Of a stretch of DNA of 64,000 bases, positions 1 to 64,000 are shown piece after piece (position 1 is the stretch's first letter; each line of letters opens with the position of its first letter). The position numbers and the translations under genes were made by a program. Source of the DNA: a virus (lineage: Duplodnaviria > Caudoviricetes); the IMG/VR virus record IMGVR_UViG_2713897221_000004, positions 36,004 through 100,003 of that record. One strand, given 5' to 3'. The notes beneath the pieces are model-generated. The model had not been told where the DNA came from. It made no database searches and saw nothing but the letters and a program-made list of their open reading frames with translations.

Positions 1-359
1 GGGATAGCCCAGGCAGTGATTGCCTTGTACAGGAACAGCTTCGGGGCTGGGGTGCTAATGAGGGCCTGAAGCGCAGAAAGCGACTGGACCTTGCGCGCCT
101 TGTGGGTGCTGTACTTCGCCACCAGAGCGTTCCAGTGCTTCGGCTCGAGGCGACTGTGAAGCCGCGCCGATACCCAGCAGTCCACCTGGATGCGATCGAT
201 GGCGTCTACGCCGCGGGAGCGGACGAGGGTCGCCAGGTCTCCGCCCTCCTCTTCATCGGCAGAGTTGTACAGCTTCTGCCATGCCTGTTTGCTGGTGTTG
301 TCGATAGCTTCGGCGGCGAGGGCCGAAACAACAGCGTTCAATACGCCTGGATAGATCAT
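1..359 (-). CDS. Putative late antiterminator (Q-like), runs off window
   Basis: Own translation MIYPGVLNAVVSALAAEAIDNTSKQAWQKL...; ATGA overlap with ninG stop; sits in the Q position. Confidence 0.5.
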   Translation of the reverse strand, partial: MIYPGVLNAVVSALAAEAIDNTSKQAWQKLYNSADEEEGGDLATLVRSRGVDAIDRIQVDCWVSARLHSRLEPKHWNALVAKYSTHKARKVQSLSALQALISTPAPKLFLYKAITAWAI

Positions 360-940
360 GCTGCCCCCTTTAACTCTCTGGTCTTTGCCCGGCACTCGGC
401 CTTGATGGTCTTCAATTCTTCGATGGTGTAGCGCTTCGCTTCATGCGGCCCCTCCAACCACTCCACCTTCTCGACGCCGATCCGCTTCACCAGCTCAATG
501 CGGTAATTCACGATGTCGCCGGACTTGTGGTTGTTGCAGGGCGCGCACTGCTTATGGACGTTGAGCGGCTCGAACCGAAGCTCGGGGTTGGCCCCTACAG
601 TGCGGTAGTGGCCGGCGTGGTACTGGCCTTCGTGGTGACGGCCACAGCTGACACACGGCAACGCAGCATCGCGCAGGCGAACCCACTCGTTGAAAACCGC
701 CTGCGTTTCCCGGAAGTGGTCGCTGCGGGTCTTGATGCGCTCCTTGCGGACTTTGATCTCGCGGCGGTCACGCTGGGCGATGGCCTTGCGGGCTTTCTCC
801 TGATTCACCGGAGCAATGGCCAAAGCGCACTTCGGACTGCACACGGCCTGCCCCAGGCGTTGCGGAGGGAAGCTGATCCCGCATGCTGGGTTCTTGCACC
901 TCTTCGGCTTGGGTCTCTTGATTGGGGACTCGGCTCTCAT
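356..940 (-). CDS. ninG: NinG/Rap recombination endonuclease
   Basis: FNEWVRLRD, CVSCG, AGHYRTVGA, NVHKQCAPCNNHKSG motifs. Confidence 0.9.
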   Translation of the reverse strand: MRAESPIKRPKPKRCKNPACGISFPPQRLGQAVCSPKCALAIAPVNQEKARKAIAQRDRREIKVRKERIKTRSDHFRETQAVFNEWVRLRDAALPCVSCGRHHEGQYHAGHYRTVGANPELRFEPLNVHKQCAPCNNHKSGDIVNYRIELVKRIGVEKVEWLEGPHEAKRYTIEELKTIKAECRAKTRELKGAA

Positions 941-1335
941 CAGAGGAAGTCCTCCGAATTGACACGCTTCCCCGTGCGACGGAAGTATTCAGCGCTTTTG
1001 GCATTGGCCAGCAGCTTGCAGCGGTTGCAACATGAGCCTTTAGCTCCGGCCTTAATGGCCTTCGCCGTTCTCAGGACGTAATAGCCGCAAACACACTTAC
1101 AAACCCACCGAGCCTTTGTTTCGGCCGATATGCCAAGCGCGATCAGTCGACCGAACTTAACCCCAGCGAGGTTCAAGAAACCTGGCAAGCACAGCTCAAG
1201 ATCGGTCGGCGGCCGGATCGAAAGCGGAAGCTCCGAGTCGGCGTGCTTCTCATCTACGTGATAATCAAACGACTCACCGCGCGACACTACTCGCGCCGCC
1301 ACGGAATTCACTGGGCGATCATGTCCATTTTTCAT
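940..1335 (-). CDS. Zn-binding protein resembling the N-terminal domain of HNH/AP2-type endonucleases
   Basis: GVKFGRL...WVCKCVCG...SCCNRC; ATG at 1335 overlaps upstream stop. Confidence 0.55.
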   Translation of the reverse strand: MKNGHDRPVNSVAARVVSRGESFDYHVDEKHADSELPLSIRPPTDLELCLPGFLNLAGVKFGRLIALGISAETKARWVCKCVCGYYVLRTAKAIKAGAKGSCCNRCKLLANAKSAEYFRRTGKRVNSEDFL

Positions 1336-1802
1336 GCGGCCTCCTGGCTCAGCAGATCGTCGAAGTACACGCCCTGGGGAGCAAAGCGCGCGACGATACG
1401 GTCGGTGTAGGCCACGCCCTGGGCGCGATTGAAAAGGCTTGTCACTGGGAACCCGTCCGGGCCAAACAGCTTGCAGCCGCCCATCATGGCGAGCTTCGTC
1501 TCGTACGGAAGGTGGCGCATGACCCGGTACCACTCGGCCTGGAACCCAGCGTCCTCGTTCAGCAGGATCTGCACGCCGATGTGCAGCTTGCAGTACCGGC
1601 GAGCGTCGGCCTCATCGCCGATCTGGGTCATCTCGGAGATGCGCTTGTACATGGCGAACCACAACCGGTTTTGATCCAGGGTGCGATCCTTCCCGGGGCG
1701 CAGGGATACCACGACGAACTTCTTGTCGCGGAACATCGCGCTGAGCTTGGTGATGGCCTCGGAGAGCTTGGCCGGGCAGTTGACGCTGATCTTGTCGGTC
1801 AT
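1332..1802 (-). CDS. NinB-like phage protein
   Basis: RTLDQNRLW motif; nin region; coupled start/stop. Confidence 0.5.
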   Translation of the reverse strand: MTDKISVNCPAKLSEAITKLSAMFRDKKFVVVSLRPGKDRTLDQNRLWFAMYKRISEMTQIGDEADARRYCKLHIGVQILLNEDAGFQAEWYRVMRHLPYETKLAMMGGCKLFGPDGFPVTSLFNRAQGVAYTDRIVARFAPQGVYFDDLLSQEAA

Positions 1803-2035
1803 AGAAGCCCCGCGAAGTCTTCAAGCAGCCCTTGTTTGTCCTCGGCCAGCTTGTCGCGCTCCTTGCGCAGCGCCTCGTTCTCCTCGATCAGTAGCAGAGC
1901 CACTTCCTCCACCGTCTTGTTGCCCAGAAGTTCTTCCAGCGCGTCGGCATGACGGAGAAGATCACCATCGTCAGCCTTCCATGAGGCCACTACGGACCAC
2001 AGCAGAGACTTCAACTTTTCCTTGTCGACATTCAT
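1799..2035 (-). CDS. Hypothetical phage protein
   Basis: Translationally coupled ORF, coiled-coil C-terminus. Confidence 0.7.
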   Translation of the reverse strand: MNVDKEKLKSLLWSVVASWKADDGDLLRHADALEELLGNKTVEEVALLLIEENEALRKERDKLAEDKQGLLEDFAGLL

Positions 2036-2814
2036 TGCGCCGCCCTCCCCGCTTCCAATTCCTGGGCCTGCTGAACCAGCATCGCCCGGCGATCCGCCAA
2101 CTCGTTGGCTGCTTCAATCCGCATTTCGTCCTTCCTTTTGGCTGATGCCGCTCGCATTTCCAGCATCGAGTTCCTCACGGCCTCGAGCTTTGCCCGCAGC
2201 TTTGGCGATGGCCTGGCCACCTCACCGGTGAGCAGTGCTACGACGGCCCGGCCGTCCTCGGTAACTGGCATGACGCTCAGATCGGCCAGGTACAACCGTC
2301 CGCGCTCCTGCGGGATACGCTGCATCTCCACGGCCTTGGTGACCGCCTGGATGCGGCGATTGGCGTCGAAGCCCACCGAGACGTGCCAGTTGACCGGCTT
2401 GGCGTCTTCCCGGGCCTGGCCGACGAACCGCTCGTAGGCGCTGATGAACGCCATGCGCGCCCCCACCTTGTCGCCGGCGTCGAGAACAGGCTTTGCAGCG
2501 GCCAGGGCCAGCTGAATCTCGTCGGTCAGCACCACGGTTTCGAACTCGTCACTGGTGGTCATGGCGATGGCCCAGGCCTCATCCTTGCCAGGGCGCCCAT
2601 CAGCCGATTGGGCTTGCTTCAGGATCGATGCAACTGTGAGTCGACCACCTTCGATCCGGCAGCTACGAAGTGCCGCGGTAAGCACCGGCTCGGCGTATTC
2701 GCGCAGGTCCTCGACCATCAGTAGTGCCGCAGCCTGGGTGAGCTGCTGCCCCATCACCTCGGCAGTGGCAAAAAGGGACAGGAGCAATTGGTCTTGCTGC
2801 GCGTCATTCAGCAT
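2032..2814 (-). CDS. Replication-associated protein in the lambda P position
   Basis: Follows the initiator; likely start MLNDAQQ. Confidence 0.55.
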   Translation of the reverse strand: MLNDAQQDQLLLSLFATAEVMGQQLTQAAALLMVEDLREYAEPVLTAALRSCRIEGGRLTVASILKQAQSADGRPGKDEAWAIAMTTSDEFETVVLTDEIQLALAAAKPVLDAGDKVGARMAFISAYERFVGQAREDAKPVNWHVSVGFDANRRIQAVTKAVEMQRIPQERGRLYLADLSVMPVTEDGRAVVALLTGEVARPSPKLRAKLEAVRNSMLEMRAASAKRKDEMRIEAANELADRRAMLVQQAQELEAGRAAQ

Positions 2815-3769
2815 GGGTTGCGACCCTCTTGGCTCGAAGCGCTTCAAGGGCCTGCTCGGCAGCGCTGAAGTTGGTTTGGGTGTGCTCGATCTGTCGAGCC
2901 GTGGTCCCGTTCATCTGGCGATTGGTGACCCACTGGGTGTGGTAGCTCTCGGCGTTGACCAGCAGCTCGTTGAGGCTGTGGCACTTGCGCACGACACCGG
3001 CATCACTGTTCTTCAGGAAGTGAGCGGCTACGTGGTGGGCGACATCAGCCCCGAGGCGGTCGACAAGTTGGCCAAGCTGGCCACCGACCTTTGCGTTCCA
3101 TACCGGCCAAGCGCTGTAGCGCTTGCGGTAGGCCATGGCGTAGTTCGCCCAGACCTTGAAGGTTTTGCAGGACTGATCTTTCGGCCCTGGCATGTCGGCC
3201 GGGATTTCAACCCGCGGCGCTTCGAGTCGATCCAGAGCCACCAAGCCACCGGACGGCGCCGGCTTGTCCGGGCCGCTCTGAAAATCCTGACTGGTACCCT
3301 GATTGGTATCCTGATGATTGGTATCCTGATTTGTCGGATTTTTTTCCGACCCTTGCTCGGATTTTCTTCCGACCTTGCTCGGAGATTTTTCCGAGGTAGA
3401 TCGGATTTTTTTCCGACCTTTGTTTTCTGGTGGGGTCGGATATTTTTCCGACCCGTCGAGCTTCTGATTCCACTCGATCGCCTTCTCGGTGAGCCGGAAA
3501 AGCGTGATGTTGGAAGTGCTGGAAAGCTCGATTAAACCGGCCTCATCCAGGGCTTTCAGCATGCGATAGGCAGTGTCTGGCTTGTCGGTTAGAAGCGGCA
3601 GCTCCTCGACGATCTTGGCCTTGCTCAGCGTGAAGAAGATCCCGTCGTCGGTCTTTACCGGCTTGGTCCAGCTCGGGCAGCCGTAGATGAAGGCGAACAG
3701 CAGGGCCTGTTGAGAGTTCAGCCCCCACTCGAGCGCCTTCACCTGGTTGATCGTGATGGTGAATTGCAT
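2804..3769 (-). CDS. Phage replication initiator (O-like)
   Basis: N-terminal wHTH-like segment and an internal iteron cluster. Confidence 0.8.
   Translation of the reverse strand: MQFTITINQVKALEWGLNSQQALLFAFIYGCPSWTKPVKTDDGIFFTLSKAKIVEELPLLTDKPDTAYRMLKALDEAGLIELSSTSNITLFRLTEKAIEWNQKLDGSEKYPTPPENKGRKKIRSTSEKSPSKVGRKSEQGSEKNPTNQDTNHQDTNQGTSQDFQSGPDKPAPSGGLVALDRLEAPRVEIPADMPGPKDQSCKTFKVWANYAMAYRKRYSAWPVWNAKVGGQLGQLVDRLGADVAHHVAAHFLKNSDAGVVRKCHSLNELLVNAESYHTQWVTNRQMNGTTARQIEHTQTNFSAAEQALEALRAKRVATHAE
3333..3453. repeat. Replication origin iterons
   Basis: About 5 palindromic TCGGA-(T-rich)-TCCGA units inside the initiator gene, as in lambdoid origins. Confidence 0.75.
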
Positions 3770-3770
3770 T

Positions 3771-4577
3771 TCAGGCCTTCCCGACCAGTGCGGCCAGCTC
3801 GAGGAAACGGTCCACGTACCAGTGAGGCTGGGTTTCGCGTGGGGATTGCGGGCTGGTGAGGTTCTTGCCGTAGGCCATGCCCTTTTCAGTCACTGACCAG
3901 AAGTCGACCATCACGCCTTTAGAGTTGCGGCGCTGGAGCTGCTTGAGGAGGCCGCGGGCCTGCAGTGCACGGTTGAACGCAGCCGGCGCGTAGCGGATGC
4001 CGTGATCTTTCAGGAGAGCTGTTGCCGACTTGGTAGGCATCGATGAGCCACCTGTCGCGTCCGGCGCTGCATCGACGGCGTAACTTGGCAGAAACTTCGG
4101 GTCGAGCCCGTTGTTCTCGGCGATTTTGGTGAGCATCGCCATCTGGCAAGACGCGGCCGGCTTCAGCAGGCGCGTGAAGCACTCCATGATCGCAATCTCA
4201 CCGACGACCTTGGTGCCATTGAGAAGGACCTGCTCCCGTGCGCCCTGCTGCTGTTCCAGCTCCCGCCACCGGCGGATCACCTTCATGCGCATCGGCGCGC
4301 TGTAACCAGTAAGCAGGCAATCGGTGTGTTCGCGATCGAGCTGGTACTGCACCTGCTCGCGATTGCGACCATCCAGGTAAATGTCCTCAAAGTTGAGGGC
4401 ATCAGCCTTCAGTTCTTTCAGCATCGCCAGAATGTCGCGCTTCACGTTGTCGTGACGCTTGCCGGTGATGTTCGCGATCTCGCGGGAAGACATGGTGGTA
4501 CGCGACACGTTTTCAGAACTGCAAAAACGTGTCGCGACATTTGTCTGGGTGTTGATTGAATCGGTGTGGGTATGCAT
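3771..4577 (-). CDS. Rha-family regulator/antirepressor
   Basis: MSSREIANITGKRHDNVKRDI (Rha) plus an ANT-like C-terminus. Confidence 0.85.
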   Translation of the reverse strand: MHTHTDSINTQTNVATRFCSSENVSRTTMSSREIANITGKRHDNVKRDILAMLKELKADALNFEDIYLDGRNREQVQYQLDREHTDCLLTGYSAPMRMKVIRRWRELEQQQGAREQVLLNGTKVVGEIAIMECFTRLLKPAASCQMAMLTKIAENNGLDPKFLPSYAVDAAPDATGGSSMPTKSATALLKDHGIRYAPAAFNRALQARGLLKQLQRRNSKGVMVDFWSVTEKGMAYGKNLTSPQSPRETQPHWYVDRFLELAALVGKA

Positions 4578-4668
4578 AATCGGCCCCAATCAGGTGGTAT
4601 CGAATCAGCCGGGGCGCAATCCCGGCTTTTTTGTGTCCGGAATTCGGCAGAGGCCCTCTGGATTACCC

Positions 4669-4887
4669 TTAAGAGTCCCTGCCAGAGGCCCTCATTGGGG
4701 TCACCAGTTGAAGGACCTTGGCCTTCTTCCTTCCAACTTCGGAAAGCGCGCCACAGGCAATGGCGTTTTCCATCACTTCGTTGATGGCGCGACTGAAGTT
4801 CCAGCCGTTGGTGCACATCAGTTCCTCTACCCGCTGCCGCGTCTTTGGCGGCAGCCTTTCGAGCTCTACGGTCATTCGGCCCTCCAA
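4669..4887 (-). CDS. Hypothetical phage protein
   Basis: ORF in the cro operon. Confidence 0.55.
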   Translation of the reverse strand: MEGRMTVELERLPPKTRQRVEELMCTNGWNFSRAINEVMENAIACGALSEVGRKKAKVLQLVTPMRASGRDS

Positions 4888-4894
4888 AGGGGCT

Positions 4895-5095
4895 TTAGCC
4901 CGCGATATCTTCTTGTTTGTCCTGCATCAGCTCCTCGATCACTCCGTTGGCCACTGCCCACTCGATGATTTCGTACAGGTAGGTCGCATGCTGCATGCGG
5001 GTCTTCGTTGCAGCCCTGCGCAGAATCCGATCAAGAACTGGCTCGAAACGAACCTTCACCGGAATGGCGCGCTTTTGATTGGGGTCCATGTACAT
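4895..5095 (-). CDS. Small ribbon-helix-helix-like regulator (cII position)
   Basis: VKVRF strand plus helices; GGAG RBS. Confidence 0.55.
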   Translation of the reverse strand: MYMDPNQKRAIPVKVRFEPVLDRILRRAATKTRMQHATYLYEIIEWAVANGVIEELMQDKQEDIAG

Positions 5096-5149
5096 GCTTC
5101 GTGCTCCTGGCTTCAGAAATGGAAAACTTGGATCAAGTGGGCGGTATGA

Positions 5150-5326
5150 CTACGCAGCAGCGTCTTGCTGGCTGGCTTTCAAGGCGCCCTTGGTGATTCG
5201 CTCGATCTGGTACTGGCGCAACTCGGGCACCACCTCCCACTGACGGACAGCCTCGTAGGTGACGCTGAGGGCCTTGGCCAGCGCGGAGATAGAGCCGAAA
5301 TGCTTGATTGCTTGCGACTTGGTCAT
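5150..5326 (-). CDS. cro: Cro-like repressor (58 aa, not in ORF track)
   Basis: MTKSQAIKHFGSISALAKALSVTYEAVRQWEVVPELRQYQIERITKGALKA; AGGAGG RBS; divergent from cI. Confidence 0.88.
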   Translation of the reverse strand: MTKSQAIKHFGSISALAKALSVTYEAVRQWEVVPELRQYQIERITKGALKASQQDAAA

Positions 5327-5354
5327 ACCGACCTCCTTTGCTCTTACTCATATT

Positions 5355-5402
5355 CAAGCATGCTTGTGTTTGCAAAACAAGCATGCTTGACAAGCACTCT
5401 TG
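5355..5402. promoter_or_regulatory. OR operators (3 x CAAG-N4-CTTG)
   Basis: CAAGCATGCTTG at 5355 and 5378; CAAGCACTCTTG at 5391; between cro and cI. Confidence 0.8.
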
Positions 5403-5414
5403 TAGATTGCAGCC

Positions 5415-6272
5415 ATGAAAACCACTGAACGAATCACCAAGCTGGTAATGGCCCGAAAGCCAGCCATTGGCGTGCGCAACGTTAAGCGCGATATCGCAAC
5501 CACGTGCGGCATCAGCTATGAGGCTGTGCGCCAGTGGTTTGCCGGCGATACCGAGAACATTAAGAACGAGAACCTGGTGGCGATCTCTGAGGGCTACGAC
5601 ACTACTGTCGATTGGCTGCTATCAGGCAAAGGTGAGCCACCAAGAAGAAAAGAATCGGCGACAGCAACTGGCGATTCGGCAGGCAACTCCAGCGCAGCTG
5701 ACCTGGTCCAGAAGATGCTGGAAAAACACGGAAAAGGCTTGCCTGAAGAAGCTCGCCAGAAGATCGTTGACGCTGTCGCAGATGGGGCAGCAAATGGCCA
5801 AGCTGGAAACGTAATCTCTGCCGACTTTTCCGGGCGCCGCCTGCAACCTGGTGATATTTCTATCCCGCAATACGACATCCGCGGCGCCATGGGCCATGGC
5901 CAGGTACCGGCTGAATACTCCGAAGCAATCAGGAACGTTGTTATCAGCGAGGATGTGCTGCGCGATAAAGGTATCCAGTACTCGACCGCGGCCAGTCTCG
6001 CGATGATTACCGGCTGGGGCCAGAGCATGGAGGGCACGATCAACGACAAGGACCCTGTCATCGTCGATCGAGGCATCAGTGAATTTGCAGGTGACGGCGT
6101 GTACGTCATCACCTGGCATGACCTGCTCTACATCAAGCGGCTCCAGGTGCATGACGCCGATCATTTCGAAATGATCTCGGACAACCCGAAGCACAAGGAC
6201 CGAGTCGTCCCGATTGGCGATGTGATCATCCACGCCAAGGTGCTGCTGGTCTGGAATGCTCGGAAGCTTTGA
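5415..6272 (+). CDS. cI: CI repressor (HTH + S24 peptidase)
   Basis: HTH GISYEAVRQW; GQSMEGTI and IKRL catalytic motifs. Confidence 0.93.
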   Translation: MKTTERITKLVMARKPAIGVRNVKRDIATTCGISYEAVRQWFAGDTENIKNENLVAISEGYDTTVDWLLSGKGEPPRRKESATATGDSAGNSSAADLVQKMLEKHGKGLPEEARQKIVDAVADGAANGQAGNVISADFSGRRLQPGDISIPQYDIRGAMGHGQVPAEYSEAIRNVVISEDVLRDKGIQYSTAASLAMITGWGQSMEGTINDKDPVIVDRGISEFAGDGVYVITWHDLLYIKRLQVHDADHFEMISDNPKHKDRVVPIGDVIIHAKVLLVWNARKL

Positions 6273-6278
6273 CTCTGA

Positions 6279-6482
6279 ATGACAAAGAAACAACCGGCGG
6301 ATGCCAAGGCAGCAACTGCTGCTGATATCGAGCGATCCATCCAGGCCCTCAACAAAATGGCTGAGAGGCTTTGGGGTGATGGGAGAGAGACCGAGGCGAA
6401 AGCCCTCCTCGATGCCCTGGACGCGCTGAATCGGGCGCTCGACCGGATCAGGATTGGAGAGAGCCGCAGGGTTCTTCATTGA
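6279..6482 (+). CDS. Hypothetical protein
   Basis: Helical ORF directly after cI. Confidence 0.6.
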   Translation: MTKKQPADAKAATAADIERSIQALNKMAERLWGDGRETEAKALLDALDALNRALDRIRIGESRRVLH

Positions 6483-6536
6483 AACGTACACGCCCTAGCT
6501 GAAGGCTGGGCGTATTAACAGCGAGGCAGATGGCTG

Positions 6537-6701
6537 ATGGGGCTGCTCGATTTTTTATCCGACCTTCTCGGCGGTCTCGCTAATCTCCAGCCTTACGAAA
6601 AGCCTCGCAGGGTCTTCACGCGAGGCTTTGTTGTATTCTGCGTGATGGTGGCTGTTATTGAGCTGATAGCGCTGAACCAGTTCTATGCATCGCGGGCATG
6701 A
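6537..6701 (+). CDS. Small single-pass membrane protein (54 aa, not in ORF track)
   Basis: MGLLDFLSDLLGG...GFVVFCVMVAVIELIAL. Confidence 0.45.
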   Translation: MGLLDFLSDLLGGLANLQPYEKPRRVFTRGFVVFCVMVAVIELIALNQFYASRA

Positions 6702-6794
6702 GATGAAGTCGGTAAGTGTGGGGCGGGGTGCCGGCTTGCCGGTTAGCGGCGAAAACCGGCAAGCGACTTGTTGAATTATATCTAGGAAGATATA

Positions 6795-7217
6795 GTGTAC
6801 GAACTGATCGTGAGCGACGATGCTACTGCCGATCTGGAAAGGTTACTGCAAGAGAATCGCGTGGTTGCCTTGAGGGTCATCGCCCTCCTGGAACAGCTTT
6901 CTTGCGACCAAGACCTTCTCGACAGGCTTACACAAGACGGGTATGGGGGCTCCCCCAAGCATCCGATCAGGGGCGCCGTAATCAATATCGGCAAATGGAT
7001 TAGCGCTCAGAGAAAAGGACTGAACCTTTGGCGGATGCGAGATTTCGAGCTATCCAGAAAAGGGTACGAGTACCGAATTATCTATGCATTCAACCCCTCT
7101 AAGGATCAGTACCTCGTCCTTGCGGTCGTTGAGAGAGAATTTGATTATGACGAAAGCCATCCTATTACGCAGCGCATCTATGCAGCCTATAACGAGCTTG
7201 ATGACGACCAGTGGTGA
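6795..7217 (+). CDS. RelE/HigB-like toxin
   Basis: YELIVSDDATADL start, LWRMR, YRIIYAF, VLAVVER pattern. Confidence 0.65.
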   Translation: MYELIVSDDATADLERLLQENRVVALRVIALLEQLSCDQDLLDRLTQDGYGGSPKHPIRGAVINIGKWISAQRKGLNLWRMRDFELSRKGYEYRIIYAFNPSKDQYLVLAVVEREFDYDESHPITQRIYAAYNELDDDQW

Positions 7218-7632
7218 GGCTCTGACTAGTGTGCCTCTCACGGGCGTTGTCGTTCAGTTCTCTGCCTCCTTTCCGCCTGCCCCGCTTGCAAAAAAGAACT
7301 CGGCTTTTGCCGGGCTTTTAGGGCGCATTGAGACTGATAGTTCTCTGAATGAGGAGCTGAGGAGGGCCAGAGCCTCGGTTGCTGACGAGTTTTACGACGA
7401 AGAGGGAGAGACTATAAAAAGCCTCCGCCTCAAGAATGGATGGAGTCAGCAGAAGTTTTCCGAGCTGTTGGGAACGACGCAGGCTCAGGTTGCACGCCTC
7501 GAAAAGGGCAATATAGACCCGCATCGGTCCACCTGTAAGCGACTTCGCCAGGTTCTTAACATCTCGGCAGAGAAGCTAGAAGAGATAATGGACAGACAAG
7601 AACGGCTATTTGAATCTCGGACGACCAAATGA
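7201..7632 (+). CDS. XRE/HigA-like HTH antitoxin
   Basis: IKSLRLKNGWSQQKFSELLGTTQAQVARLEKG; overlaps toxin stop; start uncertain. Confidence 0.75.
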   Translation: MTTSGEALTSVPLTGVVVQFSASFPPAPLAKKNSAFAGLLGRIETDSSLNEELRRARASVADEFYDEEGETIKSLRLKNGWSQQKFSELLGTTQAQVARLEKGNIDPHRSTCKRLRQVLNISAEKLEEIMDRQERLFESRTTK

Positions 7633-8063
7633 ACCGCTACACATACTCCATTTTTTGTGACGATATCCGCAATGAAGTGAATGGTAAGACCTCCCTGATC
7701 GGCGTTGTCGGAGGCCTGTTGTACGTAAACACTTTTCCTTGTGTTATTCCAAAACTTTGCGTCCTCATCACTGCAGTGACGGATCACGATAATCCTTTCA
7801 AGAGTCTCACTTTCAAGGTTCTGGTCGGCGAAGACCCAGCATTTGACGTAACCCTGGGAGAAGATGAAATTCAGAAAATCTCGCAGGGACAAGAGCTCAT
7901 TGAGGATCCAAAGGGGTTTGCAGCACAGGCAGTAGTTGTCATGTCCCCGCTCAGCCTTCAAGGTCCAAGTACAATCAAAGTTTTTGTCGTGGCTGATGGG
8001 GAAAAGCTTGACTGTGCCTCTCTTCAGATTTCCTTGGCCCCAGAAGGCGCCATTCTTGGATAA
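7629..8063 (+). CDS. Beta-rich hypothetical (DUF6941-like), third gene of the TA operon
   Basis: FCDDIRNEVNGKTSLIG motif; ATGA coupling. Confidence 0.6.
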   Translation: MNRYTYSIFCDDIRNEVNGKTSLIGVVGGLLYVNTFPCVIPKLCVLITAVTDHDNPFKSLTFKVLVGEDPAFDVTLGEDEIQKISQGQELIEDPKGFAAQAVVVMSPLSLQGPSTIKVFVVADGEKLDCASLQISLAPEGAILG

Positions 8064-8081
8064 GAAATTTACCTAACATAT

Positions 8082-8105
8082 GCCCGGCCCAGCGCCGGGC
8101 TTTTT
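8082..8105 (+). terminator. Intrinsic terminator
   Basis: GCCCGGC-CCAGC-GCCGGGC followed by TTTTT. Confidence 0.75.
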
Positions 8106-8134
8106 GTTTCCGCCCATTACTGCTGGATCAGCGA

Positions 8135-8962
8135 CTATGCCTTACCGCCGTATCGCTGCCAGGCAAGCACAATTTCCTTCATCGCGTTTTTCTGCGATTC
8201 CGGCAGAACGAAGTCATGGTAATACTGACGACCGTCGTAGCGAATTACGACTTTCTTGGCTGCAATGATCTTGTTCAGCATGGCCATGTCCTTGACTCTT
8301 GAATCTGACCATTCCCAAATGCTTCCCGCTCCATTGTCACGCTCAAAATCCATATTTCCCAGGTTGAAGACTTGATCATCTGCCTTGATGGTCACGCTTT
8401 TGACGAAGAGCCAGCTGTCTGCGTAATAGTTGAATTTCATCCGCAGCGGATATTGAGATGCTGATCCATCCTTTGTTCCGAAATACAGCGACATGTAGTT
8501 GTCCAGCACCGGTTCTGACTTGTGGGAAATCCATGTCACCCCTTCTATTTCGTCCGTATTCTTCCGCAGATTCGCATCAAGACGGGTGATAACCTGCTTC
8601 TGCTCTTCCGCCGCCCTAGCTGCTTCTAGCTGTTTTGCTTTTTCGGCAGCTTTAATCTTGGTGTTTACGTCGCTTAGCACAGATTTTGCACTCAGAGCCT
8701 GCTGGGACTCTGGGTAACGAGCAATCAAATCAGTAAGCGTCTGCTTTGCTGAGTCCAGAGCCGGCTGAGAAACTTCGTTCTTCGCCCTAGCCAACAACCG
8801 ATCCGGACCATTTCGCTCAGCCTCCAACTCTGCACGAAGGGTACTGATCTCCCCCTGGAGCTTGCTCACTTCTTGCTGAAGCCTTGCGGCGTTCTCTTTA
8901 TCGGCCTGACCGCAAGCCGTAAGTGACACTGCAAACCCTAGCGCTACAAAAAATTTATTCAT
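8135..8962 (-). CDS. Lipoprotein with coiled coil (moron)
   Basis: MNKFFVALGFAVSLTA-C lipobox. Confidence 0.75.
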   Translation of the reverse strand: MNKFFVALGFAVSLTACGQADKENAARLQQEVSKLQGEISTLRAELEAERNGPDRLLARAKNEVSQPALDSAKQTLTDLIARYPESQQALSAKSVLSDVNTKIKAAEKAKQLEAARAAEEQKQVITRLDANLRKNTDEIEGVTWISHKSEPVLDNYMSLYFGTKDGSASQYPLRMKFNYYADSWLFVKSVTIKADDQVFNLGNMDFERDNGAGSIWEWSDSRVKDMAMLNKIIAAKKVVIRYDGRQYYHDFVLPESQKNAMKEIVLAWQRYGGKA

Positions 8963-9045
8963 GAGTTCCTTCTCCGTGTAAGTCACCATATCCTACCAAA
9001 GTGCCACTACGTCGCCCGCTACTGAGCGGGCTTTTTGTGACCAGG

Positions 9046-9363
9046 TTAAAAAGGTGGTGGCTCATCCACCTCCTCCAGCTCCCCTCCTTCGATCACCCGA
9101 TCCTCATCGCTCGGCCTGTCCCACTTCAAGGTGACCGTGCCGTCATCGTTGAAGGTCATGTCGATACCGTCGGTTTCATCGAGCAACTCGAGAACCGCCT
9201 CCCATTCCTGGTCTCCGTCCGTATCAAGACGGTGGATCGTCACCCAGCGCTGAATCTGCGCCACTGGCGAACCAATCATTGCTGAAACCCTGAGCCCCAA
9301 CCGCTCCAGGCCAGTTAGCTCTGGCCGCTCCTGCAGCCCCTGGCTCTTCTTCTGCTTACTCAT
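9046..9363 (-). CDS. DUF1654-like Pseudomonas phage protein
   Basis: LGLRVSAMIGSPVAQ...DDGTVTLKW pattern. Confidence 0.7.
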   Translation of the reverse strand: MSKQKKSQGLQERPELTGLERLGLRVSAMIGSPVAQIQRWVTIHRLDTDGDQEWEAVLELLDETDGIDMTFNDDGTVTLKWDRPSDEDRVIEGGELEEVDEPPPF

Positions 9364-9381
9364 ACTGCACCTCATGAATAG

Positions 9382-9397
9382 CTGTACATGCATACAG
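9382..9397. promoter_or_regulatory. LexA (SOS) box
   Basis: CTGTACATGCATACAG = CTG-N10-CAG, upstream of the DUF1654-like gene. Confidence 0.75.
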
Positions 9398-9412
9398 TAT
9401 TAAAAATAAGCA

Positions 9413-9467
9413 CAAGTTTGCTTGCATTAAAAACACAAGCATGCTTTTATAAATGCAAGTCCACTTG
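9413..9467. promoter_or_regulatory. OL operators / pL
   Basis: CAAGTTTGCTTG (9413), CAAGCATGCTTT (9436), CAAGTCCACTTG (9456); same consensus as OR. Confidence 0.75.
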
Positions 9468-9823
9468 TACTTGGACAGGGCCTCGAAAGGGCCTGACCGC
9501 TCTTTAGCTCCACCCCTTGCCGGATCGACACCGGCGGCAACAGAAAGGTTTAGCGAGGTCGAGCCTCAATTCGACCCACGGGTAAAAGCGATCAGTGATC
9601 GTGCCTCGACCCGGCCGGAGCAGCCTAGATCCGTGCAGAAACAAGAGTGCAGTCGGGAAGAACCGCGGACTGCTGAACAACTTGAAGGGCCTGTACCGCG
9701 CCAGTAGCGCCGAAGGGCAAGGATGGCGCCCTGCCTGATTCAGGGCGCCCTCTGGTTTCACAAATGCCTCTCCTACCCCGGGAGGCATTCGGAAGCCAAA
9801 CAACCGCCCTGGAGGGCAACACG

Positions 9824-10042
9824 ATGTTCAACATGGCAACCATGGCGGCTGAAGAATGCCGCGAAGACAAAGCAGATCGCGCCTATTACAGCTGGCTTTC
9901 CAAGGTGGAAAAGCTCATCGGCCATTTCATCGAGCTTGGATCGCAGGAAGAGAGCGACTTTGGCGACTTTCACCGCGAGGGTCTAACCCCGGCTGAAGCT
10001 GTAACGGAGATGAAGGCCCAGCTGGCACAGATCACGGCATGA
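9824..10042 (+). CDS. Hypothetical early protein
   Basis: GGAGG RBS; first ORF of the pL operon. Confidence 0.65.
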   Translation: MFNMATMAAEECREDKADRAYYSWLSKVEKLIGHFIELGSQEESDFGDFHREGLTPAEAVTEMKAQLAQITA

Positions 10043-10104
10043 CGGTCTTTTCACTGATGCACCTGGTGACGGGTGCATTGGGAAAACAACCGGAGCAAGA
10101 CGTT

Positions 10105-10290
10105 ATGAGCCTGAAAGACCAGGGCTTCGCCTTCTGCATAAGCCCCGACAAGCAGCAATGGCGCTGGATACACCCCGCCGAACGCCAGCGCTTCTACGGC
10201 GACTGGACCGACGTTACGGAATGGCCGGACGACAAGCTTGTGGCGTTCCTAACGCCGACACCGGAACAGCAAGACCTGTTCGCCGCATGA
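10105..10290 (+). CDS. Hypothetical early protein
   Basis: GGAG RBS, MSLKDQGFAFCISPD. Confidence 0.6.
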   Translation: MSLKDQGFAFCISPDKQQWRWIHPAERQRFYGDWTDVTEWPDDKLVAFLTPTPEQQDLFAA

Positions 10291-10356
10291 CGATTTCACT
10301 CGCAGCCATTCCCACGAGTGGCTGCTGGGAAACAAACCGCCCTGGAGGGCAACGCC

Positions 10357-10491
10357 ATGTTCTCTCTCTTCATCTTCTTCCGCTTCATGCTTCGAGACAG
10401 CAAGCCAGCCGCTTTCAAGCCGATGTACGTGCAGACCTGGCCTGATGAAGTGCCGGGCTACCCAGCGTCTGATTTTGTTAAGAACCTGTAA
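10357..10491 (+). CDS. Small hypothetical (44 aa)
   Basis: Same 19-bp leader/RBS as the 9824 gene. Confidence 0.45.
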   Translation: MFSLFIFFRFMLRDSKPAAFKPMYVQTWPDEVPGYPASDFVKNL

Positions 10492-10519
10492 TCCGATCCT
10501 CATTCAATAGGACTTCCCG

Positions 10520-10999
10520 ATGAACGCACAACAGCAACTCACCCCGCCGGCCATCGGCGAAGTTTGGCCAGGCCAAGGCGGTATCTATGGCGGCCTTCGC
10601 CAGTATCCCGAAGGTATGTGTCATGTGATCTTCGCCACTGAAGACGTTGGTCGCCACGCTTACGGCGATTACGGCATATCGACTGAAGCCACCAGCCGCA
10701 CCGACGGCCGCGCCAACACGGCAATCCTGATCGCTCGCACTGGCAAGCACCCTGCGGCCATCGCTGCAGCTGCTTACACAGCCGATGGTCACGCCGACTT
10801 CTACCTGCCGGCGATTGGCGAGCTGCACCACGGCTGGCAGTACGCTCCTGAGTCGTTCAGTGAAGAGTGGTACTACCTGTCGAGTTCGCAGTACTCAGCC
10901 TACGGCGCCTACCTCATGGGCTTCGAAGATGGCTGGCTCCACGGCGACGACAAGACCAACGAGCGCGTGGTGCGCCCTGTCCGCAGATTCCTTCAGTAA
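10520..10999 (+). CDS. DGR target 1 (remote), DUF1566/CLec-like
   Basis: PAIGEVWPGQGG, DGRANT, DFYLP, SSSQYS...VRPVRR; carries VR1. Confidence 0.9.
   Translation: MNAQQQLTPPAIGEVWPGQGGIYGGLRQYPEGMCHVIFATEDVGRHAYGDYGISTEATSRTDGRANTAILIARTGKHPAAIAAAAYTADGHADFYLPAIGELHHGWQYAPESFSEEWYYLSSSQYSAYGAYLMGFEDGWLHGDDKTNERVVRPVRRFLQ
10886..10987 (+). repeat. DGR variable repeat VR1
   Basis: 102 nt, 11 mismatches to TR, all at TR adenines. Confidence 0.95.
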
Positions 11000-11019
11000 T
11001 TCATTCCTTCAATTTCCCT

Positions 11020-11370
11020 GACAGCCGGAAAGACGGCCCGATCACCTCGAAAGAGGCTGCATCGGAGTGTGAACTTGGACCTGATGAACTCCTGTCGGCT
11101 CACAGAACGAGCGAAGCAGGTTAGACAGAGTGGCGATGAGCTCCCGTTCAATGTCGTCAAGTTCACACCCCGATGCGGATGAATGCCCAAGCTGATGGGC
11201 AAGTGTAAGACCTGAGGGATCGCGGGAATCGTGGCCGGTAGAGTGAGTAAGCGCCCAGATGGCCACGGCGAGTCCAAGAATAAGCGGCTGAAACCTTCGC
11301 CCCGGTGAAACTCCGGTGTCACTAAGGCCGCTAATAGTCATGCCGGGATCAGCTCCGGTCATCTGCATCA
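11020..11370 (+). ncRNA. Candidate structured non-coding RNA/leader
   Basis: 19-bp stem 11059-11077/11158-11176, CCTC-GAAA-GAGG hairpin, further hairpins, no convincing ORF. Confidence 0.4.
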
Positions 11371-11735
11371 ACACCCAACCGGAGAACACTATGCTCCTGA
11401 TCATCCTGATCGGCGCAGCGCTGAGTCATGTGCGGCCAGAACCGCCTACCTCTGCCAGCCTGCCGACCGATCCACCAGCCAAGATTCGCGAAAAGCCTCG
11501 ACTGACAACCGGGGTCGCAGCGTTCTGGCGCTGACTGATCCCGCCAAAAACAACAAACTCATAGAGCTACACCATCAAGCTGCATCTGTAGCTGTACCGA
11601 AAGCCCCGAACGTCCAACGGGGCTTTCGTCTCTCCACCGAACCCAACAGAAAGCACTCCCTCCGCGCCCAACGGCAAAAGGCGGTGTGCGAGTGCTTTCG
11701 ATTGGATTTGAACCATCACCCGACAAGGAATCCTC

Positions 11736-12302
11736 ATGAAAACTTTTACCCCCGAACAACTCTCCGAAATCCTCGGTAAACACAAGTTGTGGCTGGACGA
11801 TGGAGAGGGTGGCGAGCGCGCCGACCTGCGCGGTGCCAACCTGGGCGATGCCGACCTGCGCGGTGCCAACCTGCGCGGTGCCAACCTGCGCGGTGCCAAC
11901 CTGGGCGATGCCAACCTGGGCGATGCCGACCTGCGCGGTGCCAACCTGCGCGGTGCCAACCTGCGCGGTGCCAACCTGGGCGATGCCGACCTGCGCGGTG
12001 CCTACCTGGGCGAAGTCAGAAACCTGAATGGCGCTACCGGCAACCGCAGGGAGATCAAGGCTATTCAATGCGACCTCTGGCCGGTCACGTACACCGCGGA
12101 ACGCATGCAGATCGGTTGCCAGTTCCACGCGCTGGCCGAATGGTGGGCATTCACCGATGAGGAAATCGCCGACATGGATAGCCAAGCGCTGGCTTGGTGG
12201 AAGGTCTGGAAGCCGCTCCTGCAACAGATCATCGAGACGTCGCCGGCAGAGCCAGGCGGCGAGCCGAAACAAGAACCTGCCGAGCCCGAAAATGCCGCAT
12301 AA
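11736..12302 (+). CDS. Pentapeptide-repeat protein
   Basis: 13 A(D/N)L(RG/GD) units; AAGGA RBS. Confidence 0.9.
11819..12013 (+). repeat. 15-bp coding tandem repeat
   Basis: GCC(A/G)ACCTG(CGCGGT/GGCGAT) x13. Confidence 0.9.
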
Positions 12303-12531
12303 GCGTCATGCGAGCGAGTCGTGGGGCCTGATCAGCCAGACCTGACGCTTGCCGGGAAGCGCCGGCCGCTCGCGCCTTTCATTGGAGATCGTCATGAAAC
12401 GCAAGCCATCAAAACCCCGCCTCAACGTCCACGACTGCGCCAAAGGCCGTATGCATGACGCACCGCGGAAAGTCGTTACCACTATGCCGGGCGGGTATAT
12501 CGCCTGACCTGCACCGCCGATGGAGGCGACC

Positions 12532-12819
12532 ATGGACTACGAAGTGATTGTTGAAGGGTTCGTCCTCCAGGTGGAGGTGACCCATTGCGTGAACATTCCG
12601 CCAAGCCCGGGCAGCTGGAACAGCGACTGGGATGCCCAGGGCGAGCGCGAGCTGGAGTTCAAGCTGAACTCTGCCATCTGCTACGACGATGATGGCATCC
12701 GCATGGATGTTGGTCTTTCGGCCTTACCAGTGCTGGCGTACCAGTACGTCCGCCAGATCGAAACAGCGCTGTGGATTGAGATCGACGCCAAGCGGCGCCG
12801 GGGGCGGTGGGCAGCATGA
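12532..12819 (+). CDS. Hypothetical phage protein
   Basis: GGAGG RBS. Confidence 0.65.
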   Translation: MDYEVIVEGFVLQVEVTHCVNIPPSPGSWNSDWDAQGERELEFKLNSAICYDDDGIRMDVGLSALPVLAYQYVRQIETALWIEIDAKRRRGRWAA

Positions 12820-13034
12820 CGCCGCATGAAATCGCAGTTCACCGTATCGAAACGGAAATCAAGCAGATCCCAACCTCGCTACTGCCAATCAATGCAGCTG
12901 AGCGGGCATGTATGGCCGCCTTCCTTTCCGAGGAGCTATCGGCCATCACCACGAAAGAGCGCGATGAGTTCTTGAAGCTGATTCGCGCCGCTGAAATGGT
13001 CCGTTATCTGGAGCTGCTCAAGGGGGCCGCATGA
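12816..13034 (+). CDS. Hypothetical phage protein
   Basis: ATGA coupling. Confidence 0.6.
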   Translation: MTPHEIAVHRIETEIKQIPTSLLPINAAERACMAAFLSEELSAITTKERDEFLKLIRAAEMVRYLELLKGAA

Positions 13035-13468
13035 ATACCATGACCTTAGCTTTCACCCACAAGTCCTGGCTAGGCGCTCTGTCGCTGGCCTACGACGCCG
13101 GCATCGAAAATGTCCACGCCTGGAGCCGCCGGGCCTGTCTGTGTGGTGAGTGGACTGTCGCTTATGAGGTGAAGGCATGACCCTACGCGAGTTCATCAAT
13201 GTTGCCGCCTGGCTTCTGTTCTGCGGCGCCGGGATCTGGGGGTTTTCTCAGGCCATCGAGCATCGCTCTGAAATTCCACAGATTCCGCATTGCACTGGGG
13301 TGGTTAAGTGAGATCTCTCCAGCAGGCTAGGAGGCTCGCCTACTGGCGTGGCTCTGCAATCACCCTCCTCCTCTGCACCTTCTTGATGTTGCTCGGCGCC
13401 CTCGCCGATCGCGTCACTCAGTAATCAACTCCTTCAAGCGCTGCGCACGTCGCGGCCAAGGATTCCCC

Positions 13469-14572
13469 GTGTCCGCACAACAGCAAGTCATCAAGATCGA
13501 CGACATTAGCGAAGAAAACGCACCGGCCATCTATGTCGCCGGCGGCCTTGGCCAGTTCTTCGACGCGGTAGCCGCTGAGGTCACCGCCGAGGTTCCAGAC
13601 CTGACCACTCGCAAAGGCCGCGAGCGCATCGCCTCTCTGGCGGCAAAGGTCAGCAAGTCGAAGACGGCCGTTGAAAAGCCGGGTCGCGACTACCTCAAGC
13701 GCCTGAAGGAAATGCCCAAGGTAGTGGAGGCCGAGCTGCGCGAGTTCGTCAACAAGATGGACGCCCTTCGCGATGCCACCCGCCAGCCTCTGACGGACTG
13801 GGAGCAAAAAGAACTGGCCAGGACCGACAAGCACATCGACGGCATCCAGAGCATCAAGGACATGGCCAGCTTCGACGAGCCACCGACAGCCGCCCATGTC
13901 GCCCAGGTCATCGCCGACCTGGAACTGCTGGCTCTCGACGACTCCTGGGAGGAGTTCTTGCCCGAGGCGGCCCAAGCCAAGAATCAAGCGCTGATCACGC
14001 TGCGCGGCCTGCACGCCGAGCGAGCCCGGCATGAGGCAGAGCAGGCTGAGTTGGCGCGCCTCCGCGAGGAGAAGGAAATGCGCGACAAGAAAGATCGTGA
14101 GGACCAGATCGCTCGGGAAGCCGCTGAGCGCGCTACGCAAGAAGCAGAAGAAAAGGCCCAGCGCGCTCGAGATGCAGAAGCTCAGCGCGTTCGCGATGAG
14201 CAGGAGGCTGCCGAGAAGCGCGAGAGCGACCTTAAGCTTCAGACGGCAGAAGCTGAGCGCCGCGCTGAACAGGCAAAGCGCGAGCAGGTTGAGGCCGAAC
14301 AGAGGGCTGAGCGCGAGCGACTGGAAGGCATCGAACGGCAAGCCGCTGCGGTGGAGCAGGCGCGACTGGATGAGGTCAAGCGCCAGAACGACGCCGCCGC
14401 CGAGATCCTGCGCCAGCAGGAAGCCCGCGAGGCCGATACGGCACACAGAGCCAAGATCAACCGCGCCGCCCTGGCAGCCTTCGTGGCTGGCGGCATGACC
14501 GAGGAATGCGCCAAGCAGGCAATCACGCTGATCGCCAAGCGCCAGATCCCGAACGTTTCGATTGCCTATTGA
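13469..14572 (+). CDS. Coiled-coil phage protein upstream of the recombination genes
   Basis: Long E/A/R/Q-rich helix; AAGGA RBS. Confidence 0.8.
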   Translation: MSAQQQVIKIDDISEENAPAIYVAGGLGQFFDAVAAEVTAEVPDLTTRKGRERIASLAAKVSKSKTAVEKPGRDYLKRLKEMPKVVEAELREFVNKMDALRDATRQPLTDWEQKELARTDKHIDGIQSIKDMASFDEPPTAAHVAQVIADLELLALDDSWEEFLPEAAQAKNQALITLRGLHAERARHEAEQAELARLREEKEMRDKKDREDQIAREAAERATQEAEEKAQRARDAEAQRVRDEQEAAEKRESDLKLQTAEAERRAEQAKREQVEAEQRAERERLEGIERQAAAVEQARLDEVKRQNDAAAEILRQQEAREADTAHRAKINRAALAAFVAGGMTEECAKQAITLIAKRQIPNVSIAY

Positions 14573-14579
14573 GGTCGCC

Positions 14580-15389
14580 ATGAGCAATACAGCACTTGCC
14601 GAGAAATCTGACGCTCGGCAGATCGCCTCCCCGGCGATCACCAGCGAGTCAACCGCAATGCTGACCATGATTCAGCGTGCCGCCACTGACCCCGCCTTCG
14701 ACGCGGACAAGATGCAGAAGATGATGGAGATGTACGAACGGCACACCGATCGTACTGCTGCAGCAGCATTCAACGCGGCGATGGTTAGAGCTCAGGCCGA
14801 GATCGGCCCCGTATTCCGCGACAAGTTCAACGCACAGACGAACAGCGCTTATGCCGCGCTTGAATCGATTGACCGGAAAATATCGCCGGTCTACACGGCT
14901 TACGGCTTCTCACTGTCATTCGGCACTGGAGACAGTCCGCTGGCCGGCCACATCCGCACGGTATGCGACTGCATGCATGAGGCTGGCCACACGAAGCAGT
15001 ACCACGTCGATCTTCCGATTGACTCGGCCGGCATCAAGGGCAGCGTGAACAAGACAGGCGTTCACGCCAGCGGCTCGACATACAGCTACGCCCGGCGCTA
15101 TCTGACGATGATGATCTTCAATGTCGTCCTGACCAATGAGGATAACGACGGGAATGGAGATCAAACACAGGGTCTTGGCGAGCTCCTAAACGAGTGGATA
15201 CCAAAGGCCTACGCCGCCGAGTCGAAAGAGGCTCTGACGGCTATCTGGCAAGCAGGCGTCCAGGCCTCCCAGGACCTGAAAGCTACCGACAAAAAAACGG
15301 CAACCGACCTCTATGAAGCATTGAAGGTTGCGGTCACCACTCGCGGGCAGCAGCTTAGCGCCCCCGCTCAAGAAGGAGCCGACCAATGA
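14580..15389 (+). CDS. erf: ERF-family ssDNA annealing protein
   Basis: YAALESID and GSTYSYARRY motifs. Confidence 0.85.
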   Translation: MSNTALAEKSDARQIASPAITSESTAMLTMIQRAATDPAFDADKMQKMMEMYERHTDRTAAAAFNAAMVRAQAEIGPVFRDKFNAQTNSAYAALESIDRKISPVYTAYGFSLSFGTGDSPLAGHIRTVCDCMHEAGHTKQYHVDLPIDSAGIKGSVNKTGVHASGSTYSYARRYLTMMIFNVVLTNEDNDGNGDQTQGLGELLNEWIPKAYAAESKEALTAIWQAGVQASQDLKATDKKTATDLYEALKVAVTTRGQQLSAPAQEGADQ

Positions 15390-16030
15390 TCATCGTTCAC
15401 TGCTCTCAAGGATCAGACGCCTGGCATCAGGAAAGAGCCGGCGTCATCACAGCAAGCATGTTCAGCGACGCCCGCGCCCGGCTGAAGTCAGGCCCCAACA
15501 AGGGCGAGCCGACCGCCAAGGCCTTGGACTATGCCTTCCGTCTGGCCGTTGAGCGTATCAGCGGCTCCCCGCTGGATGGTGGATTCGAAACCTGGCAGAT
15601 GAAGCGTGGCCACGAACTGGAGCCCGAGGCCCGCATGGAGCACGAAATCCAGACAGGGCTGATCGTCACTCAGGTTGGATTGGTTAAAACCGATGATGGC
15701 GTGTTCGGCGCCAGTGCCGACGGCTTCATTGGCGAGGATGGCGGGTCTGAGTACAAATGCTTCTTGGCGCCGGAAAAGCTGCGATCCTTCCACATCGACA
15801 ATGACGCCAGCGACATCATGGACCAAGTGCAAGGCTGTATGTGGATCACCGGCCGCAAGTGGTGGCATATCGGGATGTACTGCCCAGACCTTAAGCCAGT
15901 CGGCCGCCAGCTCTGGTGGCAGGAGTTTAAGCGCGACGAGGACTACATCGAAAAGCTCGAGGAAGACCTGTGGCAGTTCAAGCTGCTGGTCGATCAGTAC
16001 GAGGCCAAGCTGAGGAGTAAGGCAGCATGA
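15386..16030 (+). CDS. YqaJ/lambda-exonuclease family
   Basis: QGSDAWHQERAGVITAS, RGHELEP, ASADG, EYKC, QVQG. Confidence 0.92.
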   Translation: MIIVHCSQGSDAWHQERAGVITASMFSDARARLKSGPNKGEPTAKALDYAFRLAVERISGSPLDGGFETWQMKRGHELEPEARMEHEIQTGLIVTQVGLVKTDDGVFGASADGFIGEDGGSEYKCFLAPEKLRSFHIDNDASDIMDQVQGCMWITGRKWWHIGMYCPDLKPVGRQLWWQEFKRDEDYIEKLEEDLWQFKLLVDQYEAKLRSKAA

Positions 16031-16269
16031 TCAGCAACCACCTCAACCTGGTGGAGCGGCAGCGGCAAAGCGCCGAGGAGATATCGGCACAAGTCGCCCA
16101 GTTCCTGGCGGCCGGCGGCCAGATCGCCCAACTGAAAAGCCCACCGCGAAATCCCTTGCCGCCTCCCCGCTCAACCCGAATAGACCCTGAAACGGTCCTC
16201 AAGCGAAAGCCACGGCCGCTGACCCTGGCCGAGCGCCGCGCCCTTCGAAAAATGGCGGACTCACTATGA
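16027..16269 (+). CDS. Hypothetical phage protein
   Basis: Coupled ORF, FLAAGGQI motif. Confidence 0.65.
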   Translation: MISNHLNLVERQRQSAEEISAQVAQFLAAGGQIAQLKSPPRNPLPPPRSTRIDPETVLKRKPRPLTLAERRALRKMADSL

Positions 16270-16736
16270 GCAAGCGCAAGCCTCACAACCTCAAGGCCAG
16301 GATCGAACGATCCTGCCGGGCCCTGCTCAGCACCAACCACGTCGCAGTGGTGAACATCGACCCGAGCGGTCGCCAGGGCATGATCAATTACAAGTCGCTG
16401 AAGAACATCGCGCCGGGGAAGATCGGCCAGGCCGTCTGCGGCATTCCACACCGGTGGACGATCTACCTCAGCGCTCTATGTATCGATGCCCGCGGCGACC
16501 GCTACAGCAAGTCGATTGAGGTGGCTCCGGAAGGCGTCTACCTCTCCGACCACCTGGAGGACGTGATCGAGCATTGCTACAAGGAGCTGCGCGAATCAGC
16601 CAATCAAAGCCAGATGCTGGCCTCGGGATGGATCGCCATTCCCGAGGCGATGTCGCTCGACGAGGATCATGCAGCGCGGATCTTCGAAGCGGTCGGGGCC
16701 TGGCATCAGGTAAAGGTCGATTCATGCGCCGCATAG
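16266..16736 (+). CDS. Hypothetical phage protein
   Basis: Coupled ORF. Confidence 0.7.
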   Translation: MSKRKPHNLKARIERSCRALLSTNHVAVVNIDPSGRQGMINYKSLKNIAPGKIGQAVCGIPHRWTIYLSALCIDARGDRYSKSIEVAPEGVYLSDHLEDVIEHCYKELRESANQSQMLASGWIAIPEAMSLDEDHAARIFEAVGAWHQVKVDSCAA

Positions 16737-16805
16737 CCCGCACCCAACAACGTAAACGACAGACCTGGCTGGCACTGCCGGCCAGCGGAATCGAAGAGGT
16801 AGGCC

Positions 16806-17117
16806 ATGGCCAAGAGCAATGCGGAACGCTCAGCAAAGACCGCGGCGAAGCGAAAGAGCCGCGGCGAAGAGGAATTGCGACTCCATACACTGGCCGGAAC
16901 CCGCCAGGCCCTGGCCGACCTGATGGACTGGAACGGTATTGAGGAGCAGGGCGAGGCCATGACTCTGATGATTCACCATCTGCACGGCCTGGGCCCTGCT
17001 GGATCAGCTCAGTTCCTTTCAGCTCCGCGACACGAAATCACGATAAGCGAAAACGTGTCGCGCAAATTGCAACTCGCCTACAACCGCGAATCCCTTCGCA
17101 TCTGTCACGACGAATAA
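16806..17117 (+). CDS. Hypothetical phage protein
   Basis: GAGG RBS; basic N-terminus. Confidence 0.65.
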   Translation: MAKSNAERSAKTAAKRKSRGEEELRLHTLAGTRQALADLMDWNGIEEQGEAMTLMIHHLHGLGPAGSAQFLSAPRHEITISENVSRKLQLAYNRESLRICHDE

Positions 17118-17175
17118 CCCCTACCCCACGCTGCGCATCCGGTCCCGGAGGGCGGCGCACACCTGGAGAAACACC

Positions 17176-17652
17176 ATGACCCAAGTTGCACAGCAATTCA
17201 TCGCCGCCGCGGATCTCCCAGAACGCGGCCAACCTCTCGCCGGCGGCACCTTCTTCACCCGCTACTGGCTCAACGGCGAGGAGCGCGCCCTTGTACTGCT
17301 CGGCGACGAACTCAGCGGCGAGTGGGGCGAATATGGCCTCGACGTTCCTGGCGCCAAGAGCTACAGCGACGGCGAGGCAAACACCCGGGCGATGGCCGAG
17401 GCCGGCAGCAAGATCGCTATCAAGGCCCTGGAACTGGGTGCGCATATCCCTTCCTGCCTGGAGGGCCAGCTGGTTATGGCGGCCAAGGCCGATGGTCTGG
17501 TGACGCTACGCGAGGATCGCTTCCACTGGCTGAGCACGCAGTACTCAGCCCACTGCGCCTACGGCATGGGCTTCGGAGGTGGCTGGCTCGGCTACGGCGG
17601 CAAGGACGACGAGCGCGTGGTGCGCCCTGTCCGCAGCCTTCCAATTCGGTAA
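17176..17652 (+). CDS. DGR target 2, DUF1566/CLec-like
   Basis: DGEANT, WLSTQYS...VRPVR; carries VR2. Confidence 0.9.
   Translation: MTQVAQQFIAAADLPERGQPLAGGTFFTRYWLNGEERALVLLGDELSGEWGEYGLDVPGAKSYSDGEANTRAMAEAGSKIAIKALELGAHIPSCLEGQLVMAAKADGLVTLREDRFHWLSTQYSAHCAYGMGFGGGWLGYGGKDDERVVRPVRSLPIR
17537..17637 (+). repeat. DGR variable repeat VR2
   Basis: 17 mismatches to TR over 101 nt, all at TR adenines. Confidence 0.95.
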
Positions 17653-17771
17653 TTCATTCCTTCATTCCTTTTCTTGCAGGCGATTCCGGGAGCGTCAGGA
17701 CGACGCCCAGACCAGAAGCAAGCCGGGAAGCGCCGGCCGCCTGCACCCTATTTCGCTCACAGGAGCATCCC

Positions 17772-18359
17772 ATGCAAATGATCACCGTAAGTCACGGCGA
17801 GACCATGCTGACCACTCCGGACGCTGCCCTTGCACTGCAGGTGCTGACCGGGCTGAGCGCTTCCGCAAAGCCGGCCGCGGCACCATCTGGCATCCCAGCA
17901 ATCGGCGAATACTGGCCGGGTGAAGGCGGCGTCAACGGCGGCCTGTTCCAGGGCGGCGACCGCCCCTATTACCTGATCGTACCGACGGGCGAAGATGTCG
18001 AAGCCGACCTTGAGTGGGGCGGCTACGGCCAAGAACTCGACGGCGCCAAATCCCCATGGGATGGCCAGGCCAACACCGCTTATCTGGCAAGCAGCAACCG
18101 AGAGCACGACCACCCTGCCGCCCAGTTCTGCGCCAACTTCGAACGTGATGGACACAAGGACTTCTACCTCATGGCCAGGCGTGAGGCGACCCATCTCGAA
18201 ATCACAGTGCCGCACCTGTTCAGCAAGCCTTGGCACTGGACCAGTACGCAGTGCTCAGCCTACGGCGCCTACGACATGGACTTCGAAGATGGCTGGCTCG
18301 ACGACGGCGGCAAGGGCAACGAGCGCGTGGTGCGCCCTGTCCGCAGAAAGCTTATTTGA
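17772..18359 (+). CDS. DGR target 3, DUF1566/CLec-like
   Basis: AGGAG RBS before ATG 17772; PAIGEYWPGEGG, DGQANT, DFYL, WTSTQ...VRPVRR; carries VR3. Confidence 0.9.
   Translation: MQMITVSHGETMLTTPDAALALQVLTGLSASAKPAAAPSGIPAIGEYWPGEGGVNGGLFQGGDRPYYLIVPTGEDVEADLEWGGYGQELDGAKSPWDGQANTAYLASSNREHDHPAAQFCANFERDGHKDFYLMARREATHLEITVPHLFSKPWHWTSTQCSAYGAYDMDFEDGWLDDGGKGNERVVRPVRRKLI
18247..18347 (+). repeat. DGR variable repeat VR3
   Basis: 12 mismatches to TR over 101 nt, all at TR adenines. Confidence 0.95.
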
Positions 18360-18414
18360 TCCTTCAATGCTTCATTCCTGGGCGCCTCGGCGCCCTCGCT
18401 TTTAGGAGGCCAGG

Positions 18415-18768
18415 ATGGCCCTGCATACACAGTTAGAGATCCATAAGGTGGCCGAAGAGTTGTTCGGCATGGCACTCAGCTTGGTTCGCCATATTCCGCG
18501 CGACCTGAAACAGGTTGCCGGCGGCAAGATTCGGGATGTGTGTCTTGAGGTTCTGGTGCTGATCGGTAGAGCGAATATGGCTCGAGACAAGCGCCCGTAT
18601 CTCACCGAGGTCATCGAAAACATCTGGATGCTCAACTACCTGTTCAGGGCGTTATCCGAAAACGGCGCCATCAGCCGCGGCCAACATGCCAAAGCGATGA
18701 AGCTCACGGCCTCCGTAGGCCGACAGGCGAACGCCTGGAAGAAATCCGCAACCGCGCCCGCTGCTTGA
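18415..18768 (+). CDS. avd: DGR accessory variability determinant (four-helix bundle)
   Basis: 117 aa, helical and basic, IPRDLK...GRQANAWKK; lies between target and TR. Confidence 0.85.
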   Translation: MALHTQLEIHKVAEELFGMALSLVRHIPRDLKQVAGGKIRDVCLEVLVLIGRANMARDKRPYLTEVIENIWMLNYLFRALSENGAISRGQHAKAMKLTASVGRQANAWKKSATAPAA

Positions 18769-18937
18769 GGGTTACGGCTCTCCTGCCTGTGCGCTGAATC
18801 TGGTCGTGCCGCTGGCCCTTGGGCCACCGCCATGCGCATCAGAGATACCGCCGATCTAAAGCGTTCGGGCTGGTCTCGCGCAGTTTCTCTGCTGATCGGC
18901 ATCGCCTTCGGCAGAGCGACGTAGATAGCACGACAGG

Positions 18938-19039
18938 TCGCAGTACTCAGCCAACAACGCCTACAACATGGACTTCGAAGATGGCTGGCTCAACAACAAC
19001 GACAAGAACAACGAGCGCGTGGTGCGCCCTGTCCGCAGA
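18938..19039 (+). ncRNA. DGR template repeat (TR)
   Basis: AAC-rich copy (8 AAC codons, 31 A) of all three VRs, between avd and RT. Confidence 0.95.
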
Positions 19040-20138
19040 ATCAAGTGTTGCTCCCTTCCAGTTCGAGGATCTCGTCCAGGCCTACTACGATTGCCGCCGG
19101 CGCAAGCGGAACACCGCAAGCGCCAGGCGATACGAGCAGGACATGGAGATCAACCTGCTGGAGCTTTACGACGACCTGATAGCCGGCACTTACCGGCCAG
19201 GCCGGTCTATCTGTTTCGTCGTGACTCGGCCAAAGGCTCGCGAGGTGTGGGCCGCGGACTTCCGCGACCGGATCGTGCATCACCTGCTGTACAACCACAT
19301 CGGCCCCGCTATCGAGCGCAGCTTCATAGCGGACAGCTGCGCTTGTATCCCCGGTCGCGGCACGCTGTACGCCGCAAAGCGCCTTGAGTCGAAGATAAGG
19401 AGCGCCAGCCAGAACTGGTCGAAGCCGGTCTACTACCTGAAATGCGACCTGGCCAACTTCTTCGTGGCGATCAACAAGCCGGTGCTGCTCGAGCAACTGG
19501 CCGCCAGGATCACCGAACCCTGGTGGCTGACACTGGCCGAGCAAATCCTGATGCACGATCCGCGGGAGAACTACGAGGTCCGCAGCCCGGCGCACCTGTT
19601 CAACCGGGTGCCGCAGCACAAACGCCTCACTGCGCAGCCTGCACACCTTGGCCTGCCAATCGGCAACCTGTCGTCGCAGTTCTTCGCGAACGTGTACCTC
19701 GACGCGCTGGACCAGTTCGCGAAGCACACGCTCAATGCGCGCCATTACATCCGCTACGTCGACGACTTCGTATTCCTGCACGAATCGCCGCAGCATTTGA
19801 ACGAGTGGTTGGCCCGGGTGGAGGCGTTCCTGCCGAAGCTCGGCGCCAGGCTCAACCCCAGCAAGACCATCCTGCAACCGGTCGACCGCGGCGTCGACTT
19901 CGTCGGGCATGTCATCAAGCCATGGCGTCGAACAACCCGCAAACGATCTGTGGCCCAGGCGCTGAAGCGAACCGCCGCGGCGCCGGCCGAGGATCTGCGC
20001 GAGACAGCAAACAGCTACTTCGGCCTTCTTGGCCAAGCCAGCCATAGCCAGAAGGACCGGGAGAAGCTGGCCCGGGTCGTCTTGAAGCGTGGTCACGTCG
20101 TCAACGGCGACCTGACCAAGACCTACCCAAAGAAATAA
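18981..20138 (+). CDS. DGR reverse transcriptase (start uncertain; frame open from 18819)
   Basis: FRDRIVHH, KCDLANFF, GLPIGNLSSQFFAN, YIRYVDDF, VDFVG. Confidence 0.95.
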   Translation: MAGSTTTTRTTSAWCALSAESSVAPFQFEDLVQAYYDCRRRKRNTASARRYEQDMEINLLELYDDLIAGTYRPGRSICFVVTRPKAREVWAADFRDRIVHHLLYNHIGPAIERSFIADSCACIPGRGTLYAAKRLESKIRSASQNWSKPVYYLKCDLANFFVAINKPVLLEQLAARITEPWWLTLAEQILMHDPRENYEVRSPAHLFNRVPQHKRLTAQPAHLGLPIGNLSSQFFANVYLDALDQFAKHTLNARHYIRYVDDFVFLHESPQHLNEWLARVEAFLPKLGARLNPSKTILQPVDRGVDFVGHVIKPWRRTTRKRSVAQALKRTAAAPAEDLRETANSYFGLLGQASHSQKDREKLARVVLKRGHVVNGDLTKTYPKK

Positions 20139-20195
20139 TCCCACTTCAACGAATCACGCCAGTCGGCGAGGCCGGCGCACGCCTGGAGGCCAACA

Positions 20196-20405
20196 ATGTC
20201 TACCCCCCCCCCCATCCGCATCAAGCGGATTGATCTATCGCGCCCTCGCATTCGCCGGCGCGTTCTGCGAGCCCTAAAAAGGAGCTACCAGCTCACCGGC
20301 GGACCGATCAGCAGGGCCTGGCTGTGCACACCTGGAACCCTGACGTTCAGGCTCGGCAACTGGCACGGGCACTACAACGCCAAGAATGAATGGGTGCCGA
20401 TATGA
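20196..20405 (+). CDS. Small basic hypothetical
   Basis: GGAGG RBS. Confidence 0.55.
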   Translation: MSTPPPIRIKRIDLSRPRIRRRVLRALKRSYQLTGGPISRAWLCTPGTLTFRLGNWHGHYNAKNEWVPI

Positions 20406-20593
20406 CGCCCCATGAATTCATCGAGAAGAACGTCCACGACGAGCTGCGCAAACTGAAATTCAAGGAGTCGGTCTGCTTCATCGTGAGTCGCGATGCGGTC
20501 GACTACTACCGCCAGCGCAGCATGTTCAGCAAAAGCGTTGTGCTCGACGTGCTGGCTTGGTCGAAGAAGCGCGCAAAAGAGCTTTCTCGCTGA
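20402..20593 (+). CDS. Hypothetical phage protein
   Basis: ATGA coupling. Confidence 0.55.
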   Translation: MTPHEFIEKNVHDELRKLKFKESVCFIVSRDAVDYYRQRSMFSKSVVLDVLAWSKKRAKELSR

Positions 20594-20634
20594 CACCACC
20601 TCTCAAATAAAACGCCATCCGGCGAGGATCATCC

Positions 20635-21558
20635 ATGACAACAGCAATCGACCTGTTCGCCGGCCTCGGCGGATGGAGCACAGGCGCACGCGCCGCAGGC
20701 GTCCAAGTTCTCTGGGCGGCAAATCACTGGCCGGCCGCCGTGGAATGGCATAGCGCAAACCACCCTGACACCCAGCACGTTTGCCAGGACTTGCATCAGG
20801 CTCGCTGGGACCAAGTACCAGCTCATGACCTGCTTCTGGCGTCGCCATGCTGCCAGGGGCACAGCCCTGCGCGCGGGAAGGCCAATGGGAACCCACAGCA
20901 TGACTCGTCGAGATCTACAGCCTGGGCCGTTGTCTCAGCCTTGGAGTTTCACAGGCCGCAATTCAGCCTCGTTGAAAACGTACCCGAGTTTACGAACTGG
21001 GCGCTGTATCCGGCTTGGGTGCAGGCCGTCCAGGCCCTGGGCTATCAGGTCGCGCCGCATGTCGTTGATTGCGCTGATCTGGGTGTGCCGCAACACCGCA
21101 TCCGTCTGTTCCTGGTGCTCACGCGCAGCCAGGCGCCGCTGATGCTCGAGCTGCACAAGCGACAGCATGTCTCTGCCGCAAGCTTCCTCGACTTCGACGC
21201 CGGTCGCTGGTCGCTGATCGAGAAGCCGGGGCGGGCTCAGGCAACCCTTGACCGGGTGCGAAACGGCCGCCAGCGCTTCGGCGACCGGTTCATCATGCCC
21301 TACTACGGCAAAGGCTCAGGAACCACCGGCCGCGACATCAAACGACCGATTGGCACCATCACTACCTTGGACCGCTGGGCGCTGGTCGACGGCGGCCGCA
21401 TGCGGATGCTCAGCGCTAACGAGGCCCTGGCCGCGCAGTCGTTCCCGGCTGACACCCTACGCCCGGACAACCACCGACTGACCATGCACATGGCTGGAAA
21501 TGCAGTGCCGCCCCTGGCGGGGCAGCGAGTTATAGAGGCCTTGTTGAAAGCGGCTTAA
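20635..21558 (+). CDS. Orphan C5 cytosine DNA methyltransferase
   Basis: DLFAGLGG, SPCCQG, ENV, QHRIR, GNAV. Confidence 0.92.
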   Translation: MTTAIDLFAGLGGWSTGARAAGVQVLWAANHWPAAVEWHSANHPDTQHVCQDLHQARWDQVPAHDLLLASPCCQGHSPARGKANGNPQHDSSRSTAWAVVSALEFHRPQFSLVENVPEFTNWALYPAWVQAVQALGYQVAPHVVDCADLGVPQHRIRLFLVLTRSQAPLMLELHKRQHVSAASFLDFDAGRWSLIEKPGRAQATLDRVRNGRQRFGDRFIMPYYGKGSGTTGRDIKRPIGTITTLDRWALVDGGRMRMLSANEALAAQSFPADTLRPDNHRLTMHMAGNAVPPLAGQRVIEALLKAA

Positions 21559-21785
21559 CCGAGTTCGGCAATCAACTTCGCCCCCAGCGCCCGCCCGGCC
21601 TGCTGAGCCAGGCCCCGGTCGGCGAAGGTCCGATCACCAGCAACAACCGGCACCACCGCTTCCCCGCCCCGCTTCACCTCGACGTTGATCCGCCAGGTCT
21701 CCCGGCCTTCCTCGTCTTTCTCGCACTCCATGTAGTTCCAGACCTGAAATCCTTCTAGGTCGTCATAGATATCGTGCTTTGTCAT
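21555..21785 (-). CDS. Hypothetical (antisense moron)
   Basis: MTKHDIYDDLEGF...; convergent with the methylase. Confidence 0.55.
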   Translation of the reverse strand: MTKHDIYDDLEGFQVWNYMECEKDEEGRETWRINVEVKRGGEAVVPVVAGDRTFADRGLAQQAGRALGAKLIAELG

Positions 21786-21858
21786 GGACCTACCCGTTTT
21801 GAGGAAGGCGCCATCGTAGCACCTCAACTGCCCGGGCATGGCCCGGCAAGGACTCCCC

Positions 21859-22458
21859 ATGCCTACAGAAAACAAAATCCAGCGGTACACCTTCAAGGGT
21901 GCGGCTGGCGAGTATGTCTACGCCCCGATCTTCGACCGCGTCTCCGCCGAGCGCGACGCCCTGCAGGCCGACCTTGATGCCAAGGATCAGCTGAACTCCG
22001 ACCAGAGAGTCGCGCTGATGCGAATTCACGACCGTGCCCACGCCTTCGCCGAAGATGAATGCAGTATGCAAGTGGCCTCTGTGGAGGTGATCAGGGATAT
22101 CGCGGCCCGAGCACTGGGCACGGACGGCAAGCCCTCGACCTACAAGCCAGGTCTCTACGCCGTGCGCCACATCGACAACTGGGATGGCGAGCGCGATGTC
22201 GCCCTGACGTTCGCCATGCTGGACGCCGATGGCAAATGGACTGACAAAGAAACCGGTGAGCCTCTGCTGGCGTACAAAGGGGACAAGGTTCTTACGGCGT
22301 GGCCACTAGACTGCTCCGACGCGCCGGGCACCCAGATTATCGGCGTCCCGCGCAACTGGCTGGAGAACTGGGCGCTCGAACTTGTCGAAGCCGCGCAGGA
22401 CGGCGGCCAGATGTCGAACCAAGTCGAACACCTCCTCGAAATTCACGCCAAGCCTTAA
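21859..22458 (+). CDS. Hypothetical phage protein
   Basis: AAGGA RBS. Confidence 0.65.
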   Translation: MPTENKIQRYTFKGAAGEYVYAPIFDRVSAERDALQADLDAKDQLNSDQRVALMRIHDRAHAFAEDECSMQVASVEVIRDIAARALGTDGKPSTYKPGLYAVRHIDNWDGERDVALTFAMLDADGKWTDKETGEPLLAYKGDKVLTAWPLDCSDAPGTQIIGVPRNWLENWALELVEAAQDGGQMSNQVEHLLEIHAKP

Positions 22459-22511
22459 CTCCCTCCCCCTTCAACTCTCTCAACTCGGCCGCCTGGTCGA
22501 AAGGACAAGTC

Positions 22512-23108
22512 ATGCCTGAAGAAAAAGTGGTGATGTATGAATCTCCGGAAGCCGCCAGCATCCAGACCGTGACGGGCTGGGTTGACCCTTCGGGCCGGTT
22601 CTGGGGAAACGATGAACACATGGCCCGCTATTGTGGGTCCACGCACCGGCAGTGTGCCAAGAACCCTGCGCATCCAACTCACAGAACGAACAGCTGGTGC
22701 CGGGCCTGCGACGAAGAAGGTCGAGCTGCCAGGTTCGCTGCAATGCCAACCCGTATTTGGGGTGGCGAGCCGATCACCGACTACGACGGCGATGACTATT
22801 TCTTCGACGAAGAAAGCCTGCGTGATCACATCATCGATAACGAGATCGACCTGGCCAACCTGAAGCTTGTCTTCTGCACCCCGAATCATCCGAGTGAAAT
22901 CGACCCAAGCGATTACTTCTTGGATGATCTGCCAGAAGATGGCGAGATCAACGATGACCAGCTTTTGGCAGCCTTCGAGCTGGTCAACGAGATGATTCGC
23001 AATCATGGCCCCATGTCCTGGTCGCCAGGCAATGAAGCCGTTGAGCTACCACAGGCATTCCTCGACATGATCAACGCAGAGCGAGAGGAAGCGGAGGTGG
23101 CGCCATGA
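22512..23108 (+). CDS. Hypothetical phage protein with Cys/His cluster
   Basis: AAGGA RBS; CGSTHRQC...WCRAC. Confidence 0.7.
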   Translation: MPEEKVVMYESPEAASIQTVTGWVDPSGRFWGNDEHMARYCGSTHRQCAKNPAHPTHRTNSWCRACDEEGRAARFAAMPTRIWGGEPITDYDGDDYFFDEESLRDHIIDNEIDLANLKLVFCTPNHPSEIDPSDYFLDDLPEDGEINDDQLLAAFELVNEMIRNHGPMSWSPGNEAVELPQAFLDMINAEREEAEVAP

Positions 23109-23157
23109 TCTTCGCCCCGCTCTACATGGCCTGGCTGATCTACCGAGGGCCGAAGCG

Positions 23158-23457
23158 ATGAGCGACAAGATGCGTGAAGAGTTCGAAGCCTGGCATCGGA
23201 GTGTTGTTAAGGGGAGCCCACCCCACGACAAATACAACTCCGGGGATTACCGGAATCAGCATGTCCAGCGCTACTGGATTGGCTGGCAGGCCTCGCGCGA
23301 GGCCCTGGTGGTGGAGCTGCCGCCAGCGCATGCCGAACCGGAAGAGCCTGAGTTCGCCATCGACGACAGCCACATGGACGCCTATCGCTCCGCGGTCCGG
23401 ATGCGCGATGGCTGCGTGAAGGCTATCGAGGCCCAAGGCCTGAAGGTGAAGGCCTGA
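23158..23457 (+). CDS. Hypothetical phage protein
   Basis: REEFEAW...WIGWQASR motif common in phage early genes. Confidence 0.7.
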   Translation: MSDKMREEFEAWHRSVVKGSPPHDKYNSGDYRNQHVQRYWIGWQASREALVVELPPAHAEPEEPEFAIDDSHMDAYRSAVRMRDGCVKAIEAQGLKVKA

Positions 23458-23606
23458 GGAGTTCGCCACAGCCCGTGTTGCAGTCGACGGATAGCCAGGA
23501 CAACGGGCCGGTCGAGCGGCGCAACTCTACAAACTGTCGCGACAACTGTCCCGAACACAATTCTGAATAAACCTGAAGGTCTGCCGTTGGCGGGCAAGGA
23601 ATCCCC

Positions 23607-23723
23607 ATGAACACCGAATGCAACACCGAGCCAGAAGTAATCGAGTACATCCGCCTGCCAGAAGTCAAGAAGCTGGTTGGGCTGGGCACCACCAAGATTT
23701 ACACCATGGCCCGGATGATCTGA
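23607..23723 (+). pseudogene. Truncated AlpA-family excisionase
   Basis: YIRLPEVKKLVGLGTTKIY, then stop at 38 aa. Confidence 0.6.
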
Positions 23724-23788
23724 GCCACGACAAATGAAAACTCCGACTGAGAATTCAGTCGGAGCTCTGGGCCTACTATCCAGCTAAA

Positions 23789-24175
23789 TCAAGGCCGACC
23801 ATAAACAGCAAAGTTCAGATTGGTCGAACTCTTGCCGGCTGGGAAAAGACCTCTGAGGTTGTTCATCGAAACAGAACGGATGTTAAACGACTCAGAGGAA
23901 GCGTTGGGTGTCACATCAACGTAGTGAAGGTTCTTGTCGGAACCGCCGGCGTAATCCAGTCGAACCATGAAGGTTCCCGACCCGGCAGCCGAAACCAGCT
24001 TGAAGGATTTGTACTGCTGAATTGCAGACTCAACGAAGTTGGCGCCTGCCCTCTCACCTTCACTGTTTTTGATTTCGCAACGACCGTTGCCTAAGAAAGT
24101 GAATCCATCCAGATCTGCTTGCACTGCAGCAGTAAAGGATTCGCGCGGATCAATCGAATCTTGTTCATCAAGCAT
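23789..24175 (-). CDS. Hypothetical moron
   Basis: AAGGAG RBS; hairpin 23741-23764 downstream. Confidence 0.65.
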   Translation of the reverse strand: MLDEQDSIDPRESFTAAVQADLDGFTFLGNGRCEIKNSEGERAGANFVESAIQQYKSFKLVSAAGSGTFMVRLDYAGGSDKNLHYVDVTPNASSESFNIRSVSMNNLRGLFPAGKSSTNLNFAVYGRP

Positions 24176-24324
24176 GACTCATCTCCTTATGAGGTGAACT
24201 TCCTTACAGCACTGAAAACTCTAGTCCATGGCAGCCTGCCATCAAGCTCAGGCTCTGCGCCACTGACAGACGGTGCCCTCGCTTATCTCCTCACCTATGC
24301 GCCACGCGCGGCATGGAGCAATTT

Positions 24325-24531
24325 ATGACAATCGAATTTTTATCACACGAGGATGTGTGCCAACTGACTGGAGCAAGGACGAAGGCCGGACAGATCGCAG
24401 TTCTCGTTCGAAATGGAATCCGCCACACCATCAAGCGCAGTGGCTGGCCATGTGTAATCTCGGCGGCTCTTATCGGCGGCCCAGTAGACCCGAAAGAAAA
24501 GCTAACCTGGAAGCCACGCAAGGCGGGATAA
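24325..24531 (+). CDS. DUF4224-like excisionase
   Basis: FLSHEDVCQLTG...LVRNGIRH...GWPCV, directly before int. Confidence 0.75.
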   Translation: MTIEFLSHEDVCQLTGARTKAGQIAVLVRNGIRHTIKRSGWPCVISAALIGGPVDPKEKLTWKPRKAG

Positions 24532-25557
24532 ATGGGACGTAGACCGACAAAGCCCGGGAGCATATCCCGGCTAAGGGAAAGGAAGCGCGGCAAGCTGGTG
24601 TACTTCACATATGACCTTGGAGGCAAGCCACGCAAAGAGATCTACCTGGGAAAGGACTACGGCGTTGCGATCATGGAGTACGCGCGCCTGGAGCGCGACC
24701 GTACCGCGACTGCAGCCGCAGCGAAGGTCATCACCTTCCGCTACGTCGCCGAGAAATACCTTGTAGAGGTTGTTCCGACCAAGGGTTCAAACACCCAGAA
24801 GGACAATCTCAGGGAAATGAAGAACCTACTTGCCTTCTTCGATGATCCTCCTGGGCCGCTCGACAACATCGAGCCCATACACATCAGGCAGTATTTGACC
24901 TGGCGATCCTCGGCGCCAGTTCGTGCCAACCGAGAAAAAGCCCTCCTCAGTGCCATTTGGAACTACGCGCGCGACAAAGGCTACACGGCTCTGGCAAACC
25001 CCTGTTCTGGAATCAAGGGGAACAAGGAGACAGGTCGAGACACCTACGTTGAGGACGAGCTTCTTAAGCGAGTGTACGACAAGGCAGATGTAGGCCTGCA
25101 GGATGCTTTGGACTTGTTTTATCTGACTGGCCAGCGCATCGCCGACACTCTAAAAATGGACGAGCGAGATATCCGCGAAGGCCGTCTCTCTGTTCAGCAA
25201 GGGAAGACAAAAGCTAAACGACGCATCGAGATCACGGGAGAGTTGAAAGTAGTTCTTGATCGAATCCTGGCGAGAAAGGCTTCCCACAAGGTCCGCTCGA
25301 CGCGGCTGATCGTTTTGGAAGATGGCACGCCGATGACGACGGCAATGTTGCGGAGAAGGTTTGACCTGGCCAGAGAAGCCGCTGGAGTGGCCAAGCCTGA
25401 ATTCCAGATGAGGGATCTGCGGGCCAAGGCTGGCACAGACAAAGAGGAGTCAAGCGATATCGTCCAGGCCCGCGACCAGCTCGGCCACACAACGGTTGTC
25501 ATGACGGAGCATTACATCAGGAATCGAAGGGGGAAGAAGGTTTCGCCAACCAAGTGA
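24532..25557 (+). CDS. int: Tyrosine integrase
   Basis: TGQRIAD, RDLRAK, LGH...TEHY. Confidence 0.93.
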   Translation: MGRRPTKPGSISRLRERKRGKLVYFTYDLGGKPRKEIYLGKDYGVAIMEYARLERDRTATAAAAKVITFRYVAEKYLVEVVPTKGSNTQKDNLREMKNLLAFFDDPPGPLDNIEPIHIRQYLTWRSSAPVRANREKALLSAIWNYARDKGYTALANPCSGIKGNKETGRDTYVEDELLKRVYDKADVGLQDALDLFYLTGQRIADTLKMDERDIREGRLSVQQGKTKAKRRIEITGELKVVLDRILARKASHKVRSTRLIVLEDGTPMTTAMLRRRFDLAREAAGVAKPEFQMRDLRAKAGTDKEESSDIVQARDQLGHTTVVMTEHYIRNRRGKKVSPTK

Positions 25558-25637
25558 ATTGCGGCAACAATCTAGGATTGCGGCAATTCACTTGTTGCGT
25601 GCTTGCGGCTTTATAGGCCGCAAACCCTTGAAATAGA

Positions 25638-25724
25638 TGGTGCCCGAAGCCGGAATCGAACCGGCACGCCCTTACGAGCGGGGGATTTTAAGTCCCATGC
25701 GTCTACCAGTTTCGCCATTCGGGC
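25638..25724 (-). tRNA. tRNA-Leu(TAA)
   Basis: 87 nt, GGGA-CT-TAA-AA-TCCC anticodon arm, long variable arm, GGTTCGATTCC, CCA end. Confidence 0.95.
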
Positions 25725-27234
25725 GGTAGCGCGGTGTTGCAATCTGAAAGGCTTGAATTGCTTGAGCCGTTTCAGCGCCTTGCGGCAAGGGGGTGAAATA
25801 TATACATCCCCTACTCTTGAAGCAAGTTCGTTGGCGTCAAATTCAAGACTGGATGTCGAGTACGGCCACAAACAAAAAGGCTCCGTAAATCATCGATCTA
25901 CAGCGCTATTTTTATAAGTGGGAGCAACTGCCAGAACCGAACCGGTGCAGATGGCGCCGCATTCCACTGATAAAACCAGATATTTCAATAGGTTACCACA
26001 GCAAAAACGGCGTAACCATCTGATTTTAAAAGGCTTGTAGCTGGGCGAACAGGCGAAGACAGATTTGCCCAGCCAGTGTAGGGATCGTGACGCCACTAAC
26101 CCCATGGGCCAGCGAAGTCGAAGAGGCAGGCCAAAGGCCAAACTGCGAAGGCGCGATCAGCTAAACGCGAGGACAATAAAGAGACAGAGCCGCATCGCTC
26201 TTCCGGACTTTTCAACGAGGGATTATTCAAAGGTGCCACAAGATCACCAGGCGTAATGCCTGATAAATTGGCGCCCACCCTGACCAGCTGTTGGCCGTTC
26301 AGCATTCCATCGTAAACACACCTGGCCGGGCAAGCGCGACCACTCTATCCAGAGCGGTCGCGCATGTCTCGAAGACAATTCTGAAGAAACCTGAACGGCT
26401 TGAAGAAGCCTGGACGATAGTAGGCCGCCACCTGTGCCGTGGCGACGCCACCAGGCGAGAACGACTTGGTCAAGGGTGCCATGACGAAGCGGTTGTGCCT
26501 TGAGCACCCTGGTCGTGCTGGAAGGCTGCCTGGTGATCGGACGGGCCAGCGTATAGACAGAAGCATTCGAGGCGGGGCTGGTGATGCTGCTTATCCAACT
26601 CGGCGAACAGAGAGCGGCACTTTCCTTAACCACCAAGCCAGTCTCTTGAACAGGCAGCGATAGCGAGGCGGTGGATGGGACTCCATTGACTCGCACATGC
26701 GGCAGGAACCGTTGGCCAGGGCAAGACGGATCAGCCGCATGACCTTAGCGCTTTAAAACACAGCTGGAAGATGTGCCCAAGCGCAACGAGTGACCGCCGC
26801 CTCGGCGAGCAAGCGCATGTCATCTGTCAGGTTCGATAGCCAGACCTTCGCGCCGTTGGAGCACCTTTACCCCAGATTGAAAATCTCGATGCAGAACCCA
26901 CATGAGCGAACATTGATAAAACAGCAAAAACAATTGACTCTGACACTAACTCTACCACTCGTCGGAACCGTCACTTCATAAAGGTGGAGGTACCTTGCTT
27001 TTACCTGTTTACAGGCTTGACTGTATTCCTATCTATGATCGAAGGAGGAAACGAAACATATCAGCTCAAGAAACTGACACAACTCTTGACACCGATATCA
27101 ATCGCCTTTGCCATCAATACTCCACGACATCTTCAATGAGTTAACCTAACTACTGTTTTCTCGTAGCAGTGGCAAGTCTGCAATTTGATTTTGAATAGGG
27201 AGCCAACTCATGGAATGCACAATCAAAAAGGAAT

Positions 27235-27531
27235 ATGAACATGAGCATCACAGTCACAAACGGAGCAAGCGCAGTAGTTAACGTGGCAATCAGCACATGG
27301 GAGAAAGACGGCAGTGACGCTTACTACCCATTAGAGCAAGGCAGCGGTGACACCTGGAAACGTAGTGACCCAAGGGGTTACTTGATGGCCATACAGGATA
27401 AATCCCAAACAACTGAATACTACGTCTCCTGCAACAGTGCAATTGTCATCGAAGACAACCTCGTAAAGGATCACGGCCGAACTCTTAACCCAGTCGCTGC
27501 GGCCGGGAAGAAAAAAGTGGCAAATGCGTAA
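27235..27531 (+). CDS. Small beta-rich hypothetical
   Basis: AAGGA RBS; hairpin downstream; low-GC context. Confidence 0.65.
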   Translation: MNMSITVTNGASAVVNVAISTWEKDGSDAYYPLEQGSGDTWKRSDPRGYLMAIQDKSQTTEYYVSCNSAIVIEDNLVKDHGRTLNPVAAAGKKKVANA

Positions 27532-28043
27532 TACCTAGCAGTAAGCGCATATATAAAATGGCCAGTATCGTACAAGATGCTGGCCATTCCCGTAAAAAAG
27601 TAAACCACTCATCCGACTAGCGACCACCAGACGCCCTCATATTTAGTTGAGTTCTTATGTCTCAATACACCTAGACAAAAGCACTTCACTACTTGCCTCT
27701 AGAAACTTCTTTGCGATAACGCCTGGTACGCAACAAAGCAATCAGTCCTTGATCACCATCGTCAGTAATTCTGATAGTTCGTTGAACATCCGGCCAGACA
27801 CGCCAGGTGCGTGCAGCCCTATGAATCACTCCACTGACGCCGGAGACAGTAGGTACATTGGTGCGACGGGTTGGACCTACTCATCACGGGAAGACGGATA
27901 AGGGATTGCGCATTTTGCTGGAGATAGCAGGCAACAAAATAGCCTCGATGAACTCACCCAAGAGATTTCTGGGAGGACAAAGCACCACGGAACCCAGCCC
28001 CCCATTAAAAGCGGTGGAACACCTGCTTCCCTCCAGCCAATAA

Positions 28044-28076
28044 AAAACCCCGTAGATCATTGATCTACGGGGTTTT
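28044..28076. terminator. Terminator next to the tRNA-Cys 3' remnant
   Basis: AAAACCCCGTAGATCA-T-TGATCTACGGGGTTTT. Confidence 0.75.
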
Positions 28077-28081
28077 CAGTT

Positions 28082-28128
28082 TGGAGGCCGAAGTCGGAAT
28101 CGAACCGGCGTAGGCGGATTTGCAATCC
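28082..28128 (-). other. 3' half of tRNA-Cys(GCA): att duplication
   Basis: GGATTGCAAATCC...GGTTCGATTCC...CCTCCA with no D arm or 5' acceptor strand. Confidence 0.85.
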
Positions 28129-28607
28129 AGATAAAATCTCAATATTTTCAATAAGTTAATGATACATCCGTTCCGCAAGCACCATTCTTTAGAAAGGCTG
28201 GGACCCACGGCCTACACGGGTCATGGTTTTGATTGCGGAACTGATTTCGTAGGCGCTCCTAGCGGCTTAGAACCCAGTGACAGCCGCCGCCCTACAAGCA
28301 CCTAGCTCAACCCCCGCGCCAAGAGACGAACCAGTTCAAATCGATCCAATGATGGATTGGGCATAGTTTCTATAGAGACCCCGACATACAAGGCCTACAA
28401 GTTCGACCCCCGAGGTCTATACCAACTTTGTACCAAGCTTCTAGCAGTGGACCTACTGATGGCTGGCGCCCCCCCATCAAATCCGCCGCCGACGAACCAT
28501 CACTTTTTGAGACAAGGTGGCCAGGCTTGCGTGTCCCGCATACCCTGTACAAGCAAAACATACGAAGCGCTAGAGGTTAGGGAACGTCACTCAGGAGGCT
28601 ACAGCGC

Positions 28608-29987
28608 ATGTCAGTCACAATAGAGCAAGTTGCCGAATTCATCTTCGCGTATACACGGAAGTATCGTAGCGCTTACGCCAAGGCCACCGCACCGCAACCA
28701 GAAGGACCTGGCTATCCAAAATTAGTGAGATCCGCCTACCTAGACGCTACGAATCTTCAGGTTTACGTAGCGCAAGACGGAGTTGTGATATCCGTTGAAA
28801 ACGAACCCTCACACCAATGGTACATTGCTGGCGGACCGGCTCTTAAAGTCGATTATGAGCCGAGCAAGACCCCAAATGCAGTTACCAAATTCTTAAACGA
28901 CCACCAACTTCTTGGAAAACCTATTGGGATTTGCAGGATAGTAACCAAAGTCCCTCTAGCCTCATGCATATGGCGCGGTCGAATTCAAAACATCGAAAAA
29001 GAACTGACAATCGCAAACGACGAGCTTGAATTAAAACTTAATCTCAAGCAGATTAACTCGCCCTTTGAAAAAGTAGTTAATATACTGACCTTTGGGGCCT
29101 TCGGCTCCATCCTTGACCCAAACTTTCATGACGGCACAGTGGATTTTGGAAGCCCGCACATACTTAAAAACTTAGGATTCTTTCCCGCAGATCTAAACAA
29201 TAGAAGGTTTTTTGAGCATATTGAGGTGTATAGTCATGCCGATGAATCTGCGTGGGATACACGTTTGATAAATCTGCGCGTTCAGCAGGATCTCCGCCGA
29301 GATATCGGTTCAGCCTTGGCTGCAGCTGGGCGTGAACCCGGCGAAGGCACGATGTCATTCGGCGGCGAACCGCAATGGCTTGAGTCCTATAATAACCGGC
29401 TTGATTCTTTAAAAACCGCTATCAGCGACCTTGGAGATGCGTTGAGATTTCAGCCTGAGGGCATTGAATCTGTATTTCACGAAATCTTAGAAAAGCACCC
29501 TGTGTTACTGGACGTTTACGGCTCTTGCGAAAGCAAGCCTGAACTTAGCTATCCTCACGGCCAGACTTCACCCATCGGAAAGACAAAGCTTCAGCCAGAC
29601 TTCATAATCCGATATCCCGATCAATCTTACAAAATGATCGAAATCGAACGCCCCTCAAAACAAATCGCCACGACGCAGGGACAACCCAGAGCTGAGGTTG
29701 GCCAAGCCGTCTTCCAAACAGCCGAGTGGAAACATTATATAAAAACCCATTACCAACTTGTTGCATCGCGCTATCCAGGCATCCAATCAAAATGCAAGAC
29801 TTCCGTTATTATGAGCCGCTTTACTCAGCAGCATTTTAAAAGCGTATCCGATGCACGAGATTACATGGGACTGATGATGGAGCAGTTCAACATCGATGAA
29901 TTCCTAACCTTTGACGATCTCTTGGAGCGGGCAATTACCGCCTATACCATGCTTTCGGGATTGCCCCCAGAGCAAGCAGGATACTGA
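28608..29987 (+). CDS. sduA: Shedu-like anti-phage nuclease (DUF4263 C-terminus)
   Basis: ESVFHEILEKHP, PDF, IEIERP, AVFQ, TFDDLL motifs. Confidence 0.75.
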   Translation: MSVTIEQVAEFIFAYTRKYRSAYAKATAPQPEGPGYPKLVRSAYLDATNLQVYVAQDGVVISVENEPSHQWYIAGGPALKVDYEPSKTPNAVTKFLNDHQLLGKPIGICRIVTKVPLASCIWRGRIQNIEKELTIANDELELKLNLKQINSPFEKVVNILTFGAFGSILDPNFHDGTVDFGSPHILKNLGFFPADLNNRRFFEHIEVYSHADESAWDTRLINLRVQQDLRRDIGSALAAAGREPGEGTMSFGGEPQWLESYNNRLDSLKTAISDLGDALRFQPEGIESVFHEILEKHPVLLDVYGSCESKPELSYPHGQTSPIGKTKLQPDFIIRYPDQSYKMIEIERPSKQIATTQGQPRAEVGQAVFQTAEWKHYIKTHYQLVASRYPGIQSKCKTSVIMSRFTQQHFKSVSDARDYMGLMMEQFNIDEFLTFDDLLERAITAYTMLSGLPPEQAGY

Positions 29988-30187
29988 TACCTGCGCTCTC
30001 GGGTCATCACATCGTTTCAGCAAGGCATTCATATCCTGATTGCGATCTCGTATTAACAGTAAAGCCCCTCAACCCCACGAATGCTTGGTTTAAGGGGCTC
30101 TTTTACGTCCGCGTATGCACACTGTAATCGGCAATGGATTGGCATAGATTGGCATAGATTGGCGACCGGTTTGCCCCACGCCTAAAT

Positions 30188-30376
30188 CTAGTGCCAGCTT
30201 TCCGCAGGGTGCCCTAAAGTTTGCAGGTTGAAGTCCGCTATCGCTTTAAAGAGTGACTCGGCCAGGACGCGAAGACGCTCCACTTCCTGAGCAGTGCTGT
30301 CCAATGCTTGTGCATCATGGTACCGATGTATCGCCTCGATCGTTTTATGCATTATCGGATCGTCGAGCAGGATCAT
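30188..30376 (-). CDS. Small hypothetical
   Basis: AIHRYHDAQ...EVERLRVLAESL helical ORF. Confidence 0.5.
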   Translation of the reverse strand: MILLDDPIMHKTIEAIHRYHDAQALDSTAQEVERLRVLAESLFKAIADFNLQTLGHPAESWH

Positions 30377-31199
30377 GTTCGTCAGATCTCTTTCATTCTG
30401 TCGCCTCCGACATCCACTATAGCTAGCCTGATTCGACAGCCAGAGATAGGGATTCGAACCCGACCGAAGGACTCGGCAGGCCGCGATTGGCCTGTATTTG
30501 CTGGGTCAAAAGGCGGTACCTGTGGGCTGTCGCGGCCTATTTAGGCCCCAGTTATGCCCTAAATTTGCCCTAACCATTGCCCCGTTTTTCCTTGCCTCGT
30601 AGAGGGGCGCTGGATGCACTGACTACACCTCCAACACCCGCACATACGCTTGGCATGCCTGAAATGAGATCAGTCCTTGGTCGCCGTTGTCGGTGATTCC
30701 AATGATGGATTGGGCTTACTTTTAGCGTGACCCAAGGTTTACAGGGGCTGTAGCATGGCAAGATCGACCGAGTACCATTTTTGTACCAACCAATCTTCCC
30801 TAGAGGCCTAAACGGACTGTTTCTTATGACCGTTTTCGCCCCATAGCTACCCTTCGCGAAAGACAGCTACCCCTAGAAGCAGTCGCTGAACATATGTCTA
30901 CGAAACTAAGGGCGATTACGCTGTACTTCGGCATAAACCTTAGAACACGGTGACTTCGACCATTGCGCTATGCGTATCCCGGCGCTTACAGATTCCGGCT
31001 TTACCCTAACCCCGTCTCCCTCTAAGCCGCCGCTGTGGGCTTTGAAAAGCCGGGGCGTAAGGCCAGCACTAGTGTGGCCTGCTATCCGACAAAGGGCTCT
31101 CGGAAATGGTCGAAGAAATTGAAGAAACGAGGTTTCCAAAAATAGAAACCCAACTATAGTAATTTTGACCAATTTCGGTCGAACAAGGAAGTCAACGAC

Positions 31200-31550
31200 A
31201 TGTCTACTACTAAAATTACGATAAATGCGCTTTCGGCAATAAATCTGACGAATCTTTCAGAAAGCGGCAGCGGGGCGATAACGGTAAATCTGACGACCGG
31301 TAAGTACGCAGTCACGCTATCGGAAGATACGATGAAATTTGGTGGCAGTGCTTATATACAACAGGTCATTCTTTTCAGTACGACTCCGCTCAAGGATGGA
31401 AACTATGAAAAATGGTTCTATACGGTCAACACGTCGGAAGGAACGGTAATTAAAGTTGACGGTGACTATCCGGTTTATGTTTTTATCGTAGATCAACTCA
31501 ATGTCCGCGATAACTCTGGAAGTGCGACGGTAACGTTCACTCCCGTTTAA
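31200..31550 (+). CDS. Beta-sandwich protein, possible PA-IL/LecA-like lectin
   Basis: AAGGA RBS; C-terminal VFIVD...DNSGSATVTF. Confidence 0.5.
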   Translation: MSTTKITINALSAINLTNLSESGSGAITVNLTTGKYAVTLSEDTMKFGGSAYIQQVILFSTTPLKDGNYEKWFYTVNTSEGTVIKVDGDYPVYVFIVDQLNVRDNSGSATVTFTPV

Positions 31551-31938
31551 TCCGGAATAAATCGAAAAGGGGGATTGTTTTATTTACAGTCCCCCTGCTC
31601 CAAGCCCCAAAACACCTGGCACGGCACCTTTCCTGATAAACTCAGCGCACCATACCCCCCGCGGCTGCACTCAAAGCGACAGACATTCCACCCCCCTTGA
31701 ACCCCGCCACCCAGTCCGAGCCCTTGCCGCTTCTCCGCGGCCCCCATGATGGATTGGACGAACTCCAAGCTATAGGCTTTATAGCATCAGGCCCTCATCA
31801 AAAATCACCTAACCAATGTAGCAATTTTGAAGCAGGAAAAACCAAATCATCTTGTCGCTAATACCTTCAAACGTTCCAATACTGTCAATCGCTCTGTTAA
31901 GGTCGAATCCTCATAGGATTTTTTGACAGGAGGTCATC

Positions 31939-32484
31939 ATGGCGAAACCAGCCGCACGCCAAACCGACTCAACCAGTTGCCCGATCCCAGGGCATGGCAC
32001 CAACCCAATAGCTACAGGCTCCCCAAACGTTTTCTTCGACGGGCTCCCTGCTGCACGCCAAGACGATGTTTGTACCTGCGGCAGCAGCCTATCGACTGGT
32101 TTAGTCTCAACGGTATTCATCAACGGCAAGAATGCTGCAACTATCGATACCGGCGGTACTCATGGCAGCATCGTAATAGGTGGTTCCGGTACGATCATCA
32201 TCGGTGACGTCCACACGCCAGCACCATTCATACCTCCAGAGCCTCTGAACATTCTTCCCAACTGGATCGGTTTCGTTATTCCTGCATCTGAAAGCTATGC
32301 GGGAGTTATGTGCACTGCATATTTTGACGACGGCTCCTCAATGTCTGAAACTTTTGACTCGGCCAATACAGTCAAGTTCTCCAACCCTACCGGAAAACTT
32401 TGTCATACATTGGAATTTGCTCAGCATGAAGATACCTGCACTACATCAAGCATAGACGGACTATTGAAAGAAATATTGGGATAA
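31939..32484 (+). CDS. PAAR-domain protein with C-terminal extension
   Basis: PAARQTD, PAARQDD, NAATID repeats. Confidence 0.9.
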   Translation: MAKPAARQTDSTSCPIPGHGTNPIATGSPNVFFDGLPAARQDDVCTCGSSLSTGLVSTVFINGKNAATIDTGGTHGSIVIGGSGTIIIGDVHTPAPFIPPEPLNILPNWIGFVIPASESYAGVMCTAYFDDGSSMSETFDSANTVKFSNPTGKLCHTLEFAQHEDTCTTSSIDGLLKEILG

Positions 32485-32494
32485 GGATCTTCTC

Positions 32495-33277
32495 ATGACT
32501 GAACCTAACTTAGTGACCGGCAGCTATATTGTAAAAAGCGAACACACGCTAACGCAGTCGCCTCTTGAAATGGCCGTTGCTGGCATGGAGGGTGCCGCAA
32601 CCCGGTTCTCTATAGATGCAATAAAAGACGAACGAGTCCGTGCGAGTTATCAACGCAATATTAAACGAATGTCTGAACAAATCTTCTCCGATGTACGAGC
32701 AGGCAACATTAGCGTTGAAGAAGGTACAAAATTCAGTAATGAAATGCGCAACAAAATCATGTTTGAGCATCGCAAATTTACTTCCGCCCATGGCTTAGCC
32801 ATAGTACAAAAGAAGAAACAAGGCGGCAAAACCTATACAGACGTCCTCAACGAAAAGTCTAAAACTCAATTTGGTCAAAACTACGATCAACTTTCGAAAG
32901 CACAGCAGAAAGAAGTTCTATATAAAGCACTAGAGCGCTCTGGAAGCGCCAACGCCAAATTCACCTCGGGCACGAAGATCATGTCCGTTATGGGGAAGGT
33001 TGGCATTATCCTGACCGCGGCCCTAGCCACTTACGAAATACTTGAAGCTGACAACAAGGTCAAAGAAAGTGCTCGCCAAGCGACTATCTTAGGCACAGGG
33101 GCCGCAGGGGGATTTCTGGCCGGACTAGGCGTCTCTGCTATTTGTGGGCCGGCAGCCCCTGCATGCGCCATAGCCGTCATACTGATCGGAAGCGCCGCGG
33201 GAGGTGTAGCTGGCGGAGTGATCGCCGATACTTTCGATGATGAACTGGAGGAGCTTTCGCATTGGGACATATTCTGA
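32495..33277 (+). CDS. Putative T6SS membrane-active effector
   Basis: Follows PAAR; Gly/Ala-rich hydrophobic C-terminal helices. Confidence 0.55.
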   Translation: MTEPNLVTGSYIVKSEHTLTQSPLEMAVAGMEGAATRFSIDAIKDERVRASYQRNIKRMSEQIFSDVRAGNISVEEGTKFSNEMRNKIMFEHRKFTSAHGLAIVQKKKQGGKTYTDVLNEKSKTQFGQNYDQLSKAQQKEVLYKALERSGSANAKFTSGTKIMSVMGKVGIILTAALATYEILEADNKVKESARQATILGTGAAGGFLAGLGVSAICGPAAPACAIAVILIGSAAGGVAGGVIADTFDDELEELSHWDIF

Positions 33278-33630
33278 CTCCGCAAGAGAAAGCGAGTATC
33301 CAGATAGCCCTGGCTGAAACTTTTGTAGATAGCGTCGTCGACTACGCTCATATCGCAGAACGCATTCGCGGCTATGACTTAAAAATCGTGGAAGACATTC
33401 TGTATTCAGAAGTCGCCCCTGTATGCTTCAGCAACCTTGAGACACCAGTCCCTCCTATATGGACTGGTTTCAAGGACGACTGGCTATTAAATGAAATAGA
33501 AAACGAACTCAAGGCCCGAGAATCTAGCTTGATACGCCGAGCCTTTGACAAACTAAAAGTTGCATGGCTTCGCTATAGCTATGGCTATATATGGAAAGAA
33601 ATCATGAAAAACTATGACTCCGAAAAATAA
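33262..33630 (+). CDS. Putative immunity protein
   Basis: Small, overlaps effector stop; EDILYSEVAPVC motif. Confidence 0.5.
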   Translation: MGHILTPQEKASIQIALAETFVDSVVDYAHIAERIRGYDLKIVEDILYSEVAPVCFSNLETPVPPIWTGFKDDWLLNEIENELKARESSLIRRAFDKLKVAWLRYSYGYIWKEIMKNYDSEK

Positions 33631-33664
33631 AAATAAGCATTGATAGAGATCATAAGGAGGCTAC

Positions 33665-33901
33665 ATGGGCCTTACCAAACCGAATCAAGAGCTGCGCCGA
33701 GACCTGAAACAAGCAGCTGCTATTCTCAAGTGGTCCGGTGTCGATCTTTTCAAGGTTGCAGTTCGGTTATCCGAGGTTGGGCTCGAAACCGAAGCAAGGG
33801 AATTGCTCAGAATGACGAATAGCTACCAGGAAATTGAAGACCGGTTGACGGCCTATTCCAATGAGGTTAAGCAGGGACGAATTGTAAGAGCGAAACTATA
33901 A
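33665..33901 (+). CDS. Hypothetical
   Basis: AGGAGG RBS. Confidence 0.6.
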   Translation: MGLTKPNQELRRDLKQAAAILKWSGVDLFKVAVRLSEVGLETEARELLRMTNSYQEIEDRLTAYSNEVKQGRIVRAKL

Positions 33902-34086
33902 AAGACAGTAACTGCTCGTTGAAATAGAAAACTCAGCCCCCCTTATGACCACTACAGTGAGCTTTTCCGGTGACATGTAGCCATCCTCTTATTCGACTCT
34001 CTGCTTCCTCAGCTTCTTGCGAAAAGCTACGCCTGTGCTACACCTAACATTCATTCAAGGAAGTTGTTCAACCAAAGGATTACCCA

Positions 34087-34638
34087 ATGACAATCTACAG
34101 AGTTTATGTCCGAGGCCACGGTGGCGAAGAGGCGCAGAAGTTGCCTCCATCAAAGGATCTTCCGATCAGCATGATCACACTGGGTCAGTTTGGCAGCACC
34201 ATGTCCGATGAAGTCGCGGATGACTATATCTATCGTCATCGCGGCATTGATGACATCAAGGCGCAGATCAGAGACGAGGTCGTCATCTACTGGACCAAGG
34301 CGCAGCGCGACGACTGGTATGACCATCATCGCCTGAACTACTCGAAACCCGTCCTAGGCATCAATCCCTATGAAACCCTGACCCAGAACCTCGCGCTAGA
34401 TGGAGACCGTGACATCGGTGATTGCGGCGTTTGTTACTGGAACGAGCCGAAAGCGGAGTTGACGTGGATTGTCAAACTGCGCCATGGCGAAACGATTCTC
34501 CTATCGGAGATCCTTGCGAAGTTGCAAGGCATGCTCCATGGGGAGCAAGACTCCATCGAACTGTTCTGGACGGCCTGCATGAGTGCCAAGTACTGGAGCG
34601 GCAACGCCAAGAAGGTCTCTTTCAACCCTACCAAGTAG
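34087..34638 (+). CDS. Hypothetical with GHG...WTAC motifs
   Basis: AAGGA RBS; intact 183-aa ORF. Confidence 0.65.
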   Translation: MTIYRVYVRGHGGEEAQKLPPSKDLPISMITLGQFGSTMSDEVADDYIYRHRGIDDIKAQIRDEVVIYWTKAQRDDWYDHHRLNYSKPVLGINPYETLTQNLALDGDRDIGDCGVCYWNEPKAELTWIVKLRHGETILLSEILAKLQGMLHGEQDSIELFWTACMSAKYWSGNAKKVSFNPTK

Positions 34639-34967
34639 GCTGTGGTGGCGGTACCGAACGTCTGGCCGGTGACCTTGCCGCCGAAGGCGTGCTGCTGCAG
34701 GTAGAAGAACCGGGCGGCACGCTGGATATCGATCAGCGTCTCGGGGCGGGTCATCTTCTGCCACTCGAAGATCTGGCGGGAGCTGAGCGCCCATTTGAAC
34801 TGGCGGACGAACTCTTCCACATGGGCTGGCTGGGGACGCATGAAGTACAACGCGGCACCGCCAGCGAAGACTTCGACATAGCATTCGTGAGAGGGAAAGA
34901 GGGGGATCAAGCGGTCGGCTAGGCGGCGTTTGCCACCCATCCAGGGGATGATAGGAGAGGTCATTGT
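34639..34967 (-). pseudogene. Truncated phage DNA adenine methylase
   Basis: PWMGGKRRLA and EVFAGGAA present; internal NDxN segment and C-terminal DPPY half missing. Confidence 0.8.
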
Positions 34968-34980
34968 TTGCAAGTCTTTA

Positions 34981-34996
34981 CTGTATGGATAAACAG
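34981..34996. promoter_or_regulatory. LexA (SOS) box
   Basis: CTGTATGGATAAACAG upstream of the methylase. Confidence 0.7.
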
Positions 34997-35113
34997 GCTA
35001 TAGGCTCGCCGCGCTTTGTGCACAAGGCAGAGGCCGCGGCTGGACTTGCAGGAAGGGTCTGCGGGTTCGGCGGGCCGGGCTGGATGTTGACGCATCCACC
35101 CGGCTCGCCTCTT

Positions 35114-35656
35114 TTACCTGGTGACTTCGCGAACGTAGGCCTGACAGGCCTTCAACGCGATCAGTCCTCGATCGCCTTCGTCGGTGATGGCGATAATTCT
35201 TCGAGCATGCGCTGGGTCAAGCTGGGCACGTAGGGCTCCATCCACCAGGCCTCCGGTGCCGGCGGGCGCTCGCAACCCACCGTCACAACTCGAGGTGGCA
35301 ACGGATCCGGCGTCGAGTAGGACTGACAGCCGCAGATCAGCAGTAGCCAGCCGATCACGCAAGCGAGCCTGGGCTTGTTGAGCATCGTTCATCTCCTTCC
35401 AATGTGTTTTGTCTTGAGCCTGCAGGCGATCCTCCAAGTCGAGTCGTTGCGCCTGGTGTATCGCCGCCTGCCCCAGCGCTGCTTCTGCGGCCTGTTCACG
35501 CTCGCGCCCATGCGCCAGGTCTTTCGCAGCGAGCTGCCGCTCATACCCCGCCGCCTGCTTGGTAAGCTCATCGGTCTGCCACACCCAAGCAACGCGAGCA
35601 CCTACTGCCGCCCCGAACACCAGGGCCAGCACGCCCCATCTCCAGCCCAGGGACAT
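35114..35656 (-). CDS. Rz: i-spanin (Rz-like)
   Basis: N-terminal TM, coiled coil, LKACQAYV end; follows endolysin. Confidence 0.8.
   Translation of the reverse strand: MSLGWRWGVLALVFGAAVGARVAWVWQTDELTKQAAGYERQLAAKDLAHGREREQAAEAALGQAAIHQAQRLDLEDRLQAQDKTHWKEMNDAQQAQARLRDRLATADLRLSVLLDAGSVATSSCDGGLRAPAGTGGLVDGALRAQLDPAHARRIIAITDEGDRGLIALKACQAYVREVTR
35161..35385 (-). CDS. Rz1: Embedded o-spanin (Rz1-like lipoprotein)
   Basis: Alternate frame in Rz; LLLICG-C lipobox; Pro-rich. Confidence 0.7.
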   Translation of the reverse strand: MLNKPRLACVIGWLLLICGCQSYSTPDPLPPRVVTVGCERPPAPEAWWMEPYVPSLTQRMLEELSPSPTKAIED

Positions 35657-36207
35657 CAGATCAGCACCTGCTCGGCTCGCTTGTAGATCGCCAGACGATC
35701 ATCCAAACCGTTGAGTCCACCGTTGATCCGCCGGGTGATCGCCTCGAACGCCGACGGCCCCTTGTCGGCCAGCGAATTGAGGCCGGCCAGGTGCCAGAAC
35801 CAACCGGCCGAGTCGGCAGCATGCTCCGGACGCTCGAGGAGCTCCGGATGGTTGAGCAGATCAAGCCCCAGCGCTTCGCCGCAACGCTGGTAGTTGGCAC
35901 GACCGGTCACCTGGATCAGGCCACGACCGTGATACTTTTGGCCGTCGCCGTCGGCTTCGAGCGTGTTGCCCAGTCGCGCAGCGAGCTTGCCGGTGTCGTA
36001 CTTGGCCAGGTACTGATCGCCGCCCAGCTCGCGGACGTAGCGCAGCTGACCAGACTCATGGCCGACCTGGGCCAGGAACGCACGCTTACGCAGCGGGGTG
36101 ACGATGCCCCACTTCACCATCGACGCGTTCAGTACAGGAAGAAAAACGCCGGCTTGAGTGCCGGCGTTGGGGAGGATCTGTTGCAGTTGCTTGAGAGTGA
36201 CAGTCAT
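35656..36207 (-). CDS. GH19 endolysin
   Basis: FLAQVGHES, GRGLIQVTGRANY, ITRRINGG. Confidence 0.92.
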   Translation of the reverse strand: MTVTLKQLQQILPNAGTQAGVFLPVLNASMVKWGIVTPLRKRAFLAQVGHESGQLRYVRELGGDQYLAKYDTGKLAARLGNTLEADGDGQKYHGRGLIQVTGRANYQRCGEALGLDLLNHPELLERPEHAADSAGWFWHLAGLNSLADKGPSAFEAITRRINGGLNGLDDRLAIYKRAEQVLI

Positions 36208-36230
36208 CTTGAATCTCCTGCTGTGGCCAC

Positions 36231-37289
36231 TCAGGCCGGTTTCACATCGACCACCTTCAGTGGCTTGTCGGATTTCTTTTTCTTGCCCTTGGCCTTCGCC
36301 TTGCCCTTCTTGCCGCCGTTGCACTCCACCGCGGTCGACCAGCCGGAGGCGTCGAAGGTCTGCTCGACGCTGTCGACCAGGTACTGGCCATCCAGTCCCA
36401 GCTTGAATCCCTGGGCATTGATCAAACGCTCGGCGAACAGATCGCTGCGCCCAGGCATCTGCAAGCGCACACTGGCAGTGGTGCGGTTGAACGCCGCGAG
36501 CTTCGCTTTGGCCGCCTGTTCGGCTGCTGACTTGTTCGGGTAGATGTGTCGATCGGTGTGCACGCCCGGTAGCCCCGAGGGGGCGTCGTCATTACCCAGC
36601 TCGACCACCACCAACTTCCCGGTCTTCTTGTCCTGGTGCTGGGTCTTCACGGACTTCTGTGCGCTGCGATCCCCGAGGCGGAACTGCCACCGGCTCACGT
36701 CCGCCGGCGCGATAGTGACCACCCCAAAGGTCTTGCCGCTGGCACCCTGACTGGCTTCACGGGGCAGGACCAGCAGCTTGCCGTCCGCGACTTTCGCGGT
36801 GCAGTCGTACTGCTTGGCCAGGCGGGTGATGAAGTTGAAGTCCGACTCGTTACGCTGGTCGACTCGGTCGACCTTTGTCTGCACGGGGCAGGCCGGTGCC
36901 CAGCCGTTGCGGGCCGCAATGTCGCGGACGATCTGCGACAGCGGCACGCCCTCCCAGCTGCCGCTGCGCGTGGTCTTACCGCTGCCGCGCATGTCACTGG
37001 CCTTGCCCCGGATGACCATCTCGCGCGGCGGCCCAGAGACTTCGATCTCGTCGACGGTGTACCGCCCGAGGCGGGCCAGCGCCTGCCCCGCATAGCCCAG
37101 GTAGACCTCGATCCCCGCGCCTCGAGCGGGCAAGGCGACCGCTGCATCGCGGTCATCGATCCGCAGCTCGAACTCGTCGGAGTCCATCCCTGGCTTGTCG
37201 GTTGTTCTCAGCAGCAACAACCGGTCATTGATCAGCGCCGTGATGTCCGCGCCATCAGCGACGATGCGAAAGGTGGGTTGCATATGCAC
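36231..37289 (-). CDS. Late control/baseplate hub GpD
   Basis: QRNESDFNFITRLA motif. Confidence 0.88.
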   Translation of the reverse strand: MHMQPTFRIVADGADITALINDRLLLLRTTDKPGMDSDEFELRIDDRDAAVALPARGAGIEVYLGYAGQALARLGRYTVDEIEVSGPPREMVIRGKASDMRGSGKTTRSGSWEGVPLSQIVRDIAARNGWAPACPVQTKVDRVDQRNESDFNFITRLAKQYDCTAKVADGKLLVLPREASQGASGKTFGVVTIAPADVSRWQFRLGDRSAQKSVKTQHQDKKTGKLVVVELGNDDAPSGLPGVHTDRHIYPNKSAAEQAAKAKLAAFNRTTASVRLQMPGRSDLFAERLINAQGFKLGLDGQYLVDSVEQTFDASGWSTAVECNGGKKGKAKAKGKKKKSDKPLKVVDVKPA

Positions 37290-37340
37290 TCCAGAATGAA
37301 AGAGCCCCGCACTGGGCGGGGCTCGTTGAGGGCTGGGGGG

Positions 37341-37547
37341 TTACCCCCACAGCTCGATGGTTTCGATCGATGGCGCAGCAAGGTCGGGCAGCACGATCAC
37401 CACCCCAGTGCGGTAGGGCTGCGGCTCATCGGCCAGACCCGGGTTCTCCTGCAGCACCAACTCGACAGTGCCGTTAAGGTGTCCGTAGTGCTGGTAGCAC
37501 AGGGTGTCGAGCAGATCCCCGTCAGACGTTCTGCATGTCGTTGCCAT
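37341..37547 (-). CDS. Tail protein X
   Basis: GDLLDTLCYQHYG...NPGLA. Confidence 0.88.
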   Translation of the reverse strand: MATTCRTSDGDLLDTLCYQHYGHLNGTVELVLQENPGLADEPQPYRTGVVIVLPDLAAPSIETIELWG

Positions 37548-38367
37548 ACTTCACGAACTCCAGTGAGAAACCCTGCTTGCGTGGGATGCCGCCAGCCAAC
37601 AGCGCGCCCTGCTCTTCATCGACGCTCAGCAGGCACCAGGTGCCGAGTACGTCACCGTAACCGGTGACCAAGCTGACCGGTTGCAGCCGGCGGGCGATAG
37701 CGCGAAGGGTGTCCAACTGCTTGATCCCCCCCTTGAAGCCGGGATAGATCACCCCCTTCAGCGTCATCTTGTCCTCGCCCTGCCCCACCGCCTGTTGCGC
37801 GATATCCCGCGTCAGACGCTCCTGGCCGGCCCAGCGCGCTGCCGTTTGCCGTCGCAGCTCGTCGAACGCAGCGGTGTCCAGATTGAAGTAATACGGCTGC
37901 AGCTTGGCATCGAGCGGCTGCAGGATCAGCAGATGCGGGAAGGGCTTGATCGCCTCGGCCGCCGGCGTCGCCAGCGATGCGAGCGCGCTAGTCGGCAGGA
38001 TGTTGGCCAACGACGGACTAACCTGGCCGGCTATCCGGTTGATTGCCGCCGACGCCTTGCCGGCCTGTTCCTTCAGCACGCCGAGACGGTCCTGCACCGC
38101 CGCGGCGCCACTGACCACCTGGCTGTAGGTGGATGCCACCCGACCCACGGTGGATTGGGCTGCGCTGATCGCCCGCATGGTGCGCTGCAGCTTCTGGCCG
38201 AGGGCCGGGCCGATGATCGGCAAGCCCTCCAGCTCGGCAGCAGCACCCGTCATATCGCTCACAGCACCAGTCAGCGGCCCGAGCATGCCGTCAAGACTGG
38301 TACGGCCAGCCTCCCCCGCGGCAATCAACGAAGACAGCGTCGACTGCATAGACTCCATGTAGGCCAT
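37522..38367 (-). CDS. GpU-like tail protein
   Basis: Position and C-terminal GpU-like domain. Confidence 0.75.
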   Translation of the reverse strand: MAYMESMQSTLSSLIAAGEAGRTSLDGMLGPLTGAVSDMTGAAAELEGLPIIGPALGQKLQRTMRAISAAQSTVGRVASTYSQVVSGAAAVQDRLGVLKEQAGKASAAINRIAGQVSPSLANILPTSALASLATPAAEAIKPFPHLLILQPLDAKLQPYYFNLDTAAFDELRRQTAARWAGQERLTRDIAQQAVGQGEDKMTLKGVIYPGFKGGIKQLDTLRAIARRLQPVSLVTGYGDVLGTWCLLSVDEEQGALLAGGIPRKQGFSLEFVKYGNDMQNV

Positions 38368-38376
38368 GGCACCTCC

Positions 38377-40920
38377 TTAAACATGGGGTTCGTCGAACAG
38401 CTGCCCAGCAGCCTGCCGAGCAAGGTTTTCCCGCGACCAGGTATCCCAGCTATTGCGGATGAGCCCTTCGAGCGAGCGGAACAACTGTTGCGGATCCTTG
38501 GCATCACCTTGAACGGTGATCGGCATATTCGGCATGTAGGAGAACTGCTGATCGACTTTGGGCGGTTCAGACTTGGGCTTGGCCTGCTCGAGCGCCTGGG
38601 CGACTACCGGAGCTGTGGGTGCCGGCGCTGCAGCTGCAATCGAGCGAGCCACGTCACCAGGCGCCGCGCCCTTGTCCTTGTCGGCCTTCGCCAACTGCTC
38701 GTCCTCACCGAACAGCTTCTTGCCGAGCCAACCACCTATGCCCTCCCCGCCCATACCGCCGAAGGCCGCACCAATGGCACCACCGATGGCGGTACCAATG
38801 ATCGGTACGACCGAGCCAATCGCCGCTCCTACAGCACCGCCAGCCAGGGCACCGGCCAAACCGCCCGCCGCGGTGCCGTAGCCTTCGGCTTTCTCGTCCT
38901 GGGTTTTCGCGTTGAGGGCCGTGTCGACCAGGGTCATGCCGGCATCGAGCACCTTCCCGCCCGGCAGTTTGCCAACGAACTTGGAAGCCTTGCCGACGGT
39001 ACCCAGCATCCGCCCCATCCGTCCGACCTGCGTCGCGGCCGGAGCCATGCTCGCCGCAGCCGATACAGCCGCGCCGCCGGCGCGACCTCGTCGGTGCCGA
39101 CGGCGGCGCCTTCCGCCTGGCTCTGGGGCTCCTGCCGACGAGCCCAGCCCGCCGAGATCCCTGGCATTGACGACGAAGACTCGCTGCGGCTCATTGCTGA
39201 GCACGCCATCTGCATCGTTTGCAGCAGCGCCACCAAACACTTTGCCAAGCACGCCAAGGCCAGCATCCACCGCCTTGTTGCCGGTCTCAGGAACGCCACC
39301 ACCGCCAGCAGCACCGCGTCCCAAGCGATGGCCGCGCATGACGTTCCAGGCCCCGCGCCCGATCTTCGCCGTGCTGTACAGGGTGATCAGCGCACCGATA
39401 CCAGCAGTGATGCTGGCAATGCCCATCACTACGCCCGGCGCCTTGTCCGACAGCTCCGTCAGTTTGCGCGCCACAAAGGTGATGCCTTGCCCGACCTTGT
39501 CCGTCACCGGCCGGATGGCGTCACCGACACTGCGCATGCTGTCATCGATCGACTGCAGCGTTTCCTTCCAGATCTGTGACGACGTCTCGCGCCGCTCGGC
39601 CAGGTTCTTGTCGAGGATCCCCGTGGCCTTGGTCGAGTCGTTCTTGAGCTGGGTGTAGAGGTCGCGGTTCTGCGAATAGGCGGTGAGTGCCGCTTTCACT
39701 TGCATGTCCGCGAACAAGTCCCCGGTACGCAGGGACTTCTCCAGCGCATCCAGGGCCGCCCTGGCCTTCTCCGGATCAGCTTCCTTGCTGATTCCGGCCT
39801 GGGCATCCTTGATCTTTTTCGCCTTGGCCGGGTCCGTGGCTTCGACATACTTCATCGCCAGGGCCATCGACGACTCGATCGTCGACATGCCTTTCTGGAT
39901 ACCCGTATTCAGCGAGGCCTGGTAGTCGATGCCCACATCCTTGTAGGCCTTGACTACATCACCCGAGCCGATATTCTCGACCCAGTTCTTGAAGTTGTTC
40001 GCCGCTTCGTCCGAGCTGCCGGCAGTTTTCATCTGCACCTGCAGCATCGAGCCCAACGACGTGACGGCATCTAGGCCGGTGCTGCCGTTCTTCTCCATCG
40101 ATGCCAGCAACTGCGGAAACCAGCGGGCCATATCACTGGCCTCGAAGCTGCCCGCCTGGCCCTGGTACGCGATGGCCTCGAGCGCCTGCTGCATGACCTT
40201 CGGGTCGTTGATCTTCGCGTTCTGCTGCAGCGCCATGATCATCGATGCCGTATCCACGCCACTGGCGCCCTGCCCGACCGCGAACTTGGCTGCGGTAGGG
40301 GCATAGGCCAGCGCCTTGTCCAGCTCCATACCGGCACCGACGAGTTGGTTAACCAAGTCAGCAACGTCGTTGCGCGACATGCCCGTGTCCTTGGCCGTAT
40401 CGATGACCGTCCTGGTCAGCTGGGCCTCCTCGGGCTTGTTGGCCACGTCGGCCTTGATCGCAATGTCACGGATCACGGCCTGGTAATCCGCGCTGATCTT
40501 CGTCGGGACCGCGGCCATGCCAACGCCGACAACCGCGGCGCCGATGTTTGACTTCAGCGAAGACTTGCCCGCATCGATCTGCTGCCGTCCCTTCTGTTGC
40601 AGATCTGCTGCCTTCGCTTCGCGCCCGAGGCGCTGGTACTCCCGAGCCAGGCGCCCGACCTCGACGCCCTGTTTTTTCAAGACATCGAGATTGCCTTCCA
40701 GGCGGCGCAGCAAGCCAGATGCCGCTGCCGAGCCGCTGTCATGGGCCTTCTTCCATTCGTCCCTGAGCTTGATCGTTTCGCCGATGGTGTTCTTCAACAC
40801 CTTGGCGCGGCTACCCTTGTCCTCGAGCTTTTTGATATGCCCCTGGGCAGTGCCGAATGCCGCACCGAGCGATGCTGCAACGGCGCCGCCGATTTCCAGC
40901 GCTATCGCCAGCTTTGCCAT
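38377..40920 (-). CDS. Tape measure protein
   Basis: 847 aa, Ala/Gly-rich, after the chaperones. Confidence 0.9.
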   Translation of the reverse strand: MAKLAIALEIGGAVAASLGAAFGTAQGHIKKLEDKGSRAKVLKNTIGETIKLRDEWKKAHDSGSAAASGLLRRLEGNLDVLKKQGVEVGRLAREYQRLGREAKAADLQQKGRQQIDAGKSSLKSNIGAAVVGVGMAAVPTKISADYQAVIRDIAIKADVANKPEEAQLTRTVIDTAKDTGMSRNDVADLVNQLVGAGMELDKALAYAPTAAKFAVGQGASGVDTASMIMALQQNAKINDPKVMQQALEAIAYQGQAGSFEASDMARWFPQLLASMEKNGSTGLDAVTSLGSMLQVQMKTAGSSDEAANNFKNWVENIGSGDVVKAYKDVGIDYQASLNTGIQKGMSTIESSMALAMKYVEATDPAKAKKIKDAQAGISKEADPEKARAALDALEKSLRTGDLFADMQVKAALTAYSQNRDLYTQLKNDSTKATGILDKNLAERRETSSQIWKETLQSIDDSMRSVGDAIRPVTDKVGQGITFVARKLTELSDKAPGVVMGIASITAGIGALITLYSTAKIGRGAWNVMRGHRLGRGAAGGGGVPETGNKAVDAGLGVLGKVFGGAAANDADGVLSNEPQRVFVVNARDLGGLGSSAGAPEPGGRRRRRHRRGRAGGAAVSAAASMAPAATQVGRMGRMLGTVGKASKFVGKLPGGKVLDAGMTLVDTALNAKTQDEKAEGYGTAAGGLAGALAGGAVGAAIGSVVPIIGTAIGGAIGAAFGGMGGEGIGGWLGKKLFGEDEQLAKADKDKGAAPGDVARSIAAAAPAPTAPVVAQALEQAKPKSEPPKVDQQFSYMPNMPITVQGDAKDPQQLFRSLEGLIRNSWDTWSRENLARQAAGQLFDEPHV

Positions 40921-40939
40921 GCGCTACCCTCCTGCAGGC

Positions 40940-41051
40940 TCAATCCGTGAGCCACCAGACGATGTCCATCCAGGACATCACCGAGATCTCTGCTGCCGAA
41001 AAGCCCAGCTCAGCAGCCAGCCGTTTGGCCAGCTGTTTCTGGGTCTGCGGG
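40940..41051 (-). CDS. GpE'-like frameshift extension
   Basis: Start-less +1 frame DPQTQKQLAKRLAAELGFSAAEISVMSWMDIVWWLTD. Confidence 0.6.
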
Positions 41052-41348
41052 TCAAAGCTCGTCGTCTTGCACCAGGCGAAAATAGCCGGCCTGCAGGCGC
41101 GTGTAGTCCTTCAGGGCCAGACCCTCGAGGTCCTTCACGCTGACTTCGGCCAGCGAGGCGAACAGGTTCAGTTCGCGCTGCTCGTCATTGCCATCGGCGG
41201 TGAGCTGGGCGGCGCGGATATCTCGAACCGTCGGCGCTCGCAGGCTCAGTGTGTCGACCCGAACGCCGTTGCACTCGGTTGGCTTGCTCAGTTTGATCGT
41301 GACGCTGTCGAGGTCGACCTGCAGGAAAGCGGGAATTTTTTTGGTCAT
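41052..41348 (-). CDS. Tail assembly chaperone (GpE/gp41-like)
   Basis: LRAPTVRD...LALKDY; between tube and tape measure. Confidence 0.85.
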   Translation of the reverse strand: MTKKIPAFLQVDLDSVTIKLSKPTECNGVRVDTLSLRAPTVRDIRAAQLTADGNDEQRELNLFASLAEVSVKDLEGLALKDYTRLQAGYFRLVQDDEL

Positions 41349-41375
41349 GGTTGTGTTGTCCTTGTCAGTGAGGGT

Positions 41376-41885
41376 TTACAGGCCCAGGGCCTGGCGTTGC
41401 GCGGCGAGCTGGTCGACGCCGTTGATGATCCGTTTCATGCCCAGGGCGTCGATCTCATAGACCGTGCGTCCATCGACATCGAGCTTGTAGTAGGTCACTG
41501 CGACGTTGTGTTTGATCTCGGCCTTGTCGCCCGGCTTCCAGTCGCCCATATCGACCTCTTTCAACGCGCCGCGCAGGGTGACGATGACCGGGGTAATCTT
41601 GCCCTTGAGGCCCTTGTAGGCCCCGCGAAAAGTGCCGTTGAAGGCGGTGCCGTCAGCCAGGCCGAAGAGCTTCAACGACTCACGGCGCACGCCGGTGGTG
41701 GTGAAGCCGGCCTCTTGCTTTTCCATGCCCTGGTCCAGTTCCACCGGCATGTCCATGCCGCCAGCTCGATGTTCTTCCATCTTCAGGGTGAGCTTGGGCA
41801 GCGTCAGGCTGGGCACGTCGCCCTGGAAGCTGATGCCGTCGACGAACAGGTTCAGGTTGGCCAACGTTTCGGGAATCATTGCCAT
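41376..41885 (-). CDS. Tail tube protein
   Basis: LPKL...RAGGMD, FII-like. Confidence 0.9.
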   Translation of the reverse strand: MAMIPETLANLNLFVDGISFQGDVPSLTLPKLTLKMEEHRAGGMDMPVELDQGMEKQEAGFTTTGVRRESLKLFGLADGTAFNGTFRGAYKGLKGKITPVIVTLRGALKEVDMGDWKPGDKAEIKHNVAVTYYKLDVDGRTVYEIDALGMKRIINGVDQLAAQRQALGL

Positions 41886-41897
41886 GGGGTTCGCTCC

Positions 41898-43061
41898 TTA
41901 TGCGGCGGTGTCGAGGACTTCACGCAGCCACTGTTTGGTGACCTCGACGCGGAAGTTAGGGTTTTCGGCCGGCGGCACGTCGGTAAACCGGATGTTCCAG
42001 TACACCTTTCCTTGCTCCAGCTGGCTCTCGGTGTTCAGCTCCGGATCGGCGAACACCTCAAAGTTGATGATTGCGCCCTGAGCCTTCAGGTCGCGCATGA
42101 ACGCCCGCAGCCCCTCAGTCACGTCGCTGACATAGGTGGCGGTGATCGATCGGTCGACAGCCCATTTGTGGCCGTACAGGATCGCGTCCATGACGATGTC
42201 CATGGTTCGCACGCGGGTGACGAAGGCCCATTTCGGATCGCTCGACAGAGTGCGGTTGCCCCACAGGCGGTAGCCGTCGTCGCGAATGATGGTGGTCACG
42301 TTCGCGTTGTTGAGCAGGTTTGCCCGGCACGTCTCGTCACCATCGAGGAATTCGACCGGACGCGAGGTACCGGTGATGCCGACGAATTCTTTGTTCGATG
42401 GCGAAGCCCAGAAGCCGTACTCGCTGTCGGTCCACGCGAACAGGCCGGCGACATAGGCCGAGCTGGGCGCGTTCACCGTTGCGCTGGTTTCCGTATCCCA
42501 GTACTGCACACCGGGGTCGACCAGAAAGCCCCGTCTTGCACCAAACTCACCGGCATAAGCGATGGCCGCTTCGTCGGTGGTGTTCGGGCCGTCGAGGATG
42601 GCGAGGCCTCGCAGCTTGTCGGCCAATGCGACCAGTGCGGTGCCCACGGCTTGGGTCGCGCTGTGCTTCGGTGTCACCAGCAACCGCGGCTGGGCGTTGA
42701 ACCGGCTTTTACCGTCGAGCAGCGCCTGCAGGCCCGTGCGGCTGCCATCAGCCTTTACGCCACCGATGATCGCCGAGACTTGCTCTGCAGGATCGGCCAG
42801 TTTTTCCACACCGCAGGCTACGATGACGGCCTTCGCCCGGGTGTAAATCGCCTGGCAAGCCTTGGTGATCGCGGCATTCTGGCCGAACGCCGCGATCGCT
42901 TCGCGCTCACTGGTGATCATCACCAGGTCATTCGCTTTGGCCTTGGCGTCAGGGCCTGGGGTGAAGGTGTCGACCAGGCCAATGATCGATGACGAAGGCA
43001 GCGCGATGATGCGTGCTCCGGTGTCGACGTTCGTTACTGTAACGCCGTGAAAGAAGCCCAT
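41898..43061 (-). CDS. Tail sheath protein
   Basis: FHGV, WASPSN, WGNRT motifs. Confidence 0.93.
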   Translation of the reverse strand: MGFFHGVTVTNVDTGARIIALPSSSIIGLVDTFTPGPDAKAKANDLVMITSEREAIAAFGQNAAITKACQAIYTRAKAVIVACGVEKLADPAEQVSAIIGGVKADGSRTGLQALLDGKSRFNAQPRLLVTPKHSATQAVGTALVALADKLRGLAILDGPNTTDEAAIAYAGEFGARRGFLVDPGVQYWDTETSATVNAPSSAYVAGLFAWTDSEYGFWASPSNKEFVGITGTSRPVEFLDGDETCRANLLNNANVTTIIRDDGYRLWGNRTLSSDPKWAFVTRVRTMDIVMDAILYGHKWAVDRSITATYVSDVTEGLRAFMRDLKAQGAIINFEVFADPELNTESQLEQGKVYWNIRFTDVPPAENPNFRVEVTKQWLREVLDTAA

Positions 43062-43159
43062 AAGAGTCTCCAGATACGAAAAAGCCCCGCATGAGCGAGG
43101 CTTTGGTGGGTGATGATTTCAAATGGCGGAAATGAAAACGCCCCGTCAGTGCAGGGCGC

Positions 43160-43588
43160 TTATTCGAGTTCGGCAGCCAGCCAAGGCGGAGCTACTGGCC
43201 GATGCTCGGCCAGCGGAAACTCGCCATTTTCGGGCCAGTTGCGCAAGGCGCGACGGTAGGCTTGTAATTCGGCGTATTGCTCTGAAGTCAGCGTGGTCCC
43301 TCTGCCTTCCTCGACCTCGTCGCGATGACGCGAAACAACCCCATCGGTCTCTGCAAGCTGAGCATCCCTCCAATATCGCTCTGCCGCTGCGAAAAACTCC
43401 GGCGGCGGGGGCGGCGGATCAATCAGCATTGGATATCCGTTTTCGTCTGCTGAAATTTGCTTACCCTCGTCCTGCCCATTGAGTAAGTTCTTATAGTGTT
43501 CTTCTGTTATTTCAACAGCGTCAGCCGGTATATCATTGCCGTGAATTTCACGATCATAGAAACCTTTGTTAACTTTTGAATAAAGCAT
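43160..43588 (-). CDS. Tail fibre assembly protein
   Basis: IPADAVEIT, YRRALRNWP. Confidence 0.8.
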   Translation of the reverse strand: MLYSKVNKGFYDREIHGNDIPADAVEITEEHYKNLLNGQDEGKQISADENGYPMLIDPPPPPPEFFAAAERYWRDAQLAETDGVVSRHRDEVEEGRGTTLTSEQYAELQAYRRALRNWPENGEFPLAEHRPVAPPWLAAELE

Positions 43589-43598
43589 GTCCAGCCCC

Positions 43599-45191
43599 TT
43601 AGTATCCGACAGCAATATAGCTGGCATTTTCTACCGCATAGCCACCGACCATCGTAGACGACCCTGGAAAGTTAGCGTTGTATGTTCTGTTTGCTAGAAA
43701 GCCATTTTTAGTACGGCTTGTTACAGAAAACACATATGGGACATTTGGCATTGCAGGATCATGAATAGACCCTGAAACATGAAGGCATGCATTCGGGAAG
43801 GAAAGCGGAAATGTAATCGCCACCTGATTAGATGCCCCACTAACCACCCCGCACTGGATAATCCACCCACTCGGCAGCCTCTGGCATCCATTCCCGCCTG
43901 CGATTGTTGCCCTGAACTGATTAGCACGAAACGCGTATGCACCGCTCAGAATCCAGGCGACACCACTCCAGATCGCAACAACATCTTCCCCGCCCTGAAG
44001 ATTGAAAGATGCAACCAGCCCCCCCGCCTGAGAATCAATTTTAGCAGTTCCATCATCCGAGGATATTACTGCTAGAACATCAGGACTCACATAAGAGCGA
44101 ACAAATTTTACTGTAGCGCCAATAGGTAGCGCCACAGTAGGCGGCAACTTAGCTGTTTGAGATGAGTTGCCATTAAATGAAATTATCGAACCAACATCCA
44201 ATGCAGCTAGCACAAGTTGCAGAGCGCCATTGTAATGGCGCGTTCGAGGACCAAATTTCAGGCCCACGCCATTTACATACTCCGTTGTTGCTAACAATGG
44301 GCTACTGTCGAACTGCGCCGGCGTATTGGCTGTCGGGTTGATCAGCGCCGGCGAGTTGATCGGTGCAAAGCCTTGAGTGATGTTCTGAAACACCAGGGCC
44401 GTCGAGCCGAGGACGATCGCCCCGTCTGTCACCAGCTGCCAGCGCGTGTCGGCCAGGGTCGTACCCTGCTCGACAGATACAATCAGGGCCGAAGTAACCT
44501 CGGAGCTGGCGTCAGCATCCGGCGCCCGAGCCCAGGCCCCCGCCGCCGCAACATACAGTCCGTTATCCTTGGCCACGGTCTGGCTCTTCACCAGTACCCG
44601 GTCGCCCGCCACCAGGGCGATGCCGTCGATGGTCTGAAGCCCAGCCAACGCGATATTGACCGTGGTGGCCACCCGTACCGACTGCTTGCTGTCAAGCTTG
44701 TACAGCTCTTCCAGGATCCGCTGATCGACATACTCGCGAGTCGCCAGTACCACCGCCGGGTCAATCTTCAACGTGATATTGCCAGTGCTGGAAACGATGA
44801 AGTTCATTCGCACAACTTGAGTGCGGCCAGAACCCTGCGACAACACTGGCTTGAAGCTCGGCGCACAGTTGGCCACCGCTACCAGATCCCCGTCAGCGTC
44901 ATACAGACCGATTTCGCGAATCCAGTGCCCGCCTTCGTCCGCCGGGATAATCTGCTCGGCGATGATCACTGCCGGGTTGACCGGGTCAACCCTGAGCTGA
45001 TTCAGCGGTCGCCGGCGCCATTCGTTAATCAGCCGTGTTTGCGCTGCATTGGGGATTGGGTCGGTATCGTTGGCATCCCCAACCCCCATATCTGTGATTT
45101 TCCAGGGAATGCCGAGCGCGTCGGCGTTCGCCTGTTTGGCCATGCCTACGTTCGTGAGGATGGCGAAAAACTGCGAATTCGCGTCAATCAT
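43599..45191 (-). CDS. Tail fibre protein
   Basis: P2 gpH-like N-terminus (IREIGL, ATREYV); LPSGWIIQCG gp53-like C-terminus. Confidence 0.9.
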   Translation of the reverse strand: MIDANSQFFAILTNVGMAKQANADALGIPWKITDMGVGDANDTDPIPNAAQTRLINEWRRRPLNQLRVDPVNPAVIIAEQIIPADEGGHWIREIGLYDADGDLVAVANCAPSFKPVLSQGSGRTQVVRMNFIVSSTGNITLKIDPAVVLATREYVDQRILEELYKLDSKQSVRVATTVNIALAGLQTIDGIALVAGDRVLVKSQTVAKDNGLYVAAAGAWARAPDADASSEVTSALIVSVEQGTTLADTRWQLVTDGAIVLGSTALVFQNITQGFAPINSPALINPTANTPAQFDSSPLLATTEYVNGVGLKFGPRTRHYNGALQLVLAALDVGSIISFNGNSSQTAKLPPTVALPIGATVKFVRSYVSPDVLAVISSDDGTAKIDSQAGGLVASFNLQGGEDVVAIWSGVAWILSGAYAFRANQFRATIAGGNGCQRLPSGWIIQCGVVSGASNQVAITFPLSFPNACLHVSGSIHDPAMPNVPYVFSVTSRTKNGFLANRTYNANFPGSSTMVGGYAVENASYIAVGY

Positions 45192-45801
45192 AATAAACGT
45201 CCAGGGTATCTATGGAGTGTTCGCGACCGACCACGCCGAAAGAGCCGGTGACTTCAATGTCACGCATGACAGGCGGGTAAACGTCGATTTCATCGCCTTC
45301 GTACACGGCGACACTGATGTTCAAAGCCCCTTGGGTTTCGAGGCTGATTGCGAGGCCGGTTAGGTGCCTGCTGACGGGCTTGGCGTCGTCTATCAGGCGC
45401 TCCAGCTCCTGATACATTTCTTCGGTGATTCCGGTCTCAAGCACACCGACCTTGAGCGCAAAGGTTCCAGGCACGCCTTCGGGCACGGTGTTGAACCACT
45501 CGATGATCTCGATCAGATAACCCAGCGGCTCGACCACACGCCGCAGAGCCCCGATGGTGCCCTTGTGCGCATGGATGTAATACGAGGCCTTGATCGCCGC
45601 CCGCTTGACCGGCTCGGTCCAGCTCGGGTCCCACCTGTCAACCGACCAGGCCCAGGCCAGGTACGGCAGCAGATGAACCGGACAGGTGTCGGGGTTGCAC
45701 AGCGTCCGAAGCGGGATCTCGGTCACTTCTTCCGTTGCGGCTTCAACACCCCGTTCCAACAGGGTGCTGTTCAATGGCAGCAGGCTTTTCATGTCAGCCA
45801 C
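45184..45801 (-). CDS. Tail protein I
   Basis: LLPYLAWAWSVDRW, HKGT. Confidence 0.9.
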   Translation of the reverse strand: MADMKSLLPLNSTLLERGVEAATEEVTEIPLRTLCNPDTCPVHLLPYLAWAWSVDRWDPSWTEPVKRAAIKASYYIHAHKGTIGALRRVVEPLGYLIEIIEWFNTVPEGVPGTFALKVGVLETGITEEMYQELERLIDDAKPVSRHLTGLAISLETQGALNISVAVYEGDEIDVYPPVMRDIEVTGSFGVVGREHSIDTLDVYYD

Positions 45802-46675
45802 CTCGCGTCACGCTGATGTCCTCACACCAGGCCGCCTGCGCTTTGGTGGGACGGATATCTGACCACCCCACCAGCTCCACCCGGCTGACACCAGCAATGT
45901 GCAGCTGCGCATCCACCCCTGACCGCGCTACTTCCAATCCCAAGCGGCGCCTGGGGTTCACCCATGCCCGCAAGCGCTGCTCGCATTCAGCGAGGATCGC
46001 TTCGTTCTCCGGCCCTGTGCCTGACATGTAAACAAGGGCCTCGACCCGATAAGTCAGGATCTGTGCAGATTGGACGGTGAGCCGATCGGCAACAGGGCGC
46101 ACATCGTCGTCACTCAGATGCAGACGCACAGTCTCCAGCAGTTCAGGCGGAGCTAACCCTGTACCCTCCAAGTCCAGCACTGTCACGATCACTTCGGCCG
46201 GGGCCGGGCTCTCTGCTGTGGCGTCTGCCACACGCCCCGAAGCATTGCGCGCATGCAGGATGTAGCTGTTTCGCGGACCGGCGGTGGTGAGTCCCTCATA
46301 CACCAGTTGCACTCGCTCCCGCAGTGCATCGTCGGCCTCGAGAACCCGTTCCACCGGGGGCACCGCGTTCAAGTCCTCAGCCTGCACCACCAGCCGCTGC
46401 AGGTTCACATTGGCGGCCAACTGGTCGAGGTCGGCCTTCGTTGCATAGGCCAGTAGCAGAGACTTCGCAGCATCGTTGACCCGCGCACGGTTCTGCATCC
46501 GGCGGAACGCGCCTAGCTCGAGGAGCTTGGTGACAGGGTCACTCTCGAGCAGCGCATCCCACTTATCGCCCATGTACTCGCGGAAGCGCTGCAGCTCTTC
46601 GCCGTAAATTTCCTCGAAGTCCAGGCTCTCCAACACCTGCGGCGCCGGGAGCTGCGATAGGTCCACTGCGCTCAT
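45794..46675 (-). CDS. Baseplate J
   Basis: DLSQLPAP, TAGP, VRPVADR. Confidence 0.9.
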   Translation of the reverse strand: MSAVDLSQLPAPQVLESLDFEEIYGEELQRFREYMGDKWDALLESDPVTKLLELGAFRRMQNRARVNDAAKSLLLAYATKADLDQLAANVNLQRLVVQAEDLNAVPPVERVLEADDALRERVQLVYEGLTTAGPRNSYILHARNASGRVADATAESPAPAEVIVTVLDLEGTGLAPPELLETVRLHLSDDDVRPVADRLTVQSAQILTYRVEALVYMSGTGPENEAILAECEQRLRAWVNPRRRLGLEVARSGVDAQLHIAGVSRVELVGWSDIRPTKAQAAWCEDISVTRGG

Positions 46676-46998
46676 ACACTCACCTCCATCACTGCGCTGT
46701 CACCCAGGTACTCGCCGGTCAGTTGCAAGCTGATCTGCCCATCGACAACGGCCACAACGCGCACGCGCTCCAGCCGTAGCCGCGGCTCCCAACGGCCCAG
46801 GGCACGGGCGACCTCGGCCTGTACCGCGCTCTTCCAACCCTCATTCACCGGCAAGTCCACGTAGCGGCGTAACTGGCACCCATACTCCGGACGCATCCGC
46901 CGGCTGCCGACGGTGGTACCGAGAATGTCCTCAATGGACTGCCGCAGGTGCGCCAGGCCGGAGACCGGCTGCCCCGTTCGACGATCCATACCGATCAC
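46672..46998 (-). CDS. Baseplate W/gp25
   Basis: GSRRMRPEYG, WEPRL. Confidence 0.9.
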   Translation of the reverse strand: MIGMDRRTGQPVSGLAHLRQSIEDILGTTVGSRRMRPEYGCQLRRYVDLPVNEGWKSAVQAEVARALGRWEPRLRLERVRVVAVVDGQISLQLTGEYLGDSAVMEVSV

Positions 46999-47000
46999 AG

Positions 47001-47216
47001 TCAGGCCTCCTTGAAGTCGGGCCGGTTGCGCATGTAGGCCAGGCCAGGGGCATCATCGCCCGCGAGGGTGACCTGCCCCTGTACAACCTCGAGCACCAGC
47101 CAATCGGGCAGGACCAGCGTGCGCCGAGAGTACTCCTGGTCGATGAAGGTGACTGCCTTGCTGGATTGCGGTAAGGGCTCGACAACCTCACCGGCTTCTT
47201 TTTGTGTCTTGGCCAT
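47001..47216 (-). CDS. Hypothetical tail-region protein
   Basis: GGAGG RBS. Confidence 0.55.
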   Translation of the reverse strand: MAKTQKEAGEVVEPLPQSSKAVTFIDQEYSRRTLVLPDWLVLEVVQGQVTLAGDDAPGLAYMRNRPDFKEA

Positions 47217-47259
47217 GGAACCTCCAGGCATAAAAAAGCCCGCGCTGGGCGGGCTCTGG

Positions 47260-47841
47260 TCAGTGTTTGTGATTTGCCGTGTTGCCGGCGGTGTCGATGA
47301 TCCGGCCACCTCCGTTGATGTCGCCCGTCACCGTGAGCGGACCGTTGATCGTCACTTGGCCGGTCAATGTGATTGTGTCGGCCTGCGCGCTGATGCTGCT
47401 GGACTTGGCCGTGATGGCAGCGTCCGTCAGTACCGCCTGCGAGGCGCCCACCTGAACGGTCACCGTGCCGCTGGGCAACTGAATGGTGTAGCTCTTGGCC
47501 TTCCAGTCGTAGATCAGCGAGCCGCCATCGTCGAAGCGCCAGGTCTCGACGTGGTCGCGGTTGTCCGGCTGGGCACCGGCGTTGCCGTACAGCCCCGGCA
47601 CGAAGGTGCCCTGAGCGGGATCGCCGCTCGGGCTGATCAGGGCACCCTGCTCGTCCAGGCTCGGTGCCCGCCAGTGACGTGCCTTACCCGCTGCCTGGCT
47701 GTGCCAACGCACCCAGGCGCTGGTCCAGTCGCCGCCGTCCGAGACTCGGACCATGGCGGCGGCGAGGTCGACCGCGACCACCCGACAAGGGATTACCAGG
47801 CTGGCCAGCATGCGGTCGTGCATTGCAGATGCGTAGCTCAC
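47260..47841 (-). CDS. Baseplate spike V
   Basis: WRAPSLDEQ; C-terminal HKH. Confidence 0.88.
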
Positions 47842-48371
47842 TCCATGGCCTCCGGTGGCAAGTAATTGCTTTCACTACCCGGACCGGTGTCGGGGGAAAA
47901 GCCCCAGACAAGCGAGCCCGGTGGTTGATTGGGCCATGGCCACTCTTCCGTACCGAGGTAGATGACCTGGGTCCACTCGACCACCCACGCAGCCAGACCA
48001 TCCAGTTCTGGCCTGCTCCAGTCGGGCTCAGCGCGCACCAGCTGGGCCGGCTCAACCGGGATGCCCCAGGTCTGCATACGCAACAGCACCGCCAGCTGAG
48101 CAGCGATAAACGCCACGACATGCAGATGATCGTCATGCTCGGCACCGACAATCGCCCGTGCCTCGAAACGCGCCTCGATCGCCACTTCGCCCGTGCCTGG
48201 GTCATGGTCAGCGGGCTCGAACCCGGAAAGCTCCAGAACAATCCCAGGGACGGCGATGCTTTGAAGCATCCCTGGCATCGTGCCCACGTAATGCAGGCCA
48301 GGAATGGCCTGAGCTATGGCCTCCTCCATCGCGGCGTACACCCTCGCCAGAGGGATCGGATCATCAGCCAT
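47838..48371 (-). CDS. Tail terminator-like protein
   Basis: Position, coupled ORF. Confidence 0.55.
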
Positions 48372-49026
48372 TACCAGTTCTCCGTGAGAGTTTGTGCATC
48401 TCGAAATTCAGCTCCTGCTCCATCACCACCAGCAACCGCTGGTGCGCCTTGTTCGTCCATGACTCGAAGTGAGGCCTCACCTCCTCGAGCGAGATCTTGG
48501 CCTTGGCCAGCGGGAAACGACTGTCGTTCTCGGCGATCCAGCCCGAGCTGGCACCACCCGCTTTCGAAACCTCGCTCTCGGGATAGTCACTGGCTCTGAA
48601 GTGCTTGCTGGCCGTGCGGATCCAGATATCCGGCGTGCCGCCGTAGACCTGCCGATAGAACGCGCCCTGGTATCGACGCCCCGCCACCGAGACACCGGCG
48701 CGGGTCTGCCTGGCCCGGCCAACACGGCTGGCCTCGATCGGGTTGAGGCCGAACCACAGTCTGCCCTGTCCATTGCTGCCCACCGTGTAGGCCCGCAGGC
48801 GCTGCCGCACCGCCGCGATGGCAATGCGCTCCTGCTGACCTACTGAGCGGGCCACGTGGGTGCGCAGCCAACGCAACGTCTTGTTGATGGCCCGCCGCTG
48901 GGCGGCGTTGATCGCCTTGGGTACCAGGCTGGCGAACTGTTCAAATTCCCTTACCTGCCGGGGATTGGCCTGAAGCGTGATCAGGCCCTCGCGCGAGGAC
49001 TGCTTGTGATAGCTGCCGACGTTCAT
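48364..49026 (-). CDS. Minor tail protein Z-like
   Basis: RAINKT motif, basic. Confidence 0.7.
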   Translation of the reverse strand: MNVGSYHKQSSREGLITLQANPRQVREFEQFASLVPKAINAAQRRAINKTLRWLRTHVARSVGQQERIAIAAVRQRLRAYTVGSNGQGRLWFGLNPIEASRVGRARQTRAGVSVAGRRYQGAFYRQVYGGTPDIWIRTASKHFRASDYPESEVSKAGGASSGWIAENDSRFPLAKAKISLEEVRPHFESWTNKAHQRLLVVMEQELNFEMHKLSRRTGNG

Positions 49027-49343
49027 CGAACCTCCCGCAAAGCGAAATTGATCCAGCCCGTGCCGTCCGGGTCACGCTTGGCGATGATGTATCGTCCACC
49101 GCCATCCGCAGGCGCAAGATCGCAGACCAGCTGCTGACCTTCCTTGATGCCCGCGGCGTCACCCACACGCACAGAGAAGACAGGTTGACGAAGGCCGGTG
49201 TTGATCGTGCCGACCTTGGGCTGCTGCCACGGCACGGACATGAACCCCTTCACCGGCTCGTCGAAACCCTCGATCTCGACCTCATCACCCAGCTCTTCCA
49301 GTAGCGCAGCATCCATGCCCGCCACCTGATCGCGGAAGGCCAC
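49023..49343 (-). CDS. Head-tail joining protein
   Basis: Position, size. Confidence 0.65.
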   Translation of the reverse strand: MAFRDQVAGMDAALLEELGDEVEIEGFDEPVKGFMSVPWQQPKVGTINTGLRQPVFSVRVGDAAGIKEGQQLVCDLAPADGGGRYIIAKRDPDGTGWINFALREVR

Positions 49344-49345
49344 GG

Positions 49346-49525
49346 TCAGTCACCGCCTTCCTGAGCATCCTTCGGCAACTGGCCACGGCGAGCGATCTTA
49401 CCTTCGCTCACCAACAGATCGGCGACCTCCTTACTGGGCGGGTCGTAGACCTCACCCTGGCGGATCACCTTGGCGCCGTCCTGAAGACAGCCGTCCACCA
49501 CTACGTATTCCGTTTTCGCAGCCAT
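49346..49525 (-). CDS. Small head-associated protein
   Basis: Follows major capsid gene. Confidence 0.55.
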   Translation of the reverse strand: MAAKTEYVVVDGCLQDGAKVIRQGEVYDPPSKEVADLLVSEGKIARRGQLPKDAQEGGD

Positions 49526-49526
49526 G

Positions 49527-50558
49527 TCACACCACCTTCGCGTAGAGGAAAGCATTCGGTTCCAGCATGCCGGCCAGAGGAGCCGACTGGAGCTTCAACC
49601 AACGCACGCTCGGCTCCTGGGTGACCCAACTCTTGGGGAAGCGCGCCGCTTCGACCAGACCGCTCTCGATGGCTTCCAGATCCTGAATGGCCGCGTAGAG
49701 CATGGCGTTGCGGGTCGAGGTAGAACCCAGAATCAAGCCGCCAGCTGGAATCACCGGCTGTTCGGTATCGGCTGCGTCCAGGTACCACTCGTCGTAGACA
49801 TAAAGATCGATGCCCGGATCGTTGAGGTAGCCGAGGTAGGTCACCCCATCCGGCAGCTCCTCGGGCTTGATCATGCCCATGTCCACGCGCCGGCTGTTCA
49901 GTTGTGCCAACACCGTCTTGTTGCTCTGGAAGGCGTCCTGCGCCTCGGCGCTCAACACCGCCACGTTAGCCGATCGACCGGAGTCCTTAGCGATCAGGCG
50001 GCGCCACTGGCGCATATTGGCGATCGGGTCAGAGCCCTCGGCGTTCCAACGACCGCCGACAAGCGTGACTTTGTGGGTGTCTTCCATAAGGAAGTCGATG
50101 GTGTCATCCACACCGTCGCCGACCACCCGGATACGCCCGGTAGTCAGCGCTTGGGCGCACATCCACTCCTCGCGGCGAGTGATCTCGTCATCAAGGTCTA
50201 CCAGGTCGCGGCCGAGCAGCTCACCGGCCCGCTCAAGCGGAGTGCGTGTCGAGAATGGGTTCTCGCCCGCACCGCGCTTCAGGATCAACTCAGCGCGGGT
50301 TTCGCGCTTCGGCTGAATGTACGGCGGCTTGTAGGTCGACGAGTTGATGCCGGTACGCTGCGACACGCTCCCCGGCAGGGTCGGGTGTACGAACGGCGCC
50401 ATCTTGCGCTGGCCCTTCACGATGTCGATGGAGACCGCTTCGGTGCCGAAGGTCTCGGGAACGCCGCCGTTGAAGAAGGTGTTCATGAGGAAGCGCCGCG
50501 GCGTCACCATCTGCTCGACGGCTTCCAGCATGGTCAGGGTGTCGAAAATGTCAGTCAT
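49527..50558 (-). CDS. Major capsid protein (lambda E-like)
   Basis: MAPFVHP, RREEWMCAQAL, QSAPL. Confidence 0.9.
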   Translation of the reverse strand: MTDIFDTLTMLEAVEQMVTPRRFLMNTFFNGGVPETFGTEAVSIDIVKGQRKMAPFVHPTLPGSVSQRTGINSSTYKPPYIQPKRETRAELILKRGAGENPFSTRTPLERAGELLGRDLVDLDDEITRREEWMCAQALTTGRIRVVGDGVDDTIDFLMEDTHKVTLVGGRWNAEGSDPIANMRQWRRLIAKDSGRSANVAVLSAEAQDAFQSNKTVLAQLNSRRVDMGMIKPEELPDGVTYLGYLNDPGIDLYVYDEWYLDAADTEQPVIPAGGLILGSTSTRNAMLYAAIQDLEAIESGLVEAARFPKSWVTQEPSVRWLKLQSAPLAGMLEPNAFLYAKVV

Positions 50559-50569
50559 GGGTGCTCCGA

Positions 50570-50920
50570 TCAACGAATGAAAAGGCAGAGAGGACGCAGA
50601 GCGGCCTTCGCAGCGGCCAGGGTCAGGCCCTCGCCAAAGGTGAGTTGGCTGCCCAGCACCTGGCCGGTCAGACGGATCGGCGCGCTCTTGGCGCCGTCGG
50701 TGGTGTCGACGTCCTGATCGAGGATCACCGCGGGCGTCTGCGATCCATCCTCGGCAGCAGCCTTGCACAGCAGGTATTCACCGGTGGTGGTGACCTGGCC
50801 CAGCACCGCACCGCGGGCCAGCTTCTGGCCAGTTGCGATAACGCCGGTGTCCATCACGATGGGGAAGTCGCCCGCCGAAAGCTGGCTCGGCAGGTAGGTC
50901 TTGCGTTCGGGGTTTGCCAT
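50570..50920 (-). CDS. Head decoration protein (D-like)
   Basis: LARGAVLG, DGSQTP. Confidence 0.8.
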   Translation of the reverse strand: MANPERKTYLPSQLSAGDFPIVMDTGVIATGQKLARGAVLGQVTTTGEYLLCKAAAEDGSQTPAVILDQDVDTTDGAKSAPIRLTGQVLGSQLTFGEGLTLAAAKAALRPLCLFIR

Positions 50921-50932
50921 GTGGGGCTCCTA

Positions 50933-52153
50933 TTAGCGGCGCGAGGCGCCTGCAACGATTGCGCTGACAGCGGCCTTACGCTCACCTTCTTTGCCGCCTG
51001 CGGGTGGGGTAACGCTGGTGACGCCTTGGGCATCACCCTTGATGGCGGCCAGCGAAATGCCGCGATCCTGGGCCGCCTTGAACAGCACCAGGGCGGTGGC
51101 TTCTACAGAGCTGCCATCGTCGATGGCCGCCCCGACCTCCTTCTCGAAGCCTTTGGCGGCCAGGGCGTTGATGCCCTTGATGCGTTCACGCTCGGCGGTG
51201 GCAGCCTCGGTGCGGATCGCCGTGGTGTCAGGCTGGGCCGCCTGAGCGATCTCGATGGTGTTGGGGTCGGTGCCAGCTGCAATCGCCGTGCGCAGTTCTG
51301 CCGTGGTAGTGACGGTGGTCATGGTGTGTATCCTTGGGGAGTTGAGGGCCGGCTTGGCCAGTTCAGTAATCAGGGATTCCAGCGAGCCCACGCGATGGGC
51401 CAGGCCGTGCTTGACGGCGTCAGCACCGACGCGGATCCCGCCGTGATCGCCCATCTCGGGGACCTTCTCGGCAGCCACGCCGAGGTTGCGGGAAACCTTG
51501 CCCACGAAGACTTCGCCCAGGGCGTCGATGGTCTCGCCCAGCTTGGCGCGGCCCTCCTCGGTGTTGAGGTCCGGGCGTTTGTTGGGGGCATTGCGACTGA
51601 CGATCTGGTAACGGGTCCGCCCGCTCACCTTCTCGTTCTCGACGACCGCCTCGACGACAACACCGATGCTGCCGGCGAGACTCGCTTCGTCGATGACGAT
51701 TTCGCTGGCCGCCGAGGCGATCCAGTAGGCCGCGCTGGCCCCGATCCCGCCGATGTAGGCGACGATGCGCTTGCGCGCGCGACCGGCGTAGATCATCTCG
51801 GCCAGCTCGTTGATGCCCGACGCGACCCCGCCGGGGCTGTCGATGTTGAGTACGATCGACCTGACCTTGGGATCGTCCAGCGCTCGCTGGATGTCCGTGG
51901 CCAGGATCTGCGTGCTGGTCGCCCCGCTGATCTCGGTAAACAGGTTGGCGTAGCGGAAGATCGGCCCAACGACTGGCACCACTGCCACGCCGTTGCGCAT
52001 GGTCACCTTGCGGGTGTCCTCCAACTGCTCGCCGCGCTTGGTCGTCAGCGCCATCGGATCTCCCATGCGGTCGGAGATGGTCAGCAGGTTGTCCAGCGCG
52101 TCAGGCAGCATCAGCCAGGGCTGCGAGGCAGCCAGCTCAAGTGCTCGAGGCAT
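50933..52153 (-). CDS. S49 prohead protease/scaffold
   Basis: IDSPGG, ASAAYWIAS, GSIGV. Confidence 0.92.
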   Translation of the reverse strand: MPRALELAASQPWLMLPDALDNLLTISDRMGDPMALTTKRGEQLEDTRKVTMRNGVAVVPVVGPIFRYANLFTEISGATSTQILATDIQRALDDPKVRSIVLNIDSPGGVASGINELAEMIYAGRARKRIVAYIGGIGASAAYWIASAASEIVIDEASLAGSIGVVVEAVVENEKVSGRTRYQIVSRNAPNKRPDLNTEEGRAKLGETIDALGEVFVGKVSRNLGVAAEKVPEMGDHGGIRVGADAVKHGLAHRVGSLESLITELAKPALNSPRIHTMTTVTTTAELRTAIAAGTDPNTIEIAQAAQPDTTAIRTEAATAERERIKGINALAAKGFEKEVGAAIDDGSSVEATALVLFKAAQDRGISLAAIKGDAQGVTSVTPPAGGKEGERKAAVSAIVAGASRR

Positions 52154-52155
52154 GT

Positions 52156-53769
52156 CTATTCCTCTTCGGGTTTGGGGTCAGGCGGGGTTTCGAGCCCACT
52201 CTTGGGCAGGGCCTGCATGTTGTGTGTACGGCGATAGGTGACTTCGCGGGTTCGCTGACGAATGACCTGCTGCCAGGGCTCACCGGTCATGGCCGCCGTT
52301 TCCAGGGTCTCGTTGCTCACGCCGATCTCGATGCGCTTGCCGGCAGCGTTGGCTTCCTTGAGCTCATCGATGGCGCCACGGGCCGGACCAATCCAGATGG
52401 CTTGGCAATAGGCTTTGCGCCTGGCCGGAAGGTTGTATCCGGGCAGGTCGATCAAGCCCCGGGCCACAGCCTCATCGATGACCAGCTCGCGGCTCGGCTG
52501 GCAGAAGTCGCAGGCCAGCCACCAGCGGCGCAAGCTGTAGAAGCGCCAGGCCTGGAGCATCGCGGCACGGGCAGCGCTGTAACTGCTGCTGTAGTGCAAC
52601 AGCAGCTCTTCCAGCGGCAGTTCCAAAGCCGCGCCGATCTCCTTCACCACTGCGGTAAAGAACGGGTCGAACTGGGCGTTGGGGCGGCCGGGGTTGGCCA
52701 CCATGGGTTCCTCACCCACGCCGAGGTCCACGATGGCGCCCTCACCCAGTGCGAGCGTGCCGTCGGAGGTGTCATCACCACCGGGCTGTTCTTCCGTCAG
52801 AGCCGACATCGGCAGGTTGCCGGTGTTGAAGTCATTGCTCTTCTTGATGAACACGGTAAACATCGCCGAGATCACGGCGGCCATCAGCTCGGCGCTGCTG
52901 TAACGCTCCAGCTTCTGCAGGGGCTCCAGCACCGGCGATAGGTACGGCACGCCGCGCTTCTGCCCGGGCCGCTCCTTGTCGGCCATGACGTGCAGCACGC
53001 GACGCCGCCCAGTCTCAGCACCGAACACGGTCAACCGCTCCCAATGCAGCGCCTTACCCGCCAGATGCTCACCGGGGTAGCCGGAACACACGTGGTACGC
53101 CACAGGTGAACCCAACCCATCGAACTCGACCCCTTCCACCAGGTCCGCGCGGTCCATGCCGCCGTTCGGGTTGCCGACACGGTCGGACTCGATCAGCTGC
53201 AGCCGCGTGCTGAAGATGCAACCGGGGCGCTCTTGGTCCGGGCTGGCCACGAACACGTCTCCCGCCACCATCGACGACACCAGCACCAGGGCTTGCAGCT
53301 GATAATGGTTGAGTGTCGCTTCGGCGTCGCACTCCCTCGGGTCATCGGCATACAGCGACCACAACCGGTCGAGCTTAGCGTTGAGCTGTTCGGCCTCCTC
53401 TTCGGTCAGACCCAGCGCTTCATGGTCGACCTGGGCGCGACAGACCAGCCCCGTGCCCACGACGTTTGTGCGTAGCCGCGTGATTGCCGCGCGGGCCACC
53501 AGGTGGTTACGCATGGCATCACGGGAGCGCGCCACCAGCATGCGGCGCTCGTTCTGATTGAAGTCGCGCCGTGGGCTGCCGAGGCCAGGCAGCCAGCTGG
53601 CCATGCTGCGCAATACCCGCGACGCGCCGCGCCAACGGGTTTCAACCCCACCGCCGCCACCCTGGGCGACGATCTGTTGCCCATCGACCGAGGCCCTGGC
53701 CACGCGGATCGCTTCGGTCATCAGCTGCTCGGCAGCCGAATCGCGTTTAGTGAACGGCCACATGATCAA
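52156..53769 (-). CDS. Portal protein (lambda family)
   Basis: ARSRD, SYSAARA, IDELKEA. Confidence 0.92.
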   Translation of the reverse strand: MIMWPFTKRDSAAEQLMTEAIRVARASVDGQQIVAQGGGGGVETRWRGASRVLRSMASWLPGLGSPRRDFNQNERRMLVARSRDAMRNHLVARAAITRLRTNVVGTGLVCRAQVDHEALGLTEEEAEQLNAKLDRLWSLYADDPRECDAEATLNHYQLQALVLVSSMVAGDVFVASPDQERPGCIFSTRLQLIESDRVGNPNGGMDRADLVEGVEFDGLGSPVAYHVCSGYPGEHLAGKALHWERLTVFGAETGRRRVLHVMADKERPGQKRGVPYLSPVLEPLQKLERYSSAELMAAVISAMFTVFIKKSNDFNTGNLPMSALTEEQPGGDDTSDGTLALGEGAIVDLGVGEEPMVANPGRPNAQFDPFFTAVVKEIGAALELPLEELLLHYSSSYSAARAAMLQAWRFYSLRRWWLACDFCQPSRELVIDEAVARGLIDLPGYNLPARRKAYCQAIWIGPARGAIDELKEANAAGKRIEIGVSNETLETAAMTGEPWQQVIRQRTREVTYRRTHNMQALPKSGLETPPDPKPEEE

Positions 53770-53981
53770 ATCCCCACATAGGAAATGCGGTTGCGGCCCC
53801 GGCCCTGAAGCAGGGCCTGCTCTGCGGCGACCTCTTCGGCGTACTGTTTCTCCAGCAAGCGCAAGCTGTTGAGCTCGGCCAGCTGAACCTCGCGATCCTG
53901 CCGACGCAGCCGCTGGCCGCTCTTCAGGACACGCGAGATCGCCGCCCGGACTTCAGCAAGGCGTTGTTGTGCATCTGTCAT
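53766..53981 (-). CDS. gpW-like head completion protein
   Basis: Position between terminase and portal. Confidence 0.7.
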   Translation of the reverse strand: MTDAQQRLAEVRAAISRVLKSGQRLRRQDREVQLAELNSLRLLEKQYAEEVAAEQALLQGRGRNRISYVGI

Positions 53982-53993
53982 GGTGAACCTCGG

Positions 53994-56000
53994 TTAGCTG
54001 ACGCGGCTCCGGGTGCCCCTGCCACGCGAAACCACGCGACGAGGAATCGGCGCCACCGCCTGTTCAGTAGTGAAGAGGGTGGGCTGAAGCAGTTGCTGCT
54101 CCAACTGGTCCCATTCGTTGTCGCGCAGCAGGTGGGTCTTCAGGCTGCGGGCCGCGTGCAAGGCGTACACCTCGCAGTCCAGCGCCTCGTTGCGTCGGCC
54201 GGCCTTCTTCAGCCAGACCATCTTGCTGGGGTTGCGCGGGTGCGGCGCCAGGACCTCGTTGGTCACCTGCTCGTAGTAGTCCGCGCGGATCTCGCTGTAC
54301 CAGTGCATACGCCCTGGCCCGCTGCCCTTGAGGCGCATCCGGCCATCGATCAGCGTCTTGGCCTTGTGGGTACCGACGATGAACACGCGCAGGCCATACT
54401 TGGCGGCCTTGGTGTTGTCTTGGCTGGTGTCCGCTGACTGAGCCGGCTTGGTGAAGATTTCCCGGTCCCGGCTGTCGATGGACGCGCCCTTGATCGCCAT
54501 GATGTTGAAGCGCTGGCGATCCCGAACGTAGGTGTACACCGCATCGCTGGTGTTGCCGTCCGAGCTGTCGACGCTGACCGCCGACACGGCCAGTTGCGCA
54601 CCACTCTCGGTGGGGATCGGTGTGGCGATGATCCTGTCGAGCTCCGTCCACACCCCGTCATTCGGGTCGATCGGGTTGCCGGGCAGCTCGCCCCAGTACA
54701 ACCGCCACGACTCCTCCCCTCGCCCCCAACCAACGATGACCAGGGCGAGACGATCGCCCTGGACGTCGACGCCGACCGTGACCAGCAGCGTGCCCTTCGG
54801 GGCCGTGAATTCGGCGTAAGGCTCGGCACGTTTCTCCAGCTCGTCCGTCTTTGGCGCGTTGCTCTTGTACTCGTAGCTCTCGCCCATCGAGCTGTTGGTG
54901 AAGGCGATCATCGGGCCGATATTCCCCTGCGACGCCGCGTGTTCGGCCTGCAACTTCTTCTTCATCAGCTCTTCGAAGCGCGAGCCATGGAACGTGGCAT
55001 ACAGCTCGTTGAGGATGTAGCCAGCGATGCCGCGGAATTCGGCGGTTGCCTCCCAGCGCCCATGCTTAAGGTTGGCGTTCTTCTGGTGGTCATCCCAGAT
55101 CTCGCCGCAGTGAGGGCATGCGTAGTACGCCGTTTCCGGGCGGCGCTTGCCATACACCTCGTGAAAGTAGTGCTCGTCCTCGTCGCAGTGCAGGTGGTCG
55201 AAGCTCAGCGCATGCGCCTGGCCGCAGCCGTGGCACGGGACCAGGCCTACTCGCTTGTCCGATAGTTCCAACTCGGCATCGATCGTCGACAACCCCTTGA
55301 TGGTCGGGGTGCCGCCGATGATGATCTTCGACCGCCGGAACGTCTTGAGGCGCTCCTTGGCCAGCTTGATGCTGTCCCCCTGCCCCCGCAGGTTCAGGTT
55401 GCAGTCGTCGGGCTCTTCGATGGCGACCCGTGGTACTGGCGTCGACTTCACACTGGCCGGGCTGTTCGAGCCGACCATCTTCAGGAAGCCGCCGGGGAAC
55501 CGCTTGAAGTCCTGGCGCTGCTGCAGCTTGCGGCTACGCAGGTCAACTTTCTTACGCAGCCGCGGCGTAGCCTCGATCATCGGTTCGAGCTTCTCGCCGA
55601 CATACTGCTTGGCCGCCTCGGCCTTGGGGAACAGGATCAGGATCGGGGACGGGTCAAGATCAATCCACTTGCCGAGGGCATTGCCCAGCACGCCCGACGT
55701 CCAGGCCACCTGGGCCGACTTGCGGCCCACGATCTCGGCAACGTTCGGATCGTCCAGCGCCTCGAGCGGGCCACCGGGCCAGATCAGGTGTGGTGTCTTG
55801 TCGAACCGGTACTTGCCTGGCGTGGCTGACTCTTCGGTGGCCAGCCAGCGGAACCTGTCCGCCCACTGGATAATGGTCATGCGCGGAGGCGGCGCCCACT
55901 TGCGGCAGACCCGGCCCATTGCTTTACTCGCCGTCTTCCTCAAAGCCCTCCTCGTCGTCCGGCTCGTCAGGATCCCCAGCGAGCTCGTCATCCTCGTCAT
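53994..56000 (-). CDS. Terminase large subunit (GpA family)
   Basis: KSAQVAWT, GVDVQ, RNEALDC. Confidence 0.93.
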   Translation of the reverse strand: MTRMTSSLGILTSRTTRRALRKTASKAMGRVCRKWAPPPRMTIIQWADRFRWLATEESATPGKYRFDKTPHLIWPGGPLEALDDPNVAEIVGRKSAQVAWTSGVLGNALGKWIDLDPSPILILFPKAEAAKQYVGEKLEPMIEATPRLRKKVDLRSRKLQQRQDFKRFPGGFLKMVGSNSPASVKSTPVPRVAIEEPDDCNLNLRGQGDSIKLAKERLKTFRRSKIIIGGTPTIKGLSTIDAELELSDKRVGLVPCHGCGQAHALSFDHLHCDEDEHYFHEVYGKRRPETAYYACPHCGEIWDDHQKNANLKHGRWEATAEFRGIAGYILNELYATFHGSRFEELMKKKLQAEHAASQGNIGPMIAFTNSSMGESYEYKSNAPKTDELEKRAEPYAEFTAPKGTLLVTVGVDVQGDRLALVIVGWGRGEESWRLYWGELPGNPIDPNDGVWTELDRIIATPIPTESGAQLAVSAVSVDSSDGNTSDAVYTYVRDRQRFNIMAIKGASIDSRDREIFTKPAQSADTSQDNTKAAKYGLRVFIVGTHKAKTLIDGRMRLKGSGPGRMHWYSEIRADYYEQVTNEVLAPHPRNPSKMVWLKKAGRRNEALDCEVYALHAARSLKTHLLRDNEWDQLEQQLLQPTLFTTEQAVAPIPRRVVSRGRGTRSRVS

Positions 56001-56448
56001 ACGCGGACAACCTCCTCAGTATTGATTCGATGGGATCGCGGATCATCTGGTCGTCGACCTGCACGCCGTACTGCGCAGATAAGGTCGCGGCCAATTCATC
56101 AGGGAAGGTGTTCAGCAGCTCGATCTTGGCGGCAGTGATCACTGCCTCGAAGCGCTCGACCATGTCTGCTTCTAACACCACTTGGCCAAGCTTCTTGGCC
56201 AGTTCCACCTCCAGATCATCGCCCCGCAACCTGTCATATCTGTCCCGGACGGACTCTTTTTTTCCGTTCAACGCGGCCTGCTGCATCAGCCATTCGATCA
56301 CCGCCTGGGTGTCGTACTGGTTTTCGTTGCCACGCCCGACGCCGAACTCGATCACCGGCATGCCGCTCCTCTGCCACCGGCTCAAGGTTCGCTCGTCTCG
56401 ACCAACGATCTCGCCCAGTTCAACCTTGCTGACTGTCTTGCCCATCAC
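55924..56448 (-). CDS. Terminase small subunit (Nu1-like)
   Basis: VSKVELGEIVGRDERTLSRWQ wHTH. Confidence 0.88.
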   Translation of the reverse strand: MMGKTVSKVELGEIVGRDERTLSRWQRSGMPVIEFGVGRGNENQYDTQAVIEWLMQQAALNGKKESVRDRYDRLRGDDLEVELAKKLGQVVLEADMVERFEAVITAAKIELLNTFPDELAATLSAQYGVQVDDQMIRDPIESILRRLSAYDEDDELAGDPDEPDDEEGFEEDGE

Positions 56449-56499
56449 TAAGTCCTTGAAAAGACGGACATCCCTGCAAAAATCTCAGCTGCAGAGAAA

Positions 56500-56546
56500 C
56501 CGCGAGTCTGCGCACCCGTGTAGGGGGCGGGCCAGGGGGAGGACCC
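56500..56546 (-). other. Lambda-like cos site (cosQ + cosN)
   Basis: GGGTCCT-N23-GGTGCGCAGACT-CGCGG, same spacing as lambda. Confidence 0.75.
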
Positions 56547-56638
56547 AGAAAATCCGGCACGCCCCACCCTCACCCAGGCACGTAGCCAAACCTGCAAGTG
56601 CCTCCAGCCCGACAGTTGCAGCCAGGGTAGCCCAGCAC

Positions 56639-56944
56639 TCACACCAACCAGCTGGCAGCTCCGCACATCAGCACGAAAGCCACCCCGGCACCGGCCAGGA
56701 ATGGCCAAATAGGAGCAGGATGGGCTTTGATTTCGGAAACAGCGAGCGGAGCAACTTGATCCGCAGAGTCGAAGTCCAACACCAGGTCGTCCCGAACAAC
56801 GAAGCCGCGATCAGAAGAGCGCGCAACCATTACATCGCCCTTGTGCAGCGCCATCTCGCAACCGTAATGATGAAAGCTGTCCGCTTCGATCCGGATCGGC
56901 GAATGGCGGTCAGGAAGAAATACAGAAAAAACCTTCTGGCTCAT
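56639..56944 (-). CDS. Hypothetical with C-terminal TM
   Basis: GAGG RBS. Confidence 0.6.
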   Translation of the reverse strand: MSQKVFSVFLPDRHSPIRIEADSFHHYGCEMALHKGDVMVARSSDRGFVVRDDLVLDFDSADQVAPLAVSEIKAHPAPIWPFLAGAGVAFVLMCGAASWLV

Positions 56945-57063
56945 TGATACACCTCATTAACGAAACGCTCACCGAGATGGCGAGCTGTGAAAAATGGATT
57001 AGTCGTGATAACAAGTCCGGTTGGGAGGCGCCGCCACGACGCCTCATCAAACAGGACTTAGCA

Positions 57064-57312
57064 ATGCAGTTAGATATCTATCGCGATCAGGCGCTTGAGA
57101 AACTTCTGATCGTTGAAGAGGGCAAGGACATTCACACTTTGTCGATTGACGAGCCGACCTTTCTGAAAGGACTGGGACTAAGCCGAACCATTGACCCGGA
57201 TTTCAGTGGATTGCCCACCGGCATCGATAAAGACAAAGTGCTTGAGCAGATAAGGCTGCAGGGCTACTTCAAAACAACTCTTGTTGTCGCTCTCAGGGAG
57301 ATTGACGGCTAA
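57064..57312 (+). CDS. Hypothetical (antisense moron)
   Basis: AGGA RBS, MQLDIYRD. Confidence 0.5.
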   Translation: MQLDIYRDQALEKLLIVEEGKDIHTLSIDEPTFLKGLGLSRTIDPDFSGLPTGIDKDKVLEQIRLQGYFKTTLVVALREIDG

Positions 57313-57359
57313 CCCGAACGGGCATGGGCGAGACATACCGCCAGCGCGGTAAGATCGCC

Positions 57360-57707
57360 CTATTCCGCATCCGCCTTACCGGCCCTAGGTATTTCGCAGA
57401 CGCCCAGCCGCTTCGCAGCCCAGCGTTCGTAGAGGCCAATGGCAACATCGGCGCCAGCCATTGCTGTGAGGCATCCGATCCCGCCCGCGGCCAGGATCGA
57501 TACTCCGACGGCGTGCAACAGCATGATGGTGCCAAGCCCGCAGACCACGCAGGCCCCCGACCTCAATGCCAGGCGGCGAATCAGGGACCAGCCCCGGGCG
57601 CCCGCCTTGTCGGCTCGCCACATCTCCCCGGAAACACCGCCGACCAGTGAAAGGACAATCACCATCCAGATCGGCATATCCGCCAGCGCTTGCTGCTCGT
57701 TCGTCAT
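57360..57707 (-). CDS. Holin
   Basis: Three TM segments; start of late operon. Confidence 0.8.
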   Translation of the reverse strand: MTNEQQALADMPIWMVIVLSLVGGVSGEMWRADKAGARGWSLIRRLALRSGACVVCGLGTIMLLHAVGVSILAAGGIGCLTAMAGADVAIGLYERWAAKRLGVCEIPRAGKADAE

Positions 57708-57843
57708 TACTTCTCCCGCACCGATTTATCGGCTCGATAATTGATTGAACTATGGTTTAACCAATGGTTGGAATTTTGGTTTGTTAGAGGCAACCAGGCG
57801 CTTTAGGCTGGGATTCTTAACTCAAATCTCAGCGTGGTGAGCA

Positions 57844-58140
57844 ATGAATACAATCGATCTAGCCCAATTCGCCCTTCCGGTTGTGATTGGGTATTTTTCA
57901 GTGAGTGGCAAACGCCTCGTTGACTTGAAGGTATTTGCCGTCTGGTGCGCATTGACTGTGCTCATGTGCAGCCACATCCATAGCATCTACTTGCTGGCAA
58001 CTAACAACGAGATGGAGTTTTGGGTGCGTTACTCAGCGTTGAACATCTCTGCACTGGGAGTCTTAGTGCTCTTAGCCACTGCCCTGTTCTTCAAGAAATA
58101 CCTACGAGCCGATCTGTTGAGCAAAATGGACCAGGCATAA
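57844..58140 (+). CDS. Small membrane protein (moron)
   Basis: Three hydrophobic segments; terminator 58140-58168. Confidence 0.6.
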   Translation: MNTIDLAQFALPVVIGYFSVSGKRLVDLKVFAVWCALTVLMCSHIHSIYLLATNNEMEFWVRYSALNISALGVLVLLATALFFKKYLRADLLSKMDQA

Positions 58141-58334
58141 AAAAACCGGCCCATATGGCCGGTTTTTCATAGGCGCTTTCTGTGCCCGCACCTATCGAAG
58201 ATGGCTACTTTTTACAGGTCGATTCTCATGGCAGCAACCCCACTTTAATGCCACCCGGTGAATATGTGGGTTACACCGGGTGAACGCCTGGCGAATGTCG
58301 GTGAATATCTACCCTCGGCATTCTGTTGTTTCGG

Positions 58335-58615
58335 CGTTGCCCCATATGTCCCATACCTCAAAATCTCTATGGGACACCTGAGAGCCCCTGAATTCGGGGC
58401 TTTGCCCCATTGTCCTATCTATTTCCTCTTTCTCTCGTGTAAAGAAGAAAATCTAAAAACACGCATGCGCGCGATAGCGCGTACAGGTCGGCGCGCCGCT
58501 CATGCGGGCGGGCAGTGTTTCTGGTGGGACAATGGGACGCGCCAACAAACACAAGGCCCGCGCCTGTCCCATCATGTCAAAACACAATAGGACAACGCAG
58601 GCCAATGGGACAACA
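58335..58615. repeat. Putative origin iterons
   Basis: Multiple TGGGAC/GTCCCA direct and inverted copies downstream of the primase. Confidence 0.55.
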
Positions 58616-58637
58616 ACAGCCGAGGTCGTGCCTGGGG

Positions 58638-58980
58638 TCACGCAGCCTTCCCCATTAGCATGCCGTCGATCAGCACATGGGCTTCATGCAAGCGACGGTA
58701 GTAGGTCGGCGCACTGCACCCGCAATGCAGCATCTTCTGCGACAGGAAGCTGTCGTGATTGCAGTAGTGCTCCCACACAAGAACCGACAGCTGCGCAGGC
58801 AGATGTTTGTTCACGATCAGCTCGATATCCGCCGACTCGTCCAGCAGTACCCGACTGCCGCGAGTCCCTCGTATCAGCTCGCCCTTGCACTCCATCAGCA
58901 TGGCAATCATGTTGCCGCCACCTAGCTCCGAACCACCCTCGTGCGGGCTGTGCAGATCCTCGGCCCACAGCTTGAGCATT
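58638..58980 (-). CDS. Q-like late regulator
   Basis: LKLWA N-terminus; C-terminal HTH (TYYRRLHEAH); start uncertain. Confidence 0.6.
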
Positions 58981-58992
58981 TCGTCGATTCGC

Positions 58993-61209
58993 TTAATCAA
59001 AGCAAGGCTCCTCGAACGCTTCCCGCTGCAACGCTGACGCACTGCCCCACCCGGCCGGCTTCTTGTAAGCCCAGGGGCGCTGACCGCTTTTCACCAACGC
59101 AGGCAGACGCACACGCCGCCAGCCCAGCCGGTGCATAATTGCCCCGACCCGTATCTGCTCCGGCTTGCCCCAGTGGCCGTAGTCCAGTTTCAGCGCACAG
59201 GACAAGATCTCGCTGCCGGTGGTGGTTTCGCCGATCTGCGACTCCTCAAGCCAGGTCAAAATCGGCCCTTCCCATTCATCCACCACAAAGCGCTCGTCCT
59301 GCTCGTCACCGAACATCGCCGCCTCGTCCAGCGTCACCCACCAGAGGTCGCCCGCCTCGTAGCAGAACATCGCCTCGGCCCACAGCTGATCGCGAATCTG
59401 CCGCAGCAGCTCAAGTTCGACCTTGGTGCACGCCACCGGCCAATAGCGGCGGTTACCCGTGGCGTCCTTCAGGTATTCGTCCTGGTTGGTCGTACCGACG
59501 AACACACACTGGCGTGGCACGTCCATAGTCCTGCGGCCGTAGCTCTCGCGGTAGGTATCGGTCGATGCCGAGAAGAACTGCTTGGCCTTGGTCGACTCCG
59601 CCTTGTTGAAGCTGTCCAGCTCGCCCAGCTCAACAATCCACTTACCGCGAATCGCCTGAAACCCGTCCTTGTCGCCCAGGGCGAAAGGTGTGTCCATGAA
59701 CCACTCGCCACCGAGGATGCTCATCGCCGTCGATTTACCAGCGCCCTGCGCGCCCTCCAAGATCATCACCGAGTCAGCTTTGCAGCCGGGCTTCATCACC
59801 CGGGCAACGGCCGAGAGCATCCAGCGCTTGCCAACCTTGGACGTGTAGTCACTGAGCTTCACGCCCATGACGTCGGTCAGCCAGCTGTCCAGACGCGGCA
59901 CCCGGTCCCACTCAAGTTTTTTCAGGTATTGGCGCACCGGGTGAAAAGCGTGGTCATGGGCAACCACACTGACCGCCTCGATCACATGGGACGCCTTGAC
60001 CCGCAAGTTGTACTGCTGGGCAAGCCACTTCATGACACGCATATCATCGATGTCGGCCCAATCGCCCGTGCCGCCGCCATAAGGGGCTGCACGCAGCTTG
60101 ACGATCTTTGAGCTGAAGGCGCTGTAACTGATCACTCCGGCCCAGCGCTCGTCATTGGCCAGGATCAGCTCGACGTTCTGCATGTGCGCGATCAAGGCAC
60201 CGCTTTCGCTACGGGCCAACAGATCCTTCCAGCCACCCGCTGCAGGCGGCTTGACCACCGCCAACACCTGGCGGCGCACTGCCTCCAAACCTTCGGCGAC
60301 ATGCAGGTCGTTAAAGTCGGTCCACTTCTCCTCGCGCGCCCCCGAGAAGATCGGCGCGACCACCTGGCCACCGACGATCAAGGCAGCGTTGTTGGCTTTC
60401 TCTTCGCCTGGGTTCCAGGGGTCACCATTCGGCTTTTTGGTCTTCCAGTCATCGTCTCGGCAAATGATCAGTGGGCAACCCGCAAAGCGTTCACGCATAG
60501 CCTTGCAGACCACCAACAGGTTGCCCGCATCGAATGCGACCGCGACCGTCAGGGAAGTCGCCATATGCAGACTGGCGCCCGTTGCATAGCCCTCACAGAC
60601 CAGCACCGGCTCGCCAGGATCCGGATGCGGGCCGATCAGGTGAAAGGCCCCCTCCTTCGACATCCCATAGGGCCAGTAGGACTTATCCCGCCCGGTATCT
60701 TCCTGAGCACAGGGGTAAACCACCTGCAGGCCGACAATGTCGTCACGCACGTTGCTCATCGGCACCAGAAACGCCCCAGAGCGCGGGGCATAACGGACGC
60801 CGAAGCCTACGATCTGCTTTCGATCCAGGTAATCACTGCGCCCCTTTTCCGGCATGCGCTTGAACATGCCCGCCGCACGTTTTGCCGCTCGGCGGGCCGC
60901 GTTGGCCGAAATCTCGGCGGCACGGCGCTTGGCCTCTTCCTGCCGAGCGCGCATAACCTCGCGCTCCTCGGGTGACATCCGCCCGGCTTTGACTTTGATC
61001 TTCTGCGTTTCACCGGAACGCCAGTCACCGAAGCTGCCGAAAATCAGCGTCTCGCCTTTCTCAGTCCGATGCTCGTGAACGACGTACCAGCCGTTTTTTT
61101 CCTTGCCCTTGTCCTGCGAGGTTTTACAGCGTGTCAGCTTGCCGAAAACCAGTGGCTGCGCGGGCTCAAGGCCATAGTCCGCGAATTGCCCCAATACCTC
61201 ATCGAGCAT
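58993..61209 (-). CDS. Toprim primase + VirE/VapE helicase
   Basis: CEGYATG, DFNDL, GAQGAGKST, DATGNRR. Confidence 0.9.
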   Translation of the reverse strand: MLDEVLGQFADYGLEPAQPLVFGKLTRCKTSQDKGKEKNGWYVVHEHRTEKGETLIFGSFGDWRSGETQKIKVKAGRMSPEEREVMRARQEEAKRRAAEISANAARRAAKRAAGMFKRMPEKGRSDYLDRKQIVGFGVRYAPRSGAFLVPMSNVRDDIVGLQVVYPCAQEDTGRDKSYWPYGMSKEGAFHLIGPHPDPGEPVLVCEGYATGASLHMATSLTVAVAFDAGNLLVVCKAMRERFAGCPLIICRDDDWKTKKPNGDPWNPGEEKANNAALIVGGQVVAPIFSGAREEKWTDFNDLHVAEGLEAVRRQVLAVVKPPAAGGWKDLLARSESGALIAHMQNVELILANDERWAGVISYSAFSSKIVKLRAAPYGGGTGDWADIDDMRVMKWLAQQYNLRVKASHVIEAVSVVAHDHAFHPVRQYLKKLEWDRVPRLDSWLTDVMGVKLSDYTSKVGKRWMLSAVARVMKPGCKADSVMILEGAQGAGKSTAMSILGGEWFMDTPFALGDKDGFQAIRGKWIVELGELDSFNKAESTKAKQFFSASTDTYRESYGRRTMDVPRQCVFVGTTNQDEYLKDATGNRRYWPVACTKVELELLRQIRDQLWAEAMFCYEAGDLWWVTLDEAAMFGDEQDERFVVDEWEGPILTWLEESQIGETTTGSEILSCALKLDYGHWGKPEQIRVGAIMHRLGWRRVRLPALVKSGQRPWAYKKPAGWGSASALQREAFEEPCFD

Positions 61210-61426
61210 GGCGGGCCTCCCGCGCTTCGTCGATGGACTGGCAACGCACACACTGGGTGCAACCGGGCAAAGCTAAGCGGCGCGCTTCCGGGATCGGCTC
61301 TTCGCACCCCTCACAGAATAAAAACGAATGCGCCGCCAAAGCAGGCTTGGCGGCGTTACGTGCTGCAAGCGCCTGATCGATACGCTCCTGCACCAGGTCA
61401 TTGGCAAAATCGGCGATATCAGCCAT
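61199..61426 (-). CDS. TraR/DksA C4 zinc-finger protein
   Basis: CEGCEEPIPEARR...CVRCQ. Confidence 0.88.
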   Translation of the reverse strand: MADIADFANDLVQERIDQALAARNAAKPALAAHSFLFCEGCEEPIPEARRLALPGCTQCVRCQSIDEAREARHAR

Positions 61427-61937
61427 GAGCAGCACCCCGCGTTGTCTGGTTGACATACGTGGCGCGGTTGAACAACCCCAACAACCCTTGAATACCGCGG
61501 AACACCTGCAGCCGAATGGCGGCCAGCTCTTGGTCGCTCACAACCCCGTCACCAATGCTCTTAGCCCAAGTCTCGGCCAGGTCAGCGACTTGCCGGAAAT
61601 ACTCCGCGATACCAGTGGTCAGGGTTTCGGGCATGTCGTTGGTGTAGGTCTCGGCCAGTTCCTGCCAGATGGTGTCGCCGACCAGGGCATGTACGGCATC
61701 CAGAATCCGGCGATCCTTGGTCAGCTCGAGGATCTCGCCGAATTCCTGAATGTTCACGGTGTGGCCGGGGTGGGTGGGAGACAGCTTGTGCTGCAGCGTG
61801 GTGGGGTTTCGGCCGGTGGTGGCGGCGATGGCAGCGGCGCCGCCGGGATAGTCCCGTGCAGCATGGTAAAGCGCTAGATCGAGCGGCAGGACTTCCCGCT
61901 GCGCCCGGTCGACACAACTAAGAGCAATTCGGCTCAT
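61419..61937 (-). CDS. Phage regulatory CII-family protein
   Basis: YPGGAAAIA...LQHKLSP. Confidence 0.75.
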   Translation of the reverse strand: MSRIALSCVDRAQREVLPLDLALYHAARDYPGGAAAIAATTGRNPTTLQHKLSPTHPGHTVNIQEFGEILELTKDRRILDAVHALVGDTIWQELAETYTNDMPETLTTGIAEYFRQVADLAETWAKSIGDGVVSDQELAAIRLQVFRGIQGLLGLFNRATYVNQTTRGAAHG

Positions 61938-62269
61938 GGCATTAATCCTATTAAGTTGCCAGTGCCGCGCGACATGCAGTGGTGATACATTTGCCGCGTG
62001 GCTTGAAAGGGCCCAAAAGCCGGCTAGGTCCGCAAGACCGAAACCGGCACCGTGCCGGGGCAAGCGATCCGTCGCTCACCCCTGGCGCAACAGCTGCCCT
62101 ATCTGTGGTGGAGAAAGGCAGCAACCCAGGGCTTCCAAGCCTTGGAAAGCGCGGTAAGAATCGGCGGTTCGCATGTGGTGTGCCCGCCTACCTTTTACCG
62201 CGACCCGACAGCGCTGTGGTGGTGCGTGCCGGGAGGAACTGGGCGGCCCTTGGGTCGCCTTTTTTCTTG

Positions 62270-62530
62270 CTATGCAGCAGCTTTTTGAGGAGCCGAAGCG
62301 CTCAACAGCCAAGCGGCGTGGAAAGAGTTACCTTTCTGTTTCGCCGCGGTAGCTAACAGCTCAGCGTAATTGGTTTCGCCTGTGTAATCCGTTCGCGGCA
62401 AGCATGCAGCCTGACGCCATTTGTTCAATGCCTGATAGCTTCTATTGCATACCTTCGCAGCGGCCCCGATGCCGCCTACGGCTTCAAAAGCGAACGCAAT
62501 AGCGCTCGGAAAATCTGCGGGGTCCAACAT
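62270..62530 (-). CDS. Cro-like regulator
   Basis: HTH SYQALNKW; divergent from cI; GGAGG RBS. Confidence 0.75.
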   Translation of the reverse strand: MLDPADFPSAIAFAFEAVGGIGAAAKVCNRSYQALNKWRQAACLPRTDYTGETNYAELLATAAKQKGNSFHAAWLLSASAPQKAAA

Positions 62531-62544
62531 GACAACCTCCATTT

Positions 62545-62617
62545 ATCAACTTACGGTTGATGTTATAGATCAACTGACTATTGCGCAACCTTTGTGACAC
62601 TCTCAACCCATGGTTGA
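62545..62617. promoter_or_regulatory. Operators TCAAC-N5-GTTGA
   Basis: Copies at 62546 and 62603 (overlapping the cI ATG), with a degenerate copy between. Confidence 0.65.
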
Positions 62618-63341
62618 TAAAAATACATTCCGCGCAGCTTTCAGCGAGCGCCTACACGAAGCCCTCAACGATGCCGGCGTACGCAGCCGGGGCCGCGGGG
62701 TGGATATCCATCGTCAGTTGAAGAGCTTGGGAGTGGACAAGACCACACAGGCCATCAGCAAATGGCTGAACGGCGAAGCGATGGCCGAAGCAGACAGCAT
62801 GGCTGCGCTTTGCTCATGGCTTAAAGTTCGCCGGGAATGGCTGGAATACGGAGTTCTGCCGAAAGAACAGACCGGCGAAAATAATGTTCGCCAGCTGATT
62901 GTTAGCGATGGGAGCAACGTCAGGGAAATCAACCAGCGCTTTGGCAAGGTCCCGCTAATCTCTTGGGTGCAAGCTGGCGCATGGTGTGAGACGGTCTCAA
63001 ACTTTGAGGCTCACGATGCTGACTCCTGGTTATCCTGCCCTGTCCCGATCAGTAATCATGGGTATGCGTTGAAGGTGCTTGGAGACTCAATGACGAATCC
63101 AGGGCCGGGCCGTAGCTATCCCGCAGGATGCATTATTTTTGTGGATCCTGAGGCGGAATCCAAGACTGGGGATCGAGTAATTGCAAGAGTACCCCGCACC
63201 AATGAAGCAACTTTCAAAGTTTTAGTAGCGGATGCCGGACGGCAATTTCTGAGACCGATCAACCCTCAATATCCAATCATCGATATTACCGAAGAAACGC
63301 ATATATGCGGAAAGGTTGTAGGTTCTTTTACCCCTGAGTGA
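62610..63341 (+). CDS. cI: CI/LexA-like repressor
   Basis: HTH, VQAG, GDSM, TFK. Confidence 0.92.
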   Translation: MVDKNTFRAAFSERLHEALNDAGVRSRGRGVDIHRQLKSLGVDKTTQAISKWLNGEAMAEADSMAALCSWLKVRREWLEYGVLPKEQTGENNVRQLIVSDGSNVREINQRFGKVPLISWVQAGAWCETVSNFEAHDADSWLSCPVPISNHGYALKVLGDSMTNPGPGRSYPAGCIIFVDPEAESKTGDRVIARVPRTNEATFKVLVADAGRQFLRPINPQYPIIDITEETHICGKVVGSFTPE

Positions 63342-63355
63342 AGCAAAAAACAAAC

Positions 63356-64000
63356 CTATGCTCTGAGAATATCTTTATAGCACTCTATAACCTTCAGAAC
63401 CCCCTCATAGTTATTATGACGCCTCCAATTCCAGAATCTAATATCACCAGCACTCATCGAATATACATATCTCAGAAACTGGGAAGGTAACTGCGGATTG
63501 TTGCATAGAAAAGTTTTCCCCTTACTATCCATATACCACACATAACCTTGATCACTGTCTGCATTCACGTACCAACTTCCCCCCCCCTCTTGAAAGTCCA
63601 CTTCTTCAAATAAGCGGCGCTCAAACTCCTCAGACTCATAGACACAGTGAATATGAGCATGAACTATACACCCGCCCGAGTGATTAGATTGAACTCCTGC
63701 ACCGCTTTCGAAGAAAACTAAAGTCCTACCATACTTCAATGTCATATATGTCGAAAGAGCGCTAAGAATTTCGCGGACTTGGGCCAGCTTTGATTCAGGG
63801 ACTACAGAAAAATTATTTATGTGTAATTTCGGAACGATCATCACGTGCGAATCGTTAAGCGGCCCTAAGCTTGGTAGAACAACGAAGTCTCTACTTTCGT
63901 AGATTATATTTTTGCGACTATCAATAAGTGCTTGATATCTAGGATCACACCCATCGAGCATCCCCAACTGCAGTTCTTTGCATACATTACACTTATTCAT
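63356..64000 (-). CDS. HIT/CwfJ-like nucleotide hydrolase (low-GC moron; may extend beyond window)
   Basis: CxxC, HVMIVPKLH, GGCIVHAHIH, SQFLR. Confidence 0.7.
   Translation of the reverse strand: MNKCNVCKELQLGMLDGCDPRYQALIDSRKNIIYESRDFVVLPSLGPLNDSHVMIVPKLHINNFSVVPESKLAQVREILSALSTYMTLKYGRTLVFFESGAGVQSNHSGGCIVHAHIHCVYESEEFERRLFEEVDFQEGGGSWYVNADSDQGYVWYMDSKGKTFLCNNPQLPSQFLRYVYSMSAGDIRFWNWRRHNNYEGVLKVIECYKDILRA

Follow-up and report, generated by a model that had tools for sequence, protein, structure and literature searches.

Three genes in a Pseudomonas prophage end in near-copies of a single sequence that abuts a reverse transcriptase (RT) gene, which raises the question of whether one diversity-generating retroelement (DGR) rewrites all three, whether it still does so, and where the varied proteins would act. 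The locus was analysed in a window of 64 kb (64,000 nt, the whole stretch of DNA considered), and its features are collected in Table 1. The best explanation, which we regard as very probable, is a complete DGR that copies one template repeat (TR) into the variable repeats (VRs) of targets T1, T2 and T3 and that belongs to a clade common in temperate phages of Pseudomonas and Burkholderiales.

Table 1. Features of the retroelement and of the surrounding prophage (window coordinates)
Feature	Position	Strand	Evidence or remark
CI-like repressor	5415..6272	+	phrog_4 / phrog_6201
T1, 159 aa, remote target, predicted single-domain DUF1566/C-type-lectin-like	10520..10999	+	ORF; phrog_4245 C-terminal part, E 1e-29
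VR1	10886..10987	+	11 mismatches to TR, every one at a TR adenine
TTCATTCCT after T1 stop	11000..11008	+	candidate target-side marker
Erf-family annealing protein and YqaJ exonuclease, upstream of tandem targets	14562..16030	+	Pfam ERF, YqaJ
T2, 158 aa, distal member of tandem pair	17176..17652	+	ORF; phrog_4245, E 8.5e-23
VR2	17536..17637	+	17 mismatches at TR adenines and a T>A change at TR position 1
TTCATTCCT, two overlapping copies, after T2 stop	17653..17669	+	motif count
T3, 195 aa, proximal target	17772..18359	+	phrog_4245, E 7e-29; AGGAG 6 nt before ATG
VR3	18246..18347	+	12 mismatches at TR adenines, plus same position-1 difference as VR2
TTCATTCCT after T3 stop	18371..18379	+	motif count
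GC-rich hairpin, 6 pairs, 4-nt loop, then T run	18380..18395	+	terminator-like
avd (accessory variability determinant), 117 aa	18415..18768	+	Pfam bAvd, 1.5e-13
RT-15 structured RNA (Rfam RF03018)	18752..18940	+	179.5 bits; gathering score 82
TR	18938..19039	+	102 nt, 31 A; repeat comparison with VRs
RT, start uncertain	18981..20138	+	Pfam RVT_1, 5.3e-18; YVDD and LPIGNLSSQ in frame
IMH-like segment	19012..19039	+	GC-rich last 28 nt of TR, same in VRs except final A
C-5 cytosine DNA methyltransferase, 3' of RT	20635..21558	+	TIGR00675 dcm, 8e-33; annotated match in phage PseuP_224
Tyrosine integrase, last gene of operon	24532..25557	+	phrog_1, 7e-43
attR, 77-bp repeat overlapping 3' part of tRNA-Leu(UAA)	25620..25696	.	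partner 60.8 kb leftward, beyond window
tRNA-Leu(UAA)	25638..25724	minus	overlapped by attR

A sequence-only reading of the locus had proposed this TR, with three VRs differing from it at 11, 17 and 12 adenines, and had described one template serving three paralogous genes whose 3' ends diverged adenine-specifically. An ungapped comparison, in which the VRs form the 3' ends of the three genes, reproduced the coordinates and counts exactly and confirmed the structure. An independent repeat search returned four in-register copies, starting at 10874, 17524, 18234 and 18926, and no fifth copy was found in the 100-kb record, all four matches being the TR and VR1-3. Adenines of the TR take 40/40 internal mismatches over the three VRs, for which the chance is about 2e-21 given that 31 of the 102 TR bases are A, and the changes comprise A>G (30), A>T (5) and A>C (5). 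All three VRs begin in codon phase 0 and end 3-5 codons ahead of the stop codon, while 19 of the 20 variable TR positions fall in codon position 1 or 2. The TR holds 8 AAC codons in the target frame, and the proposed figure of 15^8 variants per target (about 2.6e9) was recovered on recomputation as 2.56e9.

The Avd-like gene reported beside the RT exceeds the Pfam bAvd cut-off (51.6 bits, cut-off 40) and aligns over its full length with NCBIfam DivGenRetAVD, at 45.5 bits, short of the 80-bit cut-off of that model. Both RT motifs named in the sequence-only reading, LPIGNLSSQ and YVDD, lie in the RT frame, and the SQ form of the former is typical of DGR RTs. The RT start is uncertain because a start-codon survey of the interval from the TR to the conserved N-terminus of the enzyme turned up no canonical start; the closest one in frame is an ATG that falls within the TR. 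The RT-15 match spans the whole model (positions 1-192 of 192), ends on the first TR bases and recurs at the same place in all 8 relatives sampled, and this RNA presumably forms the 5' part of the DGR RNA. Downstream of the TR, synonymous sites showed no excess conservation. With an adenine-specific TR and VRs, bAvd, RVT_1 and RT-15 all present, the DGR interpretation stands.

In the proposed mechanism, an RT-Avd complex would bind an RNA in which the RT-15 structure precedes the 102-nt TR, the TR would be reverse transcribed with misincorporation opposite adenines, and the cDNA would replace the homologous last ~100 nt of T1, T2 and T3, so that as many as about 20 codon positions could be rewritten. 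The IMH-like segment is invariant between TR and VRs apart from the final A of the TR (19039), which is C in VR2. The repeats diverge just 3' of this GC-rich segment, and IMH and IMH* are identical at the locus, a situation noted for other DGRs (Wu 2018, PMC5758913). Just downstream of each VR lies a pyrimidine-rich stretch that differs from the TR and contains TTCATTCCT; this 9-mer occurs four times in the 64 kb, always just 3' of a VR, with 0.55 occurrences expected by chance, and the stretch may mark the VRs as recipients. A GC-rich hairpin was sought 3' of all VRs and is present after VR3 only, where it is a candidate terminator or a candidate DGR inverted repeat. Efficient homing of the Bordetella element depends on a GC-rich inverted repeat, yet such a repeat is not a defining DGR trait, because a downstream inverted repeat was found in only 34% of DGRs (Wu 2018, PMC5758913).

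The carrier is a 60.9-kb lambdoid Pseudomonas prophage at tRNA-Leu, recognisable as a lambdoid temperate phage by its CI-like repressor, Nin genes, Erf/YqaJ genes toward int, J protein and att repeats. It also encodes an Ant/regulator, an O-like replication protein, NinB and NinG, and its late genes include a tape measure protein and a J-type central tail fibre. The DGR belongs to the early operon that is transcribed rightward, where the Erf/YqaJ recombination genes precede it and the integrase follows; none of its targets is outside the prophage, their distances from the TR being 0.7-8 kb. The earlier placement in an early operon was upheld, the genes being co-directional from the CI-like repressor side via Erf/YqaJ to the integrase.

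At least 597 relatives of the RT were found in IMG/VR, and species genomes yielded 383. From those in IMG/VR, 80 relatives were kept and 78 were analysable, each being scanned with its own TR; 58 have two VRs, 15 have three, four have one and one has none. VR mismatches in these 78 relatives number 2216 at TR adenines and 82 elsewhere, 44 of the latter being at TR position 1. Among Pseudomonas-type loci in GTDB, 40/44 have at least one VR. The clade is not rare, being common in temperate phages of Pseudomonas and Burkholderiales, and the three-target arrangement is not unusual, as it occurs in 15/78 relatives and in the isolated Pseudomonas phage Cruim01 (PP179333). Multi-target DGRs and non-adjacent targets in prophages have already been described (Wu 2018, PMC5758913).

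These comparisons bear on two alternatives. It is exceedingly improbable that the 3' ends of T1-T3 reflect ordinary divergence of paralogues or gene conversion beside an unrelated enzyme of the retron or group II intron type. The Cruim01 record does label the homologous RT a 'retron-type RNA-directed DNA polymerase', and NCBIfam models for the RTs of group II introns and of retrons match weakly, below their cut-offs, but here an avd gene and the TR directly adjoin the RT; ordinary divergence is rejected because the differences fall on template adenines, 40/40 at this locus and 2216/2298 in the relatives. An unlikely but more serious alternative is a frozen relic, in which past diversification ended with homing and VR1-3 are now ordinary fixed alleles. 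VR1-3 show no differences in contigs of three other sequencing runs labelled as different organisms or habitats, although two of these are isolates, which might represent the source strain or relatives of it, the third is a groundwater metagenome, and contigs hide minor variants. The RT lacks a canonical start in the interval described above, and two relatives (L060 and L131) have only 20 TR adenines and VRs almost equal to the TR; decay therefore occurs within the clade. Against a relic, the RT frame is open with YVDD, Avd is full length, RT-15 scores well above threshold over its whole model, and the TR keeps 31 adenines, including its 8 AAC codons. Very recent rewriting is also apparent in close relatives: across the 3328 nt common to L049 and L097 the flanks are identical, and the 19 differences all fall at TR adenines of a single VR; between L055 and L097, the other VR has 13 changes at TR adenines and the RT has 8 substitutions. 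The suggestion that intact ORFs signal recent activity thus held in part: the components are intact, but VR1-3 were identical in the three other runs and rewriting was seen only in relatives. We infer that this copy of the DGR may be active at present, the comparative support coming from those relatives.

The targets are predicted to be single-domain DUF1566/C-type-lectin-fold proteins with a C-terminal VR. T1 is 30-35% identical to T2 and 50% to T3, its match to Lcl_C is weak and under the Pfam cut-off, and in Pseudomonas chlororaphis its homologues, 159-160 aa long, carry the name DUF1566 protein. A profile of the target family matched Lcl-CTD (8q4e) at E 0.026. In an AF2 model with a pLDDT of 70.6, of which the VR part is of low confidence (<50), the best structural matches were a fimbrial protein from Bacteroides, at Z 7.4, and Lcl-CTD, at Z 6.8, Z scores below 8 being middling; many C-type lectin domains and, at Z 2.6-3.9, the DGR variable proteins TaqVP, Mtd and TvpA followed.

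Such a fold is compatible with more than one role. The targets might be virion receptor-binding accessories through which the DGR switches host range as in BPP-1, although this seems doubtful. Most targets of viral DGRs are tail proteins (Roux 2021, PMC8144416), and the closest structural match is an adhesive fimbrial protein; moreover, the targets cover only the C-terminal 170 positions of the 583-position profile phrog_4245, and longer family members therefore exist. Nevertheless, the homologues found include only 6 of 280-2000 aa, compared with 533 short ones, and the targets are early-operon genes separated by 25-50 kb from the tail genes, which occupy the other strand, with no VRs among the late genes, the J-type fibre included. 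The order of recombination genes, targets, avd, RT and integrase is common to Cruim01, a siphovirus (PMC11256456), and Magia, a myophage (PMC7883833), and the same neighbours behind both tail types therefore argue against docking to one of them. A crude hydropathy test and a lipobox scan recognised no export signals: among 129 target-family proteins, a lipobox occurs in none and a strongly hydrophobic N-terminal 12-mer in one. We infer from gene position and this crude test where the targets act and what they might bind; most likely, they are early-expressed variable binding proteins acting in the infected or induced cell. A fuller proposal is tentative: the clade may diversify two or three cytoplasmic early lectin-fold binders rather than a receptor-binding protein, directed against quickly evolving factors of the host or of rival phages, for example defence proteins, and may use an RNA scaffold 5' of the TR (RT-15) instead of the 3' spacer of BPP-1. 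If true, a temperate phage would gain an adaptive repertoire of intracellular binders.

The kind of DGR, its multi-target form, the DUF1566 target class and the RT clade are already catalogued in surveys, Rfam and at least one phage announcement. What the locus offers is a well-resolved instance of a clade that is abundant but unstudied, present in hundreds of Pseudomonas and Burkholderiales prophages and in culturable phages (Cruim01 and Magia), whose diversified proteins are small and encoded beside recombination and integration genes rather than tail genes. Should the targets act inside the cell, the role of DGRs would extend past host attachment, and the position of RT-15 immediately 5' of the TR offers a concrete, testable job for an orphan RNA motif.

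Comparison with named systems places the locus among known DGRs. Like that of Bordetella phage BPP-1 (mtd-avd-TR-brt), it has the order target, avd, TR, RT, adenine-specific TR/VR differences, a target of C-type-lectin fold with the VR at the 3' end of its gene, a GC-rich 3' segment that does not vary and a temperate phage carrier. BPP-1 differs in having a single tail-fibre target among late genes, whereas three small non-tail targets lie in the early operon here, and in carrying its conserved RNA motif (Rfam RT-10) between TR and brt (Weinberg 2017, PMC5737381), 3' of the TR, whereas RT-15 lies 5' of a TR that abuts or overlaps the RT frame. The Legionella pneumophila DGR (category d, the DUF1566/CLec2 target class) shares the DUF1566/Lcl_C target domain family; about half of the targets in this category are short and consist of that domain alone, but LdtA is a surface lipoprotein (Wu 2018, PMC5758913), unlike the lipobox-free targets here. 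DGRs of Treponema denticola and other multi-target systems likewise use a single TR for several VRs, including non-adjacent ones, although the Treponema targets are cellular and remote, while those considered here stay within the prophage; non-adjacent targets of phage-associated DGRs usually lie within 50 kb (Wu 2018, PMC5758913). Burkholderia phage Magia (MT701587) has an RT 66% identical and the order nuclease/RecT, short lectin-fold target(s), avd, RT and integrase, but it differs in host, in its myophage virion and in its shorter targets (about 120-155 aa). Its authors reported a potential DGR with adjacent and non-adjacent targets in short genes 47 and 57 (PMC7883833); our analysis located adenine-specific VRs in genes 47 and 46. 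Cruim01, whose record calls the targets hypothetical, is an isolated phage rather than a prophage, with an RT 85% identical, a tandem target pair and a third target 9.1 kb upstream, RT-15 annotated between avd and RT, and a methyltransferase and integrase downstream. The main text of the Cruim01 paper mentions neither diversity-generating elements nor a retron or reverse transcriptase (PMC11256456). The three VRs of this phage, compared over a 90-nt probe, differ from the TR at 10, 12 and 13 positions, each of them a TR adenine.

All 40 internal mismatches between the template repeat (TR) and the variable repeats (VR1-VR3) of the three target genes fall at TR adenines, an outcome with a chance of about 2e-21 given that adenine occupies 31 of the 102 TR positions. 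The substitutions consist of 30 A>G, five A>T and five A>C changes. Ungapped comparison reproduced the TR coordinates and the numbers of adenine mismatches (11, 17 and 12 in VR1, VR2 and VR3) of the sequence-only reading, and its eight AAC codons were likewise counted in TR in the target frame. Every VR starts in codon phase 0, and 19 of the 20 variable TR positions are codon positions 1 or 2. Four in-register copies (10874, 17524, 18234 and 18926) came out of a repeat search; no fifth copy was found in the 100,003-base record, which holds one RT only. Over its final 28 nt the repeat is GC-rich and does not differ between TR and the VRs, except for the last base of VR2. A pyrimidine-rich stretch lies directly downstream of all three VRs but not of TR, and, against 0.55 expected, the 64-kb window contains the 9-mer TTCATTCCT four times, always in the stretch just downstream of the VRs.

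Coordinates of features of the element, its prophage surroundings and a related isolated phage (window positions unless stated)
Feature	Position	Strand	Remarks
NinG, NinB, O-like replication protein, Ant-type regulator	0.3-4.6 kb	minus	
CI-like repressor	5415-6272	plus	
Gene array up to integrase	from about 9.8 kb	plus	
T1	10520-10999	plus	8 kb upstream
VR1	10886-10987		11 mismatches to TR
Conserved block	11175-11373		about 200 nt, in 735-nt gap after T1
Pentapeptide-repeat gene	11736-12302	plus	15-nt tandem DNA repeat, 12 overlapping copies, 11790-12048
T2	17176-17652	plus	tandem with T3
VR2	17536-17637		17 mismatches to TR, plus T>A at TR position 1
T3	17772-18359	plus	tandem with T2; AGGAG 6 nt 5' of ATG
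VR3	18246-18347		12 mismatches to TR, plus T>A at TR position 1
GC-rich hairpin	18380-18395		downstream of VR3 only
avd	18415-18768	plus	after T3; Pfam bAvd above cut-off
RT-15 (Rfam)	18752-18940	plus	189 nt; whole model, 179.5 bits (gathering score 82)
TR	18938-19039		102 nt, 31 adenines
RT start region	18981-19050		nearest in-frame ATG at 18981
Integrase	24532-25557	plus	adjoins tRNA-Leu(UAA)
Low-GC island	25700-34000		47-53% GC
Shedu-type SduA_C protein	28608-29987		in low-GC island
PAAR-motif protein	31939-32484		in low-GC island
Match to Pseudomonas sRNA P10	31959-32030		in low-GC island
Second prophage	34000-62100	minus	myovirus type
Cruim01 DGR features	269-868, 7999-8610, 8687-9304, 9356-11086		positions in PP179333

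The product of avd, the accessory variability determinant, also matched the NCBIfam Avd model over its full length, with a score under the model cut-off. The RT frame comes next to TR, and no canonical start codon was found for it from TR to the conserved RT N-terminus. The closest in-frame start codon, an ATG, is in the template itself (TR position 44, 18981), an arrangement seen in 80 of 159 family loci, so RT translation may begin inside the template; a TTG lies just past TR in 23 of the loci in this survey.

The window is the right-hand part of an IMG/VR provirus record, and a 77-bp direct repeat that takes in the 3' part of the tRNA delimits a 60.9-kb prophage. The plus-strand array contains T1, a pentapeptide-repeat protein, Erf, YqaJ exonuclease, T2, T3, avd, RT and a C-5 cytosine methyltransferase. 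Left of the window, the minus strand encodes the terminase, the portal and the major head protein, as well as a tape measure protein of 1068 aa and a J-type central tail fibre of 1151 aa. T1-T3 are encoded on the opposite strand, well away from the tail genes. Placement in the early operon of a lambdoid prophage, as proposed from the sequence, is a fair description in view of this gene content (NinB/NinG, O-like and CI-like genes, the array running to the integrase, the J-type fibre), the strands and the att-type repeat.

Several other features of the region were recorded. The block in the gap after T1 holds no convincing ORF and is 96-97% identical in prophages L052, L116 and L099 (L-numbers denote relative loci found through RT in IMG/VR, GTDB species genomes and isolated phages), despite an RT identity of only about 82%; the block had no Rfam match, gave folding z-scores of -1.8 (plus) and -0.65 (minus), and was found also in loci without a remote target. 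The DNA of the pentapeptide-repeat gene, which lies in the early operon, is 87-91% identical over about 190 nt to pentapeptide genes of Salmonella P22-like phages. The low-GC island separates two prophages, both covered by one IMG/VR provirus record, the second of which encodes gpA terminase, a lambda-family portal, tail sheath, tape measure protein, baseplate hub gpD and a VapE-like primase.

Relatives of the RT are numerous, with at least 597 confirmed in IMG/VR, of which 80 were kept (81-95% identical), and 383 in one-per-species genomes, mostly from Pseudomonas (75-87%) and then from Burkholderiales and Rhodocyclales (67-71%). The nearest homologues of the targets come from Pseudomonas chlororaphis, where they are named DUF1566 proteins. 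Each locus was scanned for VRs against its own TR, allowing up to three non-adenine mismatches, in 78 of the 80 kept IMG/VR loci, the other two having no TR region because of a contig end. Two VRs, about 0.7 and 1.4 kb upstream, were present in 58 of the 78, three in 15, one in four and none in one; of the 15 loci with three VRs, 14 had the third VR 3.4-8.5 kb upstream, and in L076 all three were tandem. Across the 78 loci, 2216 mismatches fell at TR adenines versus 82 elsewhere, 44 of these 82 at TR position 1. Among the 44 GTDB loci L086-L129, in which RT is at least 75% identical throughout (the partial match L131 being omitted), at least one VR was present in 40 and three VRs in four. In more distant relatives (RT about 67-71% identical), which lie outside these counts, a VR was often undetected with a fixed TR offset; this is probably an artefact of the method, because the end of RT-15, a structured RNA motif of Rfam, is shifted 6-15 nt upstream in L130, L141 and L149, three of the four sampled loci from outside Pseudomonas. 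When a panel of window proteins was compared with 158 loci, avd was upstream in 157, a YqaJ homologue in 36 and Erf in 25, and an integrase homologue was downstream on the same strand in 34; the remaining loci have different neighbours. The templates of L060 and L131 contain just 20 adenines each, with the VRs of L060 only 1-5 bases off template and no VR detected in L131, and these templates may have been stripped of their mutagenic adenines.

The sequence-only reading had named beforehand, as its refutation, an absence of A-specific VR variation among homologous prophages; such variation was found, and it was massive. Over 3328 nt shared in register, locus L049 differs from L097 at 19 positions, every one of them a TR-adenine position of the proximal VR, while L055 differs from L097 by 13 changes at TR adenines in the distal VR and by eight RT substitutions. 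Taken together, these differences indicate that each target in this lineage was rewritten very recently and independently. In five further near-identical locus pairs the VRs are identical too. For the window's own VR1-VR3, no differences were seen in contigs of two isolate runs and one groundwater metagenome, which possibly represent the source strain or its kin and in which rare variants would be hidden; the raw-read run X22 gave almost no coverage of the element (seven reads, 4 of 30 bins). Such invariance might be expected of a relic, but an element that is functional and rarely fires in the lysogen is rated more probable than a relic, because every part appears intact.

All the small target proteins align with the 170 C-terminal positions of phrog_4245 (family of unknown function), and matches to Pfam Lcl_C (DUF1566) were under the cut-off. 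The AlphaFold model of T1 has a mean pLDDT of 70.6, with the VR part below 50. Because no PDB entry matched this model in Foldseek at E <= 0.001, the fold assignment rests on VIA-align and on a weak match (E 0.026) between a profile from 50 family members and the C-terminal domain of Legionella Lcl (8q4e), which its depositors described as a trimeric C-type-lectin-like DUF1566 domain (PMC11162425). VIA-align ranked a Bacteroides fimbrial protein first (Z 7.4 over 137 residues) and Lcl-CTD second (Z 6.8); below these came numerous C-type lectin domains together with TaqVP, Mtd and TvpA, variable proteins of DGRs (Z 2.6-3.9). This is a coherent list, although its Z values are middling. PADLOC and NCBIfam searches returned nothing for T1, T2 or T3.

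The clade is also present in isolated phages. Pseudomonas phage Cruim01 (L166, PP179333) carries a three-target DGR with the layout of the window, and its VRs have 10, 12 and 13 mismatches over a 90-nt probe, every one at TR adenines; its record annotates RT-15, calls the RT retron-type and the targets hypothetical proteins, and leaves the DGR itself unannotated. Burkholderia phage Magia was reported by its authors to carry a potential DGR, with the short genes 47 and 57 containing target sequences (PMC7883833). The early-region neighbours of the cassette are conserved in Cruim01, described as a siphovirus, and in Magia, described as a myophage. Judging from position and sequence, a tail-docked adhesin would be less likely than an early, intracellular binder, because these neighbours are kept across siphovirus and myophage, none of 129 family proteins has a lipobox, and long target homologues are few (six of 280-2000 aa versus 533 short). 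By a crude hydropathy test, one of the 129 has a strongly hydrophobic N-terminal segment. An N-terminal Arc DNA-binding domain is fused in P0109 alone among the 533 short homologues; five loci whose targets seemed to align there show no Arc domain in Pfam, and the fusion stays a single case.

The main features of the window DGR are already in the cited parts of published surveys: several targets within the cassette occur in about 15% of DGRs, non-adjacent targets in 45 of 372, usually in the same prophage for phage-associated DGRs, and short DUF1566-only targets form a recognised class (Wu 2018, PMC5758913). No functional study of the clade's targets or of RT-15 was found in the literature, and the clade and the context of RT-15 may already appear in Table S1 of Wu 2018 and Supplementary File 1 of Weinberg 2017. 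The usual viral DGRs diversify mostly tail proteins (Roux 2021, PMC8144416), a picture from which the clade of the window departs.

RT-15 lies between avd and TR in the window and in all eight sampled relatives, Burkholderiales among them, and in the window its 3' end overlaps the start of TR by three bases. This position assigns RT-15, hitherto an orphan "RT-associated" RNA, to a putative role as part of the DGR RNA in this clade, 5' of the template. RT-1 to RT-19 were named as motifs near RT genes by Weinberg et al. (PMC5737381), in whose text, as cited here, RT-10, found between TR and brt in BPP-1, is the sole motif tied to a DGR and such a role for other RT motifs is speculation. No sign of an Sp-like RNA 3' of TR was seen in the window clade: third-codon-position entropy was 0.86-1.05 over the first 75 RT codons versus 0.65-1.24 in the rest of the gene, and these codons showed no excess synonymous conservation. 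Because RT-15 precedes TR and such conservation is not seen 3' of it, the layout is unlike that of BPP-1: there the conserved RNA (RT-10) is 3' of TR, whereas in the window the order is avd, RT-15, TR and RT, with the conserved structure 5' of TR.
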